This document shows, piece after piece, positions 1-64,000 of a DNA stretch of 64,000 nt (within the stretch, counting starts at the first letter, position 1; every line of letters starts with the position of its first letter). The position numbers and the translations under genes are program-made. Source of the stretch: Macrostomum lignano (taxonomy: Eukaryota); contig NIVC01000103.1 of assembly GCA_002269645.1 (NCBI GenBank), positions 310,001 through 374,000 of the forward strand, written 5' to 3'. The notes beneath the pieces were generated by a model that saw nothing but the letters and a program-made list of their open reading frames with translations, ran no database searches and was not told the origin of the DNA.

Positions 1-114
1 TTGTGAATCGCACAAAATACGCGTAGATGAATCAGGGATTTGGAAAGAAGAGTTTGTAGTGCACTCCAGGTTCATTCCCAATCAAAATATCGAAGATATA
101 GAAGAGGTAGAAGA

Positions 115-2356
115 GGAGAGAGGAGAGAAGAGAAGATGAGAGATAGGAGAGAAAAGAAGATAAGAGAGAGGAGAGAAAAGAAGATAAGAGAGAGGAGAGA
201 AAAGAAGAGGAGAGATAGGAGAGAAAAGAAGATGAGAGAGGGGAGAGAAAAGAAGATGAGAGAGAGGGGAGAAAAGAAGATGAGAGAGGAGAGAGAAAAG
301 AAGATGAGAGAGAGGAGAGAAAAGAAGAGGAGAGAGAGGGGAGAAAAGAAGATGAGAGAGGAGAGAGAAAAGAAGATGAGAGAGAGGAGAGAAAAGAAGA
401 TGAGAGAGAGGAGAGAAAAGAAGAGGAGAGAGAGAGAAAAGAAGATGAGAGAGGAGAGAGAAAAGAAGATGAGAGAGAGGAGAGAAAAGAAGAGGAGAGA
501 GAGGGGAGAAAAGAAGATGAGAGAGAGGGGAGAAAAGAAGATGAGAGAGGAGAGAGAAAAGAAGATGAGAGAGAGGAGAGAAAAGAAGAGGAGAGAGAGG
601 GGAGAAAAGAAGAGGAGAGAGAGGGGAGAAAAGAAGATGAGAGAGGAGAGAGAAAAGAAGATGAGAGAGAGGAGAGAAAAGAAGAGGAGAGAGAGGGGAG
701 AAAAGAAGATGAGAGAGAGGAGAGAAAAGAAGAGGAGAGAGAGGGGAGAAAAGAAGATGAGAGAGGAGAGAGAAAAGAAGATGAGAGAGAGGAGAGAAAA
801 GAAGAGGAGAGAGAGGGGAGAAAAGAAGAGGAGAGAGAGGGGAGAAAAGAAGATGAGAGAGGAGAGAGAAAAGAAGATGAGAGAGAGGAGAGAAAAGAAG
901 AGGAGAGAGAGGGGAGAAAAGAAGATGAGAGAGAGGGGAGAAAAGAAGATGAGAGAGGAGAGAGAAAAGAAGATGAGAGAGAGGAGAGAAAAGAAGAGGA
1001 GAGAGAGGGGAGAAAAGAAGAGAGAGAGAGAGAGAAAAGAAGATGAGAGAGGAGAGAGAAAAGAAGATGAGAGAGAGGGAGAAAAGAAGAGGAGAGAGAG
1101 GGGAGAAAAGAAGATGAGAGAGAGGAGAGAAAAGAAGAGGAGAGAGAGGGGAGAAAAGAAGATGAGAGAGAGGGGAGAAAAGAAGATGAGAGAGGAGAGA
1201 GAAAAGAAGATGAGAGAGAGGAGAGAAAAGAAGAGGAGAGAGAGGGGAGAAAAGAAGAGGAGAGAGAGAGAAAAGAAGATGAGAGAGGAGAGAGAAAAGA
1301 AGATGAGAGAGAGGAGAGAAAAGAAGAGGAGAGAGAGGGGAGAAAAGAAGATGAGAGAGAGGGGAGAAAAGAAGATGAGAGAGGAGAGAGAAAAGAAGAT
1401 GAGAGAGAGGAGAGAAAAGAAGAGGAGAGAGAGGGGAGAAAAGAAGAGGAGAGAGAGGGGAGAAAAGAAGATGAGAGAGGAGAGAAAAGAAGAGGAGAGA
1501 GAGGAGAGAAAAGAAGATGAGAGAGGAGAGAGAAAAGAAGATGAGAGAGAGGAGAGAAAAGAAGATGAGAGAGGGGAGAGAAAAGAAGATGAGAGAGGGG
1601 AGAGAAAAGAAGAGGAGAGAGAGGGGAGAAAAGAAGATGAGAGAGGAGAGAGAAAAGAAGATGAGAGAGAGGAGAGAAAAGAAGATGAGAGAGGGGAGAG
1701 AAAAGAAGATGAGAGAGAGGAGAGAAAAGAAGAGGAGAGAGAGGGGAGAAAAGAAGATGAGAGAGGAGAGAGAAAAGAAGATGAGAGAGAGGAGAGAAAA
1801 GAAGAGGAGAGAGAGGGGAGAAAAGAAGAGAGAGAGAGAGAGAAAAGAAGATGAGAGAGAGAGAGAAAAGAAGATGAGAGAGAGGAGAGAAAAGAAGAGG
1901 AGAGAGAGGGGAGAAAAGAAGATGAGAGAGAGGAGAGAAAAGAAGAGGAGAGAGGGGAGAGAAAAGAAGAGGAGAGAGAGGAGAGAAAAGAAGATGAGAG
2001 AGAGGAGAGAAAAGAAGATGAGAGAGAGGAGAGAAAAGAAGATGAGAGAGGAGAGAAAAGAAGAGGAGAGAGAGGAGAGAAAAGAAGATGAGAGAGAGGA
2101 GAGAAAAGAAGATGAGAGAGAGGAGAGAAAAGAAGAGGAGAGAGGAGAGAAAAGAAGATGAGAGAGGAGAGAAAAGAAGATGAGAGAGGAGAGAAAAGAA
2201 GAGGAGAGAGGAGAGAAAAGAAGATGAGAGAGGAGAGAAAAGAAGAGGAGAGATAGGAGAGAAAAGAAGATGAGAGAGGAGAGAAAAGAAGAGGAGAGAG
2301 AGGAGAGAAAAGAAGATGAGAGAGGAGAGAAAAGAAGAGGAGAGAGGAGAGAAAAG
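115..2356. repeat. Polypurine GA-rich tandem array, 22-25 bp units around GAGAGAAAAGAAGA(T/G)GAGAGA
   Basis: Direct repetition over about 2.2 kb; the 604, 806 and 214 aa ORFs here are repeat translations. Confidence 0.97.
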
Positions 2357-2819
2357 AGCCGAAAAGAGACTAACCCTGAGCGGGCCAGATTGCCATCGTG
2401 AAGACCAGAACCTTCAACTTGGGCTTGAACTTCTTGCAGACAAATCTTTCCAGCCAAAGTGGGGATGATCCAAAATTTAAAGAAAATACTCCACTCCACC
2501 AAGTTTTCTGATCTGCACAGAGTCTTTTATTGTCCTCTTTTAGTGGGTGAAAATTTCAGCCAGACTTGTTGTCCGAAAGAAGAGAGAACTGAACAAAGTG
2601 GCAGATTTTTTACCCTGGCGCCCTTGTTCGACAGTTCGACAGTGCCTGCAGTTATTGCGGAGCCGCTGCGGCTACTGGGCTTCAACTTCAGTTGGACAAT
2701 AAAATCTTTTTTTACGAGTTGCAAGGCTTGAGGCTTAGGAAATATGTTGGAAGATGATCTGCTTCTGCTTGTTTGGAAATGCTTCCAACGGGAGTGTAAC
2801 GATGATATTTAAGTGCACA

Positions 2820-3245
2820 GGATATATATGAGAGTGAGAGTGAGAGACATGAGTGTAGACATGAGAGTAAACACAAGAGTAGGCATCAGAGTAGACATAA
2901 GGGTAGACAGTAGAGTAGAAACTAGAAATGATAGTAGATATGAGCGTAGACATGAGAGTAGAAATTACAGTAGATATGAGAGTAGATATCAGAGTAGAAA
3001 TGAGAGTAGACATTGACATGAGAGTAAACACAAGAGTAGGCATCAAAGTAGACATAAGAGTAGCCATGAGAGTAGCCATGAGAGTAGGCATGAGAGTAGA
3101 CACAAAAGTAGGCATAAGAGTAAACACCCGAGTAGGCATTAAAGTAGACATGAGAGTGGACATGAATGTAGACACAAGAGTAGGCATAAGAGTAGACACA
3201 AGAGTAGGCATAAGAGTAGACATGAGAGTTGGCATCAGAGCATAG
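2820..3245. repeat. Degenerate 12-bp array (GTAGACATGAGA-like)
   Basis: Recurrent GAGTAGACATGA / GAGTAGGCATAA units. Confidence 0.85.
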
Positions 3246-3844
3246 GTAGGGAAAAGAAAAGAAAATCTCCGCACAAATAATCTGCAAAAGCATCGCCAGA
3301 GAAGATTAATAAAGCAAAACTCAGCAGAGGCCCCGCCTCGGACAAGCGGCTGTCATTTCACGGCCACAGGCGCTATTCCCCGACCCAACGCAAAATTTTT
3401 CTAACGACCAAAGAACGGGCCGCAACGCGCTATGAGCCGGAGGCGCAGTGCGACTGCCTCTGTCGCCGCTGTCGTCAGAGCTACATGTAGAAGAAATTGA
3501 TTGCGGCAGACAGTTTCCAGTTGTCAGGAAAAAACTACGGCATCCGGGATGCCCTCCTCCAGACAATTCAGTTCGAGTTTGAATTCCGAATTCAACCGCA
3601 CTCGGGCGGGAAGCGAAATGAAGTGTCTGAGGCGCTGCGCTGTCTACCTTTTATGGAAGCCGTGACAGATCACCGCCAGCCAGTGCGACTTCCCCTGCCT
3701 TGTGTTTTCTGCTCCGAGCATGGAAGAAAAATAATTAAAAACATTTTTTCGCCAACTTTTCTAATTTTCAAAAAAAGTTTCAGTCTGGAAAACCTATGGG
3801 CCTCTCTGGCCTTCATTAGCTTTTCTCTCACTCTCAGTACCTGT

Positions 3845-4935
3845 CTCTCCCTGATTCTCTTCCTGATTCTCTCCCTGATTCTCTTCCTGATTCTCTCCCT
3901 GATTCTCTCCCTGATTCTCTCCCTGATTCTCTTCCTGATTCTCTCCCTCCGATTCTCTCCCTGATTTTCTCCCTGATTCTCTTCCTGATTCTCTCCCTGA
4001 TTCTCTTCCTGATTCTCTCCCTGATTCTCTCCCTGATTTTCTCCCTGATTCTCTTCCTGATTCTCTCCCTGATTCTCTCCCTGATTCTCTCCCTGATTCT
4101 CTCCCTGATTCTCTCCCTGATTCTCTCCCTGATTCTCTCCCTCCGATTCTCTCCCTGATTCTCTCCCTCTGATTCTCTCCCTGATTCTCTCCCTGATTCT
4201 CTCCCTGATTCTCTCCCTGATTCTCTGCCTGATTCTCTCCCTGATTCTCTCCCTCCGATTCTCTCCCTGATTCTCTCCCTGATTCTCTCCCTGATTCTCT
4301 CCCTGATTCTCTTCCTGATTCTCTCCCTGATTCTCTCCCTGATTCTCTCCCTGATTCTCTCCCTGATTCTCTCCCTGATTCTCTTCCTGATTCTCTCCCT
4401 GATTCTCTTCCTGATTCTCTCCCTGATTCTCTCCCTGATTCTCTCCCTGATTCTCTTCCTGATTCTCTCCCTGATTCTCTCCCTGATTCTCTCCCTGATT
4501 CTCTCCCTGATTCTCTCCCTGATTCTCTCCCTGATTCTCTCCCTGATTCTCTCTGATTCTCTCCCTGATTCTCTCCCTGATTCTCTCTGATTCTCTCCCT
4601 GATTCTCTCCCTGATTCTCTCCCTGATTCTCTCCCTGATTCTCTGCCCGATTCTCTCCCTGATTCTCTCCCTGATTCTCTCCCTCTGATTATCTCCCTCT
4701 GATTCTCTGCCTGATTATCTGCCTGATTTTCTCCCTGATTCTCTGCCTGATTCTCTCCCTGATTCTCTCCCTGATTCTCTCTGATTCTCTCTCTGATTCT
4801 CTCCCTGATTCTCTCCCTGATTCTCTCCCTGATTCTCTCCCTGATTCTCTCCCTGATTCTCTCCCTGATTCTCTCCCTGATTCTCTCCCTGATTCTCTCC
4901 CTGATTCTCTCCCTGATTCCTTCCTGATTCTCTCC
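3845..4935. repeat. 12-bp tandem array CTGATTCTCTCC
   Basis: Direct repetition, about 90 units. Confidence 0.97.
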
Positions 4936-5179
4936 AATGCATTGGGGACAGAGAAGTATAGAACTCGTGTTCGCACCGGCAATCAGTTAAAGTATCTCAA
5001 CCTAACGGGAAGTTCAGGTCTCGCTCAGGTGAACCGGGACTCCAGCTCTGCTGGCTGCTGTTTTATAATTCCCCTGCAGCTCACCTTCCTAGGATTGGGA
5101 GGCCAGGCGTGAGACTAACACAGCTATGGGGCAGCCAGCAGTGGCCCAGGGCGATTCAACTATATGCATATATACCCAT

Positions 5180-6990
5180 GTACATGGGTAGAGTGGGACA
5201 TGGGTAGAGTGGGACATGGGTAGAGTGGGACATGGGTAGAGTGGGACATGGGTAGAGTGGGACATGGTTAGAGTGGTACATGGGTAGAGTGGGACATGGG
5301 TAGAGTGGGACATGGGTAGAGTGGGACATGGGTAGAGTGGGACATGGGTAGAGTGGGACATGGGTAGAGTGGGACATGGGTAGAGTGGGACATGGGTAGA
5401 GTGGGACATGGGTAGAGTGGGACATGGGTAGAGTGGGACATGGGTAGAGTGGGACATGGGTAGAGTGGGACATGGGTAGAGTGGGACATGGGTAGAGTGG
5501 GACATGGGTAGAGTGGGACATGGGTAGAGTGGGACATGGGTAGAGTGGGACATGGGTAGAGTGGGACATGGGTAGAGTGGGACATGGGTAGAGTGGGACA
5601 TGGGTAGAGTGGGACATGGGTAGAGTGGGACATGGTTAGAGTGGTACATGGGTAGAGTGGGACATGGGTAGAGTGGGACATGGGTAGAGTGGGACATGGG
5701 TAGAGTGGGACATGGGTAGAGTGGGACATGGGTAGAGTGGGACATGGGTAGAGTGGGACATGGGTAGAGTGGGACATGGGTAGAGTGGGACATGGGTAGA
5801 GTGGGACATGGGTAGAGTGGGACATGGGTAGAGTGGGACATGGGTAGAGTGGGACATGGGTAGAGTGGGACATGGGTAGAGTGGGACATGGGTAGAGTGG
5901 GACATGGGTAGAGTGGGACATGGGTAGAGTGGGACATGGGTAGAGTGGGACATGGGTAGAGTGGGACATGGGTAGAGTGGGACATGGGTAGAGTGGGACA
6001 TGGGTAGAGTGGGACATGGGTAGAGTGGGACATGGGTAGAGTGGGACATGGGTAGAGTGGGACATGGGTAGAGTGGGACATGGGTAGAGTGGGACATGGG
6101 TAGAGTGGGACATGGGTAGAGTGGGACATGGGTAGAGTGGGACATGGGTAGAGTGGGACATGGGTAGAGTGGGACATGGGTAGAGTGGGACATGGGTAGA
6201 GTGGGACATGGGTAGAGTGGGACATGGGTAGAGTGGGACATGGGTAGAGTGGGACATGGGTAGAGTGGGACATGGTTAGAGTGGTACATGGGTAGAGTGG
6301 GACATGGGTAGAGTGGGACATGGGTAGAGTGGGACATGGGTAGAGTGGGACATGGGTAGAGTGGGACATGGGTAGAGTGGGACATGGGTAGAGTGGGACA
6401 TGGGTAGAGTGGGACATGGGTAGAGTGGGACATGGGTAGAGTGGGACATGGGTAGAGTGGGACATGGGTAGAGTGGGACATGGGTAGAGTGGGACATGGG
6501 TAGAGTGGGACATGGGTAGAGTGGGACATGGGTAGAGTGGGACATGGGTAGAGTGGGACATGGGTAGAGTGGGACATGGGTAGAGTGGGACATGGGTAGA
6601 GTGGGACATGGGTAGAGTGGGACATGGGTAGAGTGGGACATGGGTAGAGTGGGACATGGGTAGAGTGGGACATGGGTAGAGTGGGACATGGGTAGAGTGG
6701 GACATGGGTAGAGTGGGACATGGGTAGAGTGGGACATGGGTAGAGTGGGACATGGGTAGAGTGGGACATGGGTAGAGTGGGACATGGGTAGAGTGGGACA
6801 TGGGTAGAGTGGGACATGGGTAGAGTGGGACATGGGTAGAGTGGGACATGGGTAGAGTGGGACATGGGTAGAGTGGGACATGGGTAGAGTGGGACATGGG
6901 TAGAGTGGGACATGGGTAGAGTGGGACATGGGTAGAGTGGGACATGGGTAGAGTGGGACATGGGTAGAGTGGGACATGGGTAGAGTGGGA
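5180..6990. repeat. Highly homogeneous 16-bp array GGGTAGAGTGGGACAT
   Basis: About 113 near-identical units; variant GGTTAGAGTGGTACAT near 5266, 5634 and 6274. Confidence 0.98.
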
Positions 6991-7626
6991 TAGGCCAGCC
7001 ATCATGATTAGCCAGACCGAATATCCATAGGAGCAACAAAGCGGACTCAACAATTGATTTTTCTTTCTCCATCTCCCTTTGGCCTCGGTGGAAAACTCGA
7101 TAATTCGAGTTCGCAGCTGGCTCAGCAAAGAATCTGATTACAGGAGCAGAAGACTCCTGTCTGCCTGCTTGACAGGGAAGCATCTGATTGTGGGCGGGAC
7201 TGCAGCGCCAGATTCGCAGGCGTTCATTAGGCAGGTCTGGGCAGCGGGCGGGCAACACGCCGCATGCCAGACTGACTCACTGACTTCCTGACTCACTCCC
7301 TGAGCTGCTGTTCTCACTTTCTCCTGAGATAATACCTGCGGGATTTCGTGTTAAATTCAATAAGCCAGCCTCTCTCTTGCTTCCTCAGTGATGGGAGGCG
7401 ATCCCTGCGTCTTCGCGGGTAGGATAGATGAGGGCGAGAAGGGAAGGATGTAAGAAGCTGGCCCTTTTGATGGCAAGGGATCAAGGGATAGAATATGGCA
7501 ACAAGGATGGGGAGGGTCGGGTTTAGAGAGGGAGATTTTATAGGACGTGAGGCGGCAGCCTAATTAAGCGGAGGGATATGCTGTCTGGCACTGGGGAGCT
7601 CGGGTTCCGCTGTAACTTATGTGTCT

Positions 7627-7882
<256 letters not shown>

Positions 7883-8524
7883 TTCAACTAGGGCTGTTTA
7901 GAAACGAATAATTTAAGCATTCCTTACATGTGAGGACCCCTTGACCTCCATAGCCAGAATCCGCGGTTCTGATGATGATGAAGCAGCAGTTTCCATCGTT
8001 CTGACCATCCTCCTGCCCATCCACCTCCTTAACAAAGATCCCGGATCAGCTCTGCGAAAGCTTTATTGCCCCAGACAAGCTCGCATCCCAGGGGATTCGC
8101 GCGTGGAGGAGAAGCCGCGGCAAGCAGCAAAGCGTTGGCAACAGGGGTTAGGGTGTTGGGCAGAATAAATGATGCGCCCAAGAAGAACAAAGACCTTGCC
8201 AGAGAGGGAAGAAAAACTGCTAATCGGATTTTCGCGGCTCCCACCGCCGCTCCCGGCTGTCGTTGACTGACTTGATACTCGAGAGCGAGTGGCGCTGGCG
8301 ATTGCCTTAACGATGCCGCCGAGAGGCTGTTCAGAGGGGTGGAAGGGTGACTCAGCAGGTGCCTCTCGGTCGGGGGCAGGGCCTGACTTATTGGCCCTCT
8401 CCCCATTCTTGCAGCAATGCCCCTGCTTTGTGCATCTTGACAACAGCTGGCTTGAGATAGTACAAGATCTGAATGTGTTTCAACAGTAAATGGTATTGAG
8501 ATATTCTAGTAAAATATCGGAGTC

Positions 8525-8835
8525 GACAGTCTGGTAGCTTTCGGAGTAGGGTAGACAGTCTGGTAGGTTTCGGAGTAGATAGACAGTCTGGTAGGTTTTG
8601 GAGTAGATATACAGTCTGGTAGGTTTCTGAGTAGATAGACAGTCTGGTAGGTTTCTGAGTAGATAGACAGTCTGGTAGGTTTCGGAGTTAGGTAGACAGT
8701 CTGGTAGGTTTCGGAGTTAGGTAGACAGTCTGGTAGGTTTCGGAGTTAGGTAGACAGTCTGGTAGGTTTCGGAGTTAGGTAGACAGTCTGGTAGGTTCCG
8801 GGATAGGTAGACAGTCTTGTAGGTTCTGGAGTAGG
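8525..8835. repeat. 28-29 bp array GTAGACAGTCTGGTAGGTTTCGGAGTTAG
   Basis: About 10 units. Confidence 0.92.
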
Positions 8836-9849
8836 TAACAGGTATATAGTCTACTAGTGTGGATATAGATATATAGATTCATGTAGATAACCAGTTAGCA
8901 TTCTGAGTTGACAATCTGGCAGATTTTGGAACAGAAGATGACTAGCTAACATGACAAAATTATCATATAGTTTGTGCATTTTAAAGAATTTACTACAGCT
9001 TAATTATCCTTTAATTGCGGATTGGCTGCTGGCATTTGATGCAGGTAGAGAAACAGATGAATGAAACTTGCTCATTTTTCACCTGTCTTCTAAAGCACTG
9101 ATTTAGAACTTAGCTCATATAATTGATATTAATGATCACAAAAAAATCCCGGAACTCACGAAATCTCCAACCCAAGCCTCATGAGCCTCATCAGTCTCTT
9201 TCGCTCGAGCTGACTTCCACAAAATGATGCTTCGTGACAGAGCCGTCAGACCGGCCTTGGCAACGCTTCCCTCCCTTAGTAACTGGGAAAAAACTCGCTG
9301 GCAATGTGGAGAGTGTGATTTTTTGCCGGCCGTGATCTCCAAGGAGTCAAATTGGCAAACCAAGCGGAAGAGCCGATGGCAGACTGAGGAATTCAGTTTG
9401 ATGATGGAACCCCCCCCCAGTTCATTTCCTAAGATTTCTAAGATTCATAGAAACCAATAGCATCCAACTAACCATAGATGGGGATAAATCTATCATGGAA
9501 TCATTCATATGGATACAATTGTTTTTTCAAAAAAAATACAATCGTCTGTCGTTTTGCTTTGAAATTTTAAGCCTGGCAATTGAACTGATAGCATTGAGGC
9601 AACCTTTCTAAGAACTCGAATTTCTGTTTTAGAAAATGCTTGAAAAAAGCAAAAACATAACCTGCTTTATCACAGAATATTTTAAAAGGATTTGGAATAA
9701 AAACAAAAACATTATAAATATTTCATAAAGATTAAAGAACAATCTGTCGACGTTTTTCAAGACTCACAAAATTCTAATACAATAAGAGATAAATCAGCAG
9801 CAATAAAAGTCGATAAAATTCCACTGCACTACAACTGCGCCGACCGCAG

Positions 9850-10320
9850 TTGTTTAAGCCCATCCCATTCCGCCAGGCTTAAGTCAATAATATCCCCACC
9901 CCACTACTAGCCAATAAAACCTCACCCACCTCACTCTGCCGGCCGAAAGCCGCAAGTCTATTAAACAACATCCCACTCTGCTAGCCGCAGTCAATAAAAC
10001 AACGTCCATTCCACTCCGCCAGCCACAAAGTCAATAAAACACCACCAACCCCACTCCGCCAGCCACAAAGTCAATAAAACACCACCAACCCCACTCCGCC
10101 AGCCACAAAGTCAATAAAACACCACCAACCCCACTCCGCCAGCCACAAAGTCAATAAAACACCACCAACCCACTCCGCCAGCCACAAAGTCAATAAAACA
10201 CCACCAACCCCACTCCGCCAGCCACAAAGTCAATAAAACACCACCAACCCCACTCCGCCAGCCACAAAGTCAATAAAACACCACCAACCCCACTCCGCCA
10301 GCCACAAAGTCAATAAAACC
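9850..10320. repeat. 39-40 bp array CACTCCGCCAGCCACAAAGTCAATAAAACACCACCAACC
   Basis: 8 clean copies from about 10012 with degenerate copies upstream; ends just before the HS3ST exon acceptor. Confidence 0.92.
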
Positions 10321-10342
10321 CCATTCCAACACTCGTACACAG

Positions 10343-11078
10343 AAAGCGCATGCCAGCCAGCTTGCCCAGTCAGCTGACCATGGAGAAAACACCCGGATAC
10401 TTCATCTCCGAGTCGGCGCCAAGCCGGGTGCACTCGATGAACCCGGACACCCGCCTGGTGCTGGTTGTTCGCGACCCGGTCACGCGGATTCTATCCGACT
10501 ATGCGCAAGCCTCGGCCAATGCAGCCGGCGGCTCATCGCGTCGTCGAAATCGCAGGAATCGCCGGAGGAAAAATCGTCGTAAGCACCGCCGACGCCAAGC
10601 CGGCCGCCGCGGCTCCTCCATCAAGCCAATCGAGAGTCTGGCCTTTCGAAGTCGACCGGGCAACGGCAGCCAACCGGAGCTGCTGGAGGTCTCAGCCAAC
10701 TGGACAGCAGTTCGAATTGGCGAATACGCCCGCCACCTGGCCAACTGGCTGGCCGTGTTCCCCCGCCAGCAGATCCTCGTGCTGTCCGGCGAGCGACTCG
10801 TCGCCGACCCCGGCGCCGTCATGGAGGAGCTGCAGCGATTCCTTGGCCTTGAACTGATCATCACCGGGCGGCACTTCTACTTCGACAGGCGGAAAGGATT
10901 TCACTGCTTGAAGAAGGCCGGCCGGCGGGGCAAGCCGCGCTGTCTGGCTGGCAACAAAGGCCGGCGCCATCCCAACCTGGCGCCCGAGCTGATCCGGCGC
11001 CTCAGGCAGTTCTACGCGCCCAAGAACCGCGAGTTCTACGCCATGACCGGCGTCAACTTTGGCTGGCCCGAGCTGTGA
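10343..11078 (+). CDS. HS3ST: Terminal coding exon of a heparan sulfate glucosamine 3-O-sulfotransferase (HS3ST family)
   Basis: Motifs QLTMEKTPGYF, RDPVTRILSDY (3-prime PAPS-binding), GFHCLKK...RCLAGNKGRRHP and LRQFYAPKNREFYAMTGVNFGW. Acceptor ACACAG at 10342 in phase 2 fits an upstream WYR. The exon with the GTRA motif was not found in the window. Confidence 0.9.
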
Positions 11079-11719
11079 GCATGTACATAGGAATACTGCT
11101 GTGCACTAGCGAGATCGAGCGGTCACAGGTGTTCAAGGACACCTAGAATATCGGCGTCTGGATTGGAATTCACAAATAATTATCTGTCGATTTTAATTTT
11201 TAGCATCCCAAAAAAAATTGTCATTTTTCGAGGCGGTTTTTTAAAGCTACCTCCATGTTCCATTGCCATCTCAAAGCCTATAGAGTGAAGCCCGCGCACA
11301 TTGAGAAGTTCTCAACGTCTGTGATTGTTATTCGCGAATGTCATTAGTCTGTCACAAGCTAGTATGATTTATCCTACTCGAAATTGCTGCTGTTTGTTAA
11401 CATAAATTTTTTGTGTATTTTTGTGTAAAAATGAACTATAACATCATAGAGGCGGATAGGCACTTACTTTGGAGTCGCAGTTGTGAGCTCTGGGGCCAAT
11501 CTTTGAGCTCAAATGGACCCGACGGAGCAAGACGACGGGACCGAAAGTTGGATAAATCTCCCATGGGAAATTGCCGGCTCCGCCCTATTAGGCAGGGAGC
11601 GACATGCAGTGACGTCTTGGGAGGGAGGGAGAGGGTTGGAAGTAGGGAGACAAATTTCCCTATCGTGCGAGTGGGGGTTTCCTTTACTGCTTTTGCGAGC
11701 AGAATGGTTGAGATAGCTA

Positions 11720-12350
11720 GGAGAGAGAGATAGAGGGAGTGGAGAGATGAGATGGAGAGAGAAGAGATACGATGGGAAGACGAGAAAAGAAATGGAGGAG
11801 GGAGAGTGCAGAGATGGAGAGACGAGAGATGAGATGGAGAAAGGAGAGAAGAGATGGAGAGGCGAGAGATCTAATGGAGAGACGAGAAAGGAGATGGAGG
11901 GGAGTGGAGAGATGGAGAGAGGAGAGAGGAGATCGAGAGAGGAGAGACGAGATGGAGAGGAGAGACGAGATGGAGAGAGGAGAGAGGAGATCGAGAGAGG
12001 AGAGACGAGATGGAGAGAGGAGAGAAGAGATAGAGAGGAGAGAAGAGATAGAGAGGAGAGAAGAGATAGAGAGGCGAGAGATCTAATGGAGAGAAGAGAA
12101 AAGAGATGGAGGGGGTGGAGAGATGGAGAGAGGAGAGACAAGATGGAGAGGCGAGAGAAGAGATGGAAAGGCGAGAGAAGAGATGGAGAGGCGAGAGAAG
12201 AGATGGAAAGGCGAGAGAAGAGATGGAAAGGCGAGAGAAGAGATGGAAAGGCGAGAGAAGAGATGGAGAGACGAGATGGAGAGAGTAAATAGATGGAGAG
12301 TTACATGAGAGTAGAGAAGAGATGTGAAGAGAGAGGGAAAGGTTCTGACA
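11720..12350. repeat. GA-rich low-complexity / degenerate tandem region
   Basis: GAGAGAAGAGATGGA-type units. Confidence 0.9.
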
Positions 12351-13734
12351 GGGAGTGAAGATGAGGCCTGGGAGAGCAGCTCTAGATGGCTGGAGAGCAA
12401 TTAAGGTTGATCGGGGCTCCCCAGTTCGACAGGCCCGTAAAAGCACTCAGCCGTGGCCTCGGCCAGCAGCTCACAGGCATAAGCCGCTCCCTCATTAATC
12501 CAGTGTAGAAAATTTTCGCTTATAGACGACTTCATCAACTCGAGGGAAGTCTGATTCGAGCTCAGAAACCGCCAGCAGAAATCAATATCCGTGACCCAGC
12601 GGTCAAGGAGGCTGGACCTTCGGGGGCCCTCAGAACCCCCACGAGGTTCCCGCGGAATCGACTTCCCCTTCATCAGAGTGGAAGTTTTGATCCCACGAAT
12701 CAAGTGAGGCTTTGAAGCCCGAGATCGCCTTTCCCATTTGACTGGAAAGGTTTGAAATACAGCCCAAGCCAGAGTTCTCCCGTGTCAAAAGGAAAATTAA
12801 AAAAAAATCGATAAGAGTTCATTCAGAATTATGGCGAAGTGTTATAAATCTGAGCCACAGAAACGCTGAGCATATCACGATTGTAAATATTTTCCTGTTA
12901 TTATTTATAATTCTGTTCGTATAGTTAGCTTCATCTCGAAATTTAACCCAAAATAAATAACGTCAAGCAACTTCAACTATACTATCTTAATCAATAATTT
13001 CGTTTTTATAAAAATCCAATTTGTCCCACTACCAGCATCGCTAATTATTAATTAGCTGCTAAATACACTTGGGGCACATACGTATTGTTTCTCAAATCAG
13101 TGTGCTGTTCGTCTTGTTCAATAAATAGATATGATCTTGATTATGTAGATAGCTCGTATGATTATGATTATCTAGATATGATTAATACTATGTAGATAAA
13201 ATGATTAAAGAGTGATATAAACGCACACAGTTTAAAATGAATAATGCAAGCTCTACCAGAAATTTTAGCAAGCATTTTATTGCATCGCTTAGTCAAAGAA
13301 AGATTCACAAGAAAATTTTTTGGCAACCAGCTGCTGCAGCCCACTCAACACTCTCAAGCTCAGAAACCCCTAATTTCATCTGCAACAGCTTGTATTTAGT
13401 TGTTAAGTGCGGCAAAGATGCGGCGATATTGTTATTGTTATTCGAGAAACATACAGAAAACTATGCTAAGATTCGTATCAGGTGTCAGCCTGCCGATGCT
13501 TGAAGATGAAGAAAAGGCGATGCTCAGATGCAGATTGGTCCAGAGATTCTGACAAAAGTCGTTGTATGAAGCCAATTTACATTGTCGGCAAATCTGCTTA
13601 AGGGGAGGGGGCAGACAGTCAGATGGCTGAGATGACAACTCTCAGCCACTTGTGACTTAATAGGTTGTTAGGCCAGGGACTGCAACTGGCGAGGTAAATC
13701 TAGACTGGAAATACCCTAGGTGGGGCGAGCACAG

Positions 13735-15013
13735 TCTGAGGCGCCAAGATAGGTATCTATGAGGCGCCAAGATGAGTGTCTATGAGGCGCCAAGATGAGT
13801 GTCTATGAGGCGCCAAGATGAGTGTCTATGAGGCGCCAAGATGAGTGTCTATGAGGCGCCAAGATGAGTGTCTCTGAGGCGCCAAGATGAGTGTCTCTGA
13901 GGCGCCAAGATGAGTGTCTCTGAGGCGGTAAGATAAGTGTCTCTGAGGCGCCAAGATGAGTGTCTATGAGGCGCCAAGATGGGTGTCTCTGAGGCGCTAA
14001 GATAAGTGTCTCTGAGGCGCCAAGATGAATGTCTATGAGGCGCCAAGATGAGTGTCTCTGAGGTGCCAAGAAGAGTGTCTGTGAAGCGCTAAGATAAGTG
14101 TCTATGAGGCGCCAAGATGAGTGTCTCTGAGGTGCCAAGATGAGTGTCTCTGAGGCGCTAAGATAAGTGTCTATGAGGCGCCAAGATGAGTGTCTCTGAG
14201 GTGCCAAGATGAGTGTCTCTGAGGCGCCAAGATGAGTGTCTCTGAGGCGGTAAGATAAGTGTCTCTGAGGCGCCAAGATGAGTGTCTATGAGGCGCCAAG
14301 ATGAGTGTCTATGAGGCGCCAAGATGAGTGTCTCTGAGGCGCTAAGATAAGTGTCTATGAGGCGCCAAGATGGGTGTCTCTGAGGCGCCAAGATGAGTGT
14401 CTCTGAGGCGCCAAGATGAGTGTCTCTGAGGCGCCAAGATGAGTGTCTCTGAGGCGGTAAGATAAGTGTCTCTGAGGCGCCAAGATGAGTGTCTATGAGG
14501 CGCCAAGATGGGTGTCTCTGAGGCGCTAAGATAAGTGTCTCTGAGGCGCTAAGATGAATGTCTATGAGGCGCCAAGATGAGTGTCTCTGAGGTGCCAAGA
14601 AGAGTGTCTGTGAAGCGCTAAGATAAGTGTCTATGAGGCGCCAAGATGAGTGTCTCTGAGGTGCCAAGATGAGTGTCTCTGAGGCGCTAAGATAAGTGTC
14701 TATGAGGCGCCAAGATGAGTGTCTCTGAGGTGCCAAGATGAGTGTCTCTGAGGCGTTAAGATGAGTGTCTCTGAGGCGCTAAGATGAGTGTCTCTGAGGC
14801 GCTAAGATAAGTGTCTCTGAGGCGCCAAGATGAGTGTCTATGAGGCGCCAAGATGAGTGTCTATGAGGCGCCAAGATGAGTGTCTCTGAGGCGCTAAGAT
14901 AAGTGTCTATGAGGCGCCAAGATGAGTGTCTCTGAGGCGCCAAGATGAGTGTCTCTGAGGCACCAAGATGAGTGTCTCTGAGGCGCCAAGATGAGTGTCT
15001 CTGAGGCGCCAAG
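13735..15013. repeat. 23-bp array GAGGCGCCAAGATGAGTGTCT(C/A)T
   Basis: About 55 units, with a higher-order block repeated (about 13860-14200 resembles 14400-14740). Confidence 0.97.
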
Positions 15014-15379
15014 ATAAATGATGTGTATCAAAAGGCATCAATGCGATACATTTCATACAGTATCCTACAGTCCAGAAAGTATTTGTAGCAGTCCATGGTC
15101 TGAAATAATGGGACACAAACATGAGCAGTACTGAGCAGTAAATGCCAGCCCTTTCTCGTCCACTGCCCCAAGGCCCTGACACATCTGTTCGATGGCTGCT
15201 CGGTCAGGCGTGAAATGCAAAGTTGGACTTGGCTAAGAATGAAAGCAGAGACTCAGGCATCAGCTGCAGGGTTTCTGGACAGAGAGATTAATGAGATAAT
15301 AAGGTTCTGATGAAAAATTGGCAGGCGCGTGTATTGTGGCTAAAATGGCGCCGAAAATAGACACCCAGTGGCGCCAGAC

Positions 15380-15575
15380 GTAGAGGCGCTAAAATGGCGC
15401 TTAAAGAGACTTGCAATGGCGCCCCATACAGACGCTAAAATGGCGCTTAAAGAGACTTGCAATGGCGCCCCATACAGACGCTAAAATGGCGCTCAAAAAG
15501 ACTTGCAATGGCGCCCCATATGGACGCTAAAATGGCGCTCAAAAAGACTTGCAATGGCGCCCCATATGGACGCTA
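15380..15575. repeat. 46-bp array CTAAAATGGCGCTTAAAGAGACTTGCAATGGCGCCCCATACAGACG
   Basis: 4 copies. Confidence 0.9.
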
Positions 15576-16484
15576 CTCGTAAAGAAGCTTCCATACTGAA
15601 AGACTGGGCAAGTCTTGTTTGAATAATTTATCGCAGCTTGAACGCTGACTGTGCGGCACACAAAGCTTTAAAAAACAAAGACTAATTATCAAGGGATGAA
15701 GAGAAGGAGCATAAATCAATCATTGCTAAGCTATATAAATGATTAGTTTGACATGACAGTCGCAGTAATAGAAGCATGGGATCTGGGTTATGGTTCCATG
15801 TTTCTCTGTGGACTGCCTGTCTGACCCTCCATAGAAAGTCATGGCCGCTGTACCTCCTGCAAGGGTGCCAACGCAGGCCTCCTACTCAACCCTCACAACG
15901 AGTAAGCTGTGCACAATGAAGGTTCTTATTTGGAAAAATCTAGCTGTATATTCTCCAAGTTTGGCTACCATAATGCAAGCAAAGCTACGCACGCATGCTG
16001 GGTTGCTGGCTAAAAACTCCTCAGCCATGAAGCATGAAATGCATTGTTGTCAGCTTAGCTAATCAGCTATGCGGCATGATGAGGTGGGAAGACACAGCAG
16101 GGGATGTGTCAAGTCTGCCTCCCCTGACACTTCCCAAAAAATAGGCAGGAGCTGCAGAAGCTGCTGACTGCAGCTCACAATGGACGCGTTAAAAAATGTT
16201 GTGTTTTTTTATTCCTAGTGCGATTTTGCAGCCTCCGTAGCTGCTGCTTGCCAACCCCGCGGGCGCATCCTGCCTGACCTCCCCTTGCCTGCTGCGAGAA
16301 AATTGCCCCAATGTCCCTCCCGCAGTCCTGTGGCACTACTAATTAGAGCTTGTCTCTTCTGCTGAGTCTCTCCACACTGACTGTCGTGTGCGCGGCGGCG
16401 CCGCTGAGGCGCGACTTTTGGCACCGACTCCCGAGGGGTCAAGAGCGCCAAAAAAGTATTAAATCTTCTAGTTGGGTGTCAAGA

Positions 16485-17180
16485 ACACTGGAATAGCTGA
16501 GGCTCCCAACAGAACCAATGTTTAGCGCCGATAACGCTGGAATAGCTGAGGCTCCCTACGAAACAATGTTTAGCGCCAATAATACTGGAATAGCTGAGGC
16601 TCCCTACGGAACTAAATTTTTAGCTCCAAAAACACTGGAAAGCTGAGGCTTCCTACGGAACCAATGTTTAGCGCCAATAATACTGGAATAGCTGAGGCTC
16701 CCTACGGAACCAATGTTTAGCGCCAATAACACTGGAATAGTGGAGGCTCCCTACGGAGCAAATATTTAGTGGAGGCTCCCTACGGAACTAAATGTTTAGC
16801 TCCAAAAACACTGGAAAGCTGAGGCTCCCTACGGAATTAAAAGTTTAGCGCCAATAACACTGGAATAGCTGAGGCTCCATACGGAACTAAATGTTTAGCG
16901 CCAATAACACTGGAATAGCTGAGGCTCCCTACGAAACAATGTTTAGCGCCCATAACACTGGAATAGCTGAGGCTCCCTACGAAACAATGTTTAGCGCCAA
17001 TAATACTGGAATAGCTGAGGCTCCCTACGGAACCAATGTTTAGCGCCAATAACACTGGAATAGTGGAGGCTCCCTACGGAGCAAATATTTTGTGGAGGCT
17101 CCCTACGGAACTAAATGTTTAGCGCCCATAACGCAGGAATGGCTGAGGCTCCCCACGGAGCAAATTTTTAGCGCCCATAA
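16485..17180. repeat. About 49-bp array CTGGAATAGCTGAGGCTCCCTACGGAACCAATGTTTAGCGCCAATAACA
   Basis: About 14 degenerate copies. Confidence 0.92.
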
Positions 17181-18822
17181 CCACCTAAATTCCCCTAAAT
17201 ATATCTACTAGTCATAAGCAGCTGTCCTCAGCCTTTTCACAGCATGCAGCTATATATTTGCACATCGACGGCTCAGTTATTATTTACAACGCAGAGACCT
17301 CTGCCGCCAGTGTCCCAGTCCAAAGCGACACCTACATGAAAGGATTGAAGCCGACAATATTGTCTCTCTCTCTCTCTCCCCATTCTCCCTTCTCTGCACC
17401 ACCATCCCAGCCCTAACTAGCCATTGCAATGTGAATATGGATTGGATTGGTTATGCCATTCTAGTTGCTAGTCACTAAAAAACAAATAATACTTATTGCT
17501 TTTGGCTGCATTTTGCTGCTTTTATTTCATCGGCAATCATACTAAAAAGAAGTACAGTGTAACAGAAAGAGTCGGTGTTTTACATGGCTATAGTGCTGGT
17601 AGACAATTTGCTCAATAAATTGGCAACAAAGTAAGGGAATTATGGAGAGAAGCAGTTACCTGTGTGGCCGTTAACTACCTTTTTACAGGAATTGCATTAG
17701 TGCTTTTTCGGTGGCCTCCGCATGGATACTGTCTGGTTTTCTCTATCTCTGCTCTTGGGTCTGGCCTCATTTATGATTTATTCTTCATCTATTATACTCT
17801 CTTAATAGTCTCTTGCCTGATCCCCCTTTATCTTTCCTCTCCCCCTTCATCCCTTTATCATCCCTTCTCTCCTCCCTGCATCCCTTCTCTCCTCCCTTCA
17901 TATCTCTCCTCTCTTCATCCCTTCTCTCCCGCAGGCACAGTCTTTGGTGGTTAGAGAAGCAGTCAACGCAGAATCGCAATTCTCAGGCCTCTAAAAGCAT
18001 ATTGTACTATTTCGGTTGAAATGTGGAGCAAAAAAGAATTCTGTGCATTCTTGTAGTAGAAATTGGATTAAATAAAGTAAGAGCGAACGAGTGAAGAGAA
18101 ATTGCTTCTCTCTCGCCAGACGCCACGTATCTAAATTTCTCCGCACGCAGATGGAGAAATCACTCCGGACTGAGGAGATAGCAAAGACAGAGGGGAGTTA
18201 AAAAATGATTTCGTGACTGCGCGGAGCCGGGAGCCGCACGTTGGATTGGAAGCCAATAGCTAATTACAGGGAGGAAGCAGAACCAGTGTCTCAAGTTCAA
18301 GCTGCATCAAGCCCTAGCAACTCCTCTATGGCCATTGTAGTAAAAAGTAAAAGCTCTCATTTTTATCCTTCAGCTTTTTCGCACGCAAGGGCAAAGAGCA
18401 AGAATTTTTGCATCTAAACTCTGAGACAACAAAACTTACGGATATAGTTAGGCACGTCTTCTAATGAATATTTTCAGAGAAAATTACTTTTTATAAATGA
18501 CCGACAATTGAGCAACATTGTACGAGCTAATCACGATTATCTCTCGCGCCATCGCTGACTCTCGAAGTCTTCCCGAAGCTTCCCGAATGCGCCCCAATGC
18601 GCCAATGGCCAATGCGCCCCGATCACGAGCCTTTTAAAGCACGGCTTTTTAGCCTTTATTGCATGCCTGAATCGTGTTGCAATGACAGTGCCCCAGAAGG
18701 GGGCGTAGATTGCTAGTCCAATGTACTAAAATATAAAAGTACTAATCTATCCACCCATCTGCCGTCTAAGTAGCTGATTTTAAGGAGAACTATTCAACCG
18801 ATATCCTTAGCTCTAACAATAA

Positions 18823-19065
18823 TAATAATAATTAAGATTACACCTGCTCCAATTGGGACAGATGAGCAACTGACAGCTCAGCCGCAGCTATTGCGCGGTG
18901 CATCTGAAGGCTGCGTACGGCTGTTCAATCCAAGGGCTGGGGGGTCGCCACATACGATTACCCTCAATTACCCAGATAACGCTGGTACCCATTTTACAGC
19001 CGGGTGGACTGAAGCAATGCAAAGTTAAGCGTCTTGCTCAAGGACACAAATAGTTCCAGTGGGAT
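18823..19065 (-). mobile_element. tRNA-derived SINE copy, head truncated
   Basis: Reverse complement of the copies at 34492 and 39135; contains CCCATTTTACAGCCGGGTGGACTGAAGCAATGC and a (TAA)n tail. Confidence 0.85.
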
Positions 19066-20029
19066 CGGCTGAAGATCCGGACTATCCACGAAGAAAACGA
19101 CAAATGAGAATTTAACCAGAGTCCATAGAAATTTTGTTAAAACTGAATGAATGCTTCAATACAGTTTCGGCGGTCTTAAATGTGCTTTGATTTTCCGACC
19201 TAGTAGAGCGTATGTCTACTATGAGTAGCAAAACAAAGTAATTCAACGCTAAAAAGCTTCTAGAAGAAAAATAGAAATCGAAAAAATGGACCCAGCTCAG
19301 CTAATTAAGGAGGCTTTGAACGCAAATGTCCTTGTTAAGACTGACACAGACACCTGTCAGTTGCGCAGTAAAACTGAAACTACGAGCTAGTTGCAATGCA
19401 ATCAACTTCGCCATGAGCTTCGGTTGGCTGTCAATCGCTTCTGGACGCTTCATAAATGCGTGTATTTTTCAGCTATCAATATTACGCTTCAATTTGTCAA
19501 GCAGGCAGTGCTTGTACATTCTGCACACTCTAGGTCAAATGAGAGGCGAGATGAGAGATGAGAGAGACACAAACCTTGAGCGGACTGGATGGCTATTGTG
19601 AAGTTTCAAAGGACCCGAGGGCCGGATAGAGGGGGCTCTCGGCGTTTGAGCTGTAGGCCGGCATCGGCAAAAGTTCTGCAGTCAGACAATCAGCGAGGAT
19701 GCAATCTGGCTTGTCATTACCGCTACACCCGGAGCAAACGCACGCACACTCACAAAGGGTTTGTACACCTGCCCCGAGCTAACATGACGATAAAATAGAA
19801 ACATTTAATTGAATATTATATTTCGTATTGGCAAATGTTTTTTTCTAAAGTAGCCAAAAACAACGGACAAAAAACTGGCAGAACTGAATGTATAAAACAG
19901 GAGTGAAAAACGCAAAACTGGAAAATGCACAAAGCAATCAGATTCGCTGCTGCTAGCAGAGTCTACAGCATCAGAAATGAGCAAAACTTGCTGAAACTAC
20001 GAAGGAATAACTACTTTCTGACAATTAGA

Positions 20030-20508
20030 ATCCGTTGCTAGGGAGAGTGTTGCTATAATCAAAATCCGTTGCTAGGGAGTGTGTTGCTATAATCAAAATA
20101 CGTTGCTAGGGAGTGTTGCTATAATCAAAATCCGTTGCTAGGGAGTGTTGCTATAATCAAAATCCGTTGCTAGAGAGTGTTGCTATAATCAAAATCCGTT
20201 GCTAGGGAGTGTTGCTATAATCAAAATCCGTTGCTAGAGAGTGTTGCTATAATCAAAATCCGTTGCTAGGGAGTGTTGCTATAATCAAAATCCGTTGCTA
20301 GAGAGTGTTGCTATAATCAAAATCCGTTGCTAGGGAGTGTTGTTATAATCAGAATCCATTGTTAGGGAGAGTTTTGCTATAATCAAAATCCGTTGCTAGG
20401 GGGACAGTGTCGCTAAAATCAAAATACGTTGCTAGGGAGACAGTGTCGCCATAATCAGAATACGTTGCTAGGGAGACAGTGTCGCCATAATCAGAATCCG
20501 TTGCTATG
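20030..20508. repeat. 32-bp array AATCCGTTGCTAGGGAGTGTTGCTATAATCAA
   Basis: About 14 copies immediately downstream of the PNLDC1 stop. Confidence 0.95.
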
Positions 20509-20585
20509 TGAGGTTTACATCACACACGCTTTTCACTGGATAAATACTAGTTATAGTTTACAGTTCTGTGGCTAGGAAACCTTTG

Positions 20586-20826
20586 CTATAGGACGCGTTT
20601 TGCAATCTTGACAACGGAGCGGAGGGCCAGCGCGGTGAAGCCGGCGGTGCCCATCCAGATGGCCAATCGTAGCGGGAGGCTGTGCCGCAGGCGGCTGTGC
20701 GGCTCCAGCCAGAACTCTTCGCTGTCCGCCAGCTCCTTGGCGAGATCGCGAGCACCAGCAAATGACGACATGGCGATGAGGATCTGCCGGCCGGAGTTCA
20801 GGCTGCGCAGGCCGGCCAGACCGAAT
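20586..20826 (-). CDS. PNLDC1: PNLDC1/PARN-like exonuclease, exon 5 (last), with C-terminal hydrophobic anchor
   Basis: Acceptor CCGCAG, phase 2. RFGLAGLRSLNSGRQILIAMSSFAGARDLAKEL...RHSLPLRLAIWMGTAGFTALAL resembles the PNLDC1 C-terminus as I recall it (KFKDARNILKEY...RHSP plus a TM helix). Confidence 0.85.
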
Positions 20827-20864
20827 CTGCGGAGGACAGGGTTCGATTCTGAATGTTAAAAACT

Positions 20865-21700
20865 ATTCACACAACTCCCTACCATTCACACAATTCCCTG
20901 ACCTCCACACTATTCCCTGAACATTCACACAATTCCTTGAACATTCACACAATTCCTTGACCATTCACACAATTCCCTGACCTTCACACAATTCCCTGAC
21001 CATTCACACAATTCCTTGACCATTTACACAATTACTTGACTATTCATAGAATTCCCTGACCACTCACACAATTCCCCGACGATTCATACAATTCCCTGAC
21101 CACTCACACAATTCCCCGATGATTCACACAATTCACTGACCATTCACACGATTCCCCGACGATTCATACAATTCCCTGACCACTCACACAATTACCCGAT
21201 GATTCACACAATTCACTGACCACTCACACGATTCCCCGACGATTCACACAATTCACTAACCATTTGCCCAATTCACTAACCATACACACAATTCACTAAC
21301 CATTCACACAGTTCACTAACCATTCACACAATTCACTAACCATACACACAATTCACTAACCATTTGTCCAATTCACTAACCATATACACAATTCACTAAC
21401 CATACACACAATTCACTAACCATTCACACAGTTCACTAACCATTCACACAGTTCACTAACCATTCACACAATTCACTAACCATACACACAATTCACTAAC
21501 CATTTGTCCAATTCACTAACCATATACACAATTCACTAACCATACACACAATTCACTAACCATTCATACAGTTCACTAACCATTCACACAATTCACTAAC
21601 CACACATACAATTAACTAACTATTCACACAATTCATTTACCATTTACAAAATTCACTAACCATTTACACAATTCACTAACCATTCACACAATTCACTGCC
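20865..21700. repeat. 20-bp array CCATTCACACAATTCACTAA filling PNLDC1 intron 4
   Basis: About 40 degenerate copies. Confidence 0.95.
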
Positions 21701-21732
21701 TATCTAATCCCCATCAAAATAGCAAAGCTCAC

Positions 21733-21928
21733 CTAGCCACCAGATCCCTAACCCAGAGCAGATCGATGGGGCCGCCGTCCCACCTGCGCAGCACGAGAAC
21801 GGGTGGCCGGCGCGACTTGGGATCGGGCGCGTCCAGCTTTACGCAGTGCTGCTTGGCTTTGATGAGGTTGACGCAGTTCGCCCGGCTCTCCAGCACTCGC
21901 CTGTAGGCGGCAAAGCTTGGACGACGGA
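21733..21928 (-). CDS. PNLDC1: PNLDC1 exon 4
   Basis: Acceptor TTTCGCAG, donor AG/GTGAG, phases 1 and 2 match neighbours. NCVNLIKAKQHCVKLDAPDPKSRRPPVLVL resembles PNLDC1 NQVNLIRA...PDYPSIRPPILIL. Confidence 0.85.
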
Positions 21929-22007
21929 CTGCGAAAGGCATTCGAGAGAAGGTGTTTATAATGGATAGTTAAGTTTATAATATTTTCGAATTTCGAAATC
22001 TTTCCGG

Positions 22008-23734
22008 GGGTAGCTAGATTAAGCGCGCCAGGAACAAGCGCGCATTTTCGCACATATTTTACATGGTTCGGAATAAGCGCGCAGGAGAACGGACCAAAAC
22101 CGGAATAAGCGCGCAGGAGAACGGACCAAAACCGGAATAAGCGCGCAGGAGAACGGACCAAAATCGGAATAAGCGCGCAGTATTTTTGATCGATACAGGA
22201 AAAATCGCGCACGAGTTTTCCCATGACTTGGGACAAGCGCGCCAAAATTTTACCCGCTTTCGGAATGAGCGCGCAGCTGCTTTTGTACTGACGGGATTAA
22301 GCGCGCAAATGATGATTTTAACTGACTGACTGCAGGGGCCTGAAATTTTCAAAGGGCATGGACCTTTAGGCTCAATATCTGACTGACTAGCCACAGTTGG
22401 CTCTCTCGGCTTCTGATTGGCTGCAGGGGAGAGGGGTGCAATGTACAGTGCCCAGCGCATGGAGCGTGCAAATCAGGTTGTGCGCCTGATTTGACTTACA
22501 CTTTCAATTGCGGCGTTTAAAAGCCGATTACACTGCGATCAAATTATTCAGTGTTACTTCTAGCTATGGAGTACATAGAAGGAAACCTTCGCGGTTCAAA
22601 ACTTTTTGTAAAGGACGAATTCTTCTATCGAAAAGACAGTGGCAGAGATAGAAGCAAAGTCGGTTTCCGCTGCTGCGACAAACACTGTCCTGGTCGCCTA
22701 CTGCAGCGTACTGAAGCAGCCGGCTCTGGACTCTCAGCCTGTCTCGTATCAGCAGCTCCAGCCGGCTCTGGACTCTCAGCCTGTCTCGTATCAGCAGCTC
22801 CAGCCGGCTCTGGACTCTCAGCCTGTCTCGTATCAGCAGCTCCAGCCGGCTCTGGACTCTCAGCCTGTCTCGTATCAGCAGCTCCAGCCGGCTCTGGACT
22901 CTCAGCCTGTCTCGTATCAGCAGCTCCAGCCGGCTCTGGACTCTCAGCCTGTCTCGTATCAGCAGCTCCAGCCGGCTCTGGACTCTCAGCCTGTCTCGTA
23001 TCAGCAGCTCCAGCCGGCTCTGGACTCTCAGCCTGTCTCGTATCAGCAGCTCCAGCCGGCTCTGGACTCTCAGCCTGTCTCGTATCAGCAGCTCCAGCCG
23101 GCTCTGGACTCTCAGCCTGTCTCGTATCAGCAGCTCCAGCCGGCTCTGGACTCTCAGCCTGTCTCGTATCAGCAGCTCCAGCCGGCTCTGGACTCTCAGC
23201 CTGTCTCGTATCAGCAGCTCCAGCCGGCTCTGGACTCTCAGCCTGTCTCGTATCAGCAGCTCCAGCCGGCTCTGGACTCTCAGCCTGTCTCGTATGAGCA
23301 GCTCCAGCCGGCTCTGGACTCTCAGCCTGTCTCGTATCAGCAGCTCCAGCCGGCTCTGGACTCTCAGCCTGTCTCGTATCAGCAGCTCCAGCCGGCTCTG
23401 GACTCTCAGCCTGTCTCGTATCAGCAGCTCCAGCCGGCTCTGGACTCTCAGCTTTTAGCAATTTTAACTTTGTAACCTTGCTTCGTCTTAAATACATAGT
23501 TTAAATTCGACTTTAATCTTAGTTCTGTTGAAAATCTGTGCGCGCTTATTCCAGGAGTTTTAAAAAACGTTGCGCGCTCTTTCCTTTACCTAGGAATGTG
23601 GATGCGCGCTTATTACAGTATTTTGATAGATCGCAGCGCGCTTATTCCAACATTTTTCCGTGCGCGCTTATTCCGACGTGTGCAAATAAAATACACGTGC
23701 GCGCTTATTCCTGGCGCGATTAATCAGCCCTCCC
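22008..23734 (+). mobile_element. Non-autonomous Mutator/MULE-like DNA transposon with a FLYWCH-type zinc-finger remnant
   Basis: 8-bp direct repeat CTTTCCGG at 22000-22007 and 23735-23742. Imperfect TIRs (GATTAA[G/T]CGCGCCAGGAA[C/T]AAGCGCGCA) and many inverted subterminal ATAAGCGCGC motifs. ORF at about 22566 reads MEYIEGNLRGSKLFVKDEFFYRKDS...FRCCDKHCPGRL. Superfamily assignment is inference. Confidence 0.72.
22717..23452. repeat. 42-bp array CAGCCGGCTCTGGACTCTCAGCCTGTCTCGTATCAGCAGCTC inside the MULE
   Basis: 17.5 almost identical units. Confidence 0.98.
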
Positions 23735-23744
23735 CTTTCCGGAT

Positions 23745-24270
23745 ATAGCTTGGAGATTCCCAACAAGCTTGGGGATTCCCAACAAGATTTAGAGATTCTG
23801 GGGTAGCATGGAAATTCTCATGTAGCTTCAGAAATCCTGGGTAGCTTAGGGATTCCTATGTAGCTTAGGAATTCCTGTATAGCTTGAGGATTCCTATGTA
23901 GCTTGGGGATTCCTGTATAGCTTGGGGATTCCTGTATAGCTTGAGGATTCCTATGTAGCTTGGGGATTCCTGTATAGCTTGGGGATTCCTGTATAGCTTG
24001 AGGATTCCTGTATAGCTTGAGGATTCCTGTATAGCTTGGGGATTCCTGTATAGCTTGGGGATTCCTGTATAGCTTGGGGATTCCTGTATAGCTTGAGGAT
24101 TCCTGTATAGCTTGGGGATTCCTGTATAGCTTGGGGATTCCTGTATAGCTTGGGGATTCCTGTATAGCTTGGGGATTCCTGTATAGCTTGGGGATTCCTG
24201 TATAGCTTGGGGATTCCTGTATAGCTTGGGGACTCCTATGTAGCTTGGGGATTCCTGGGAATCCTGAGTC
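23745..24270. repeat. 19-bp array TATAGCTTGGGGATTCCTG
   Basis: About 27 copies starting just after the exon 3 donor. Confidence 0.95.
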
Positions 24271-24282
24271 CTGAAAGCTCAC

Positions 24283-24433
24283 CAAACTCGACTCCTCCGC
24301 TGTCGCTGCTGACCGCAGAAGCCGCAGTGGCAGGAGGCCTCAGGCTGAGCAGCAGCATCCGATGCGACACGCGCAGGAACACCTCCCCGGCCATGAAGGC
24401 GTCCCAACCGGCCCGGTGCGCGGCCGCCCACGA

Positions 24434-24471
<38 letters not shown>

Positions 24472-24907
24472 TGGTCGCCGAGGACTCGGCCAGGCCCAGC
24501 TGCCTGATTGTCGGCGCCGAGCCCGCGCCGCCGGCGGCGTCCAAAGCCGTCAGAGCGTCGCGCGCCTCCTCCAGCGAGCCGATAGGCAGCGAATTGAATT
24601 TGCACGCGCTGCGAAACTCGTACAGCAGGTGCTTCGTGTCCCACACTAGCGGGGTCAGCCGGTGGAAACTCTCCGCTTTCCAAGCCTCGTAGTCAACTGG
24701 CAGCGGCCTGTAGAAGTACTCGTACATGGCCAGCAAGTCTAGGAAGCAGTTGTGCCCGACCAGCGGCTTGCGCAGGTTCACCAGGGCGCGGAACACCCGC
24801 GAGAAGCCGACGCAGCGGAGCGCAAACGATTCGGTCTCGGCGACATCGTCTGAGGCGCCGACAACGGCGGCCGAGGTGGAATCCTGCTTTGAAGCGATTG
24901 ATGATAC
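24283..24907 (-). CDS. PNLDC1: PNLDC1 exon 3 (second half of the CAF1/DEDDh nuclease domain)
   Basis: KPLVGHNCFLDLL, WDTK and HRAGWDAF catalytic motifs; acceptor CAAAG, donor G/GTGAG; (GGC)n poly-Gly tract. Confidence 0.93.
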
Positions 24908-24967
24908 CTTTGTTTGTAGAATTTTTAATAGCATCAGACTAATTGAACTTATATTGCGCGGCCCATC

Positions 24968-25170
24968 CAAGGACTGGGAGGGTCGCTACACACAGCCTCA
25001 ATTACCCCAGCTACTGCTGGTAACCCTTTTTACAGCTGGGTGAACTGAAGCAATGCAGAGTTAAGTGTCCGACCGCAGCTCATGGACACAAATTGTTCCG
25101 AGTGGATCGAGAATCGAACCCCCGACCTTTCAGTCGCGGGTTCGACACTTTAACCTCTAGGCTACAAGCC
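24968..25170 (-). mobile_element. tRNA-derived SINE copy in PNLDC1 intron 2
   Basis: On the minus strand: A-box TAGCCTAGAGG, B-box GGTTCGATTCT, then the shared core. Confidence 0.85.
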
Positions 25171-25574
25171 CTGGTCCTAGGTGAAAAAGCGTCCTAGTGT
25201 CACTAGCGTCGCCCCAGAGTATCTGAGTCGTGCCAGAGTCGCTGTAGAATCACAGGAGTTGCGTCTTAAGCGCATTTCGCATTTATAACACAACTCTATT
25301 TAGTCTACTTGAGTCAGTAGACAGCTAAGCGCTAGTGACTCAACAGTCGCTTCTCCACCATCTCTACAGTTGTTTGAGCGTTAAAAGGTCACAAGAGTGG
25401 TTCCAGAATCGCTAGAGTCACTAGTGAGTTGTTTGCAATGACTTTTCAGCGATTCTTGTCACCGTAACGTTTTCAACGGGTTGCGTAGGTGTCACAGGGT
25501 GCCTTATTAATAACGGTTGCTTTGAGTCCTAGCATGTCATTTACTGTTTCCCTGTGTTCTCTTTCTCACTCTCT

Positions 25575-25876
25575 CCCCCAATTCCCAGCTCCCCCATTTT
25601 CCATCTCACTCTCCTCCCGAATTCCCAGCTCCCCCATTTTCCATCTCACTCTCCTCCCGAATTCCCAGCTCCCCCATTTTCCATCTCACTCTCCTCCCCA
25701 ATTCCCAGCTCCCCATTTTCCATCTCACTCTCCTCCCCAATTCCCAGCTCCCCCATTTTCCATCTCACTCTCCTCCCTAATTCCCAGCTCCCCCATTTTC
25801 CATCTCACTCTCCTCCTGAATTCCCAGCTTCCCCATTTTCCATCTCACTCTACCTCTCCCCCTTTCCCTCTATTCC

Positions 25877-25932
<56 letters not shown>
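25575..25932. repeat. 40-bp pyrimidine-rich array followed by (CT)n
   Basis: About 7 copies of CTCCCCCATTTTCCATCTCACTCTCCTCCCGAATTCCCAG. Confidence 0.9.
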
Positions 25933-25937
<5 letters not shown>

Positions 25938-26201
25938 CTCTATTTTCTCTCCCACACTCTCTCCCTCCCTCTACCTCTCCCTTTCCCTCTACCTTTCCCC
26001 CTCTCTCCCTCTTACTTTAACCCCCCGATCCCTCTACCTCTACTCCAGCATTTAACGTATTTTCGCTACATGTTGGTAGTTGATTCTATAGAAGCTTAAT
26101 GTGAATTACTTAATTTCATATCGGCAGTTAGCCTATACACAGACGAGATTTAAAGGACAACTCAGAGCAGTAATTATAACTAGCTCTTTAAAGCTAATCA
26201 C

Positions 26202-26475
26202 CTGACGCTGGCGCACCACCCACAGCACGCATCCGTCTGGCTGAATCGTGTCGGCAGCGGCAGCTTCAGCTCTGCAGTAGCCATCGCCAGTCTGTCCCAG
26301 GTTGCCACCAACGGGCGGCTCGCAGCGCAGCAGCAGCTGGCAACCATCGGCCGGCCGTTGTAGGCGAGCGGCCAGGGCCACCCGAACGCCTAACGAGCTG
26401 ACGCAGCCGATGCGGCGGACAGGGATTCGAACCTCGGCAGACGGGTCCGGGGCGGCCGACAGCAGACCGGAGATT
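26202..26475 (-). CDS. PNLDC1: PNLDC1 exon 2 (divergent middle region; boundaries chosen by phase)
   Basis: GC-rich open frame; acceptor GTCAG (phase 2) and donor CAG/GTGAT (phase 0) join exons 1 and 3 in frame; no strong motif. Confidence 0.65.
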
Positions 26476-26644
26476 CTGACGCGGTCGAGCGGATATATTT
26501 TTAGTTGCTTTGGCTATATTTAGAGCTTGATTGGTATTTAAGTAGCTTAGAGAGTTGAATGTGCTTCGAGATTAAAGAGGCTTTAAGATTTTTAAAATAA
26601 AGGGTTTTGAAGAGCTTTGGGATTCTCTGGTCCCAGAGAAAACG

Positions 26645-26905
26645 GTAGATTAGGGATTTGGAAGGATTGAGAATACACAGGTAGATTAGGGATTTGGAAG
26701 GATTAAGAATATACAGGTAGATTAGGGAGTTGGGGGATTAGGAATATACAGGTAGATTAGGGAGTTGAGGGATTAAGAATACAGTAGATTAGGGAGTTGG
26801 GGGATTAGGAATATACGGGTAGATTAGGGAGTCGGGGGATTAGGATTATACGGGTAGATTAGGGATTTGGAAGGATTAGGAATACACAGGTAGATTAGGG
26901 AGTTA
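26645..26905. repeat. About 35-bp array GGTAGATTAGGGAGTTGGGGGATTAGGAATATACA in PNLDC1 intron 1
   Basis: About 7 copies. Confidence 0.9.
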
Positions 26906-26938
26906 GATCCCAGGGAATTAAAAAGACTAAGACCTCAC

Positions 26939-27462
26939 CTCTCAGCCTCGGCAGCCAGTTCGCATTCATCAGCGGCGCCAAGCGGTTCAACGCCGGTGCC
27001 GCCAGAGCCACCGCCGGCATTCAATAGACGCCGAAGCTGCGCCTCCTGCGCCTCATTCAAATAGTACACGCCGCAGTCCACCACCCGGTTCAGGTCCAGG
27101 CCGTGGCGCCTCAGGAACTCCAGGCTGGCCGCCGTGCAGACGAACTCCCTGCCCAGCGGCTCGAACGCGGCCGGATACAGCGGGACATTGAACACGCGAG
27201 CCTCCCACTGATTGTCGAAGCCGCCGCCGTCGCCGACTGAAACCCGACGGAATGCGGCCAGGCCGAATTCCAGCACGGCGCTCTGGCGCAGAGCGGCGCG
27301 GCACTTGGCGTAGCGCTCGGCGGGGGTGTCGAAGAAGCTTCGCCTGGCCGAGGCTGTCTCGATGCCCGTGTACTCGCCGTCTATGGCGACAAAGTCGGCC
27401 GAAGAGATCGAGTCCAGAATCGTTGCCAGGTCGGATTCGAAACTCTGCCGGGTCACCTCCAT
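26939..27462 (-). CDS. PNLDC1: PNLDC1 exon 1 (poly(A)-specific ribonuclease-like, piRNA Trimmer family)
   Basis: MEVTRQSF...ADFVAIDGEYTG (catalytic D and E), FFDTPAERY, LEFGLAAF, SLEFLRRHGLDLN, GVYYLN; donor AG/GTGAG. The full 5-exon model is 1860 nt, 619 aa. Confidence 0.92.
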
Positions 27463-27808
27463 TGTTGCAGGGTCTGAGGGTTCAGGATTGTTGCAGGGTC
27501 TGAGGGTTCAGGATTGTTGCAGGGTCTGAGGGTTCAGGATTGTTGCAGGGTCTGAGGGTGAATTGTTGCAGGGTCTGAGGGTGAATTGTTGCAGGGTCTG
27601 AGGGTGAATTGTTGCAGGGTCTGAGGGTGAATTGTTGCAGGGTCTGAGGGTGAATTGTTGCAGGGTCTGAGAGTGAATTGTTGCAGGGTCTGAGGGTGAA
27701 TTGTTGCAGGGTCTGAGGGTGAATTTTTGCAGGGTCTGAGGGTGAATTGTTGCAGGGTCTGAGGGTGAATTGTTGCAGGGTTTGAGGGTGAATTGTTGCA
27801 GGGTCTGA
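27461..27808. repeat. 26-bp x3 plus 23-bp x about 12 array abutting and overlapping the PNLDC1 ATG
   Basis: Unit (A)ATTGTTGCAGGGTCTGAGGGT(TCAGG/G). Confidence 0.96.
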
Positions 27809-28164
27809 GACTTAACAATTGAAATCTATCGTAGATTAATAGATTCCTCAATGTAAGGCTAGCATTGCATTAAAAAATGAACACAAACACGGTAGAAAAT
27901 TTAATCGCAGCTATTTCGCGCACACAGCAGCTAAAAGTAAAAAAGCAGCGCGATGACAGAAAAAATGCTAACAAACTTCTGACGGAGGAACCGCTCTTTA
28001 TTAGAACTAATCCGGGCATCTTAATTGATTACAGAGAACTGCCAGTAAGTCATAAATTATGAAGCGGCTTGTCGTTCTGTCGTCCGCTTGGTTTGGCCAG
28101 TTTGCTGAGCTGATGAGGCATCCAGTTTCTGCAAACGATATGGTGTGTCATTACGTAGTAATTA

Positions 28165-29733
28165 AAATGTCCATTTCTAGCTAAAGAATATGCCATTATC
28201 CCAGAATGCCATTTCCAGCTACAGACACTGAATGCGCCATTATCCCAGAATGCCATTTCCAGCTACAGACACTGAATGTGCCATTATCCCAGAATGCCAT
28301 TCCTAGCTACAGATACTGAATGTGCCATTATCCCAGAATGCCATTCCTAGCTACAGACACTGAATGTGTCATTATCCCAGAAATGCCATTTCTAGCTACA
28401 GACACTGAATGCGCCATTATCCCAGAATGCCATTTCCAGCTACAGACACTGAATGTGCCATTATCCCAGAATGCCATTCCTAGCTACAGACACTGAATGT
28501 GCCATTATCCCAGAAATGCCATTTCTAGCTACAGACACTGAATGTGCCATTATCCCAGAAATGCCATTTCTAGCTACAGACACTGAATGCGCCATTATCC
28601 CAGAATGCCATTTCCAGCTACAGACACTGAATGTGCCATTATCCCAGAATGCCATTTCTAGCTACAGACACTGAATGTGCCATTATCCCAGAAATGCCAT
28701 TTCTAGCTACAGACACTGAATGTGCCATTATCCCAGAATGCCATTTTTTAGCTACAGACACTGAATGTGCCATTATCCCAGAAATGCCATTTCTAGCTAC
28801 AGACACTGAATGTGCCATTATCCCAGAATGCCATTTCTAGCTACAGACACTGAATGCGCCATTATCCCAGAATGCCATTTCCAGCTACAGACACTGAATG
28901 TGCCATTATCCCAGAATGCCATTCCTAGCTACAGATACTGAATGTGCCATTATCCCAGAAATGCCATTCCTAGCTACAGACACTGAATGTGCCATTATCC
29001 CAGAATGCCATTTCCAGCTACAGACACTGAATGCGCCATTAACCCAGAATGCCATTTCTAGCTACAGACACTGAATGTGCCATTATCCTAGAATGCCATT
29101 TCTAGCTACAGACACTGAATGTGCCATTATCCCAGAAACGCCATTCCTAGCTACAGACACTGAATGTGCCATTATCCCAGAAACGCCATTCCTAGCTACA
29201 GACACTGAATGTGCCATTATCCCAGAAATGCCATTTCTAGCTACAGACACTGAATGCGCCATTATCCCAGAATGCCATTTCTAGCTACAGACACTGAATG
29301 CGCCATTATCCCAAAATGCCATTTCTAGCTACAGACACTGAATGCGCTATTATCCCAGAATGCCATTTCTAGCTACAGACACTGAATGTGCCATTATCCT
29401 AGAATGCCATTTCTAGCTACAGACACTGAATGTGCCATTATCCCAGAAACGCCATTCCTAGCTACAGACACTGAATGTGCCATTATTCCAGAAATGCCAT
29501 TCGTAGCTTCAGACGCTGAATGTGCCATTATCCCAGAAATGCCATTTCTAGCTACAGACACTGAATGTGCCATTATCCCAGAAATGCCAATCCTAGCTTC
29601 AGACACTGAATATGCCATTATCCCAGAAATGCCATTTCTAGCTACAGACACTGAATGTGCCATTATCCCAGAAATGCCATTCCTAGCTACAGACACTGAA
29701 TATGCCATTATCCCAGAATGCCATTTCTAGCAA
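28165..29733. repeat. 44-45 bp array GCCATTATCCCAGAATGCCATTTCTAGCTACAGACACTGAATGT
   Basis: About 35 copies; the terminal copy overlaps the MRPS35 stop codon. Confidence 0.97.
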
Positions 29734-30207
29734 GAGACACGATCATAACAAACCTTAACAGGGCCGCCACCGCCGCCGCCTCCACCCTTGCCGATTCCCA
29801 GCAGGAACTCAACAGCCCGGCCGTACTGCCGCAGACTGTCGTGAGTCTCTCCAGTGCCGCCATTCTCCGGCTGCCTATGCAGTTTAATCAGCGCATTCCG
29901 ATAGTGAGTCACAGCATTAGTCGCGGGTTCGTTAGCCAGTTTGGCCAGCTTCTTCTGGCTCGAGCTGCCGTCAAATTCGTAGCGTTGATTGTCGATCCAG
30001 GCTTTGCCGGACTCCCAGGACTCGTGGCGCAGCGACTGGCTGTACAGAGCCGACAGGGCATAAATCAGATAGTCGTAGTTCTGGAAGCGCCAAGGACACC
30101 GGTCCGACCACATGCGCAGGTGGCGGACCCGGGAGGAGCCAACAACCTGTGTGTCCACTTTGGCAAAGTTGGAGAAGCTCACCAGACAGAGCAGCTTCTC
30201 GAGGGAT
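29727..30207 (-). CDS. MRPS35: Mitochondrial ribosomal protein S35 (mS35), exon 2 (may contain a 36-nt intron at 30147-30182)
   Basis: SDRCPWRFQNYDYLIYALSALYSQS...WE matches [26 protein letters not shown]; acceptor ATCCAG, phase 2. Confidence 0.9.
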
Positions 30208-30244
30208 CTGGATTGGGGAGGGGTGATGGCACAGTTGGTTTCAA

Positions 30245-30880
30245 TAGTTGATTCTAGTGCTATTGTGGCATGGGGGGAATCATACTGCCATTGTGGTATG
30301 GGGGGAATCATAGTGCCATTGTGGCATTGGGGGAATCATAGTGCCATTGTGGCATTGGGGGAATCATAGTGCCATTGTGGCATTGGGGGGGGGGAATCAT
30401 AGTGCCATAGTGGCATTGGGGGGAATCATAGTGCCATAGTGGCATTGGGGGGAATCATAGTGTCATTGTAGCATTAGGGGAATCATAGTGCATTGTGGCA
30501 TTAGGGGAATCATAGTGCCATTGTGGCATTGGGGGGAATCATAGTGCCATTGTGGCATTGGGGGGGGAATCATAGTGCCATAGTGGCATTGGGGGGAATC
30601 ATAGTGTCATTGTAGCATTAGGGGAATCATAGTGCATTGTGGCATTAGGGGAATCATAGTGCCATTGTGGCATTAGGGGAATCATAGTGCCATTGTGGCA
30701 TTAGGGGAATCATAGTGCCATTGTGGCATTAGGGGAATCATAGTGTATTGCGGCATTAGGGGAATCGGGAATCATAGTGATATTGTGACATTAGGGGGAT
30801 CGGGAATCATAGTGATATTGTGACATTAGGGGGATCGGGAATCATAGTGATATTGTGACATTAGGGGGATCGGGAATTCA
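30245..30880. repeat. About 29-30 bp array GGAATCATAGTGCCATTGTGGCATTGGGG in the MRPS35 intron
   Basis: About 21 copies, each with a small TGCCA-TTG-TGGCA hairpin. Confidence 0.95.
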
Positions 30881-31078
30881 TTCCCCTAATCGCCAATAAA
30901 GATAAAAAACTGAAGGTTGTTTTTTGATTTTCAATATTCGAGATATTAAAAAATACCGTACGGGTTTATATGATCCTTATTTTTTCCTCAAAAAGCGTTA
31001 CTTTCTACTGTTTGTCAGTAGACGATCTCTCACAAACAGTCATAAAATGAAATATCCCATTAGAAATAAACAAGAAAC

Positions 31079-31836
31079 CTTTTATCCAGTTTCACAAGCC
31101 GGTCAAGGCAGAGGCTGAGGTCAACCCGCCGAGCGCGAATATCGCGGATGCTGTGATGGGAGCGCAGGTAATCCGTAGTGACCACTAGCAACGGCAGCTG
31201 CTTATCAATAACGCCGGGCTCGTCAAGCGCCTTCGGCCAAGGAGTGCACAGGTGCTTAATAGCGGCGCAGTGAGCTGCCACGTGAGCCGGCGTCAGGTGT
31301 AGAAAATTCGGCACCTTAATCAGCTCCGTGTTGCCCCATTTATTCGGCGATATGCCCGCATTCTCCGTTGCATTGTTGGGCCGGCCCTGGCGCACCGGCA
31401 GCGGCACCGCGGCCGGGTGGAAGGTGCGCGCCGTCGGCCAGACGCTCGGCCAGCTGCTGTGCGCCGGCTTCATCCGGTCGCAGCGCGGCGTCAGCGGGTG
31501 CCGGCTGCGAAGGAGCGGCGGCTTCGCTGCCTCCTTGGTGAGGCCGGGCACCACCAGGGAGCGAAAGCCGGCGGTGTTGGAGGCAGCGGCAGCGGCGGCC
31601 ACGTCGGCCGCGGAGTAGCCGGCAAACCCGGCGCGTCGGGAGCTGGCGCCGCGGCGCCCCGACACCGAGGCAGCTCCGGCGTCGTCGACGCCGCCTTCGC
31701 CGATGCTCCAGACGTCGGAGGAGTTCGAAGAAGATGAATTTGAATAGCCGGCGGCTGCCAGGCTGTGGTTGCTAGGGGCGGCTAGCAACCGCCTGGCCAA
31801 GCCGGACAGGAGCAGCAGTTTGCCAGTTGGCGTCAT
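31079..31836 (-). CDS. MRPS35: MRPS35 exon 1 with a mitochondrial-presequence-like N-terminus
   Basis: WPSVWP...FHPAAVPLPVRQG, ELIKVPNFLHLTP, CTPWP, TDY...RARRV; MTPTGKLLLLSGLARRLL is Arg/Leu-rich with no acidic residues; donor AG/GTTTC, phase 2. Confidence 0.93.
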
Positions 31837-31929
31837 GCCATGAAGTGCAAAGCGGCAGCGTAGCTTTTGGGTGCCTGCGTTGAAGAATTTTAGTCTGCTG
31901 TGGTTCCTCAAAATATTACAGAAAGGCAG

Positions 31930-32000
31930 TCAGACTGACAGGCAGGCAGATAGGCAGACAGACAGACTGACAGACAGACAGGCAGACAGACAGCCCTACG

Positions 32001-32044
<44 letters not shown>

Positions 32045-32187
32045 GGCAGTCAGACAGGCAGTCAGACAGACAGACAGACAGACAGACAGGCAGTCAGACA
32101 GACAGACAGGCAGTCAGACATACAGACAGACAGGCAGTCAGACAGACAGACAGGCAGGCAGGCAGGCAGGCAGAAAGACAGACAGAC
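31930..32187. repeat. (CAGA)n/(CAGG)n microsatellite
   Basis: Direct. Confidence 0.95.
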
Positions 32188-32764
32188 AATTCTAAAAGTG
32201 CACCTGGGGCGAAGACAAACAGCTGTACAGTGAAACGGTCTGTTTTGAATACAGGAGCTGAAATGAAGTCAGTCATAAACAAATGCTCAGTTTCACCGAT
32301 TAGAGAGAGATCAATGCCATGTTTAGCATGAACCCCGCCAATAAGACGCATTTATTTTTCCATAATTAAAAGCAAAGGTGTGAAGACAGCAAAGTACAAT
32401 TATGACGGGAAAAAACACTAGGTTCAATTACAATGCTAAGCTAATAAATGGACCAACGGATAGTTTAGGAAATATAAGGGACTTTCTAGATTAAACTGAA
32501 ACTCAGTGTAAAGTATTTTTGTAAGGAGCGCATGCATATATTAATTACTCGTAACTATTTTGTACGCACGCGGAAACTTAAGAAAGCATGATGACAACAT
32601 GACAAAAGAATAACAAAAAAGTATTTATAACCATGATTTATTTAAATAAACAAAGCTATTCAATAACAAAACAAGAGCATGCAGAATGACAAGCAGTTAT
32701 CATGTGAGGCTTTGTAACACAGTTACTGAACTAGACAGATAAAGTGACTTGACTTTATTGGGCT

Positions 32765-33640
32765 GACTCTCATTGTGGCTGAGGGCGATTTTCATTGTGG
32801 CTGAGGGCGATTCTCATTGTGGCTGAGGGCGATTCTTATTGTGGCTGAGGGCGATTTTCATTGTGGCTGAGGGCGATTCTTATTGTGGCTGAGGGCGACT
32901 CTCATTGTGGTTGAGGGCGATTCTCACTGTGGTTGAGGGCGATTCTCATTGTGGCTGAGGGCGATTCTCATGGCTGAGGGCGATTCTTATAGCTGAGGGT
33001 GATTCTCATAGCTGAGGGCGATTCTCATTGTGGTTGAGGGCGACTTTCATTGTGGCTGAGGGCGATTCTTATTGTGGCTGAGGGCGATTTTCATTGTGGC
33101 TGAGGGCGATTCTTATTGTGGCTGAGGGCGATTCTCATTGTGGCTGAGGGCGACTCTCATTGTGGCTGAGGGCGACTCTCATTGTGGTTGAGGGCGATTC
33201 TCACTGTGGTTGAGGGCGATTCTCATTGTGGCTGAGGGCGATTCTCATGGCTGAGGGCGATTCTTATAGCTGAGGGTGATTCTCATAGCTGAGGGCGATT
33301 CTCATTGTGGTTGAGGGCGACTTTCATTGTGGCTGAGGGCGATTCTTATTGTGGTTGAGGGCGACTCTCATTGTGGCTGAGGGCGACTCTCTTTGTGGCT
33401 GAGGGCGATTCTCATTGTGGCTGAGGGCGATTCTCTTTGTGGCTGAGGGCGATTCTCATGGCTGAGGGCGATTCTTATAGCTGAGGGTGATTCTCATAGC
33501 TGAGGGCGATTCTCATTGTGGCTGAGGGCGATTCTCATTGTGGCTGAGGGCGATTCTCATGGCTGAGGGCGATTCTCACTGTGGCTGAGGGTGATTCTCA
33601 TGGCTGAGGGCGATTCTCATTGTGACTGAGGGCGATTCCT
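32765..33640. repeat. 22-bp array GATTCTCATTGTGGCTGAGGGC
   Basis: About 40 copies with 19-bp variants. Confidence 0.96.
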
Positions 33641-34025
33641 GAGGTGAATGAGAGCGATTATAAAGATAGGGGGTTGATGCTTAAAATGACTGGGGTGATT
33701 CTCAATGTGAATCCTTATTTTAAAGATGACTGACTAAAGGCGATTCTTAAGATGTACGCGTAGACGAAAGAGTTGCATTCTGCAATCGCACGCACATTTA
33801 TTTGGATAATTCCAGGTAAAACTAAAAGCGATCAGAAGGCGACTTTCAGCATTGTTATAATTCGAATTGCAAATCAAGGACGACTTAAGTAGAAGGCTGG
33901 AAAAATGGTTCTTAGAAAAGTAAACTACAGAGAAATAAGAAGTTGTCAAGCGCTCTAAGAAACGCTCTTCCTCCTGTACTTCTACTCAAGCCGTCTCTCT
34001 GTGTTTCAAACTGCCCCAGCATCCC

Positions 34026-34421
34026 CTACAACTGAGACTGAGTGTGAAATCCCAAGCCAAACATGGAGGTGACAAAGGTGCAGAACAGGGACCAGAACAG
34101 GCCGTAGCTGAGCAATCCGCCGGCTGTCTGAGGCGAAGCCAACGATCTGAGCTCGTCAACTCGGCTAGTAAGATCGGCCACTAGTGGATCATCTGTGTAG
34201 GCTTTCAGCCAATCAGGCAGGGCGTTCCACGTGGACGTATTTGATTGGCTGGTAGCGTTGGCCCTGGCCAGATTGTACAGAGGCAGGTGGCCGGACAGTC
34301 TGCCAGAGTCCCAGCTGCAGCCGGACAGGGTCTTGTACATCAGGGCCAGGAACAGCGTGACAGCCAGCGGGCACAGGTACTGCAGAGATATCACGCCAAG
34401 GAACCGGTTCACGTTGGACAC
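34026..34421 (-). CDS. TMEM161: Transmembrane protein 161, last exon
   Basis: VISLQYLCPLAVTLFLALMYKTLSGCSW and LLSYGLFWSLFCTFVTSMFGLGFH match the TMEM161 C-terminus; acceptor TGCAG. Confidence 0.92.
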   Translation of the reverse strand: MSNVNRFLGVISLQYLCPLAVTLFLALMYKTLSGCSWDSGRLSGHLPLYNLARANATSQSNTSTWNALPDWLKAYTDDPLVADLTSRVDELRSLASPQTAGGLLSYGLFWSLFCTFVTSMFGLGFHTQSQL

Positions 34422-34491
34422 CTGCAGCAATATTGTGAAAAGTTTCTGGCGTTGAATAGGATGCTGAATACTCTACTTTTAGTAATATAAC

Positions 34492-34815
34492 CTATAGCCT
34501 AGTGGTTAGAGCGTCGGAATCACGACTTGCAGGTCGGGGGTTCGATTCCCTATCCTACAGAAACAAATAGTGTGTCCTTGAGGAAGATTCTGCACTTAAC
34601 TCTGCATTGCTTCAGTTCACCCAGCTGTAAAATGGATAGCAGCATTAGCTGGGGTAATTGAAGGTGTGTGTGGCGAGTCTGGCGACCTCCCCCCAGTCTT
34701 TAGACTGAACAGCCGTACGCAGCCTTCAGATGCGCCACGCAATAGCTGCGGCTGAGCTGTCGGTTGCACATTTGGCCCAGTTGGGGCAGGTGTAATCAAT
34801 TATAACTATTATTAC
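34492..34815 (+). mobile_element. Full-length tRNA-derived SINE (about 320 bp)
   Basis: A-box TAGCCTAGTGG, B-box GGTTCGATTCC, central domain CTTCAGTTCACCCAGCTGTAAAATGG, AT-rich tail. Confidence 0.88.
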
Positions 34816-34865
34816 GATTCTACAACTCACGTGATGCAGTCGCCTCTCCCAGTTGCATTACAGTA

Positions 34866-35287
34866 TAGTATTTGTCATGCTATCTCAGCCTAGAGACATC
34901 CAAACTCAGCCAGTCCCATTCCGCAATGCGTTTTTTTGGCTCGAGCTAGTCGACTTTTACCATAGACATGCTTCTTAAGGCCATGCTATCTCAGCCTGGG
35001 ACATGCAATCTCAGCCAATATAGATTTCAATTGCAAACACTTCTCGCTTCGTCTTCGTCGCTTGTTGCTCTCATTCTGTTTCATTTGCTTCGATCACAGA
35101 CTAAGCCACGGACAGCTTGACATAGCATCTGAAAAGTGGCTGAGATTGCATGTCCCAGGCTGAGATAGCATGGCCTTAAGAAGCATGTCTATGGTAAAAC
35201 TTGACTGGCTTACGTAAAAAATCGCACTGTCGAGATGGGCTGGCTGAGTTTGGATGTCTCTAGGCTGAGATAGCATGACAAATACTA
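34866..35287. mobile_element. Fold-back MITE with about 150-bp inverted arms, TA-flanked
   Basis: TAGTATTTGTCATGCTATCTCAGCCTAGAGACATCCAAACTCAGCCAG at the left end and its reverse complement at the right end. Confidence 0.85.
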
Positions 35288-35430
35288 TAGTTTAGGTAGT
35301 TAAAAAGTCGCAAGAGTCCGACTCAGAAACGTTAGAGTCACTAATTAGTTGTTTGTAATGGCTCTAGCGATTCAGGAGTCAGCGGAATGAGATAATCTCG
35401 TAAATTCAACAGGCCCCCTACAGCCCCTAC

Positions 35431-35574
35431 CTGCTCCTGCAAATCCCGATTGCTAATCCGTCCGGCCTCGCGATTCAGTCTGGCCAATCGAGTTGAAGCC
35501 GAGTGCAGAAACGCCTGCAGATGGCCGGGCATGCAGACCAGACGGAGCAGGCACAGCAGCAGCACGGCGTACAC
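35431..35574 (-). CDS. TMEM161: TMEM161 exon 3
   Basis: LCLLRLVCMPGHLQAFL...LNREAGRISNRDLQEQ; CATCAG acceptor, CAG/GTAGG donor, 48 codons. Confidence 0.92.
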
Positions 35575-35640
35575 CTGATGAGCAAAGGCGAATCAAGACT
35601 CAAATTGGTGATCATTTTCAGAATTTCATTAAATACGAGC

Positions 35641-35702
35641 TACGTAGCCTAGAGGTTAGAGCGTCGGGCTTACGACTAAAAGGTCTGGGGTTCGATTCTT
35701 GA
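35641..35702 (+). mobile_element. SINE tRNA-like head only
   Basis: TAGCCTAGAGGTTAGAGCGTCGG...GGTTCGATTCT. Confidence 0.7.
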
Positions 35703-35794
35703 CTCAATTGGCAAACAGCCTCTTCAACAGGTGGCACCGCATGACAATGGACATCATATTGTGACTAATTTCGATTTGATTTCGGGCCATTAGT

Positions 35795-36045
35795 AATAAT
35801 AATAATAATTGATTATACCTGCTCCTATTGGACCAGATGTACAACCGACAGCTCAGCCGCAGCTATTGCGCGGCGCATCTGAAGGCTGCGTACGGCTGTT
35901 CAGTCCAAGGACTGGGGGTCGCCACAAAACAAACACCGTCAATTACCCCAGATAATTGCTGGTTGTCTTGCTCAAGGACACAAATTGTTCCAGTGGGGTC
36001 AGGAATCGAACCCCCGACCTTCAACCCTAACCACTAGGCTACATG
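35795..36045 (-). mobile_element. SINE copy with an internal deletion
   Basis: Tail (TAA)n, GCAGCTATTGCGCGGCGCATCTGAAGGCTGCGTACGG body, reverse B-box GAATCGAACCC. Confidence 0.85.
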
Positions 36046-36073
36046 CTAATTAATAACGAAGACAAAAACCAAC

Positions 36074-36736
36074 CTGCACGGTGCACAAATCCACCGCCGT
36101 GATGCCGCGACGCACGGGAACAAACCAGGTGAGCAGACAGCCCAGCGGAGCATAGAAACTAAGATGATGCAGCAGCAGGGTCAGCCGCCGACTCATCGTG
36201 TCCATCAGTCCGGCGGCCGAGTCCGTCTCCAGACAGGCGGTGTCCGGACTAACCAGATCCCAGTACACTCGCGAATGCCGTATAGCCGAGAAAGTGACCA
36301 AGGCTCCATAGAACCCGCCAATCAGTACTAAACAAGCTCGGAGCACCTGGTTATCTGACAGAGGCGGCGAGTCCAGCCCCAGCTGCAGCACTGTGGGCGG
36401 CAGCACCAGCACGCCCATAGACATGACCGTGTAGAAAAATGCAAATGTAACCAACAGTACAAACTCGGACGCATTAGCGGAGTACAGGCGAACAATGGAT
36501 AGCAAGCCTTTGAGAGCAAAGCCAACGCCAAGGCAGCACCACACTAGGGACAGATTGGTTCTGTCACTTTTGCCGCCATTCAATGCGCCGTAGTAGAACT
36601 CCGTGATGCCGTACACAATGCAGGCAATCAGGCTGAAGTCCAGCAGCCACTGCCAGTCCGAGTAAAAGTGCAAATCTCGCAGGTCCAGCTCAGTCTGTCG
36701 GGTGCTCACCAGCGGGATGCGAACCGATTTGGCCAC
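36074..36736 (-). CDS. TMEM161: TMEM161 exon 2
   Basis: LHFYSDWQWLLDF, NLSLVWC, GALVTFSAIRHSRVYWD; CTCCAG acceptor, CAG/GTTGG donor, 221 codons. Confidence 0.93.
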
Positions 36737-36774
36737 CTGGAGCAGCGAGTGCAGGGAATTCTTTAGAAACATGT

Positions 36775-37400
36775 CCAGTTTGAGTTGGCCTTCTCCCAAC
36801 TCCTCCCTCAGAGGCCTGTCTGTCCAGTTTGAGCTGGCCTTCTACCAAACCCTCCTTCAGAGGCCTGTCTGTCCAGATTGAGTTGGCCTTCTACCAAACC
36901 CTCCTTCAGAGGCCTGTCTGTCCAGTTTGAGCTGGCCTTCTACCAAACCCTCCTTCAGAGGCCTGTCTGTCCAGTTTGAGCTGGCCTTCTACCAAACCCT
37001 CCTTCAGAGGCCTGTCTGTCCAGATTGAGTTGGCCTTCTACCAAACCCTCCTTCAGAGGCCTGTCTGTCCAGATTGAGTTGGCCTTCTACCAAACCCTCC
37101 TTCAGAGGCCTGTCTGTCCAGTTTAAGCTAGCCTTCTCCCAACTCCTCCTTCAGAGGCCTGTCTGTCCAGTTTGAGCTGGCCTTCTACCAAACCCTCCTT
37201 CAGAGGCCTGTCTGTCCAGTTTGAGTTGGCCTTCTACCAAACCCTCCTTCAGAGGCCTGTCTGTCCAGTTTGAGCTGGCCTTCTCGACCCCAAACCCTCC
37301 TTCAGAGGATTGTCTGTCCAGCTTGAGCTGGCCTTCTCCCAACTCCTCCTTCAGAGGTCTGTCTGTCCAGTCTGAACTGGCCTTCTCCCAAACCCTCCTT
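36775..37400. repeat. 49-bp array GAGGCCTGTCTGTCCAGTTTGAGCTGGCCTTCTACCAAACCCTCCTTCA filling TMEM161 intron 1
   Basis: About 12.5 copies. Confidence 0.96.
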
Positions 37401-37421
37401 CTTCTCTCACGCTCAACCCAC

Positions 37422-37613
37422 CAGAAATACTCCATCTCGATCTGTTTTCGGCGACTTTTTAATATTAGCCGCCTCCGCTATTGTCCGATCGCTGGGCGGT
37501 TTGAAACGGCGCAACGATAGCAGCACACGGCGGCCGAGCGAGTAGTGCCGGCTGATGGTGGACAGCACCGACGCTGACACCAGGGTGACGACCAGCTGGA
37601 AGCCAAACACAGC
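37422..37613 (-). CDS. TMEM161: TMEM161 first conserved coding exon (no ATG of its own)
   Basis: AVFGFQLVVTLVS matches the conserved MAV(L/I)G(I/V)QLVVT N-terminus; starts directly after acceptor TTGAAG; donor CTG/GTGGG, 64 codons. Confidence 0.9.
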
Positions 37614-37774
37614 CTTCAATGCGGGCGGGCGGGGAGGAATGCAATTGAGGAGCGATTAGTAGACGGAAATTAAAAAAATGATCTACGTCTAGCTACTCAA
37701 ATATAAAATTAAAGCATTGTCGAAGGTAACCTAAGAACAGACTGAAGATCTGTGAAGGTGGCGAGTCGCGACCC

Positions 37775-38500
37775 AACACCTGAGTTTCTGGAAGGGTGGA
37801 TGGAGGCTCAACACCTGAGTATCTGGGAGTGGCGGGTGGGGGCTCAACACCTAAGGATCTGGGAGTGGTGGATGGGGCTCAACACCGGAGGATCTGAGAG
37901 TGGCGGGTGGGGGCTCAGCACCTGAGGATCTGGGAGTGGCGGGTGGGGGCTCAGCACCTGAGGATTTGGGAGTGGCGAGTGGGGGCTCAGCACCTGAGGA
38001 TCTGGGAGTGGCGGGTGGGGGCTCAACACCTGAGGATGTGGGAGGATGGCAGCTCAACACCTGAGTATCTGGGAGTGGTAGATGGAGGCTCAACACCTGA
38101 GTATCTGGGAGTGGCGGGTGGGGGCTCGGCACCTGAGGATCTGGGAGTGGCGGGTGGGGGCTCGGCACCTGAGGATCTGGGAGTGGCGGGAGGGGACTCA
38201 ACACCTGAGGATGTGGGAGGATGGCAGTTGCTCAACACCTGAGTATCTGGGAGTGGCGGGTGGGGGCTCGGCACCTGAGGATCTGGGAGTGGTAGATGGA
38301 GGCTCAACACCTGAGTATCTGGGAGTGGCGGGTGGGGGCTCGGCACCTGAGGATCTGGGAGTGGCGGGTGGGGGCTCGGCACCTGAGGATCTGGGAGTGG
38401 CGGGTGGGGGCTCGGCACCTGAGGATCTGGGAGTGGCGGGAGGGGCTCAACACCTGAGGATGTGGGAGGATGGCAGTTGCTCAACACCTGAGGATCTGAT
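37775..38500. repeat. 36-bp G-rich array CTCGGCACCTGAGGATCTGGGAGTGGCGGGTGGGGG
   Basis: About 20 copies between MRPS21 and TMEM161. Confidence 0.95.
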
Positions 38501-38719
38501 GGGGTCTGATGGGCTTACGCCACGAATATAAATTGGAATAACTCGAGTAAAAAGCTTTAAGACAAGCATTTCTTGCATGACAGAAGACTAATTGTCTCCT
38601 AATTATATTTATTACATTTATAAGCTAAGTTCTAACAAACTTGCACAGATTTGCACGAATCAAATATGAATATGAATTTAGTCAGACACAAGCACTAAGT
38701 AGCATCATCAGTCAGTTGG

Positions 38720-39016
38720 TTATCGAGGCCAAGGCGAAGGCCTGTTCGTTCGCATTAGAAACTTGATCTTCCTGGCCATCTCGGCGTCGTAAACCCGCTT
38801 GCAGCGCTCGTAGATGACTCGTCTGCGCCATTTGTCCGGCGTCTCGTAGTAGATCTGGCTGTTGAACGATTTCACGTAGCCGTCCTTGGATAAAATGCGT
38901 TGCAGTCCGTTGAACGACAGCTCAAGACCGCCATTGGCCTGGTCCATCACTTTGACGCTGCGTTGAAGGAATTTGAAGTTGCGAAAGTATTGATCGGGTG
39001 ACAGGCGTCCTGCCAT
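38720..39016 (-). CDS. MRPS21: Mitochondrial ribosomal protein S21 (bS21m), single exon, 98 aa
   Basis: FKFLQRSVKV...LQRILSKDG...YYETPDKWRRRVIYERCKRVYDAEMARKIKFLMRTNRPSPW matches YYEKP...[28 protein letters not shown]. Confidence 0.95.
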   Translation of the reverse strand: MAGRLSPDQYFRNFKFLQRSVKVMDQANGGLELSFNGLQRILSKDGYVKSFNSQIYYETPDKWRRRVIYERCKRVYDAEMARKIKFLMRTNRPSPWPR

Positions 39017-39134
39017 GCTTGATGCTAAATTGGCAGCAACAGGGAAATAGCTTTAATAATTGAAATATCAAGACATTCTTTGACAACAGGATAACGTTGC
39101 TATCATGCTATTAAAGCATCCTAAGCTCTAAATA

Positions 39135-39450
39135 GGGGTTGCAGCCTAGTGGTTAGAGCGTCGGACTCATGACTTAAAGGTCGGGAGTTCGATTCCCGAT
39201 CCCACTCGGAACAATTTGTGTCCTGGAGCAAGATGCTTGCCTAACTCTGCATTGCTTCAGTTCACCTGGCTATAAAATGGGTGCCAGCATTAGCTGGGGT
39301 AATTGAGGGTGTGGTGGTGTTCAGTAATTGGACTGAACAGCCGTATGCAGCCTTCTGATGGGCCACACAATAGCTGCAGCTGAGCTGTCAGTTGCACATC
39401 TGGCCTAATTGGGGCAGGTGTAATCAATTTTTACCATTATTGTTATTATT
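39135..39450 (+). mobile_element. Full-length tRNA-derived SINE
   Basis: A-box CAGCCTAGTGG, B-box AGTTCGATTCC, same body as the 34492 copy. Confidence 0.88.
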
Positions 39451-40661
39451 TTAAGCTTTAAAACTAGAGTTCCCACTGTAGTTACAGACATTGCAGTTTG
39501 AAAGGCAGGACATACAAATATGGATATGGAAACACATTTCCTATTCCTATATACTAATAATAATGGCCACTCAATAACTGAGGCTTAAAATAATTGATTT
39601 TATTGGTTGGTTGAGTTAAGCAATAGAATTTAATGAATTTTTTCAGTTTTAAAGCTTTTGTAAGAAGAATTCTAAGGTCAGGCACTCTACAACAGAGATT
39701 TTTGGTCATATGTACATTGTGGTATTGAGCTAGTGGGGACTTAAGATGAATGCAGCCCAAAACATTCTTATAATACAATACATGAGATATTGTTCATGAG
39801 TGAGAGGTTAGACTATTGCTATCATTTTCCTTTTTTCATTATATTATAATGAATGATAGAAAACTGTTTGTTTTGGATTTAATATCATTTTTTACTTTTT
39901 GCTATTTTATTTCATCTTATTTAACCTTGGATTAGGACTGTATATGCTGCACTGGTGCTTCTTTCTACCCCTAACATAGACCACCTCTCACACACAGATA
40001 CACACACACAGAGGCTCAGACTCAGAACCTGGTCCCTACCCTATCCCCCTCTTTCCTTTCTTTTGCTATGCCTGCACCCTGCAGCAAGGCATGGGCTAGT
40101 GGGCCCAGTATCCAGGATATGGCCATTTAGTTAGACTAGTCTAGACTAGACCCTTAGTCTAGTGACTATAGTAGTGCTTGATACAGTTGATTGATAGTCC
40201 TACTGTCCTTTAAGTATAATCATTAGTTGGTTTCTTTAAATGCAATATGTACTATATACTTACAAACTAAAACAAAGCATTCTCAAGAACATGGATATAA
40301 TGTCAATTAGTTTTAATAAATAGAATTTGCTAGATTGGTTATATATGAATTATGTTTAATTCAAACTTACTTATTCTCTACTAAATTTTAATTCTTGCAA
40401 TTTGAATTTCACTTAAAAAGTAGAATAGGACTAATTGCTTATTTAGATCATTAATTAGATGCCAAAACATTTTTATTACTTAAACATATGATAGTTACTC
40501 CTACCATTTATCTTTTACTTTTTATATATATTCAAAAACATATTAAAATATTTGGATTTGAAATTTTTTGTACATTCATTCAGATTTGGTTTTGGAAACT
40601 TGTAGAAATCTATACTTGGTCTAGGGCCTATCACTTTTATTAATATGGCATATACTAAGAG

Positions 40662-41324
40662 CCATAGTCAGGAAGGTGGCAAGTGCATGCGGGAATCAAT
40701 TTATGGAAAAATCCTTGGTGCACGCCAATGTACGCCAATTTTTTAAAACCCTTAACATGACGTTTCTGTTGCATGCCAAAAATCTTGAATACCAAAAATC
40801 ATGTACGCCGAAAATTGTGTATATCGTATTAGATACTATTTTTAAATAAATTTTCTACTTACATTAAACAAAGTTTATATAAAAAAGGAAATTAGCTACA
40901 AAGAACATAGTGAGTATCAAAAACTTTTTCTTCATATTTCAAGAAACAAATAAACTAAAAGTCTACAAGAGTCACAAAATAAGAGCGTTTAAAAGTTATT
41001 GGATATTTTAATTTTAATGTAGGCTGTAGAGTGTAGGCCTGGCTGTAGGCTAGGCTGTAGCCTCAACTAGTTGGTTTAATCAATATTCAAATTCAATTGT
41101 TCACGTTTAACTTTATATATTGTATATATATAGTGTATACATCTATATCTGACTTGTTGATATACTGTCAGTTTGTAATTGCACGCCAAGGTTACATGCC
41201 AAGTAAAAAACTTGTACGCTGAAAATTTAGGTGTGGCTTGAGACCCCTATTTGCACGCCAAAATTTTAGCGTGGCTTGTGCACGCGGGAAAATTCCCGCA
41301 TGCAGGCCACCTTCCTGAGTATGG
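40662..41324. mobile_element. 663-bp MITE with about 33-bp TIRs and an 8-bp TSD
   Basis: TIRs CCATA(G/C)TCAGGAAGGTGGC..TGCATGCGGGAAT; ACTAAGAG at 40654-40661 and 41325-41332; subterminal TG(C/T)ACGCC repeats. Confidence 0.88.
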
Positions 41325-41352
41325 ACTAAGAGTAGCAAGTCCATTTTTATAA

Positions 41353-42000
41353 TCTCTACATATAAAAATCAAAACTCTGTGTGTGTGTGTGTCTGTCTGT
41401 GTGTGGACAATTTTGATCGCTATGGACTCCCAAACCGCTCAACCAAATTACACCAAACTTTACACCTACCCTAAACGCACTACGGAGAATGTCTTAGGCT
41501 ACCTTTTAATTTCCTAAATTTGAGTCTTCCTACCTAAAAGTACAAAAAACTGCTCAAAATGCGCGATTTTTTCACTAAATCCTCCATAGCGCCGCTCCAC
41601 TTCTACCGATTCTCTTCAAATTTGACACAGACAATTTTCAACTATTTTGACACAATCGTGTAAAATTTCAAGTCTCAAAGTTAATCCTGAAAGCCGCTGT
41701 GCACTTTTAAAGTTTGGCTGTTTTTTTCAGCAAGGCAGCCACCCCAACCTCCGCCCGCCTGCCTCTCTTTCCCGATCTGGGCCCAGATGTGTAAAAGGGT
41801 TTCAAAATTGACTAACTTTCAGCTGCCATAAGTTTGCTCCAAGTAAAGCGATTGACTTCAAACTTGACACAATTCTTCATTGACTTATTCTCTGTCTAAA
41901 TGTAAAGTTTCAACTCTCGAACTCAATCAGAACAGAAACTGTAAACATGTAAAGTTTGTCTGCTTTTTCTGTTGTTTGTGCCACTCACTCACTCATTCCC
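41353..42000 (+). mobile_element. Possible non-autonomous Helitron-like element
   Basis: A|TCTCTACATATAAAA start, then (GT)n/GTCT microsatellite, then ACCGCTCAACCAAATTACACCAAACTT, resembling invertebrate Helitron-N 5-prime ends; no 3-prime CTAG hairpin found. Confidence 0.4.
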
Positions 42001-42589
42001 CCAGAGCCAGACGAAGGGTCAGGTGATAGGGCTCAATGTACATAGCGAGTGTACAGTGTTTTGGAATAACTTTTTAATAGCCCTCTCTGTACCCCCGGAG
42101 AGGCGTGGAGAGGAGAGACAGTTTAGCGAGAGATTCAAACCACTGTCCTCTGTATAGACAAGTCTGCAGCAGTTTAACTGTGGATGGCAAATCAAGAGTC
42201 AAGACAATGTGGGATGGTTTGTAAAAATAGCGAAAAACTAATGAATAACTTTACAATGCAATCCTACTAAATTAGTTAGTTACACCATGAAGCTTTTAAC
42301 ATTAAGATTCGCATAAGGTAACTTTAAAATTTAAATGGCTTCTAAGAAATGCGTATTTCCTTGGTTGTTAGACTGCTGTAGAGTTCCAGCTGTGGTGGTG
42401 GAGCTGGAGATACACAAATTCCTCTCAGGGCTGCTAATTGGCCAGAAAGATGCCGTGATTAAAGCATAAGATGAGAAATGATAACAATGATAGTACTATG
42501 TCCCACAAACTGGCTTTCAAAGCAGGGATCGGCAGATTTTTACCTGAACAGCCAGATAAAGAATCCAGCTCATGGCTGCGGGCTAGATG

Positions 42590-44360
42590 AGAGTGAAAAG
42601 GAAAAGGAATAGACTATTAGAAAGGGAGGAGGGGCGAGAGGGGGATAGAGAAAAGATAGAAGATATCAGGAGAGACGAGGAGGTGAGGAGAGAGCAGAGA
42701 ATATGGGAGGAAAAAGCGAGAGAAGGGGAGAGAGGAGGGAGAGGAAAGAGTAGAGGTGAGAAGAGGGAGAGAGAAGAATGGAGAGAGGAGACATGATCGA
42801 TGAGAGAGGAAAGTAGAGAAGAGTGAGAAGAGATGAGGAGAGATTAGAGAACAGAGAGGCAGATGAGAGAGGATTGAGAGGAGAGATTAGAAAGGATAGA
42901 GAAGGGAGGAGATAAGAGGGGGAGAGAGGGGAAGAGAGAGGAGTGAGAAGAGAGGAGATAAGAGATGAGAGAGTTGAGAAAGAAGACAGGAGAAAGGAGA
43001 GATGATAGAGTAAAAGGAAGAGGAGGAGAGAGGAAAGAGATTATATTGCAGAGATGAGGGAGATGAAAGGAAAGATGAGAGAGTAGAGATGGGAGATGAA
43101 GGAAGAGAGAGCAGAATACAGAGAGACAAGAGAAGAGAATAGAGGGGAGAGAGTATACAAGAGGGAAGAGAAGAGAGGAGTAGGAAAGAGAGGAGTCAGA
43201 AGAGGAGAAAGAAAGAGTACACAGGAGATAGGAGAGTAGAGACGATAGAAGAGAGAGGGGAATGAGAGAGCAAAGATGAGTGTGAACAAAGGATATATGA
43301 GAGGAGAGAGGAGAATGGAGAGAGAAGAGAGAAGACAAGAGAGGGAGAGAGTATAGAAGAGGGAAGAGAAGAGGCGAGAAGAAAGAAGAAAGGAAAGAGA
43401 GTCCTGAGTCAAAAAATGGGAAAGAGAAGAATACAAGAGGAGAGAGGTGAGAGAACATATGAGAGTAAAAACGACAGATGACAGAAGGGAGATGAGATAG
43501 TGGAAACGAGAGTCAACAGACGAGAGATGGGAGAGTAGAGAGAAAAGAGGAGAGATAAGAAATAAGCGATGAGAGGTGGAGACAAGGGAGAGATGAGAAG
43601 TGAGTGAGGAGAGAGGAGGGGAGGGGAGAGAATCTGAGTGAGGAGAGAGGATGGGAGGGGAGAGAATCTGAGTGAGGAGAGAGGAGGGGAGGGGAGGGAA
43701 TCTGAGTGAGGAGAAAGGATGGGAGGGGAGAGAATCTGAGTGAGGAGAGAGGATAGGAGGGGAAAGAATCGAGAGGCCAGGGGAAATTGGTGTAAAGGAG
43801 AAGATAGGAGAGGAAAGAGGGGAGAGATTAGAGAGAAAAGAGATGAGAGGAGAGAGAGAAAGGGGGAGAGGAGAGAGAGCAGATAGAAATGAGAAAAGAG
43901 AAGACAGAGAAGATAAAAGAAGAGAAATGAGAGATAAGAGAGGAAAGAAGAGAAAACTGAGAGGTGAGGGAAGAGACGATAGAAGAGATGAGAGGAGAGA
44001 GTGGACAGAGGAGAGGAGAGAGTTGAGAGAAGAGAGGAAAAAGGAGAGAGGAGAGATGAGGGAAGTGTTGAGAGAGAGTACAGTAAAGAGTGAGAAGAGG
44101 GGAGAAGGAACAGAGAGTAGAGAGCAGAGAGAAGAGAGAGCAGAGAAGAGAGAGTAGAGAGCAGAAAGAAATGAGAATAGATAAAAGAGGAGAAAGGAGA
44201 TTTTTGAGATCAAAGACCAGAAAGAAGAGAGGAGGAGAGAGAAAATAATAGAGGGGAGAGGGAAGAGACGAGAGAAGAGGGGAGAGAGGAGAGAGGAGAG
44301 GTGAGAGACGAGAGAGAAGATAGGAAACAGAAAAGAAGATAGAAGTTTCAAAGGATACAA
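42590..44360. repeat. Non-periodic GA-rich (polypurine) low-complexity tract
   Basis: Almost pure purine strand; L/S/P/F-rich antisense ORFs are artefacts. Confidence 0.93.
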
Positions 44361-46053
44361 GGGACATAGGAAGAAGCAGAGGTAGAGGCCAGAGTTTGCT
44401 TGACATTCTAGGCAGCACCCCAGTTAATAATTTCAATATTTGCCACAAATCCTAATTTTACATGAATGTACTCTATTTTATTTTTAGCTCTATCCTAAAT
44501 TACTAACTATTAATAAGTTTTTGTTTAAGTAGGCCTATGACTTCCGATTGTAGAATACACGCAAAAATAGTTCCAGGGATTGGAGTTCCCTGGGTTCAAA
44601 ATCTGCGGGTTTCAACAGCTTGTGTATTATAATTTAGTTGTCATGAAAACAAGTAGATCATTATTGAAATAGGACTGTGAAAATAAGCACTACCAAACTA
44701 GAACTATTTAATTCAAAATCTAATTAAAAATAATGATCATTCTATATCTCTATAAACTCCAAAAATGCATTTTTTAGCTAAAATGATTTTTAGTTCAAAT
44801 TTACTGAATATTGCTGGTATTTAATTGTTATAATTCCTTGGCTTAAGCATAATTGCTAGGCTACCTAGGCTTAGGCCTAGCCAAAAGTGTAGGCCTATAA
44901 TTCATCATATAGAAATTTCACTGTATTTTGCTTTTTGTAGGCCTAGTAAGAATATTCAGACTCAAATTATATTAGGGCCTAGGACTTAATTATTAAGCTC
45001 TTGACATTATTTTTAGGGCCTAGGTCTATTTTATTAAACAAGGCTAGGCCTAAATTTTGCTAAATTTGCATTGCCCATATAAAATTGTTACATGTTGGGT
45101 AGCGATGCCAATATCCATGGCATAAGCATAATGTGTTGCACAGGCAGCACAGCCAAAATAGGCCTAATACAGAAATTATGTAAGTATAGGTATAGCCTAG
45201 GCCTAGTCGACTCCTAGGCGAAGTCCAACTCCAAGTGATCTCTGTATCATTGACAAAGCTTGCGAGCTAGGCCTACCTTACTTTATTATGTTTACTGGTG
45301 CCAGTGCTAGCTAGCTTATAGTTATATACCTTCAATATTTACTGTTTTGAGTCTTTTGACCTACTAAGATGATTGCAAGCAAGCAAGCAAGTAAATATAA
45401 AACTGAATTGCTGTGTAGTACACCTTAATTTCGTAATTTAAATTGGTGCCAACTCGAGGCGTGTGTTAAGTAAAGCAAAGTAATCGCATAGCAATGTAAT
45501 AATACACGTATATTTTCGTTTCGTTCAATACTTTATATTCGTAACTTTATATCAGCTGAATTTCATCGCCTTAGCTCGATGGTGAGTCCAATAAATGCTG
45601 AATCATAGCTCGAACTGTTACTGGCCATGCTTTAGAGTGTGCCTAGTAAGCAGGCAGCTGTGCAAGCTTGTGATTGGGCGGTCAAGGCTCAAAGTCAAAT
45701 TTAGTGTCCTGCCTCCGTTCCTGTTACATTTGGCGACCACGCCAGGACGAATTTCTTCATAGCATAAAAGACCGAAGGTTGCACCTGTCATCGATCATCA
45801 TGTGGTCAGAACGTGAGGCAGAAGAGCCTCAACGGCTAAGACTGAGAAATCGCGATATTTTACGTCCGACCGCTGCGGCTACGGCTTACACCTCTTCGTC
45901 AACCAGTGAGCCAGAATCCGAACGGGAGGCGAACTGGCGGCGCTATCAAGAGCTTCGTGACCTCGATCCTGTGCAAATCTCTGTCGATGAAGCACGCTGC
46001 TGTCAGTCTCAAGTGCCAGTGCCCCCGGGCCCGGCCAACCGTCAACGAACTAC

Positions 46054-47112
46054 ATGGCGACGGGAGACTCATTCCTGCTGGACACCAGGCCTTCCGCGGC
46101 AGCTGCGGCAGCTGCAGTGACACATCCACCAAGACCCTCTGTGCACCGTATGGCCGAACCATGGGCTCCGTTGCTCCAAGGCGGATCTCACCCTGGCGCT
46201 GGCGACCGCAACCTGTGCGCACCGGTATATCAACAAGCAATCCAGCTTCCGTCGGTGCCGAAGCCGGCGCCCTTCAACGGATCCGAACCGTTCGATGACT
46301 TTCTGGGTCGAGTGTCTTCGTATTTAAGCCGGCACCAAGGACTGAGTGACTACAGCAAGATCAACACGCTCAGCAGTTACCTGGGACCAGCATTCGCTAC
46401 CTACGAGGTCTGGCTCTACCAACTGTGCGCGCAGCATGGACAGCCCGTTGGGACTTCACTGCAGTTCCTGCCAGGTGCCCGCTATGAAGATCTCCTGCAG
46501 CACCTTCGCGCTCGTCATGGCGGTGCCACCAGCACTGCGCTACTTCGGCGCGAGCTTCACAGTCGGTGCCGGGGCAGGGACGAGAGGTTCGAGGATTTTC
46601 TGACTGCCCTCCAGCGACTCGCGTTCAAGGCCTACCCAGAGCTCGGTGCTCAAGACTGTCGCCAGCAGACTGTGCTTGAGCGGTTCATTCAAGGGCTGAA
46701 CGACAACTACGTGACGGAGCGGCTGCTTAATATGCAGCTGCCTCTTACTACACCGGATCAGGCCCTGCATTATGCCCAGCAAGTGCGCGAGACCCGGCAG
46801 ATAATGAATTCCCAGTCGCAGCACCACAGCGCCGAGGCGTCAGCTCCAGCGGCACCGGTTCAGTCAACACCGACAGGAACCCGACCGCAGCATGGGCCAC
46901 AGACGACACAACATCACCAGCCAGCGGCTCATCGAGCGCAGACAGCCCCAGCGCCACCATGGAGATCAGCTGACGCCGCTGCACATCAACAGCAGCAGCC
47001 TAGGGCGGTGCCCATCTGCTACGGCTGCCATCAGCCTGGCCACATCCGCCGGAGGTGCCCAAACGCTGGGGGGGCTGGTCCAATGGGCCAGCACCGGCCC
47101 TCTCAGCACTAA
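46054..47112 (+). CDS. gag: Gypsy Gag with a CCHC zinc knuckle
   Basis: FNGSEPFDDFL, Q...E.FEDF...LQRLAFKAYP, ERFIQGL and CYGCHQPGHIRRRC; exact start codon uncertain. Confidence 0.93.
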   Translation: MATGDSFLLDTRPSAAAAAAAVTHPPRPSVHRMAEPWAPLLQGGSHPGAGDRNLCAPVYQQAIQLPSVPKPAPFNGSEPFDDFLGRVSSYLSRHQGLSDYSKINTLSSYLGPAFATYEVWLYQLCAQHGQPVGTSLQFLPGARYEDLLQHLRARHGGATSTALLRRELHSRCRGRDERFEDFLTALQRLAFKAYPELGAQDCRQQTVLERFIQGLNDNYVTERLLNMQLPLTTPDQALHYAQQVRETRQIMNSQSQHHSAEASAPAAPVQSTPTGTRPQHGPQTTQHHQPAAHRAQTAPAPPWRSADAAAHQQQQPRAVPICYGCHQPGHIRRRCPNAGGAGPMGQHRPSQH

Positions 47113-50100
47113 ACAGTTCGGCCCAGCCCCCACGCCCCAGCTGCCAGCCCGACCAAGTGCGCTTCATCACCTCGCGCATGCTCAGAAAACGCCGGCCGTG
47201 CATGATCGACACCGGTGCCGAGATCTCCTGCATCAACGGCGACATCGTGCACTCGGCCAGGCTCAGACGGCAGCTGAGACCCAGCTCAACAACCATCTAT
47301 GGCGTGGGCGGCAATCAAGCAACAGTGCTGGGCGAAATTGAGATAAGTTTTTTTCTTGGTCCGCTTCATTTTCGACACAGATTCCTGGCAGTGACCTGCC
47401 TCAGCGCACCGGTAATTCTGGGCTGCGACTTCCTAAACAAATTTGACATTTCGATTCACCTGAGATCAGGCATTCTCGAGTTCAACGGCCTCGGCGTCAC
47501 CTTGCCAATGCGGACATCCAGGCAGGCGGCCCAGACTTGCAAGCTGGCAGCGGCAGCCACGGTTCGACTGCAGCCAGGCGATGGCTGGATCATTCCGGTG
47601 CGGCCAGCGAGCGCGGCAGCGTGGACGAACTCGGAGGCACCAGGCGTTGTCTGCGGCAGCAAGGCGGCCAAAGTGATGATCGGCCGCAGCGTGTCCAAGC
47701 TGGTTGACCACGGAATGGGGGTTGCTGTCATCAACACCAGAGATGAGACAGTCGAGATCAAGGAGGGCGACATCGTCGGCAACTTCAACCCGCTGTCTGG
47801 CCGAGCCCTGGCGCACCTGCAAGCCGGAGGATCTGGTGATGCCAGCGAGGCAGATCCGACTACTGCAACGACCTGGCAGGACGAGGTGCAAATCGCCGAT
47901 GACATCCCAACCGAGGAGCGGCAGCAAGTCGAACGCCTTCTGCTGGAGTTCAGTGACGTATTCGCGAGCCCCAGCAACCCAGGCCGCACCCAATTGTTAA
48001 AGCACGAGATCGACACAGGCAACGCCAGGCCAATTCGCCAAGGACTGCGGCGCCTGGCTCCCACAGCGATCGCACAGCAGAAGGAGCTGGTCAACGAGAT
48101 GCTGGCAAAGGGAGTCGTCCGACCATCGTCATCACCTTGGGCATCTCCGATAGTTCTGGTTCGCAAGAAGGACGGGTCGGCCAGATTTTGCTTGGACTAC
48201 CGCCTGCTGAACGCGGTGACCAAGCCCGATGCCTTCCCGATGCCCCGCATCGATGACACTCTGGATGCCCTCGAAGGAAACAGCTACTTCTCAGCGCTGG
48301 ATCTCGAAAGTGGCTACTGGCAAGTCGAGATGAATGACCGAGACAAGGAGAAGACGGCATTTGTGTGCCATGAAGGCCTGTTTGAATTCAACGTGATGCC
48401 GTTCGGACTCCGGAATGCACCAGCCACCTTTCAGCGGCTCATGCAGCTGGTGCTCCGGGGGCTGACGTGGCAGGCCTGTCTGGTGTTCATTGACGACGTC
48501 ATCGTGATGGGCCAGACCATCGGCCAGCACAACGATCGGCTGCGTTCAGTTCTGGAGCGACTGCGCGAGTTTAACCTGCGCCTCAAGCCGTCAAAGTGCC
48601 GATTTGCAAATACCAGCATGTTAGTCCTGGGCCACCGCGTCAGCAAGACCGGCATCACCGTCGATGAGGGCAAAACCGCGGCTGTGCGAGACTGGCCGGT
48701 GCCCCGGAGCTCGAAGGACGTCAAGAGCTTCCTCGGCATGACCTCCTACTACCGAAGATTTGTGCGCGAATACGCCAATATCGCCGAGCCTCTGCGCCGC
48801 CTTACACTGCCTACGCCCTTCGAGTGGACGCCAGAAGCCGAGGCGGCCTTCAACCAGCTGAAGCAAGCGCTGCTGTCAGCTCCGATCCTGGCGTTCCCGG
48901 ACATGAGCGAGTCGGGCTCCGAATTCATCCTCGACACCGACGCAAGTGACTGCGCAATCGGCGCGGTGCTGTCGCAAGTGCAGGCGAGCGAAGAGCGGGT
49001 TATCGCCTACGCCAGCCGCGCCCTGTCAAGAGCTGAGCGCAACTACTGCGTGACGCGGCGCGAGCTCCTGGCTGTTGTCGAGTTTGTTAAGAAGTTCCGG
49101 AGCTACCTGCTGCCGCGCGCCTTCACCGTTCGAGTGGATCACCAGGCGCTCACCTATCTGCTGGCATTCAAAGAGCCCGAAGGCCAGCTGGCCAGATGGC
49201 TGCAGCTGCTCGATGAGTTCAACTTCAAGGTCGTCTTTCGCCGAGGCCGCCAACACGGCAACGCAGACGCCCTCTCTCGGCGAGAGCAAAAGTGCACCAG
49301 CCAGTGTCGAGTCTGTCGGCCAGGGACGACAGCGGTGGCGCCAGCCGAGACTTCAACAGCCGCCTGCCAGACGGAGCCGACGGTCGAGGCGCCAGTGCCA
49401 ATCGCGGAGCCTGCTGGCCGGGTCGACACAGTCAGAGTCAACTCCGTGCAAACCAACGCAGCGACATCAGCGCCGGCTACCTCTGCGGCTGCCCAGACCA
49501 ACGCCGAGCCGGAACGTCAGGGCACCTCAAGGCGGAAGCAGCAGCTTCAACCGCGGCCAAGCGAGAGCGAGGACTCCAGCGAAGACGAAATCAGCGACGA
49601 GGCCATTCAGGAAGGCGAGGCGCTGTCAGATGCGTCTCAGTCACTGCGTGAACTGCAGCTCCGTGATCCAGACATCGGCCCGGTGTTTCGCCTGCTGTCC
49701 AACGGCAAGACAAGGTTCAGCGCCAGCAGACGTGACCGACTGTCGCCTGAGAGCCTAATTCTGGCACAGAAGATCGGCGACCTGTGTTTCGTCGACGGCG
49801 CCCTGAACAAGCTGGTGAAGTCCAAGCCTGTGCCTGTGATTCCGCGCTGCAGACAGGAGGAGTTCATCGAGGAGGTCCATGAGCTTGGGCATCTGGGCGA
49901 GGACAAGACCTTGGCAGCCCTCAAGCAGCGTTGCTACTGGCCGAAAATGGCGGAGAGCGTTCGCCTAGCGGTCAGGTCCTGCCAAGTGTGCCAGCGCGCT
50001 AAGACACCGAGTCAGCGCCGAGCTCCACTGCAGACTATGGCCAGTGGATTTCCTATGCAGCGCGTGGGCATCGACGTGGTCAAAGTTGGACTGTCACGGC

Positions 50101-50993
50101 GGGGAAACGATCGGCTGCTCACCATTGTCGACTACTTCACCAAGTGGGTCGAGCTGGTGCCACTCCCCGACGAGAAAGCGGCCACCATCGCCAAGGCACT
50201 GTTCGACAACTGGGTGACGCGTTTCGGAGCCCCGCACATTCTGCACTCCGACCGTGGCAAGGCCGTGGACGGAAAGGTCATCAGGAGCCTGTGCCGGCTG
50301 CTGGAGATTCAGAAGACGCGGACATCCGGCTACCATCCGCAGTGCGACGGCCTAGTAGAAAGGTTCCACCGCACTCTGCACCAGATGCTCCGCTGCCACC
50401 TGCAGTCAGTTCAGCCGGAGGACTGGGAAGAAGTGCTGCCGCATTGTCTCCTGGCCTACCGCAGCAGCGTCAATGCTACAACCGGGTTTACTCCTCACTG
50501 CCTGCTGACTGGCCGGGAAATGACGCTTCCAGTTGACGTCGTCTACCGGCCACCGGAGCCGCCAATGACAGTCGGCCAGTTCGCCGCCAACAACCGCGAC
50601 CAGCTGCTTCGCGCCTACGACTCCGTGCGGCGATCGATGGCGACGGCACAACGACGCCAGCGGCGGTACTACGACCGGAAGGCCAAGCGGTGCAGATTCC
50701 GGGTCGGCGACCTCGTATGGGTTTTCGTTCCGCCGTCGGCGCTTTCAAGGACGACTGGACTGGCTCCGAAACACCAGGCGCCCTGGACCGGCCCGTTCCG
50801 GGTGCTGCAGCGAACGTCGCCGGTGAACTACCTGGTTCGTCCTATCGATTACAAGGACGGCGACACCGGTCGGGTGGTCCACGCAAACAAGCTGAAACGT
50901 GCGCACCAGCCCCGCGCTCCCGACCCGGCGCGGAGTGAGGCGACCAGCGACTGCAGCAGCGAAGTTCTTGACGATGGCTGGGTCCTAGTGTGA
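47055..50993 (+). CDS. pol: Gypsy Pol (protease, RT, RNase H, integrase with GPY/F), in the -1 frame relative to gag
   Basis: IDTGAEIS; WASPIVLVRKKDG, LDYRLLN, MPFGLRNAPATFQR, FIDD; LDTDASDCAIGAVL; HELGH...CQVC, FTKWVE, LHSDRG, QCDGLVERFHRTL; PWTGPFRV; no stops. Confidence 0.97.
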   Translation: MPKRWGGWSNGPAPALSALNSSAQPPRPSCQPDQVRFITSRMLRKRRPCMIDTGAEISCINGDIVHSARLRRQLRPSSTTIYGVGGNQATVLGEIEISFFLGPLHFRHRFLAVTCLSAPVILGCDFLNKFDISIHLRSGILEFNGLGVTLPMRTSRQAAQTCKLAAAATVRLQPGDGWIIPVRPASAAAWTNSEAPGVVCGSKAAKVMIGRSVSKLVDHGMGVAVINTRDETVEIKEGDIVGNFNPLSGRALAHLQAGGSGDASEADPTTATTWQDEVQIADDIPTEERQQVERLLLEFSDVFASPSNPGRTQLLKHEIDTGNARPIRQGLRRLAPTAIAQQKELVNEMLAKGVVRPSSSPWASPIVLVRKKDGSARFCLDYRLLNAVTKPDAFPMPRIDDTLDALEGNSYFSALDLESGYWQVEMNDRDKEKTAFVCHEGLFEFNVMPFGLRNAPATFQRLMQLVLRGLTWQACLVFIDDVIVMGQTIGQHNDRLRSVLERLREFNLRLKPSKCRFANTSMLVLGHRVSKTGITVDEGKTAAVRDWPVPRSSKDVKSFLGMTSYYRRFVREYANIAEPLRRLTLPTPFEWTPEAEAAFNQLKQALLSAPILAFPDMSESGSEFILDTDASDCAIGAVLSQVQASEERVIAYASRALSRAERNYCVTRRELLAVVEFVKKFRSYLLPRAFTVRVDHQALTYLLAFKEPEGQLARWLQLLDEFNFKVVFRRGRQHGNADALSRREQKCTSQCRVCRPGTTAVAPAETSTAACQTEPTVEAPVPIAEPAGRVDTVRVNSVQTNAATSAPATSAAAQTNAEPERQGTSRRKQQLQPRPSESEDSSEDEISDEAIQEGEALSDASQSLRELQLRDPDIGPVFRLLSNGKTRFSASRRDRLSPESLILAQKIGDLCFVDGALNKLVKSKPVPVIPRCRQEEFIEEVHELGHLGEDKTLAALKQRCYWPKMAESVRLAVRSCQVCQRAKTPSQRRAPLQTMASGFPMQRVGIDVVKVGLSRRGNDRLLTIVDYFTKWVELVPLPDEKAATIAKALFDNWVTRFGAPHILHSDRGKAVDGKVIRSLCRLLEIQKTRTSGYHPQCDGLVERFHRTLHQMLRCHLQSVQPEDWEEVLPHCLLAYRSSVNATTGFTPHCLLTGREMTLPVDVVYRPPEPPMTVGQFAANNRDQLLRAYDSVRRSMATAQRRQRRYYDRKAKRCRFRVGDLVWVFVPPSALSRTTGLAPKHQAPWTGPFRVLQRTSPVNYLVRPIDYKDGDTGRVVHANKLKRAHQPRAPDPARSEATSDCSSEVLDDGWVLV

Positions 50994-52311
50994 GTCTGAC
51001 AATCTTTTTTGCCGATTTCTGCGACCTGCGCAGTTTGTGCTTGAGTTGTGCATTTGTGCGCTGTTCCAGCAGAGCTGCCTTTGCGTGTCACTTGGCTGAG
51101 TATTTTTTGCGTTTAATTCGTTTTTAAGATTCAAATCCGCTGTCTTTTCGAGTTTTAATCAGTTGTGGTTTCCGAGTTCCAGGCCGGTGCTTTATATATT
51201 CCCTTATATATTAAATCGCATTTTGCTATCAAAATATTTATTTTCGATTTCAACAATATTTTCTAAATTCAAAAAAATTGGTAAATTTTCGCGTTGAAGT
51301 GAATATTGCATTTTTATTCCGCATTGACATAATTGTTCGATTTTTAGCATCCGTTAGGGTATGTGCGTTGATCATCATCCGATATTCTATTGAATTAGAC
51401 TCGAGCATTTTCGTTCCGCGTTAGGTTCAAACTGCATTGGTGAAGTTCTAAATTGCTGTGGTTGAAGAATTTTGCCGCTATTTTTGAAGTTGGCTTTTAA
51501 CTTTTGCTCATACGCGATTCGATCCTTTAGTGTCCGTCTTGTGAGCGTGCATTGAACGCAACTTGTATTGTGTCAAAGAAATATTTTCATAAAGTAGATT
51601 TTGTTCGAACTGTCAATTTTCAGCGCAATGGGGACATTGTTTTTTTTTCGCGAGGGGGTAGTGTAGTACACCTTAATTTCGTAATTTAAATTGGTGCCAA
51701 CTCGAGGCGTGTGTTAAGTAAAGCAAAGTAATCGCATAGCAATGTAATAATACACGTATATTTTCGTTTCGTTCAATACTTTATATTCGTAACTTTATAT
51801 CAGCTGAATTTCATCGCCTTAGCTCGATGGTGAGTCCAATAAATGCTGAATCATAGCTCGAACTGTTACTGGCCATGCTTTAGAGTGTGCCTAGTAAGCA
51901 GGCAGCTGTGCAAGCTTGTGATTGGGCGGTCAAGGCTCAAAGTCAAATTTAGTGTCCTGCCTCCGTTCCTGTTACAGCTGGTTGTTTCAAATCGCAAAGA
52001 TTAACAGTTTCGGTTAATTAGTTTAAACAAAACTTTACCAGGTAAAGAAAGTTTTGCCAGCGGAGTGCCTTCAGTTAATGTGAGGCAGATTATTTGCTAA
52101 CTATTAAACGCTTAATTTAGGCGGTTTTAATGCTACAGCAATAAAAAATTAGCAGAGATGCTGTTGGATTATTCAACCCTAGCTCGTCGGGTCGTAATTT
52201 ATCTACAATTCAGGTTCCTTTCACGCCGCCAAAATGAGGTCAAACTTCGAGTAGCTAAACACTCGATTGCATTGATAATGAATGTACAGCAGTCTTGTTG
52301 TCTATACTGTT

Positions 52312-52312
52312 T

Positions 52313-52358
<46 letters not shown>

Positions 52359-52450
52359 GCAACAACATGCAACAACAACAACAACAACAACAACAACAGC
52401 AACAACATGCAACAACAACAACAACAACAACAACAACAGCAACAACATGC

Positions 52451-52499
<49 letters not shown>

Positions 52500-52518
52500 G
52501 CAACAACAACAACAACAC
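52312..52518. repeat. (CAA)n microsatellite with CAGCAACAACATG interruptions
   Basis: Direct; adjoins the RTE 3-prime end. Confidence 0.97.
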
Positions 52519-52520
52519 AA

Positions 52521-52965
52521 TACGCAGTTAGCGTCATAGGGCGCGCCTTCAGGTCGCGAATGAACGCCACGCCGCCGGCCGAATCCGGGGCGCCGGCGTC
52601 AGCCAGCAGGCAGTCGACGAAACGCTGAGTGCGCGCCTGCCCCCGTAGGTAGTATAGGGTGCCTGCAGCGGTTAGCAGCACCTCCTGCACCGGCTCTCTC
52701 GGCAGTTACTCAGCACGGATGATGTGGCCTGCTAGCTGGAGTCGCCGACGGCGCAACAGATTGCTTGGACGGACCAGGCCGGCGCGGCGATACAAGCCGA
52801 GTTGGTCACTCGCTCGTAGCCGATCTTGAAGGTGGCCGCGCAGCAGACCAGCATGCGCCGCGTCAATTTGTTTGCTAGAGCGACTCCGTCAGCGTCCAGG
52901 TCTCGGCGTTGTACAGCAGGACGGTCTCGATCACCGCCTGGAACAACGACGCCCTCTGGACGTTG
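52521..52965 (-). pseudogene. 3-prime end of a decayed RTE-clade LINE ORF
   Basis: Minus strand FQAVIETVLLYNAETWTLT and LRRRRLQLAGHIIRAE, with stops and frameshifts. Confidence 0.85.
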
Positions 52966-53608
52966 TAAATACTGTTGTAAATACTGTATACTGTATGTTG
53001 TAAATAACTACATGTTTATATTAGCTATCTGATTGTACCATGTAAGTAGCTAAGTTCTACTTTTCGAATGCGAAAAGTTCCTCAATTTACATGTACCAAA
53101 ATTAACAGCAACAAAATACGTTGTAAATAAACAATTAATGTCACGCGAGCCATGAGAGAGCTGAGAACGTCACAGTGCTCGTTTCGAAGCCTGAGCGCAA
53201 ACGTACATGTAGGCCGCACCACCGGAAGTATTTGGGGCGCCCACGCTGGCAGCATAATTCGGCAAAAAACCAGAATCTGCATCACTCTGCCGTGATGGGG
53301 CTGGAACCCGCGTTTTTGCTCAGGCCGCAAATACGGATCACAGCACGGACTGCAACCGCAATAAGCAGTATCTGCATGTAGTGAGCCGCTAGTTTGGTGT
53401 CAGGCGTCGCAGTATTGTCAGCAGTTTCCCTCGCCCTCGCCCTTGGGTTGCTGTCTGCCGCTGGGCAGCCTTCCTCCCATCTTTCTGCCTGTTCTCTGTC
53501 GCCCGCCCCCTTTTCTCTGCGCTCTTGCTTGTAGCCACGAGCTTCTCTGCTGTAGCCTGCTCTGCGTTTCGTTCCTGTCCTGAGGTCACGCTGGTGGCCT
53601 GTTTCCTT

Positions 53609-54353
53609 TGTTATGTAAGCAAGTCACATGACAGTCTTGTTTTCTCGAAGTCCGAAGTCTCGAAGTCCGTGTTTACTGAGGAATCACGTAGTCCAAGGCC
53701 CTTCCCTTCTCTAAGGAAAGGAGTGACTCATGTTTCTAAAATTAGACATTGAGTCACAGCCTGGTGCACTCTGCCCGAGGACCCAAGTGACGTCAGTTCT
53801 AAAAATAGAACAAAGTCACGAGGTCTTGTGCGCATTGGGGCAGTGGAGAATCCCAGGCCATAAATACGGACCAATCAGCCTTGGTTCAGTCAAGGAAGTT
53901 CTTAAGTTTGTATTTTCCAGTCTAGTTCTTAGTTTCTCCGTTCTTAGTGTCTAGTTTCTCAGTTTCCGAAAGTTTTTCTGACAGTTCTATTGTCCAATCA
54001 ACTCTTCCTTTATTGGCCTGACTAAACTTAGACGCCCAAGCCTAAAGAAGGCTAATAAGGCCTCCCCACACCCACTGAGCCCGGCGGGATCTGCTGACCA
54101 GACGCCTTGTTCGTTAATCTTGAAATCTGCACGCTGTGCTGAGTTCGTTGAATTGTTTATTTCGTTGGGACGGGAAGCTCACCTCACTGAAGGCCGAGAC
54201 CTGAAGGAACTGGTGGCAGCACTACCTACGCTACTAAGAGCTACAAGAAGACTTCCGAGCTGAGAGGCTCGAGGCTTAAGGCAGAACTTAAGTGCCTGCA
54301 AATCGGGAAGGAAATTAAAGCTCTGTACTCTACTGGTGGCAGCGGTGGGATTC
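53609..54353 (+). mobile_element. Possible LTR fragment followed by a tRNA-Leu primer-binding site
   Basis: TGGTGGCAGCGGTGGGATTC at 54334-54353 is complementary to the eukaryotic tRNA-Leu 3-prime end; upstream CCAAT motifs and ATTAAA; left boundary is a guess. Confidence 0.4.
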
Positions 54354-54399
54354 AAAGACCCACCAGACCACCCCGAGACAACACTCACTATTTCACATG

Positions 54400-55310
54400 G
54401 TTGAACAGCTTCGGGGCGCAAGACTGCAGGCAGATGCCTCGGCGCTCCTCTAGCGTTAAGGTGCCGGGCTTCTTTGGAAAACCGACGATGTGCGTCGATG
54501 TGCCGCCTCTCCAAAAAGCGCATCATCACACTGCATGGCTACCTCGCTGGCCACTGCAGAGTATTGTCGCAGCGCCTCGATGGGCACCATGTCCAGATCC
54601 AGCGCTTTGCCGCCAGAGTGAGCTTCATGGGCACGAGCATCACAACAAGTCGGCTGTGCTGATTGGGGCTATACATTGAAGCCGCGGCGCGTTGACGATG
54701 GCGGTGAAGCACTTGATTGCGCAGCTCGACATTTATGCACTCATCTAGAGTGTCGCCAGCCAGGTTAAGCGGGATGCGAGGCTTCCGCCCGGTCAGAGCG
54801 TTGACGGCGGACCAGGCCACGCGCCCTAATTTGGCGTCGGGTTCAGCGGCGGTGGCGGTGGTCGTCAACAGCTGCCTGTTTTCATTGCAGGTAGACAGCC
54901 TCCAGAGCCTCCGCCGCGGCTCTAACCGCGGCACTTACTCCTCGTACTCTGGCGCGCCCTGGCGAAGGCGCTGGCGAAATGGCGACATGTCTGGGTGCAC
55001 ATGTAGTAGCACCGCGGTGGCCGCTTCAGCAGACGGTAGAGCGGATCCCATAGACACATATCGCAGACACGGAGCTGATAGTATCACTAGCTGATATAGT
55101 AGCTGATAGTGATGGCGCGGCAGTTGAGAAGACGCACAAGCACGTGATCGAGCTGTGCCTGCCTCCGTGTCGCATTCCGGCCGCGCGCATTCCACTGCAT
55201 CCGCTTGCAGCCTACTAGTCGCGAGCCTGCCGGTTGGCTTGCGGAAGCAGGTGTTGGCCGACACCATGCATGCACTGCTTCTCCAGGAGTTCTTCCAGTA
55301 CAAGGTTGTA
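54400..55310 (-). pseudogene. Decayed RTE-clade LINE: endonuclease end, linker and start of RT
   Basis: SANTCFRKPTGRLAT, AWSAVNALTGRK and HIVGFPKKPG...RGICLQSCAPKLFN across frameshifts. Confidence 0.75.
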
Positions 55311-56254
55311 CAGGCATGTACATGTAAATTTATTTACATGTATACGAGCGTGCATGTAAACGCACTAGAAATGTAAAAAATTGCAATTTACTTGTGATGA
55401 AACCCCCACCACCTCACCCAGTAAAGTTTTTATTTTGTTTTTCTAAATTGATAAAATGAAAAAAATGGGCGCTTTAAATGGCACTTGCACTTTATACATT
55501 TAAACATGTGCATGGAGCTGGTGCCATGAAATGATTAGAAACCCTGTCTACATGTGCCATGTACGTGTACGCCGCCACCGCCTATGCAAAGGAACTACAA
55601 TATCATACGAGTGTTGGGCTGCGCCCTTCTAGTGCTTGTGTTTTCAGTTTTCATGCCACCCCGCCCCGTCCCCCGTCTCGCGCCCGGGCCAGGGTTTGTG
55701 AGAGGCGTAAGCCTTAACCCTGGCCTAGCCCTTTCTGCACCCAGCCCCCGCGGCCCAACTTCTGTCCAATCTGGGTTCTGACCCTACCCCCTCCCTCTTT
55801 GCCCGCCTCACCCTGGGGCTGCTCGTATTGGCTGGCTGGCTGATAAGCCGGCTGGGCCCCAGGGTTTGGCTCGCCCTCTCCAGTCTGTCCCACCCCTCCC
55901 TTTTTTGTGTAAATATTATTTAAGGGCTAGCCCTGAGCGTGCTGCGCTCCACGTTTCTTTCTTTTTGTTTGTTTTCTATCCCGTTCTTCAGCGTCACTCT
56001 GCAAACCTGCTCTCTGCAAGCTAATAACTCGTGACTCCCGCAATCGCTGATTATTCTGCTTCGTGCCAATAAACGCTTCGCCAATAAACGCTTCGCAAAT
56101 AAGTCTGTAAACGCAGAGGTGAGCGCGTGCTTTCGTCTTTCGGGTTGCCGCGTGGGGCCGGGAGCTGGTAGGGACCTGGGACCGGTGAACACTCGCTGAT
56201 CTCAGGGTGGTCAGTCCGGCGAACTCTCGCCGAGCCGACTTCCTAGATGCAGTC

Positions 56255-56954
56255 ATGCAGAGGCAGCTTTTGACTCCACCTGGCACGACAAGATCAGGCA
56301 TAGCATGCTCACCGATGGTTTTCCACCTATGCTCATGCGAATCCTGTCTGACTACCTGCGAGACAGACAGATCCAGTTTCGAATCGAGGGGGCCCTGAGC
56401 GATCCCCACACCATCCAGGCTGGCGTCCCTCATTGAGGCATCCTGAGTCCTCTCCTGTATCTCCTCTTCGTCAGCTCAATGCCGACTCCTAATTCCCAAG
56501 CGTCAAACGCAGTCAATTCGCAGACGACATGGCCGTCTGGGCCTCAGCAGACACCTTTGCGGGGCTCCGAACATCCCTTCAAAGCTACCTCAGACGAGTT
56601 TTTGAATGGTGCGGTAAACAGGGCATCAGACTGAATGCCGGTAAAAGCAAAGCAATCGCTTTCAACTACAAACCCACTAGGCGCATGGACTTGCGACCCA
56701 AACTGTATCTGGGGGACACTGAGGTTCCGTACTGTCAGGAGGTGAAATTCCTGGGTGTCCTCCTTGACCAGAGCCTCTGTCTGAACAAACACGTGGACAA
56801 CATGGCAGATACCAGCAGAGCCATTGTAATGTCGCTGTGCAGAATTGCAAAAATTACAAAGCTGAGTAGCACCACCCTCAGAATGCTGTACAGGGCATAC
56901 GGAGAAAGCGCTCTCACCTACGGAGCGCCAATCCTGAGCCAAATTTGTGACTAA
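56255..56954 (+). pseudogene. Truncated Jockey/I-like LINE reverse transcriptase fragment
   Basis: AFDSTWHD, AGVPH*GILSPLLY, QFADDMAV, W...LNAGKS, VKFLGVLLD, LTYGAP; internal stop and frameshift. Confidence 0.88.
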
Positions 56955-57989
56955 TCAAATCAAATTGCAAATTCAAATATTCAAATTCAAATTCTCTATG
57001 CGCTATTTCAAATATTCAAATATTCAATAAATTCAAATATGCGCTATTGCATTTTTATTCTCTATTTTTTACTCAATTGCCTCTCTTTTATTTCAATAGG
57101 CCTTCAAATATTCTCTAGCACGTATTTTTTAGATCTCATTTTTATTAGATCCCTTCTTTGTGCGGGATTCCCCTCCCCTCTTTTTTTATCACCAAATGCG
57201 TGCAATACTGCAAAATATTGAAAAATAGTTTTATATATGTATATTTTTATTTCAATATTTCGTATATATTTTCTAATCGAAATCTTGTAAATATTTTTAA
57301 TTCTTTCGATCAAATACAAAATAAAACTGCGGCAGAGTTCTTCGGTTTCGACGGCACTTCGTCTTAACAACAAAGGAACAACACAGGAAAACCGAATAAT
57401 AAAGTTTATTACTCCAAAGATGTAATACAGAAAAGAAAACTATATAAGTATGCAACAGATCTACAAGTATTTAATTCGGTGCGATTTAATAAGGCATTGA
57501 CTACCTTTAGTGCACTGTTATGGCATCGACGAACAGTTTTACGTGTCCCCTAAACCTTGTCCCGTTCTTACCTCATTCTTCTTGAGGTCTTGTTGAAAGT
57601 TTAAGACTAACTTCTCGGTTTAAGACGGTCTCTGACTGTTTTTACCCTGGTTGCCTCTCTGGTAGCTTGTCTAAAGGTTGTGCGCAATCCGATTGGCTTT
57701 GCCAATTTCTAAGGGTCCGCCCCGGAGGGGCTGTGCCCATCTAAAAATAAACCCTATTTCTTTAATGTACATTCCAATTTGGCCCTCGGCCTTGGGTTAG
57801 GGGTGGTGTACCTGAAGTGAGTTGGAGATCTGGACTGCAGTGTGGCTAGAACGGGACTTGAGCCCCCCGGTCGCACCCGCCCTGCAGGAAAGACGACCAT
57901 TCACTAAAGTGTACGGTAGAGCCCAGTTGATGCCAACCCTGAGGCTGAGCCCCGGGTTGCAGGTTTTCACAGGTGCCTGCTTTTAGGGT

Positions 57990-58890
57990 TCAGGTGCTCC
58001 TCCCTTCTGCCATTTCTTTTTTTCTGGGCTGGCACCATAAGCAGGACATAACACTCATTGCGGCGTCTCCAGACACAACACTCATTGCGGCGTCTCCAGA
58101 CACAACACTCATTGCAGCGTCTCCAGACACAACACTCATTGCGGCGTCTCCAGACACAACACTCATTGCGGCGTCTCCAGACACAACACTCATTGCGGCG
58201 TCTCCAGACACAACACTCATTGCAGCGTCTCCAGACACAACACTCATTGCGGCGTCTCCAGACACAACACTCATTGCGGCGTCTCCAGACACAACACTCA
58301 TTGCGGCGTCTCCAGACACAACACTCATTGCGGCGTCTCCAGACACAACACTCATTGCGGCGTCTCCAGACACAACACTCATTGCGGCGTCTCCAGACAC
58401 AACACTCATTGCGGCGTCTCCAGACACAACACTCATTGCGGCGTCTCCAGACACAACACTCATTGCGGCGTCTCCAGACACAACACTCATTGCGGCGTCT
58501 CCAGACACACTCATTTTGGCGCTTCCTGACACAACGCTCATCTCGACGCCTCCTGACAGACTTATCTCGTCGCCTCCTGACAGACTTATCTCGTCGCCTC
58601 CTGACACACTCATCTTGTCGCCTCCTGACACACTCATCTTGTCGCCTCCTGACACACTCATCTCGGCGCCTTCTGCCACAACACTCATTGCAGCGCCTTC
58701 TGACACACTCATCATGGCGCCTCCTGACACACTCATCTTGGCGACTTTGTTGGCTGGCTCTTCGTTTTCCTCGTCTTCAATATCGACGTCTGACTCTTCC
58801 AGCTGATGAGCGGGTTTTTGCTCGGGAAAGTGGTCGTAGTAGTTAATGCTTTTGACGGAGCGGTGTCCCAGCGAGTGTCCAAATACACAC
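57990..58890 (-). CDS. Putative last exon of the ankyrin gene (acidic segment followed by repeat-encoded MSVVSGDAA)
   Basis: An 89-nt AT-rich GT-AG intron at 58979-58891 (phase 2) joins into the frame GCVFGHSLGHRSVKSINYYDHFPEQK...EESDVDIEDEENEE; true end uncertain. Confidence 0.45.
58048..58745. repeat. 27-bp array (CTCATTGCGGCGTCTCCAGACACAACA) grading into a 24-bp variant
   Basis: About 17 clean 27-mers plus about 9 degenerate 24/27-mers. Confidence 0.96.
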
Positions 58891-58979
58891 CTAAAAGAGT
58901 GCCGTGGAGTTTTTTTTCGCAGGAATATTTAAATAATAGATTGAGCAAAATTAAAAGTTGATGGTTGAGAAATTTATAC

Positions 58980-61900
58980 CCGCTTTGCCGCTCCAGCAGA
59001 AGTTTTTCGCACTGGTCTTCACTCAATTTCCGCATAGATTCCGCCTTGCTGTGCTGCATAAGAGTCAATGCGCTCTCTCCATAAGCGTTCTCCATCGTAG
59101 CTGACGCACCATTTCTCAGCAGGAGGTCAGCGCAATCGACTGACTCTGACTGAACAGCCAGCATCAAAGGTGTAGCGCCATCCATGTCCTGGATGTCCAC
59201 AGTTGGGTTTCTGTCCAGCAGCAATTCCGTGATATCCTTGTCCGCATTTAGCGCGGCCCAGTGAAGAGCCGTGCTACCAGTCTCATTTTTATTGTCAATT
59301 TCCGGACGAAACTTCTCCAACAAGTATTTGACAGACTCGGTTTTTGAATACAAAACAGCCAGCATTAACGGTGTGTTTCCATGTATGTTACGTGCGTCAA
59401 AGTATGCATACGGCAGTTGCTGCTTTATGTACTCGAATATTTCAAGATTTCCGTTTATTGCAGTGTAGTGTGCGGCGTTAAATTGTAGCCTGCACTCTTT
59501 CTTGAGATTGCACTGGAACTCCGAGTGCAATATTTTCACAAACCTACAATTTGAAGCCCACACGGCCTCCAATATCGGTGTGCCCCCATCATTATCAATC
59601 TCCTCTCTAGGGCATCCTTTTTGGAGGACATAGCGCAGCAGCGGTTCGTTCTTTGAGCAGACAGCCATGTGCAGCAGGCTGGAGCAATTCTTAGTGCGAG
59701 CGAAAGTACTGCATTGTTGTTCTTCAAAAATTCTTCTTACAATGTGAAAATTCTCACCAACCACCGCAGCTAGGGAACCTGGCAGGCCATCTATGCTGTC
59801 TCTCTGCTCTAAATCCACTCCCCTCTTGATAATCCAGTCAGCCATCTGCTCGTGGCCACTGACGAACGCCGCATTTCTTACAGACAAGAAGCCAGAGTCT
59901 TCAAAGTTGACTCCCGTGGATCGGCAGAACCAATCGAGTGTTTTCATCTGGCCCTCTTGTGCAAGTAGCTGAGGAATAGAGGGACCGGTCTTGCCGATGT
60001 GCTTCGATAGGACGCCAGTTTCATGCAGCTGTCGAACAAAGCTCATGTTGCCAGATAGAACGGCAAGATGTCCAACGCTAAATTTTGTCTTTGAATTCAT
60101 GCTAGCTTTTATTTTCTTCTTAGCGTCCCAACCTTTCTCGAGCAACATGTCGTACATTTCCATGCTTCCAACAGCAGCTGCAACATGCAATGCCGTCCTG
60201 CCACTCTTGTTGGCTTGGGTCTTATCGAATGTATATTTACCGAGAATCCACTGTAGCGTGCTCGGTTTGCCGCTTAGAACGATTATGTGTAGTATAGTAT
60301 TGCCATTGTTGTCAACATCATCTTTGGCTTCAGGGCATTGCGATAGGATTTTGGTTGCCACATCGATTCTGCCATGTATAATTGATTGAAATAAAGGAGT
60401 GCGTCCGTTAACGTCCTTTACTCTCAATTCGGCATTCTTGTCTAAAAGAAGGTTGATAATATCGCTGCGGCAAAACTCGATGGCATGGTGCAGCAAGTGT
60501 GCGCTGCCTTCGCGTCTGTCAACAGGGAGGCCTTCAGCAAACAAACGCTTTAAAACTTTTATGTTCATATTTTTCAGATTTTGCGAGAATATGCCGATAT
60601 TTCCAGGCAACTGCTTAAGATTGGCGTTTATAGTTGGGTGTTCAGACTTGAGCAGCCGAACGATTGCACTCCTGCCTTCGTAGTACGCCTTGCAAAGAAC
60701 GGACATTCCGTCTTTATTCACGGCATTCAGATCCGCACCGTTTCGGATCAGGACGGTGCACGTTTCAATTGAGTCCTTTGCAATAGCATGGAAAATTGGA
60801 GTTTCTCCTTTGTCATTAATAGCGTTGACATTCGCATGGTGCTGCAGCAGCAAAGTAACCAAGTCGTCCTTCCCAGTGCGGCAGGTGATGTGCAGAGGTG
60901 TCTCCGAGCAGTTGTTTGTTGCATCGACTTCCATGTGGTGTTCAGTGATCAATTTTTGTATCACTTCTTTCGACCCGCCCTCACAGGCAAAATGCAAAAG
61001 CGTATTGTCATTTGAATATCGTTTTGTTGTCTCATCGGAAGACAAAGGAAACATCATTGAAAATATTTTTTCATCTCCTCTCAGACACGCCAGTGACACA
61101 ACGGAGTGCCCCTGCGAGTTTGTGTGCCTTCTGTCAAGTTCGGACTCAAGTAGCAGATTGATGAGATCAGGGTCACCTTTCGGCACTGCCAGTGTCAGAC
61201 ACGAATCACCATTCTGCGTGAGAGTGTCCAAACCTACTCCTTTTTCCATGAGCTTCTTCAGACTGAGCAGCTTGTTGAATTTGCATGCTACATGAGCTGA
61301 ACTAAGACCATCTGCAGCTTTTTTAAACACATCGGATCCGCTATCGATCAGTAAGGCTGCTACTTTCTGCTTGTCTTTGACTGACTTCTCGAGAGCCAGT
61401 AGCAACGAAGTTCTGCCATCGTCCATCACATGTTCAACGTCACTGCCACTGTCAATTAGTAATTCCACTATTTTCACGTGGTCAGAGAGAATTGCATGAT
61501 CAAGGGCTGTTTTCCCTGACTCATCACTCATTGATAACAACTCTTTCTTCTTTTCGAGTAGAAACTGGGCGACCTTTATAAAACCGCCTCCGGCTGCGAT
61601 CATTAGTGGAGTTACACCGCTCGTATCTTTCGAGTCGATCGGCACGCCCAAGTTGACAATCCGCCTGACCACAGGCAAACTGCCGCCTTCACAGGCGGCG
61701 TGGATCAGCTGGCGGCCGTTTCTAGCCACTGAGTTTTTAGCGCAGCCTTTCGATAGAAGAAAATTAACAGCTTCCAGGTTTTTCTCTTTGCACGCCAGCA
61801 TCAAGGGCGTGACGCCATTCTTGTCTTCCTGATCTAAATAACACGATTTCATGCTCAGGTACCTCAGCATATCAGCGTGATTTCCCTTCACCGCGAGATA

Positions 61901-64000
61901 GGTGGAGTTCTCAGCATTTTTATTTCTCAGATGAATGTCAGCACCAAAGTCGAGCAGCTTCTCCGCCACAGACTTGTTTCCCTTGCCAGCAGCCAGCATA
62001 AACGGTGTGTTGCCATTCTTGTCTGCCAAATCGCAGTTCGCCTTCATCTCGTTTTTAAGAAATTCAATTATCTCTAAGCGTCCAGAGAGAGCAGCAAAAT
62101 GGACCGCTGTGCTCCCATTTATGTCTGTTGAATTGACGTTTGACTGCGATGGTGAAGTACTTATAATCTTCAGAACCTCAAGGTGATTGCCTTTTGCAGC
62201 TTGCATTGTGGTCGTCTCACCGGTTTTTGTAATGTTCCCGAGGTTACCTCCGACAGAGTCAGAGATCAGATAGTTCAAGGCCTCCACGCTGCCTTGCTCT
62301 ACTGCAATGCTTGTAGCGGTATTTCCTTTATTGTTTTTTGTCTCCACGTCGCACTTGAGTTCAATAAACCGCTTTATCAGGTCTAAATTTGCTGGTTGAA
62401 TTGTTGCAATAATGAGAGGCGTATTGCCTCTGTTATTTTGTTCGTCAAGGGGTGCTGATGCCCGATGAACGACTTTAAACAATTCAGTGTCGCTTTCTGA
62501 GGCAGCGAGGTGGGCCAAGCCCATGCCATTATCATCTGAAGTTGTTACGCTGCAGCCTTCGTTGTACAAGAATTCAACTAGCGAGGTCTTGCCCCGCAAC
62601 GCTGCAGCTAGAATGGCTGTGTCTCCAGACACTGCGGGAACATCCAGCTGGGCTCCGTGCTCCTTTAATAGTTTAACCGTTTTTAGATCACCATTGGCAC
62701 TTGCTCTTATGACTGGAGTTATACCTTTCTTATCCATCACTTTAACGTTGCATCCGTTGTCAAGTAGGTACTTGACAACTTCCGGTGAAGATGTCTGACA
62801 GGCTGTCAGCAGAGGTGTCTCTCCGTCTTTTTCGTTCACGTGATCCAGAGGCAAGCCTAACTTGTGGAGCTTCTTAAGAATTTCGAATCGCTTGAATGAA
62901 GTGGCAAGGATCACCAGATCGTGTCCATCTTTGTCAAGGACTCTGGGGTTCGCATTCTTTTTAATTAACAAGTCGAATATTTCTTGACTTCCTGACATAA
63001 TGCTGTGAGCAAGAGGGCAAGTTTCATTCGCATCTTTCTTGTTCACATCCGCTCCGGCCTCAATAAAAAGCCTTGAAATACCCACATTGCTTGTCTGAAT
63101 TGCATAAAACAAAGGAGTTCTACCGTTTTTGTTAACGCGGTTTACGTCATAACCTCTCTTCAAGAGTAGCTTCGCGATCTTTTCGAACCCATTCTGCGCT
63201 GCGCAGAACAAGGGAGAGCTATTTGAGTTTTCTGGTAAATCCAGATTTGCTTTATATTTATCAACGAGTTCTAAAATTTCCATTGAGCCACTGAGCACCG
63301 CTGCGAATGCGATGGTTCGACCATCCTTATACTGTTGATCGGCCGGACACTTGTTTTCCTGCTTTGGGAAATTCTTCAGCCAATAGTCAATCATTTGCCT
63401 TTTTCCTTTCGAGACAAGGCGTAGAATGGTTTCATCGTGAACTTTCGGATCATACTGGAGGGCCTGCTGCTTTGCCTCTAGCAACTCGAGAATCTCTAAG
63501 TCCTCAAGCATTAAGGCTATATCAGCTGCAGTCAGATTTTTTTTATTTTTATTTGTCAGGTCTGTGCCCCTTTCAACAAGAATGCGGACGAGCAATCGAT
63601 GCTTTTTCATTACAGCAAGCATTAGCGGAGTGTCGCCGTCACGGTCCACTGCGTTGACATCGGCACCCCTGGACAGCAGCAAATTCGCTATGTCTGCTTC
63701 GTTCTCTTGCGCCGCCAAATGCAGCGGTGTCGTCTTCCTTGGACCAGGGCTATTCACGTTGACACCTGTCTGAAGAATCTGACTGCAGAAGTTAACGTCT
63801 CCCATTTTGATGGAAAAAAACAGGGCCTGAACATCTTTCTCCATTTGATCGTCGCCGTCTTCATCACTTTCACTGCTGGACGAGTCGCTGGACGAGTTTT
63901 CTTTTTCTTCGGTTGCAGTTTTTTTAAACTGCTTTCGATGCTTCTTCCATTCTTCCCATTGCTTTTTAAGAAATTCTTCGAACTGGCTGAAATCTTGCGG
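58980..64000 (-). CDS. Very large ankyrin-repeat protein, continuous frame of more than 5 kb, 5-prime end outside the window
   Basis: Dozens of G.TPL..A...G...V..LL repeats; the frame stays open for 52 codons upstream of the track ATG at 63844 to the window edge. Confidence 0.92.

What the first reader, a model, noticed from the sequence alone, without database searches (positions are those of the whole stretch)
37414..38620. TMEM161 may take its start codon from the spliced leader
Seen: the first conserved exon begins AG|GCT GTG TTT GGC TTC CAG (AVFGFQLVVT), exactly one Met short of the conserved MAV(L/I)GxQLVVT start. The nearest unique-sequence ATG (about 37716) is followed by CTT TAA. Known: flatworm spliced leaders end in AUG, which can serve as the initiator. 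Inference: SL addition at 37613 would give M-AVFGFQ precisely. A competing model is also visible: a 60-nt AT-rich exon at 38578-38519 (MQEMLVLKLFTRVIPIYIRG, donor GC/GTAAG) is in phase 0 and lies only about 30 nt past the MRPS21 AATAAA. Either model leaves no room for a separate promoter.
Basis: partly seen in the sequence, partly recalled or inferred. Interest (0 to 1): 0.72.

Follow-up and report, generated by a model that had tools for sequence, protein, structure and literature searches.

The report
TMEM161 start codon from spliced leader
In the flatworm Macrostomum lignano the TMEM161 gene has no start codon of its own and almost certainly gets its AUG from the trans-spliced leader, which is a correct reading but an ordinary case of a mechanism known in flatworms since 2006.

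Summary
The window is Macrostomum lignano (Mlig_3_7, NIVC01000103.1). A four-exon, all-phase-0 TMEM161 gene (Pfam PF10268, E=6e-89) lies on the minus strand. Its first exon starts at 37613, directly behind an AG, and reads AVFGFQLVVT. In 30 of 48 homologues whose alignment reaches the N-terminus, a Met sits at position 1 directly before the residue that aligns with this Ala. The 14 open codons upstream contain no ATG. No ATG in the 1106-nt intergenic region is followed by GT. No other AG occurs in the 68 nt before the acceptor. The GenBank proteins of both homeologues are built from RNA-seq models that were cut at spliced-leader (SL) read peaks with the SL trimmed off. Both start at this base and are flagged partial. 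The published M. lignano SL ends in ATG, so SL addition gives M-AVFGFQ.

The rival 60-nt exon (38578-38519) is real sequence with a good GTAAG donor, but it looks non-coding. Its GC3 is 0.25 against 0.70 for coding sequence. Its codon score is below all 444 TMEM161 windows. No orthologue has a matching extension.

MRPS21 and TMEM161 meet the published operon criterion, but "no room for a promoter" is overstated. No SL-junction reads could be examined. This is a new member of a known kind; interest is low to moderate.

The parts
38720..39016 (-). MRPS21 (mitochondrial ribosomal protein S21) single-exon CDS with its own genomic ATG at 39016; the upstream gene on the same strand
   Evidence: Pfam PF01165 E=9e-07. 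The GenBank CDS begins 3 nt further upstream (SMAGR...). The homeologues carry the same CDS.
38607..38612 (-). AATAAA polyadenylation hexamer of MRPS21
   Evidence: Read directly. Identical in the homeologues. The cleavage site itself was not observed.
38519..38578 (-). Candidate 60-nt 'exon' (MQEMLVLKLFTRVIPIYIRG, donor GGC|GTAAGC); judged non-coding, and part of the MRPS21 3' flank or intercistronic RNA
   Evidence: the only phase-0 GTRAG option. GC 0.33 and GC3 0.25, against CDS GC3 0.70. Codon log-likelihood -16.2 bits, below all 444 TMEM161 windows and at the non-coding median. Identical in the homeologues, but so is the flanking UTR.
37774..38498 (.). 36-bp tandem array, 20.5 copies, filling most of the MRPS21-TMEM161 spacer; contains no ATG
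   Evidence: TRF; ATG list. The homeologue has a longer array. Such arrays cover roughly 28% of the window.
37614..37773 (-). Unique 3' end of the presumed outron. Contains a 2-codon uORF (ATG 37717 CTT TAA), an in-frame stop TAA at 37658-37656, a C-rich pyrimidine tract at 37640-37621, and an AG-free zone from 37683 to the acceptor AG at 37615-37614.
   Evidence: 99% identical in the homeologue.
37422..37613 (-). TMEM161 exon 1: 64 codons, phase 0 at both ends, no Met codon; begins at codon 2 of the family
   Evidence: GenBank PAA90805.1 and PAA83691.1 start here. Homologue alignments run from query residue 1 to hit residue 2.
36772..37401 (.). 49-bp tandem array inside intron 1
   Evidence: TRF.
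36074..36736 (-). TMEM161 exon 2 as used by the GenBank model. An alternative in-phase acceptor lies 24 nt upstream at 36760.
35431..35574 (-). TMEM161 exon 3
34026..34421 (-). TMEM161 exon 4 including the stop codon

Best explanation
TMEM161 of Macrostomum lignano is an SL trans-spliced gene whose genomic copy lacks an initiation codon. The pre-mRNA is most likely a read-through from the MRPS21 promoter, that is, a two-gene operon. It is spliced at the 3' splice site AG|G at 37615/37613 to the 35-nt spliced leader, which ends in ...UUGCAUG. The leader's terminal AUG lands in phase 0 directly before GCU GUG UUU, so translation starts M-A-V-F-G-F-Q. That is the N-terminus TMEM161 proteins have across animals.

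Shown here: the acceptor, the reading phase, the absence of any usable genomic ATG, the family register, and the fact that the published transcript-based CDS starts at this base.

Inferred: that the 5' partner is the SL, that the SL AUG is the codon used, and that transcription comes from the MRPS21 promoter.
For: 1. Organism and SL. P0001 is PAA90805.1 of M. lignano, 98% identical to my model. It differs only in its exon-2 acceptor. The window maps to NIVC01000103.1. The SL is CGGTCTCTTACTGCGAAGACTCAATTTATTGCATG, and 30-39% of genes are trans-spliced (PMC8629364; PMC5730564).

2. Gene model. Four exons, all phase 0, all GT..AG; PF10268 E=6e-89.

3. Register. Query residue 1 aligns to residue 2 of the homologues. 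Of 48 N-terminus-reaching hits, 30 have M directly before that residue, and 5 more have an M there in longer models. The profile search gives the same picture.

4. No genomic start.
- Exon 1 has no Met.
- Only 14 codons are open upstream, and they hold no ATG.
- The spacer has 6 ATGs in 1106 nt and none is followed by GT.

5. Splice-site anatomy. A pyrimidine-rich tract precedes the acceptor, and 68 nt before it are free of AG.

6. Published transcript evidence.
- The Mlig_3_7 annotation cuts transcriptional units at peaks of SL-containing reads after trimming the SL, then calls ORFs with TransDecoder (PMC5730564).
- The resulting GenBank CDSs of both homeologues begin at exactly this base and are flagged partial.
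- A cis-spliced upstream exon would have extended the open frame unless it ended in a stop codon.

7. Precedent.
- All reported flatworm SLs end in ATG (PMC12582326).
- In S. mansoni the SL AUG is in frame in 28% of trans-spliced transcripts and more than 40 cDNAs need it (Cheng et al. 2006, as summarised in PMC9851317).
- The final ATG is called a translation start codon for Macrostomum SLs in PMC10468722.

8. Operon layout. The genes share a strand. The distance from the PAS hexamer to the acceptor is 993 nt, of which 725 nt is tandem repeat, leaving about 268 nt repeat-adjusted. This is within the <1 kb criterion of PMC8629364.

9. The gene is live. Both homeologue ORFs are intact, with 7 synonymous and 4 non-synonymous codon differences.
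Against: - No SL-junction read, cDNA or peptide could be examined. The collections held no M. lignano transcript contigs.
- The acceptor is TTGAAG, not the most common [T/C]TNCAG trans-acceptor motif.
- The 'partial' flag is not diagnostic by itself. MRPS21 and the next gene downstream are also 'partial', yet their CDSs do not start behind an AG.
- A well-formed GTAAG donor with an in-phase ATG lies upstream in the same presumed pre-mRNA and could compete in cis.
- TMEM161 is named gene g1 of its transcriptional unit, so the published assembly did not physically join it to MRPS21.
Confidence: 0.85

Rival explanations
1. The start codon comes from a cis-spliced 60-nt first exon (38578-38519). 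This would give MQEMLVLKLFTRVIPIYIRG fused to AVFGFQ, with the tandem array lying in a 905-nt intron.
For: The ATG, the open frame, the phase-0 GGC|GTAAGC donor (which matches the GT[G/A]AG donor motif of PMC8629364) and a plausible intron length are all present. Tandem arrays also occur in real introns of this gene. Only 5-6% of shuffles give such a candidate.
Against: - GC3 is 0.25 against 0.70 in both neighbouring CDSs, and overall composition equals the MRPS21 3' UTR.
- The codon score of -16.2 bits is lower than every 20-codon window of TMEM161 and typical of non-coding sequence.
- No homologue has a corresponding extension; the Met sits directly before the Ala.
- The published transcript-based CDSs lack it.
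- The ATG lies 28 nt after the MRPS21 AATAAA, about where cleavage is expected, so it would need a promoter inside the neighbour's 3' end.
- Identity between the homeologues carries no information, because the flanks are equally identical.
Confidence: 0.05
2. There is no splicing at 37613. The mRNA starts in the unique 160 nt upstream and initiates at a near-cognate codon (for example TTG 37619-37617, as in the UniProt 'LKAVFGFQ' models). Alternatively, a distant upstream cis exon ending exactly in ATG is used.
For: UniProt A0A1I8GX96 and A0A1I8H5N7 read through the acceptor and begin LK. The frame is open for 14 codons. ATG|GT sites further upstream than MRPS21 were not searched.
Against: - The LK models are ab initio or older-assembly models without a start codon.
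- The RNA-seq-based models of two homeologues end precisely at the AG.
- The AG-free zone and the pyrimidine tract are those of a used 3' splice site.
- The family N-terminus is M-A, not M/L-K-A.
- A 2-codon uORF at 37717 would sit in such a leader.
Confidence: 0.05
3. Mixed use. The SL form is the productive mRNA, but a fraction of read-through MRPS21 pre-mRNA is cis-spliced from 38519 to 37613. This would give a bicistronic or chimeric MRPS21-TMEM161 transcript that contributes little or no TMEM161 protein.
For: A good donor and the acceptor lie in the same presumed precursor. Nearly 7% of the assembled M. lignano transcripts (transcriptional units) carry several trans-splice sites and are unresolved precursors (PMC5730564).
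Against: No transcript model shows this form. Cleavage at the PAS about 90 nt upstream of the donor would separate it from the cap.
Confidence: 0.05

Closest known systems
Flatworm mRNAs that use the spliced leader's 3'-terminal AUG as initiator (Cheng, Cohen, Ndegwa and Davis 2006, J Biol Chem 281:733; called 'slORFs' in PMC9851317)
   Same: The SL ends in AUG. The acceptor sits in phase 0 at codon 2. No genomic AUG is available. The conserved protein N-terminus is restored only by the SL Met.
   Different: The species is a free-living macrostomid, not Schistosoma, and the gene (TMEM161) is different. Use of the AUG has not been shown experimentally here. No systematic list of such genes for M. 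lignano turned up in the papers I searched.
SL-resolved operons of M. lignano (Ustyantsev and Berezikov 2021, PMC8629364)
   Same: The genes are adjacent on the same strand. The downstream gene starts at a trans-splice-type acceptor. The spacer is made mostly of tandem repeat, and the repeat-adjusted distance is about 270-380 nt, below their 1 kb threshold.
   Different: A polycistronic precursor is not shown. The published assembly names TMEM161 g1 of its own unit. Whether MRPS21 itself is trans-spliced is unclear, since its CDS does not start behind an AG.
TMEM161A/B family (Pfam PF10268, Tmemb_161AB)
   Same: Full-length match at E=6e-89, with the same N-terminal motif A-[VIL]-[FL]-G-x-Q-L-V and the same length class.
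   Different: About 30-35% identity to animal orthologues. The start codon is not encoded in the gene. No other flatworm member was retrieved.

Membership tests
SL-AUG-initiated trans-spliced mRNA (flatworm class of Cheng et al. 2006) | The organism's spliced leader ends in AUG | tested here: met
   The organism was identified as M. lignano. The SL sequence ending ...TTGCATG comes from PMC8629364. The window itself holds no SL RNA gene.
SL-AUG-initiated trans-spliced mRNA (flatworm class of Cheng et al. 2006) | The first exon of the mature mRNA starts at a 3' splice acceptor to which the SL is joined | tested here: inconclusive
   Shown: the acceptor AG, the pyrimidine tract and a 68-nt AG-free zone. 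The GenBank CDS of two homeologues starts at this base, from a pipeline that cuts at SL-read peaks (PMC5730564). The SL-junction reads themselves could not be inspected.
SL-AUG-initiated trans-spliced mRNA (flatworm class of Cheng et al. 2006) | The SL AUG is in frame with the ORF, and no genomic AUG can supply the conserved N-terminus | tested here: met
   Phase-0 exon start. No Met in exon 1. No ATG in the 14 open upstream codons. Query residue 1 aligns to homologue residue 2.
SL-AUG-initiated trans-spliced mRNA (flatworm class of Cheng et al. 2006) | Translation actually initiates at the SL AUG | not testable with these tools
   This needs ribosome profiling, N-terminal proteomics or a reporter.
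TMEM161 (PF10268) | Significant full-length match to the family profile | tested here: met
   E=6.2e-89, 299 bits against a cut-off of 27. 149 homologues at E<=1e-10.
M. lignano SL operon (criterion of PMC8629364) | Adjacent genes on the same strand with a repeat-adjusted intergenic distance below 1 kb | tested here: met
   Stop codon to acceptor is 1106 nt. Subtracting the 725-nt array leaves 381 nt, or 268 nt measured from the PAS hexamer. The criterion is described.
M. lignano SL operon (criterion of PMC8629364) | The downstream gene is SL trans-spliced and both genes come from one polycistronic precursor | not testable with these tools
   Trans-splicing is inferred as above. No precursor transcript was available, and TMEM161 is g1 of its own unit.
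Ordinary cis-spliced coding first exon (the 60-nt candidate) | Coding-type codon usage and conservation of the encoded residues in orthologues | tested here: not met
   GC3 is 0.25 against 0.70. The log-likelihood of -16.2 bits is below all CDS windows. No orthologue has the extension.

The most novel reading that the evidence does not exclude
TMEM161 expression is gated entirely by trans-splicing. Neither the precursor nor any cis-spliced read-through form can be translated into TMEM161, so SL addition acts as an obligatory on-switch for a downstream operon gene. The same situation may lie behind many of the M. lignano proteins that databases list as 'partial'. A further, weaker possibility is that the intercistronic 36-bp minisatellite helps to process the operon. 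It carries about 20 copies each of a pyrimidine-rich CAG and a CAG|GTG motif on the transcribed strand.
Probability: 0.1. Interest if true: 0.5.

Novelty: new member of a known kind. Interest (0 to 1): 0.27.

Why it matters
The value is mainly practical. The GenBank entries (PAA90805.1, PAA83691.1, flagged 'partial') and the UniProt entries (A0A1I8GX96 and A0A1I8H5N7, which start 'LK') misstate the N-terminus. The protein is most likely complete and begins MAVFGFQ.

The case also shows how SL-AUG genes can be recognised from genome sequence alone:
- an exon that starts in phase 0 behind an AG;
- a sequence one Met short of a conserved N-terminus;
- no ATG in the short open frame upstream.

A genome-wide count made this way in M. 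lignano would show how many genes depend on trans-splicing for translation. This matters for transgene and reporter design in this model animal. It does not change what is known about the mechanism.

Tried and rejected
- **Direct transcript evidence.** The complete 98-aa MRPS21 ORF is not on record. The protein clusters hold only NCBI and UniRef members. No M. lignano RNA contigs were therefore reachable.
- **Homeologue comparison of the spacer** (L001 and L004 against the window). The copies are 98-99% identical everywhere, the 60-nt candidate included, so the comparison cannot separate coding from non-coding sequence.
- **Other flatworm TMEM161 genes.** I wanted to see whether the missing ATG is ancient. 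The profile search returned no named flatworm other than M. lignano. Three unnamed Logan transcripts have their own ATG and no ...TTGCATG leader.
- **Gene identifiers** (Mlig012591, Mlig015014, Mlig034518) in papers and supplements: no hits.
- **Primary papers.** Wasik 2015 and Cheng 2006 are not held. Cheng 2006 is cited through PMC9851317 and PMC12582326.
- **SL RNA gene, tRNAs and Rfam families in the window:** none found.
- **The 'partial' flag as proof of SL.** I considered this and rejected it, because two neighbouring genes are 'partial' without starting behind an AG.
- **My first exon-2 acceptor** (36760) differs from the RNA-based model (36736). I adopted the latter.

Full report
**What is there**

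The window is Macrostomum lignano. My gene model matches GenBank PAA90805.1 (BOX15_Mlig012591g1) at 98%; the only difference is the exon-2 acceptor. The encoding contig is NIVC01000103.1 of assembly GCA_002269645.1. The gene start at record position 357613 places the window at about 320001-384000 of that record.

A TMEM161 gene lies on the minus strand. It has four exons, all in phase 0 and all bounded by GT..AG:
- exon 1: 37613-37422
- exon 2: 36736-36074 (a second in-phase acceptor lies at 36760)
- exon 3: 35574-35431
- exon 4: 34421-34026

The product matches Pfam PF10268 at E=6e-89.

Upstream on the same strand is a single-exon MRPS21 gene (39016-38720, PF01165). Its AATAAA lies at 38612-38607. 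Between the two genes are 1106 nt. Of these, 725 nt (37774-38498) are a 36-bp tandem array.

**Check of the observation**

- Exon 1 begins GCT GTG TTT GGC TTC CAG directly behind AG 37615-37614 and encodes AVFGFQLVVT.
- The ATG at 37717 is followed by CTT TAA.
- The 60-nt frame 38578-38519 encodes MQEMLVLKLFTRVIPIYIRG and ends in phase 0 at GGC|GTAAGC.

The claim about the family N-terminus also holds. In an exhaustive HMMER search, query residue 1 aligns to residue 2 of hit after hit. Of the 48 hits whose alignment reaches the N-terminus, 30 have their initiator M directly before that residue. Five longer models still have an M at that position. A profile search with named vertebrate, insect, mite, echinoderm and hemichordate proteins shows the same M-[AG]-[VIL]-[FLIM]-G start in 33 of 56 hits.

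**No genomic start codon is available**

- Exon 1 has no Met codon.
- The frame is open for only 14 codons upstream (SLLNCIPPRPPALK, stop TAA at 37658-37656) and holds no ATG.
- The whole spacer has six ATGs, and none is followed by GT. No exon could therefore end exactly in ATG.
- The next in-frame Met lies deep inside the protein, at about residue 180.

**The acceptor looks like a used 3' splice site**

A C-rich pyrimidine tract (37640-37621) precedes it. There is no other AG between 37684 and 37615. The hexamer TTGAAG differs at position -3 from the most common trans-acceptor motif [T/C]TNCAG. That motif is found at 44% of M. lignano SL sites (PMC8629364).

**Published transcript evidence**

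The Mlig_3_7 annotation was built in several steps (PMC5730564):
1. SL-containing reads were extracted.
2. The SL was trimmed off.
3. The trimmed reads were mapped.
4. Transcriptional units were cut at the resulting peaks (the TBONE pipeline).
5. ORFs were called with TransDecoder.

The SL is 35 nt long and ends in ...TTGCATG (PMC8629364). A gene whose Met comes from the SL must therefore appear as a 5'-partial CDS that starts at transcript base 1. That is what GenBank shows for this gene and for its homeologue on NIVC01000411.1. Both proteins start AVFGFQ at the base behind the AG and are flagged partial. If a cis-spliced exon lay upstream, the open frame would have been extended into it, unless that exon happened to end in a stop codon.

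The flag alone proves nothing. MRPS21 (SMAGR...) and the next gene downstream are also 'partial', and their CDS starts are not behind an AG. What carries the weight is three things coinciding: the flag, the AG, and family codon 2.

**The competing 60-nt exon**

It is structurally possible. It has a good GTAAG donor, would leave a 905-nt intron, and arrays also occur in intron 1. Only 5-6% of shuffles give such a candidate. But it does not look coding:
- GC is 0.33 and GC3 is 0.25. GC3 is 0.70 in both TMEM161 and MRPS21, and the MRPS21 3' UTR has GC 0.32.
- I built a codon log-likelihood score trained on other CDSs in the window. It gives -16.2 bits for the candidate. That is lower than every one of the 444 twenty-codon windows of TMEM161 (minimum -11.2, mean +7.6) and close to the non-coding mean of -14.8.
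- No orthologue has an N-terminal extension of this kind.
- Its ATG starts 28 nt after the MRPS21 AATAAA, about where cleavage is expected.
- It is identical in the homeologues, but so are the surrounding UTR and spacer, so this carries no information.

**Mechanism**

The most likely reading is this. The SL is joined at 37613, its terminal AUG becomes codon 1, and the protein starts MAVFGFQ.

This mechanism is established for flatworms.
- All reported flatworm SLs end in ATG (PMC12582326).
[quoted passage not shown] 2006, as summarised in PMC9851317).
- For Macrostomum SLs the final ATG is explicitly called a translation start codon (PMC10468722).

I put 0.85 on this explanation.

**Operon question**

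The pair meets the operational criterion of PMC8629364: same strand, and a repeat-adjusted distance below 1 kb. Here that distance is 381 nt from the stop codon, or 268 nt from the PAS hexamer. That paper also notes that operon spacers are often swollen by repeats and that assembled units break there. This would explain why TMEM161 is 'g1' of its own unit.

'No room for a promoter' is nevertheless too strong. About 1.1 kb is available, and only about 40% of trans-spliced genes are assigned to operons.

**Is the gene functional?**

Both homeologue ORFs are intact. They differ at 7 synonymous and 4 non-synonymous codons. This is weak evidence, but it is consistent with constraint.

**What could not be done**

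No M. lignano RNA contigs were reachable. No flatworm orthologue outside M. lignano was retrieved. The gene identifiers occur in no held paper or supplement. The SL junction itself is therefore inferred, not seen.

**Verdict**

This is a further example of a known flatworm mechanism, in a species where about a third of all genes are trans-spliced by an AUG-ending leader. It is not a new kind of system. Its main value lies in annotation: the database N-termini are wrong or flagged incomplete. It also offers a simple sequence rule for finding more such genes.

Noticed in passing
window 39186, 36002, 35689, 34539 (also 26423, 25110, 20840): tRNA-derived SINE-like elements. A B-box-like GGTTCGATTCC (up to 1 mismatch) occurs 7 times against 0.76 expected. 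It has shared flanking blocks that are visible. ARAGORN and Rfam call none of them tRNA. Three copies sit in TMEM161 introns 2 and 3, and one sits about 170 nt upstream of the MRPS21 ATG.
   Followed up: partly
window about 45990-51000, + strand: A Ty3/gypsy-type LTR retroelement with an uninterrupted 1329-codon pol frame (protease, RT, RNase H, integrase). It lies between an ankyrin-repeat gene (58736-64000, minus strand) and MRPS21. In homeologue L001 the ankyrin/kinase gene ends only about 7.8 kb upstream of MRPS21, so the insertion may be specific to this copy. The element was not printed or assembled.
   Followed up: partly
whole window: Roughly 18 kb of the 64 kb (about 28%) lies in tandem arrays with TRF score >=300, with periods of 3-49 bp (summed by hand). 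The arrays in the MRPS21-TMEM161 spacer and in intron 1 are therefore typical of this genome and not special to this locus.
   Followed up: no
window 39016-39021; L001 8387; L004 10001: The GenBank MRPS21 CDSs are also '5' partial' (SMAGR... in two copies, STSMAGR... in a third). The annotated mRNA therefore starts only 3-9 nt before the genomic ATG and not behind an AG. This means either a very short leader or an imprecise 5' end. The third copy is named g2 of its transcriptional unit.
   Followed up: partly
window 31818-31836, minus strand (L002 15778-15796): The annotated CDS of the next gene downstream (421 aa, no Pfam hit) starts 18 nt after an in-frame genomic ATG (MTPTGK|LLLL) and not behind an AG. 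This looks like a 5'-truncated transcript model.
   Followed up: no
window 37614-37619: UniProt models A0A1I8GX96 and A0A1I8H5N7 begin 'LK' before AVFGFQ. They read through the acceptor (TTG AAG) and have no start codon.
   Followed up: yes
window 36736 and 36760, minus strand: Exon 2 has two in-phase acceptors 24 nt apart: AAG|AAT at 36760 and CAG|GTG at 36736. The RNA-based GenBank model uses 36736. Using 36760 would add NSLHSLLQ.
   Followed up: partly
window 24239-27462, minus strand: A CAF1-family (PARN-like) ribonuclease gene with its own ATG at 27462 follows on the same strand. MRPS21, TMEM161, the 421-aa gene and this gene form a co-oriented cluster separated by repeat-rich spacers.
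   Followed up: no
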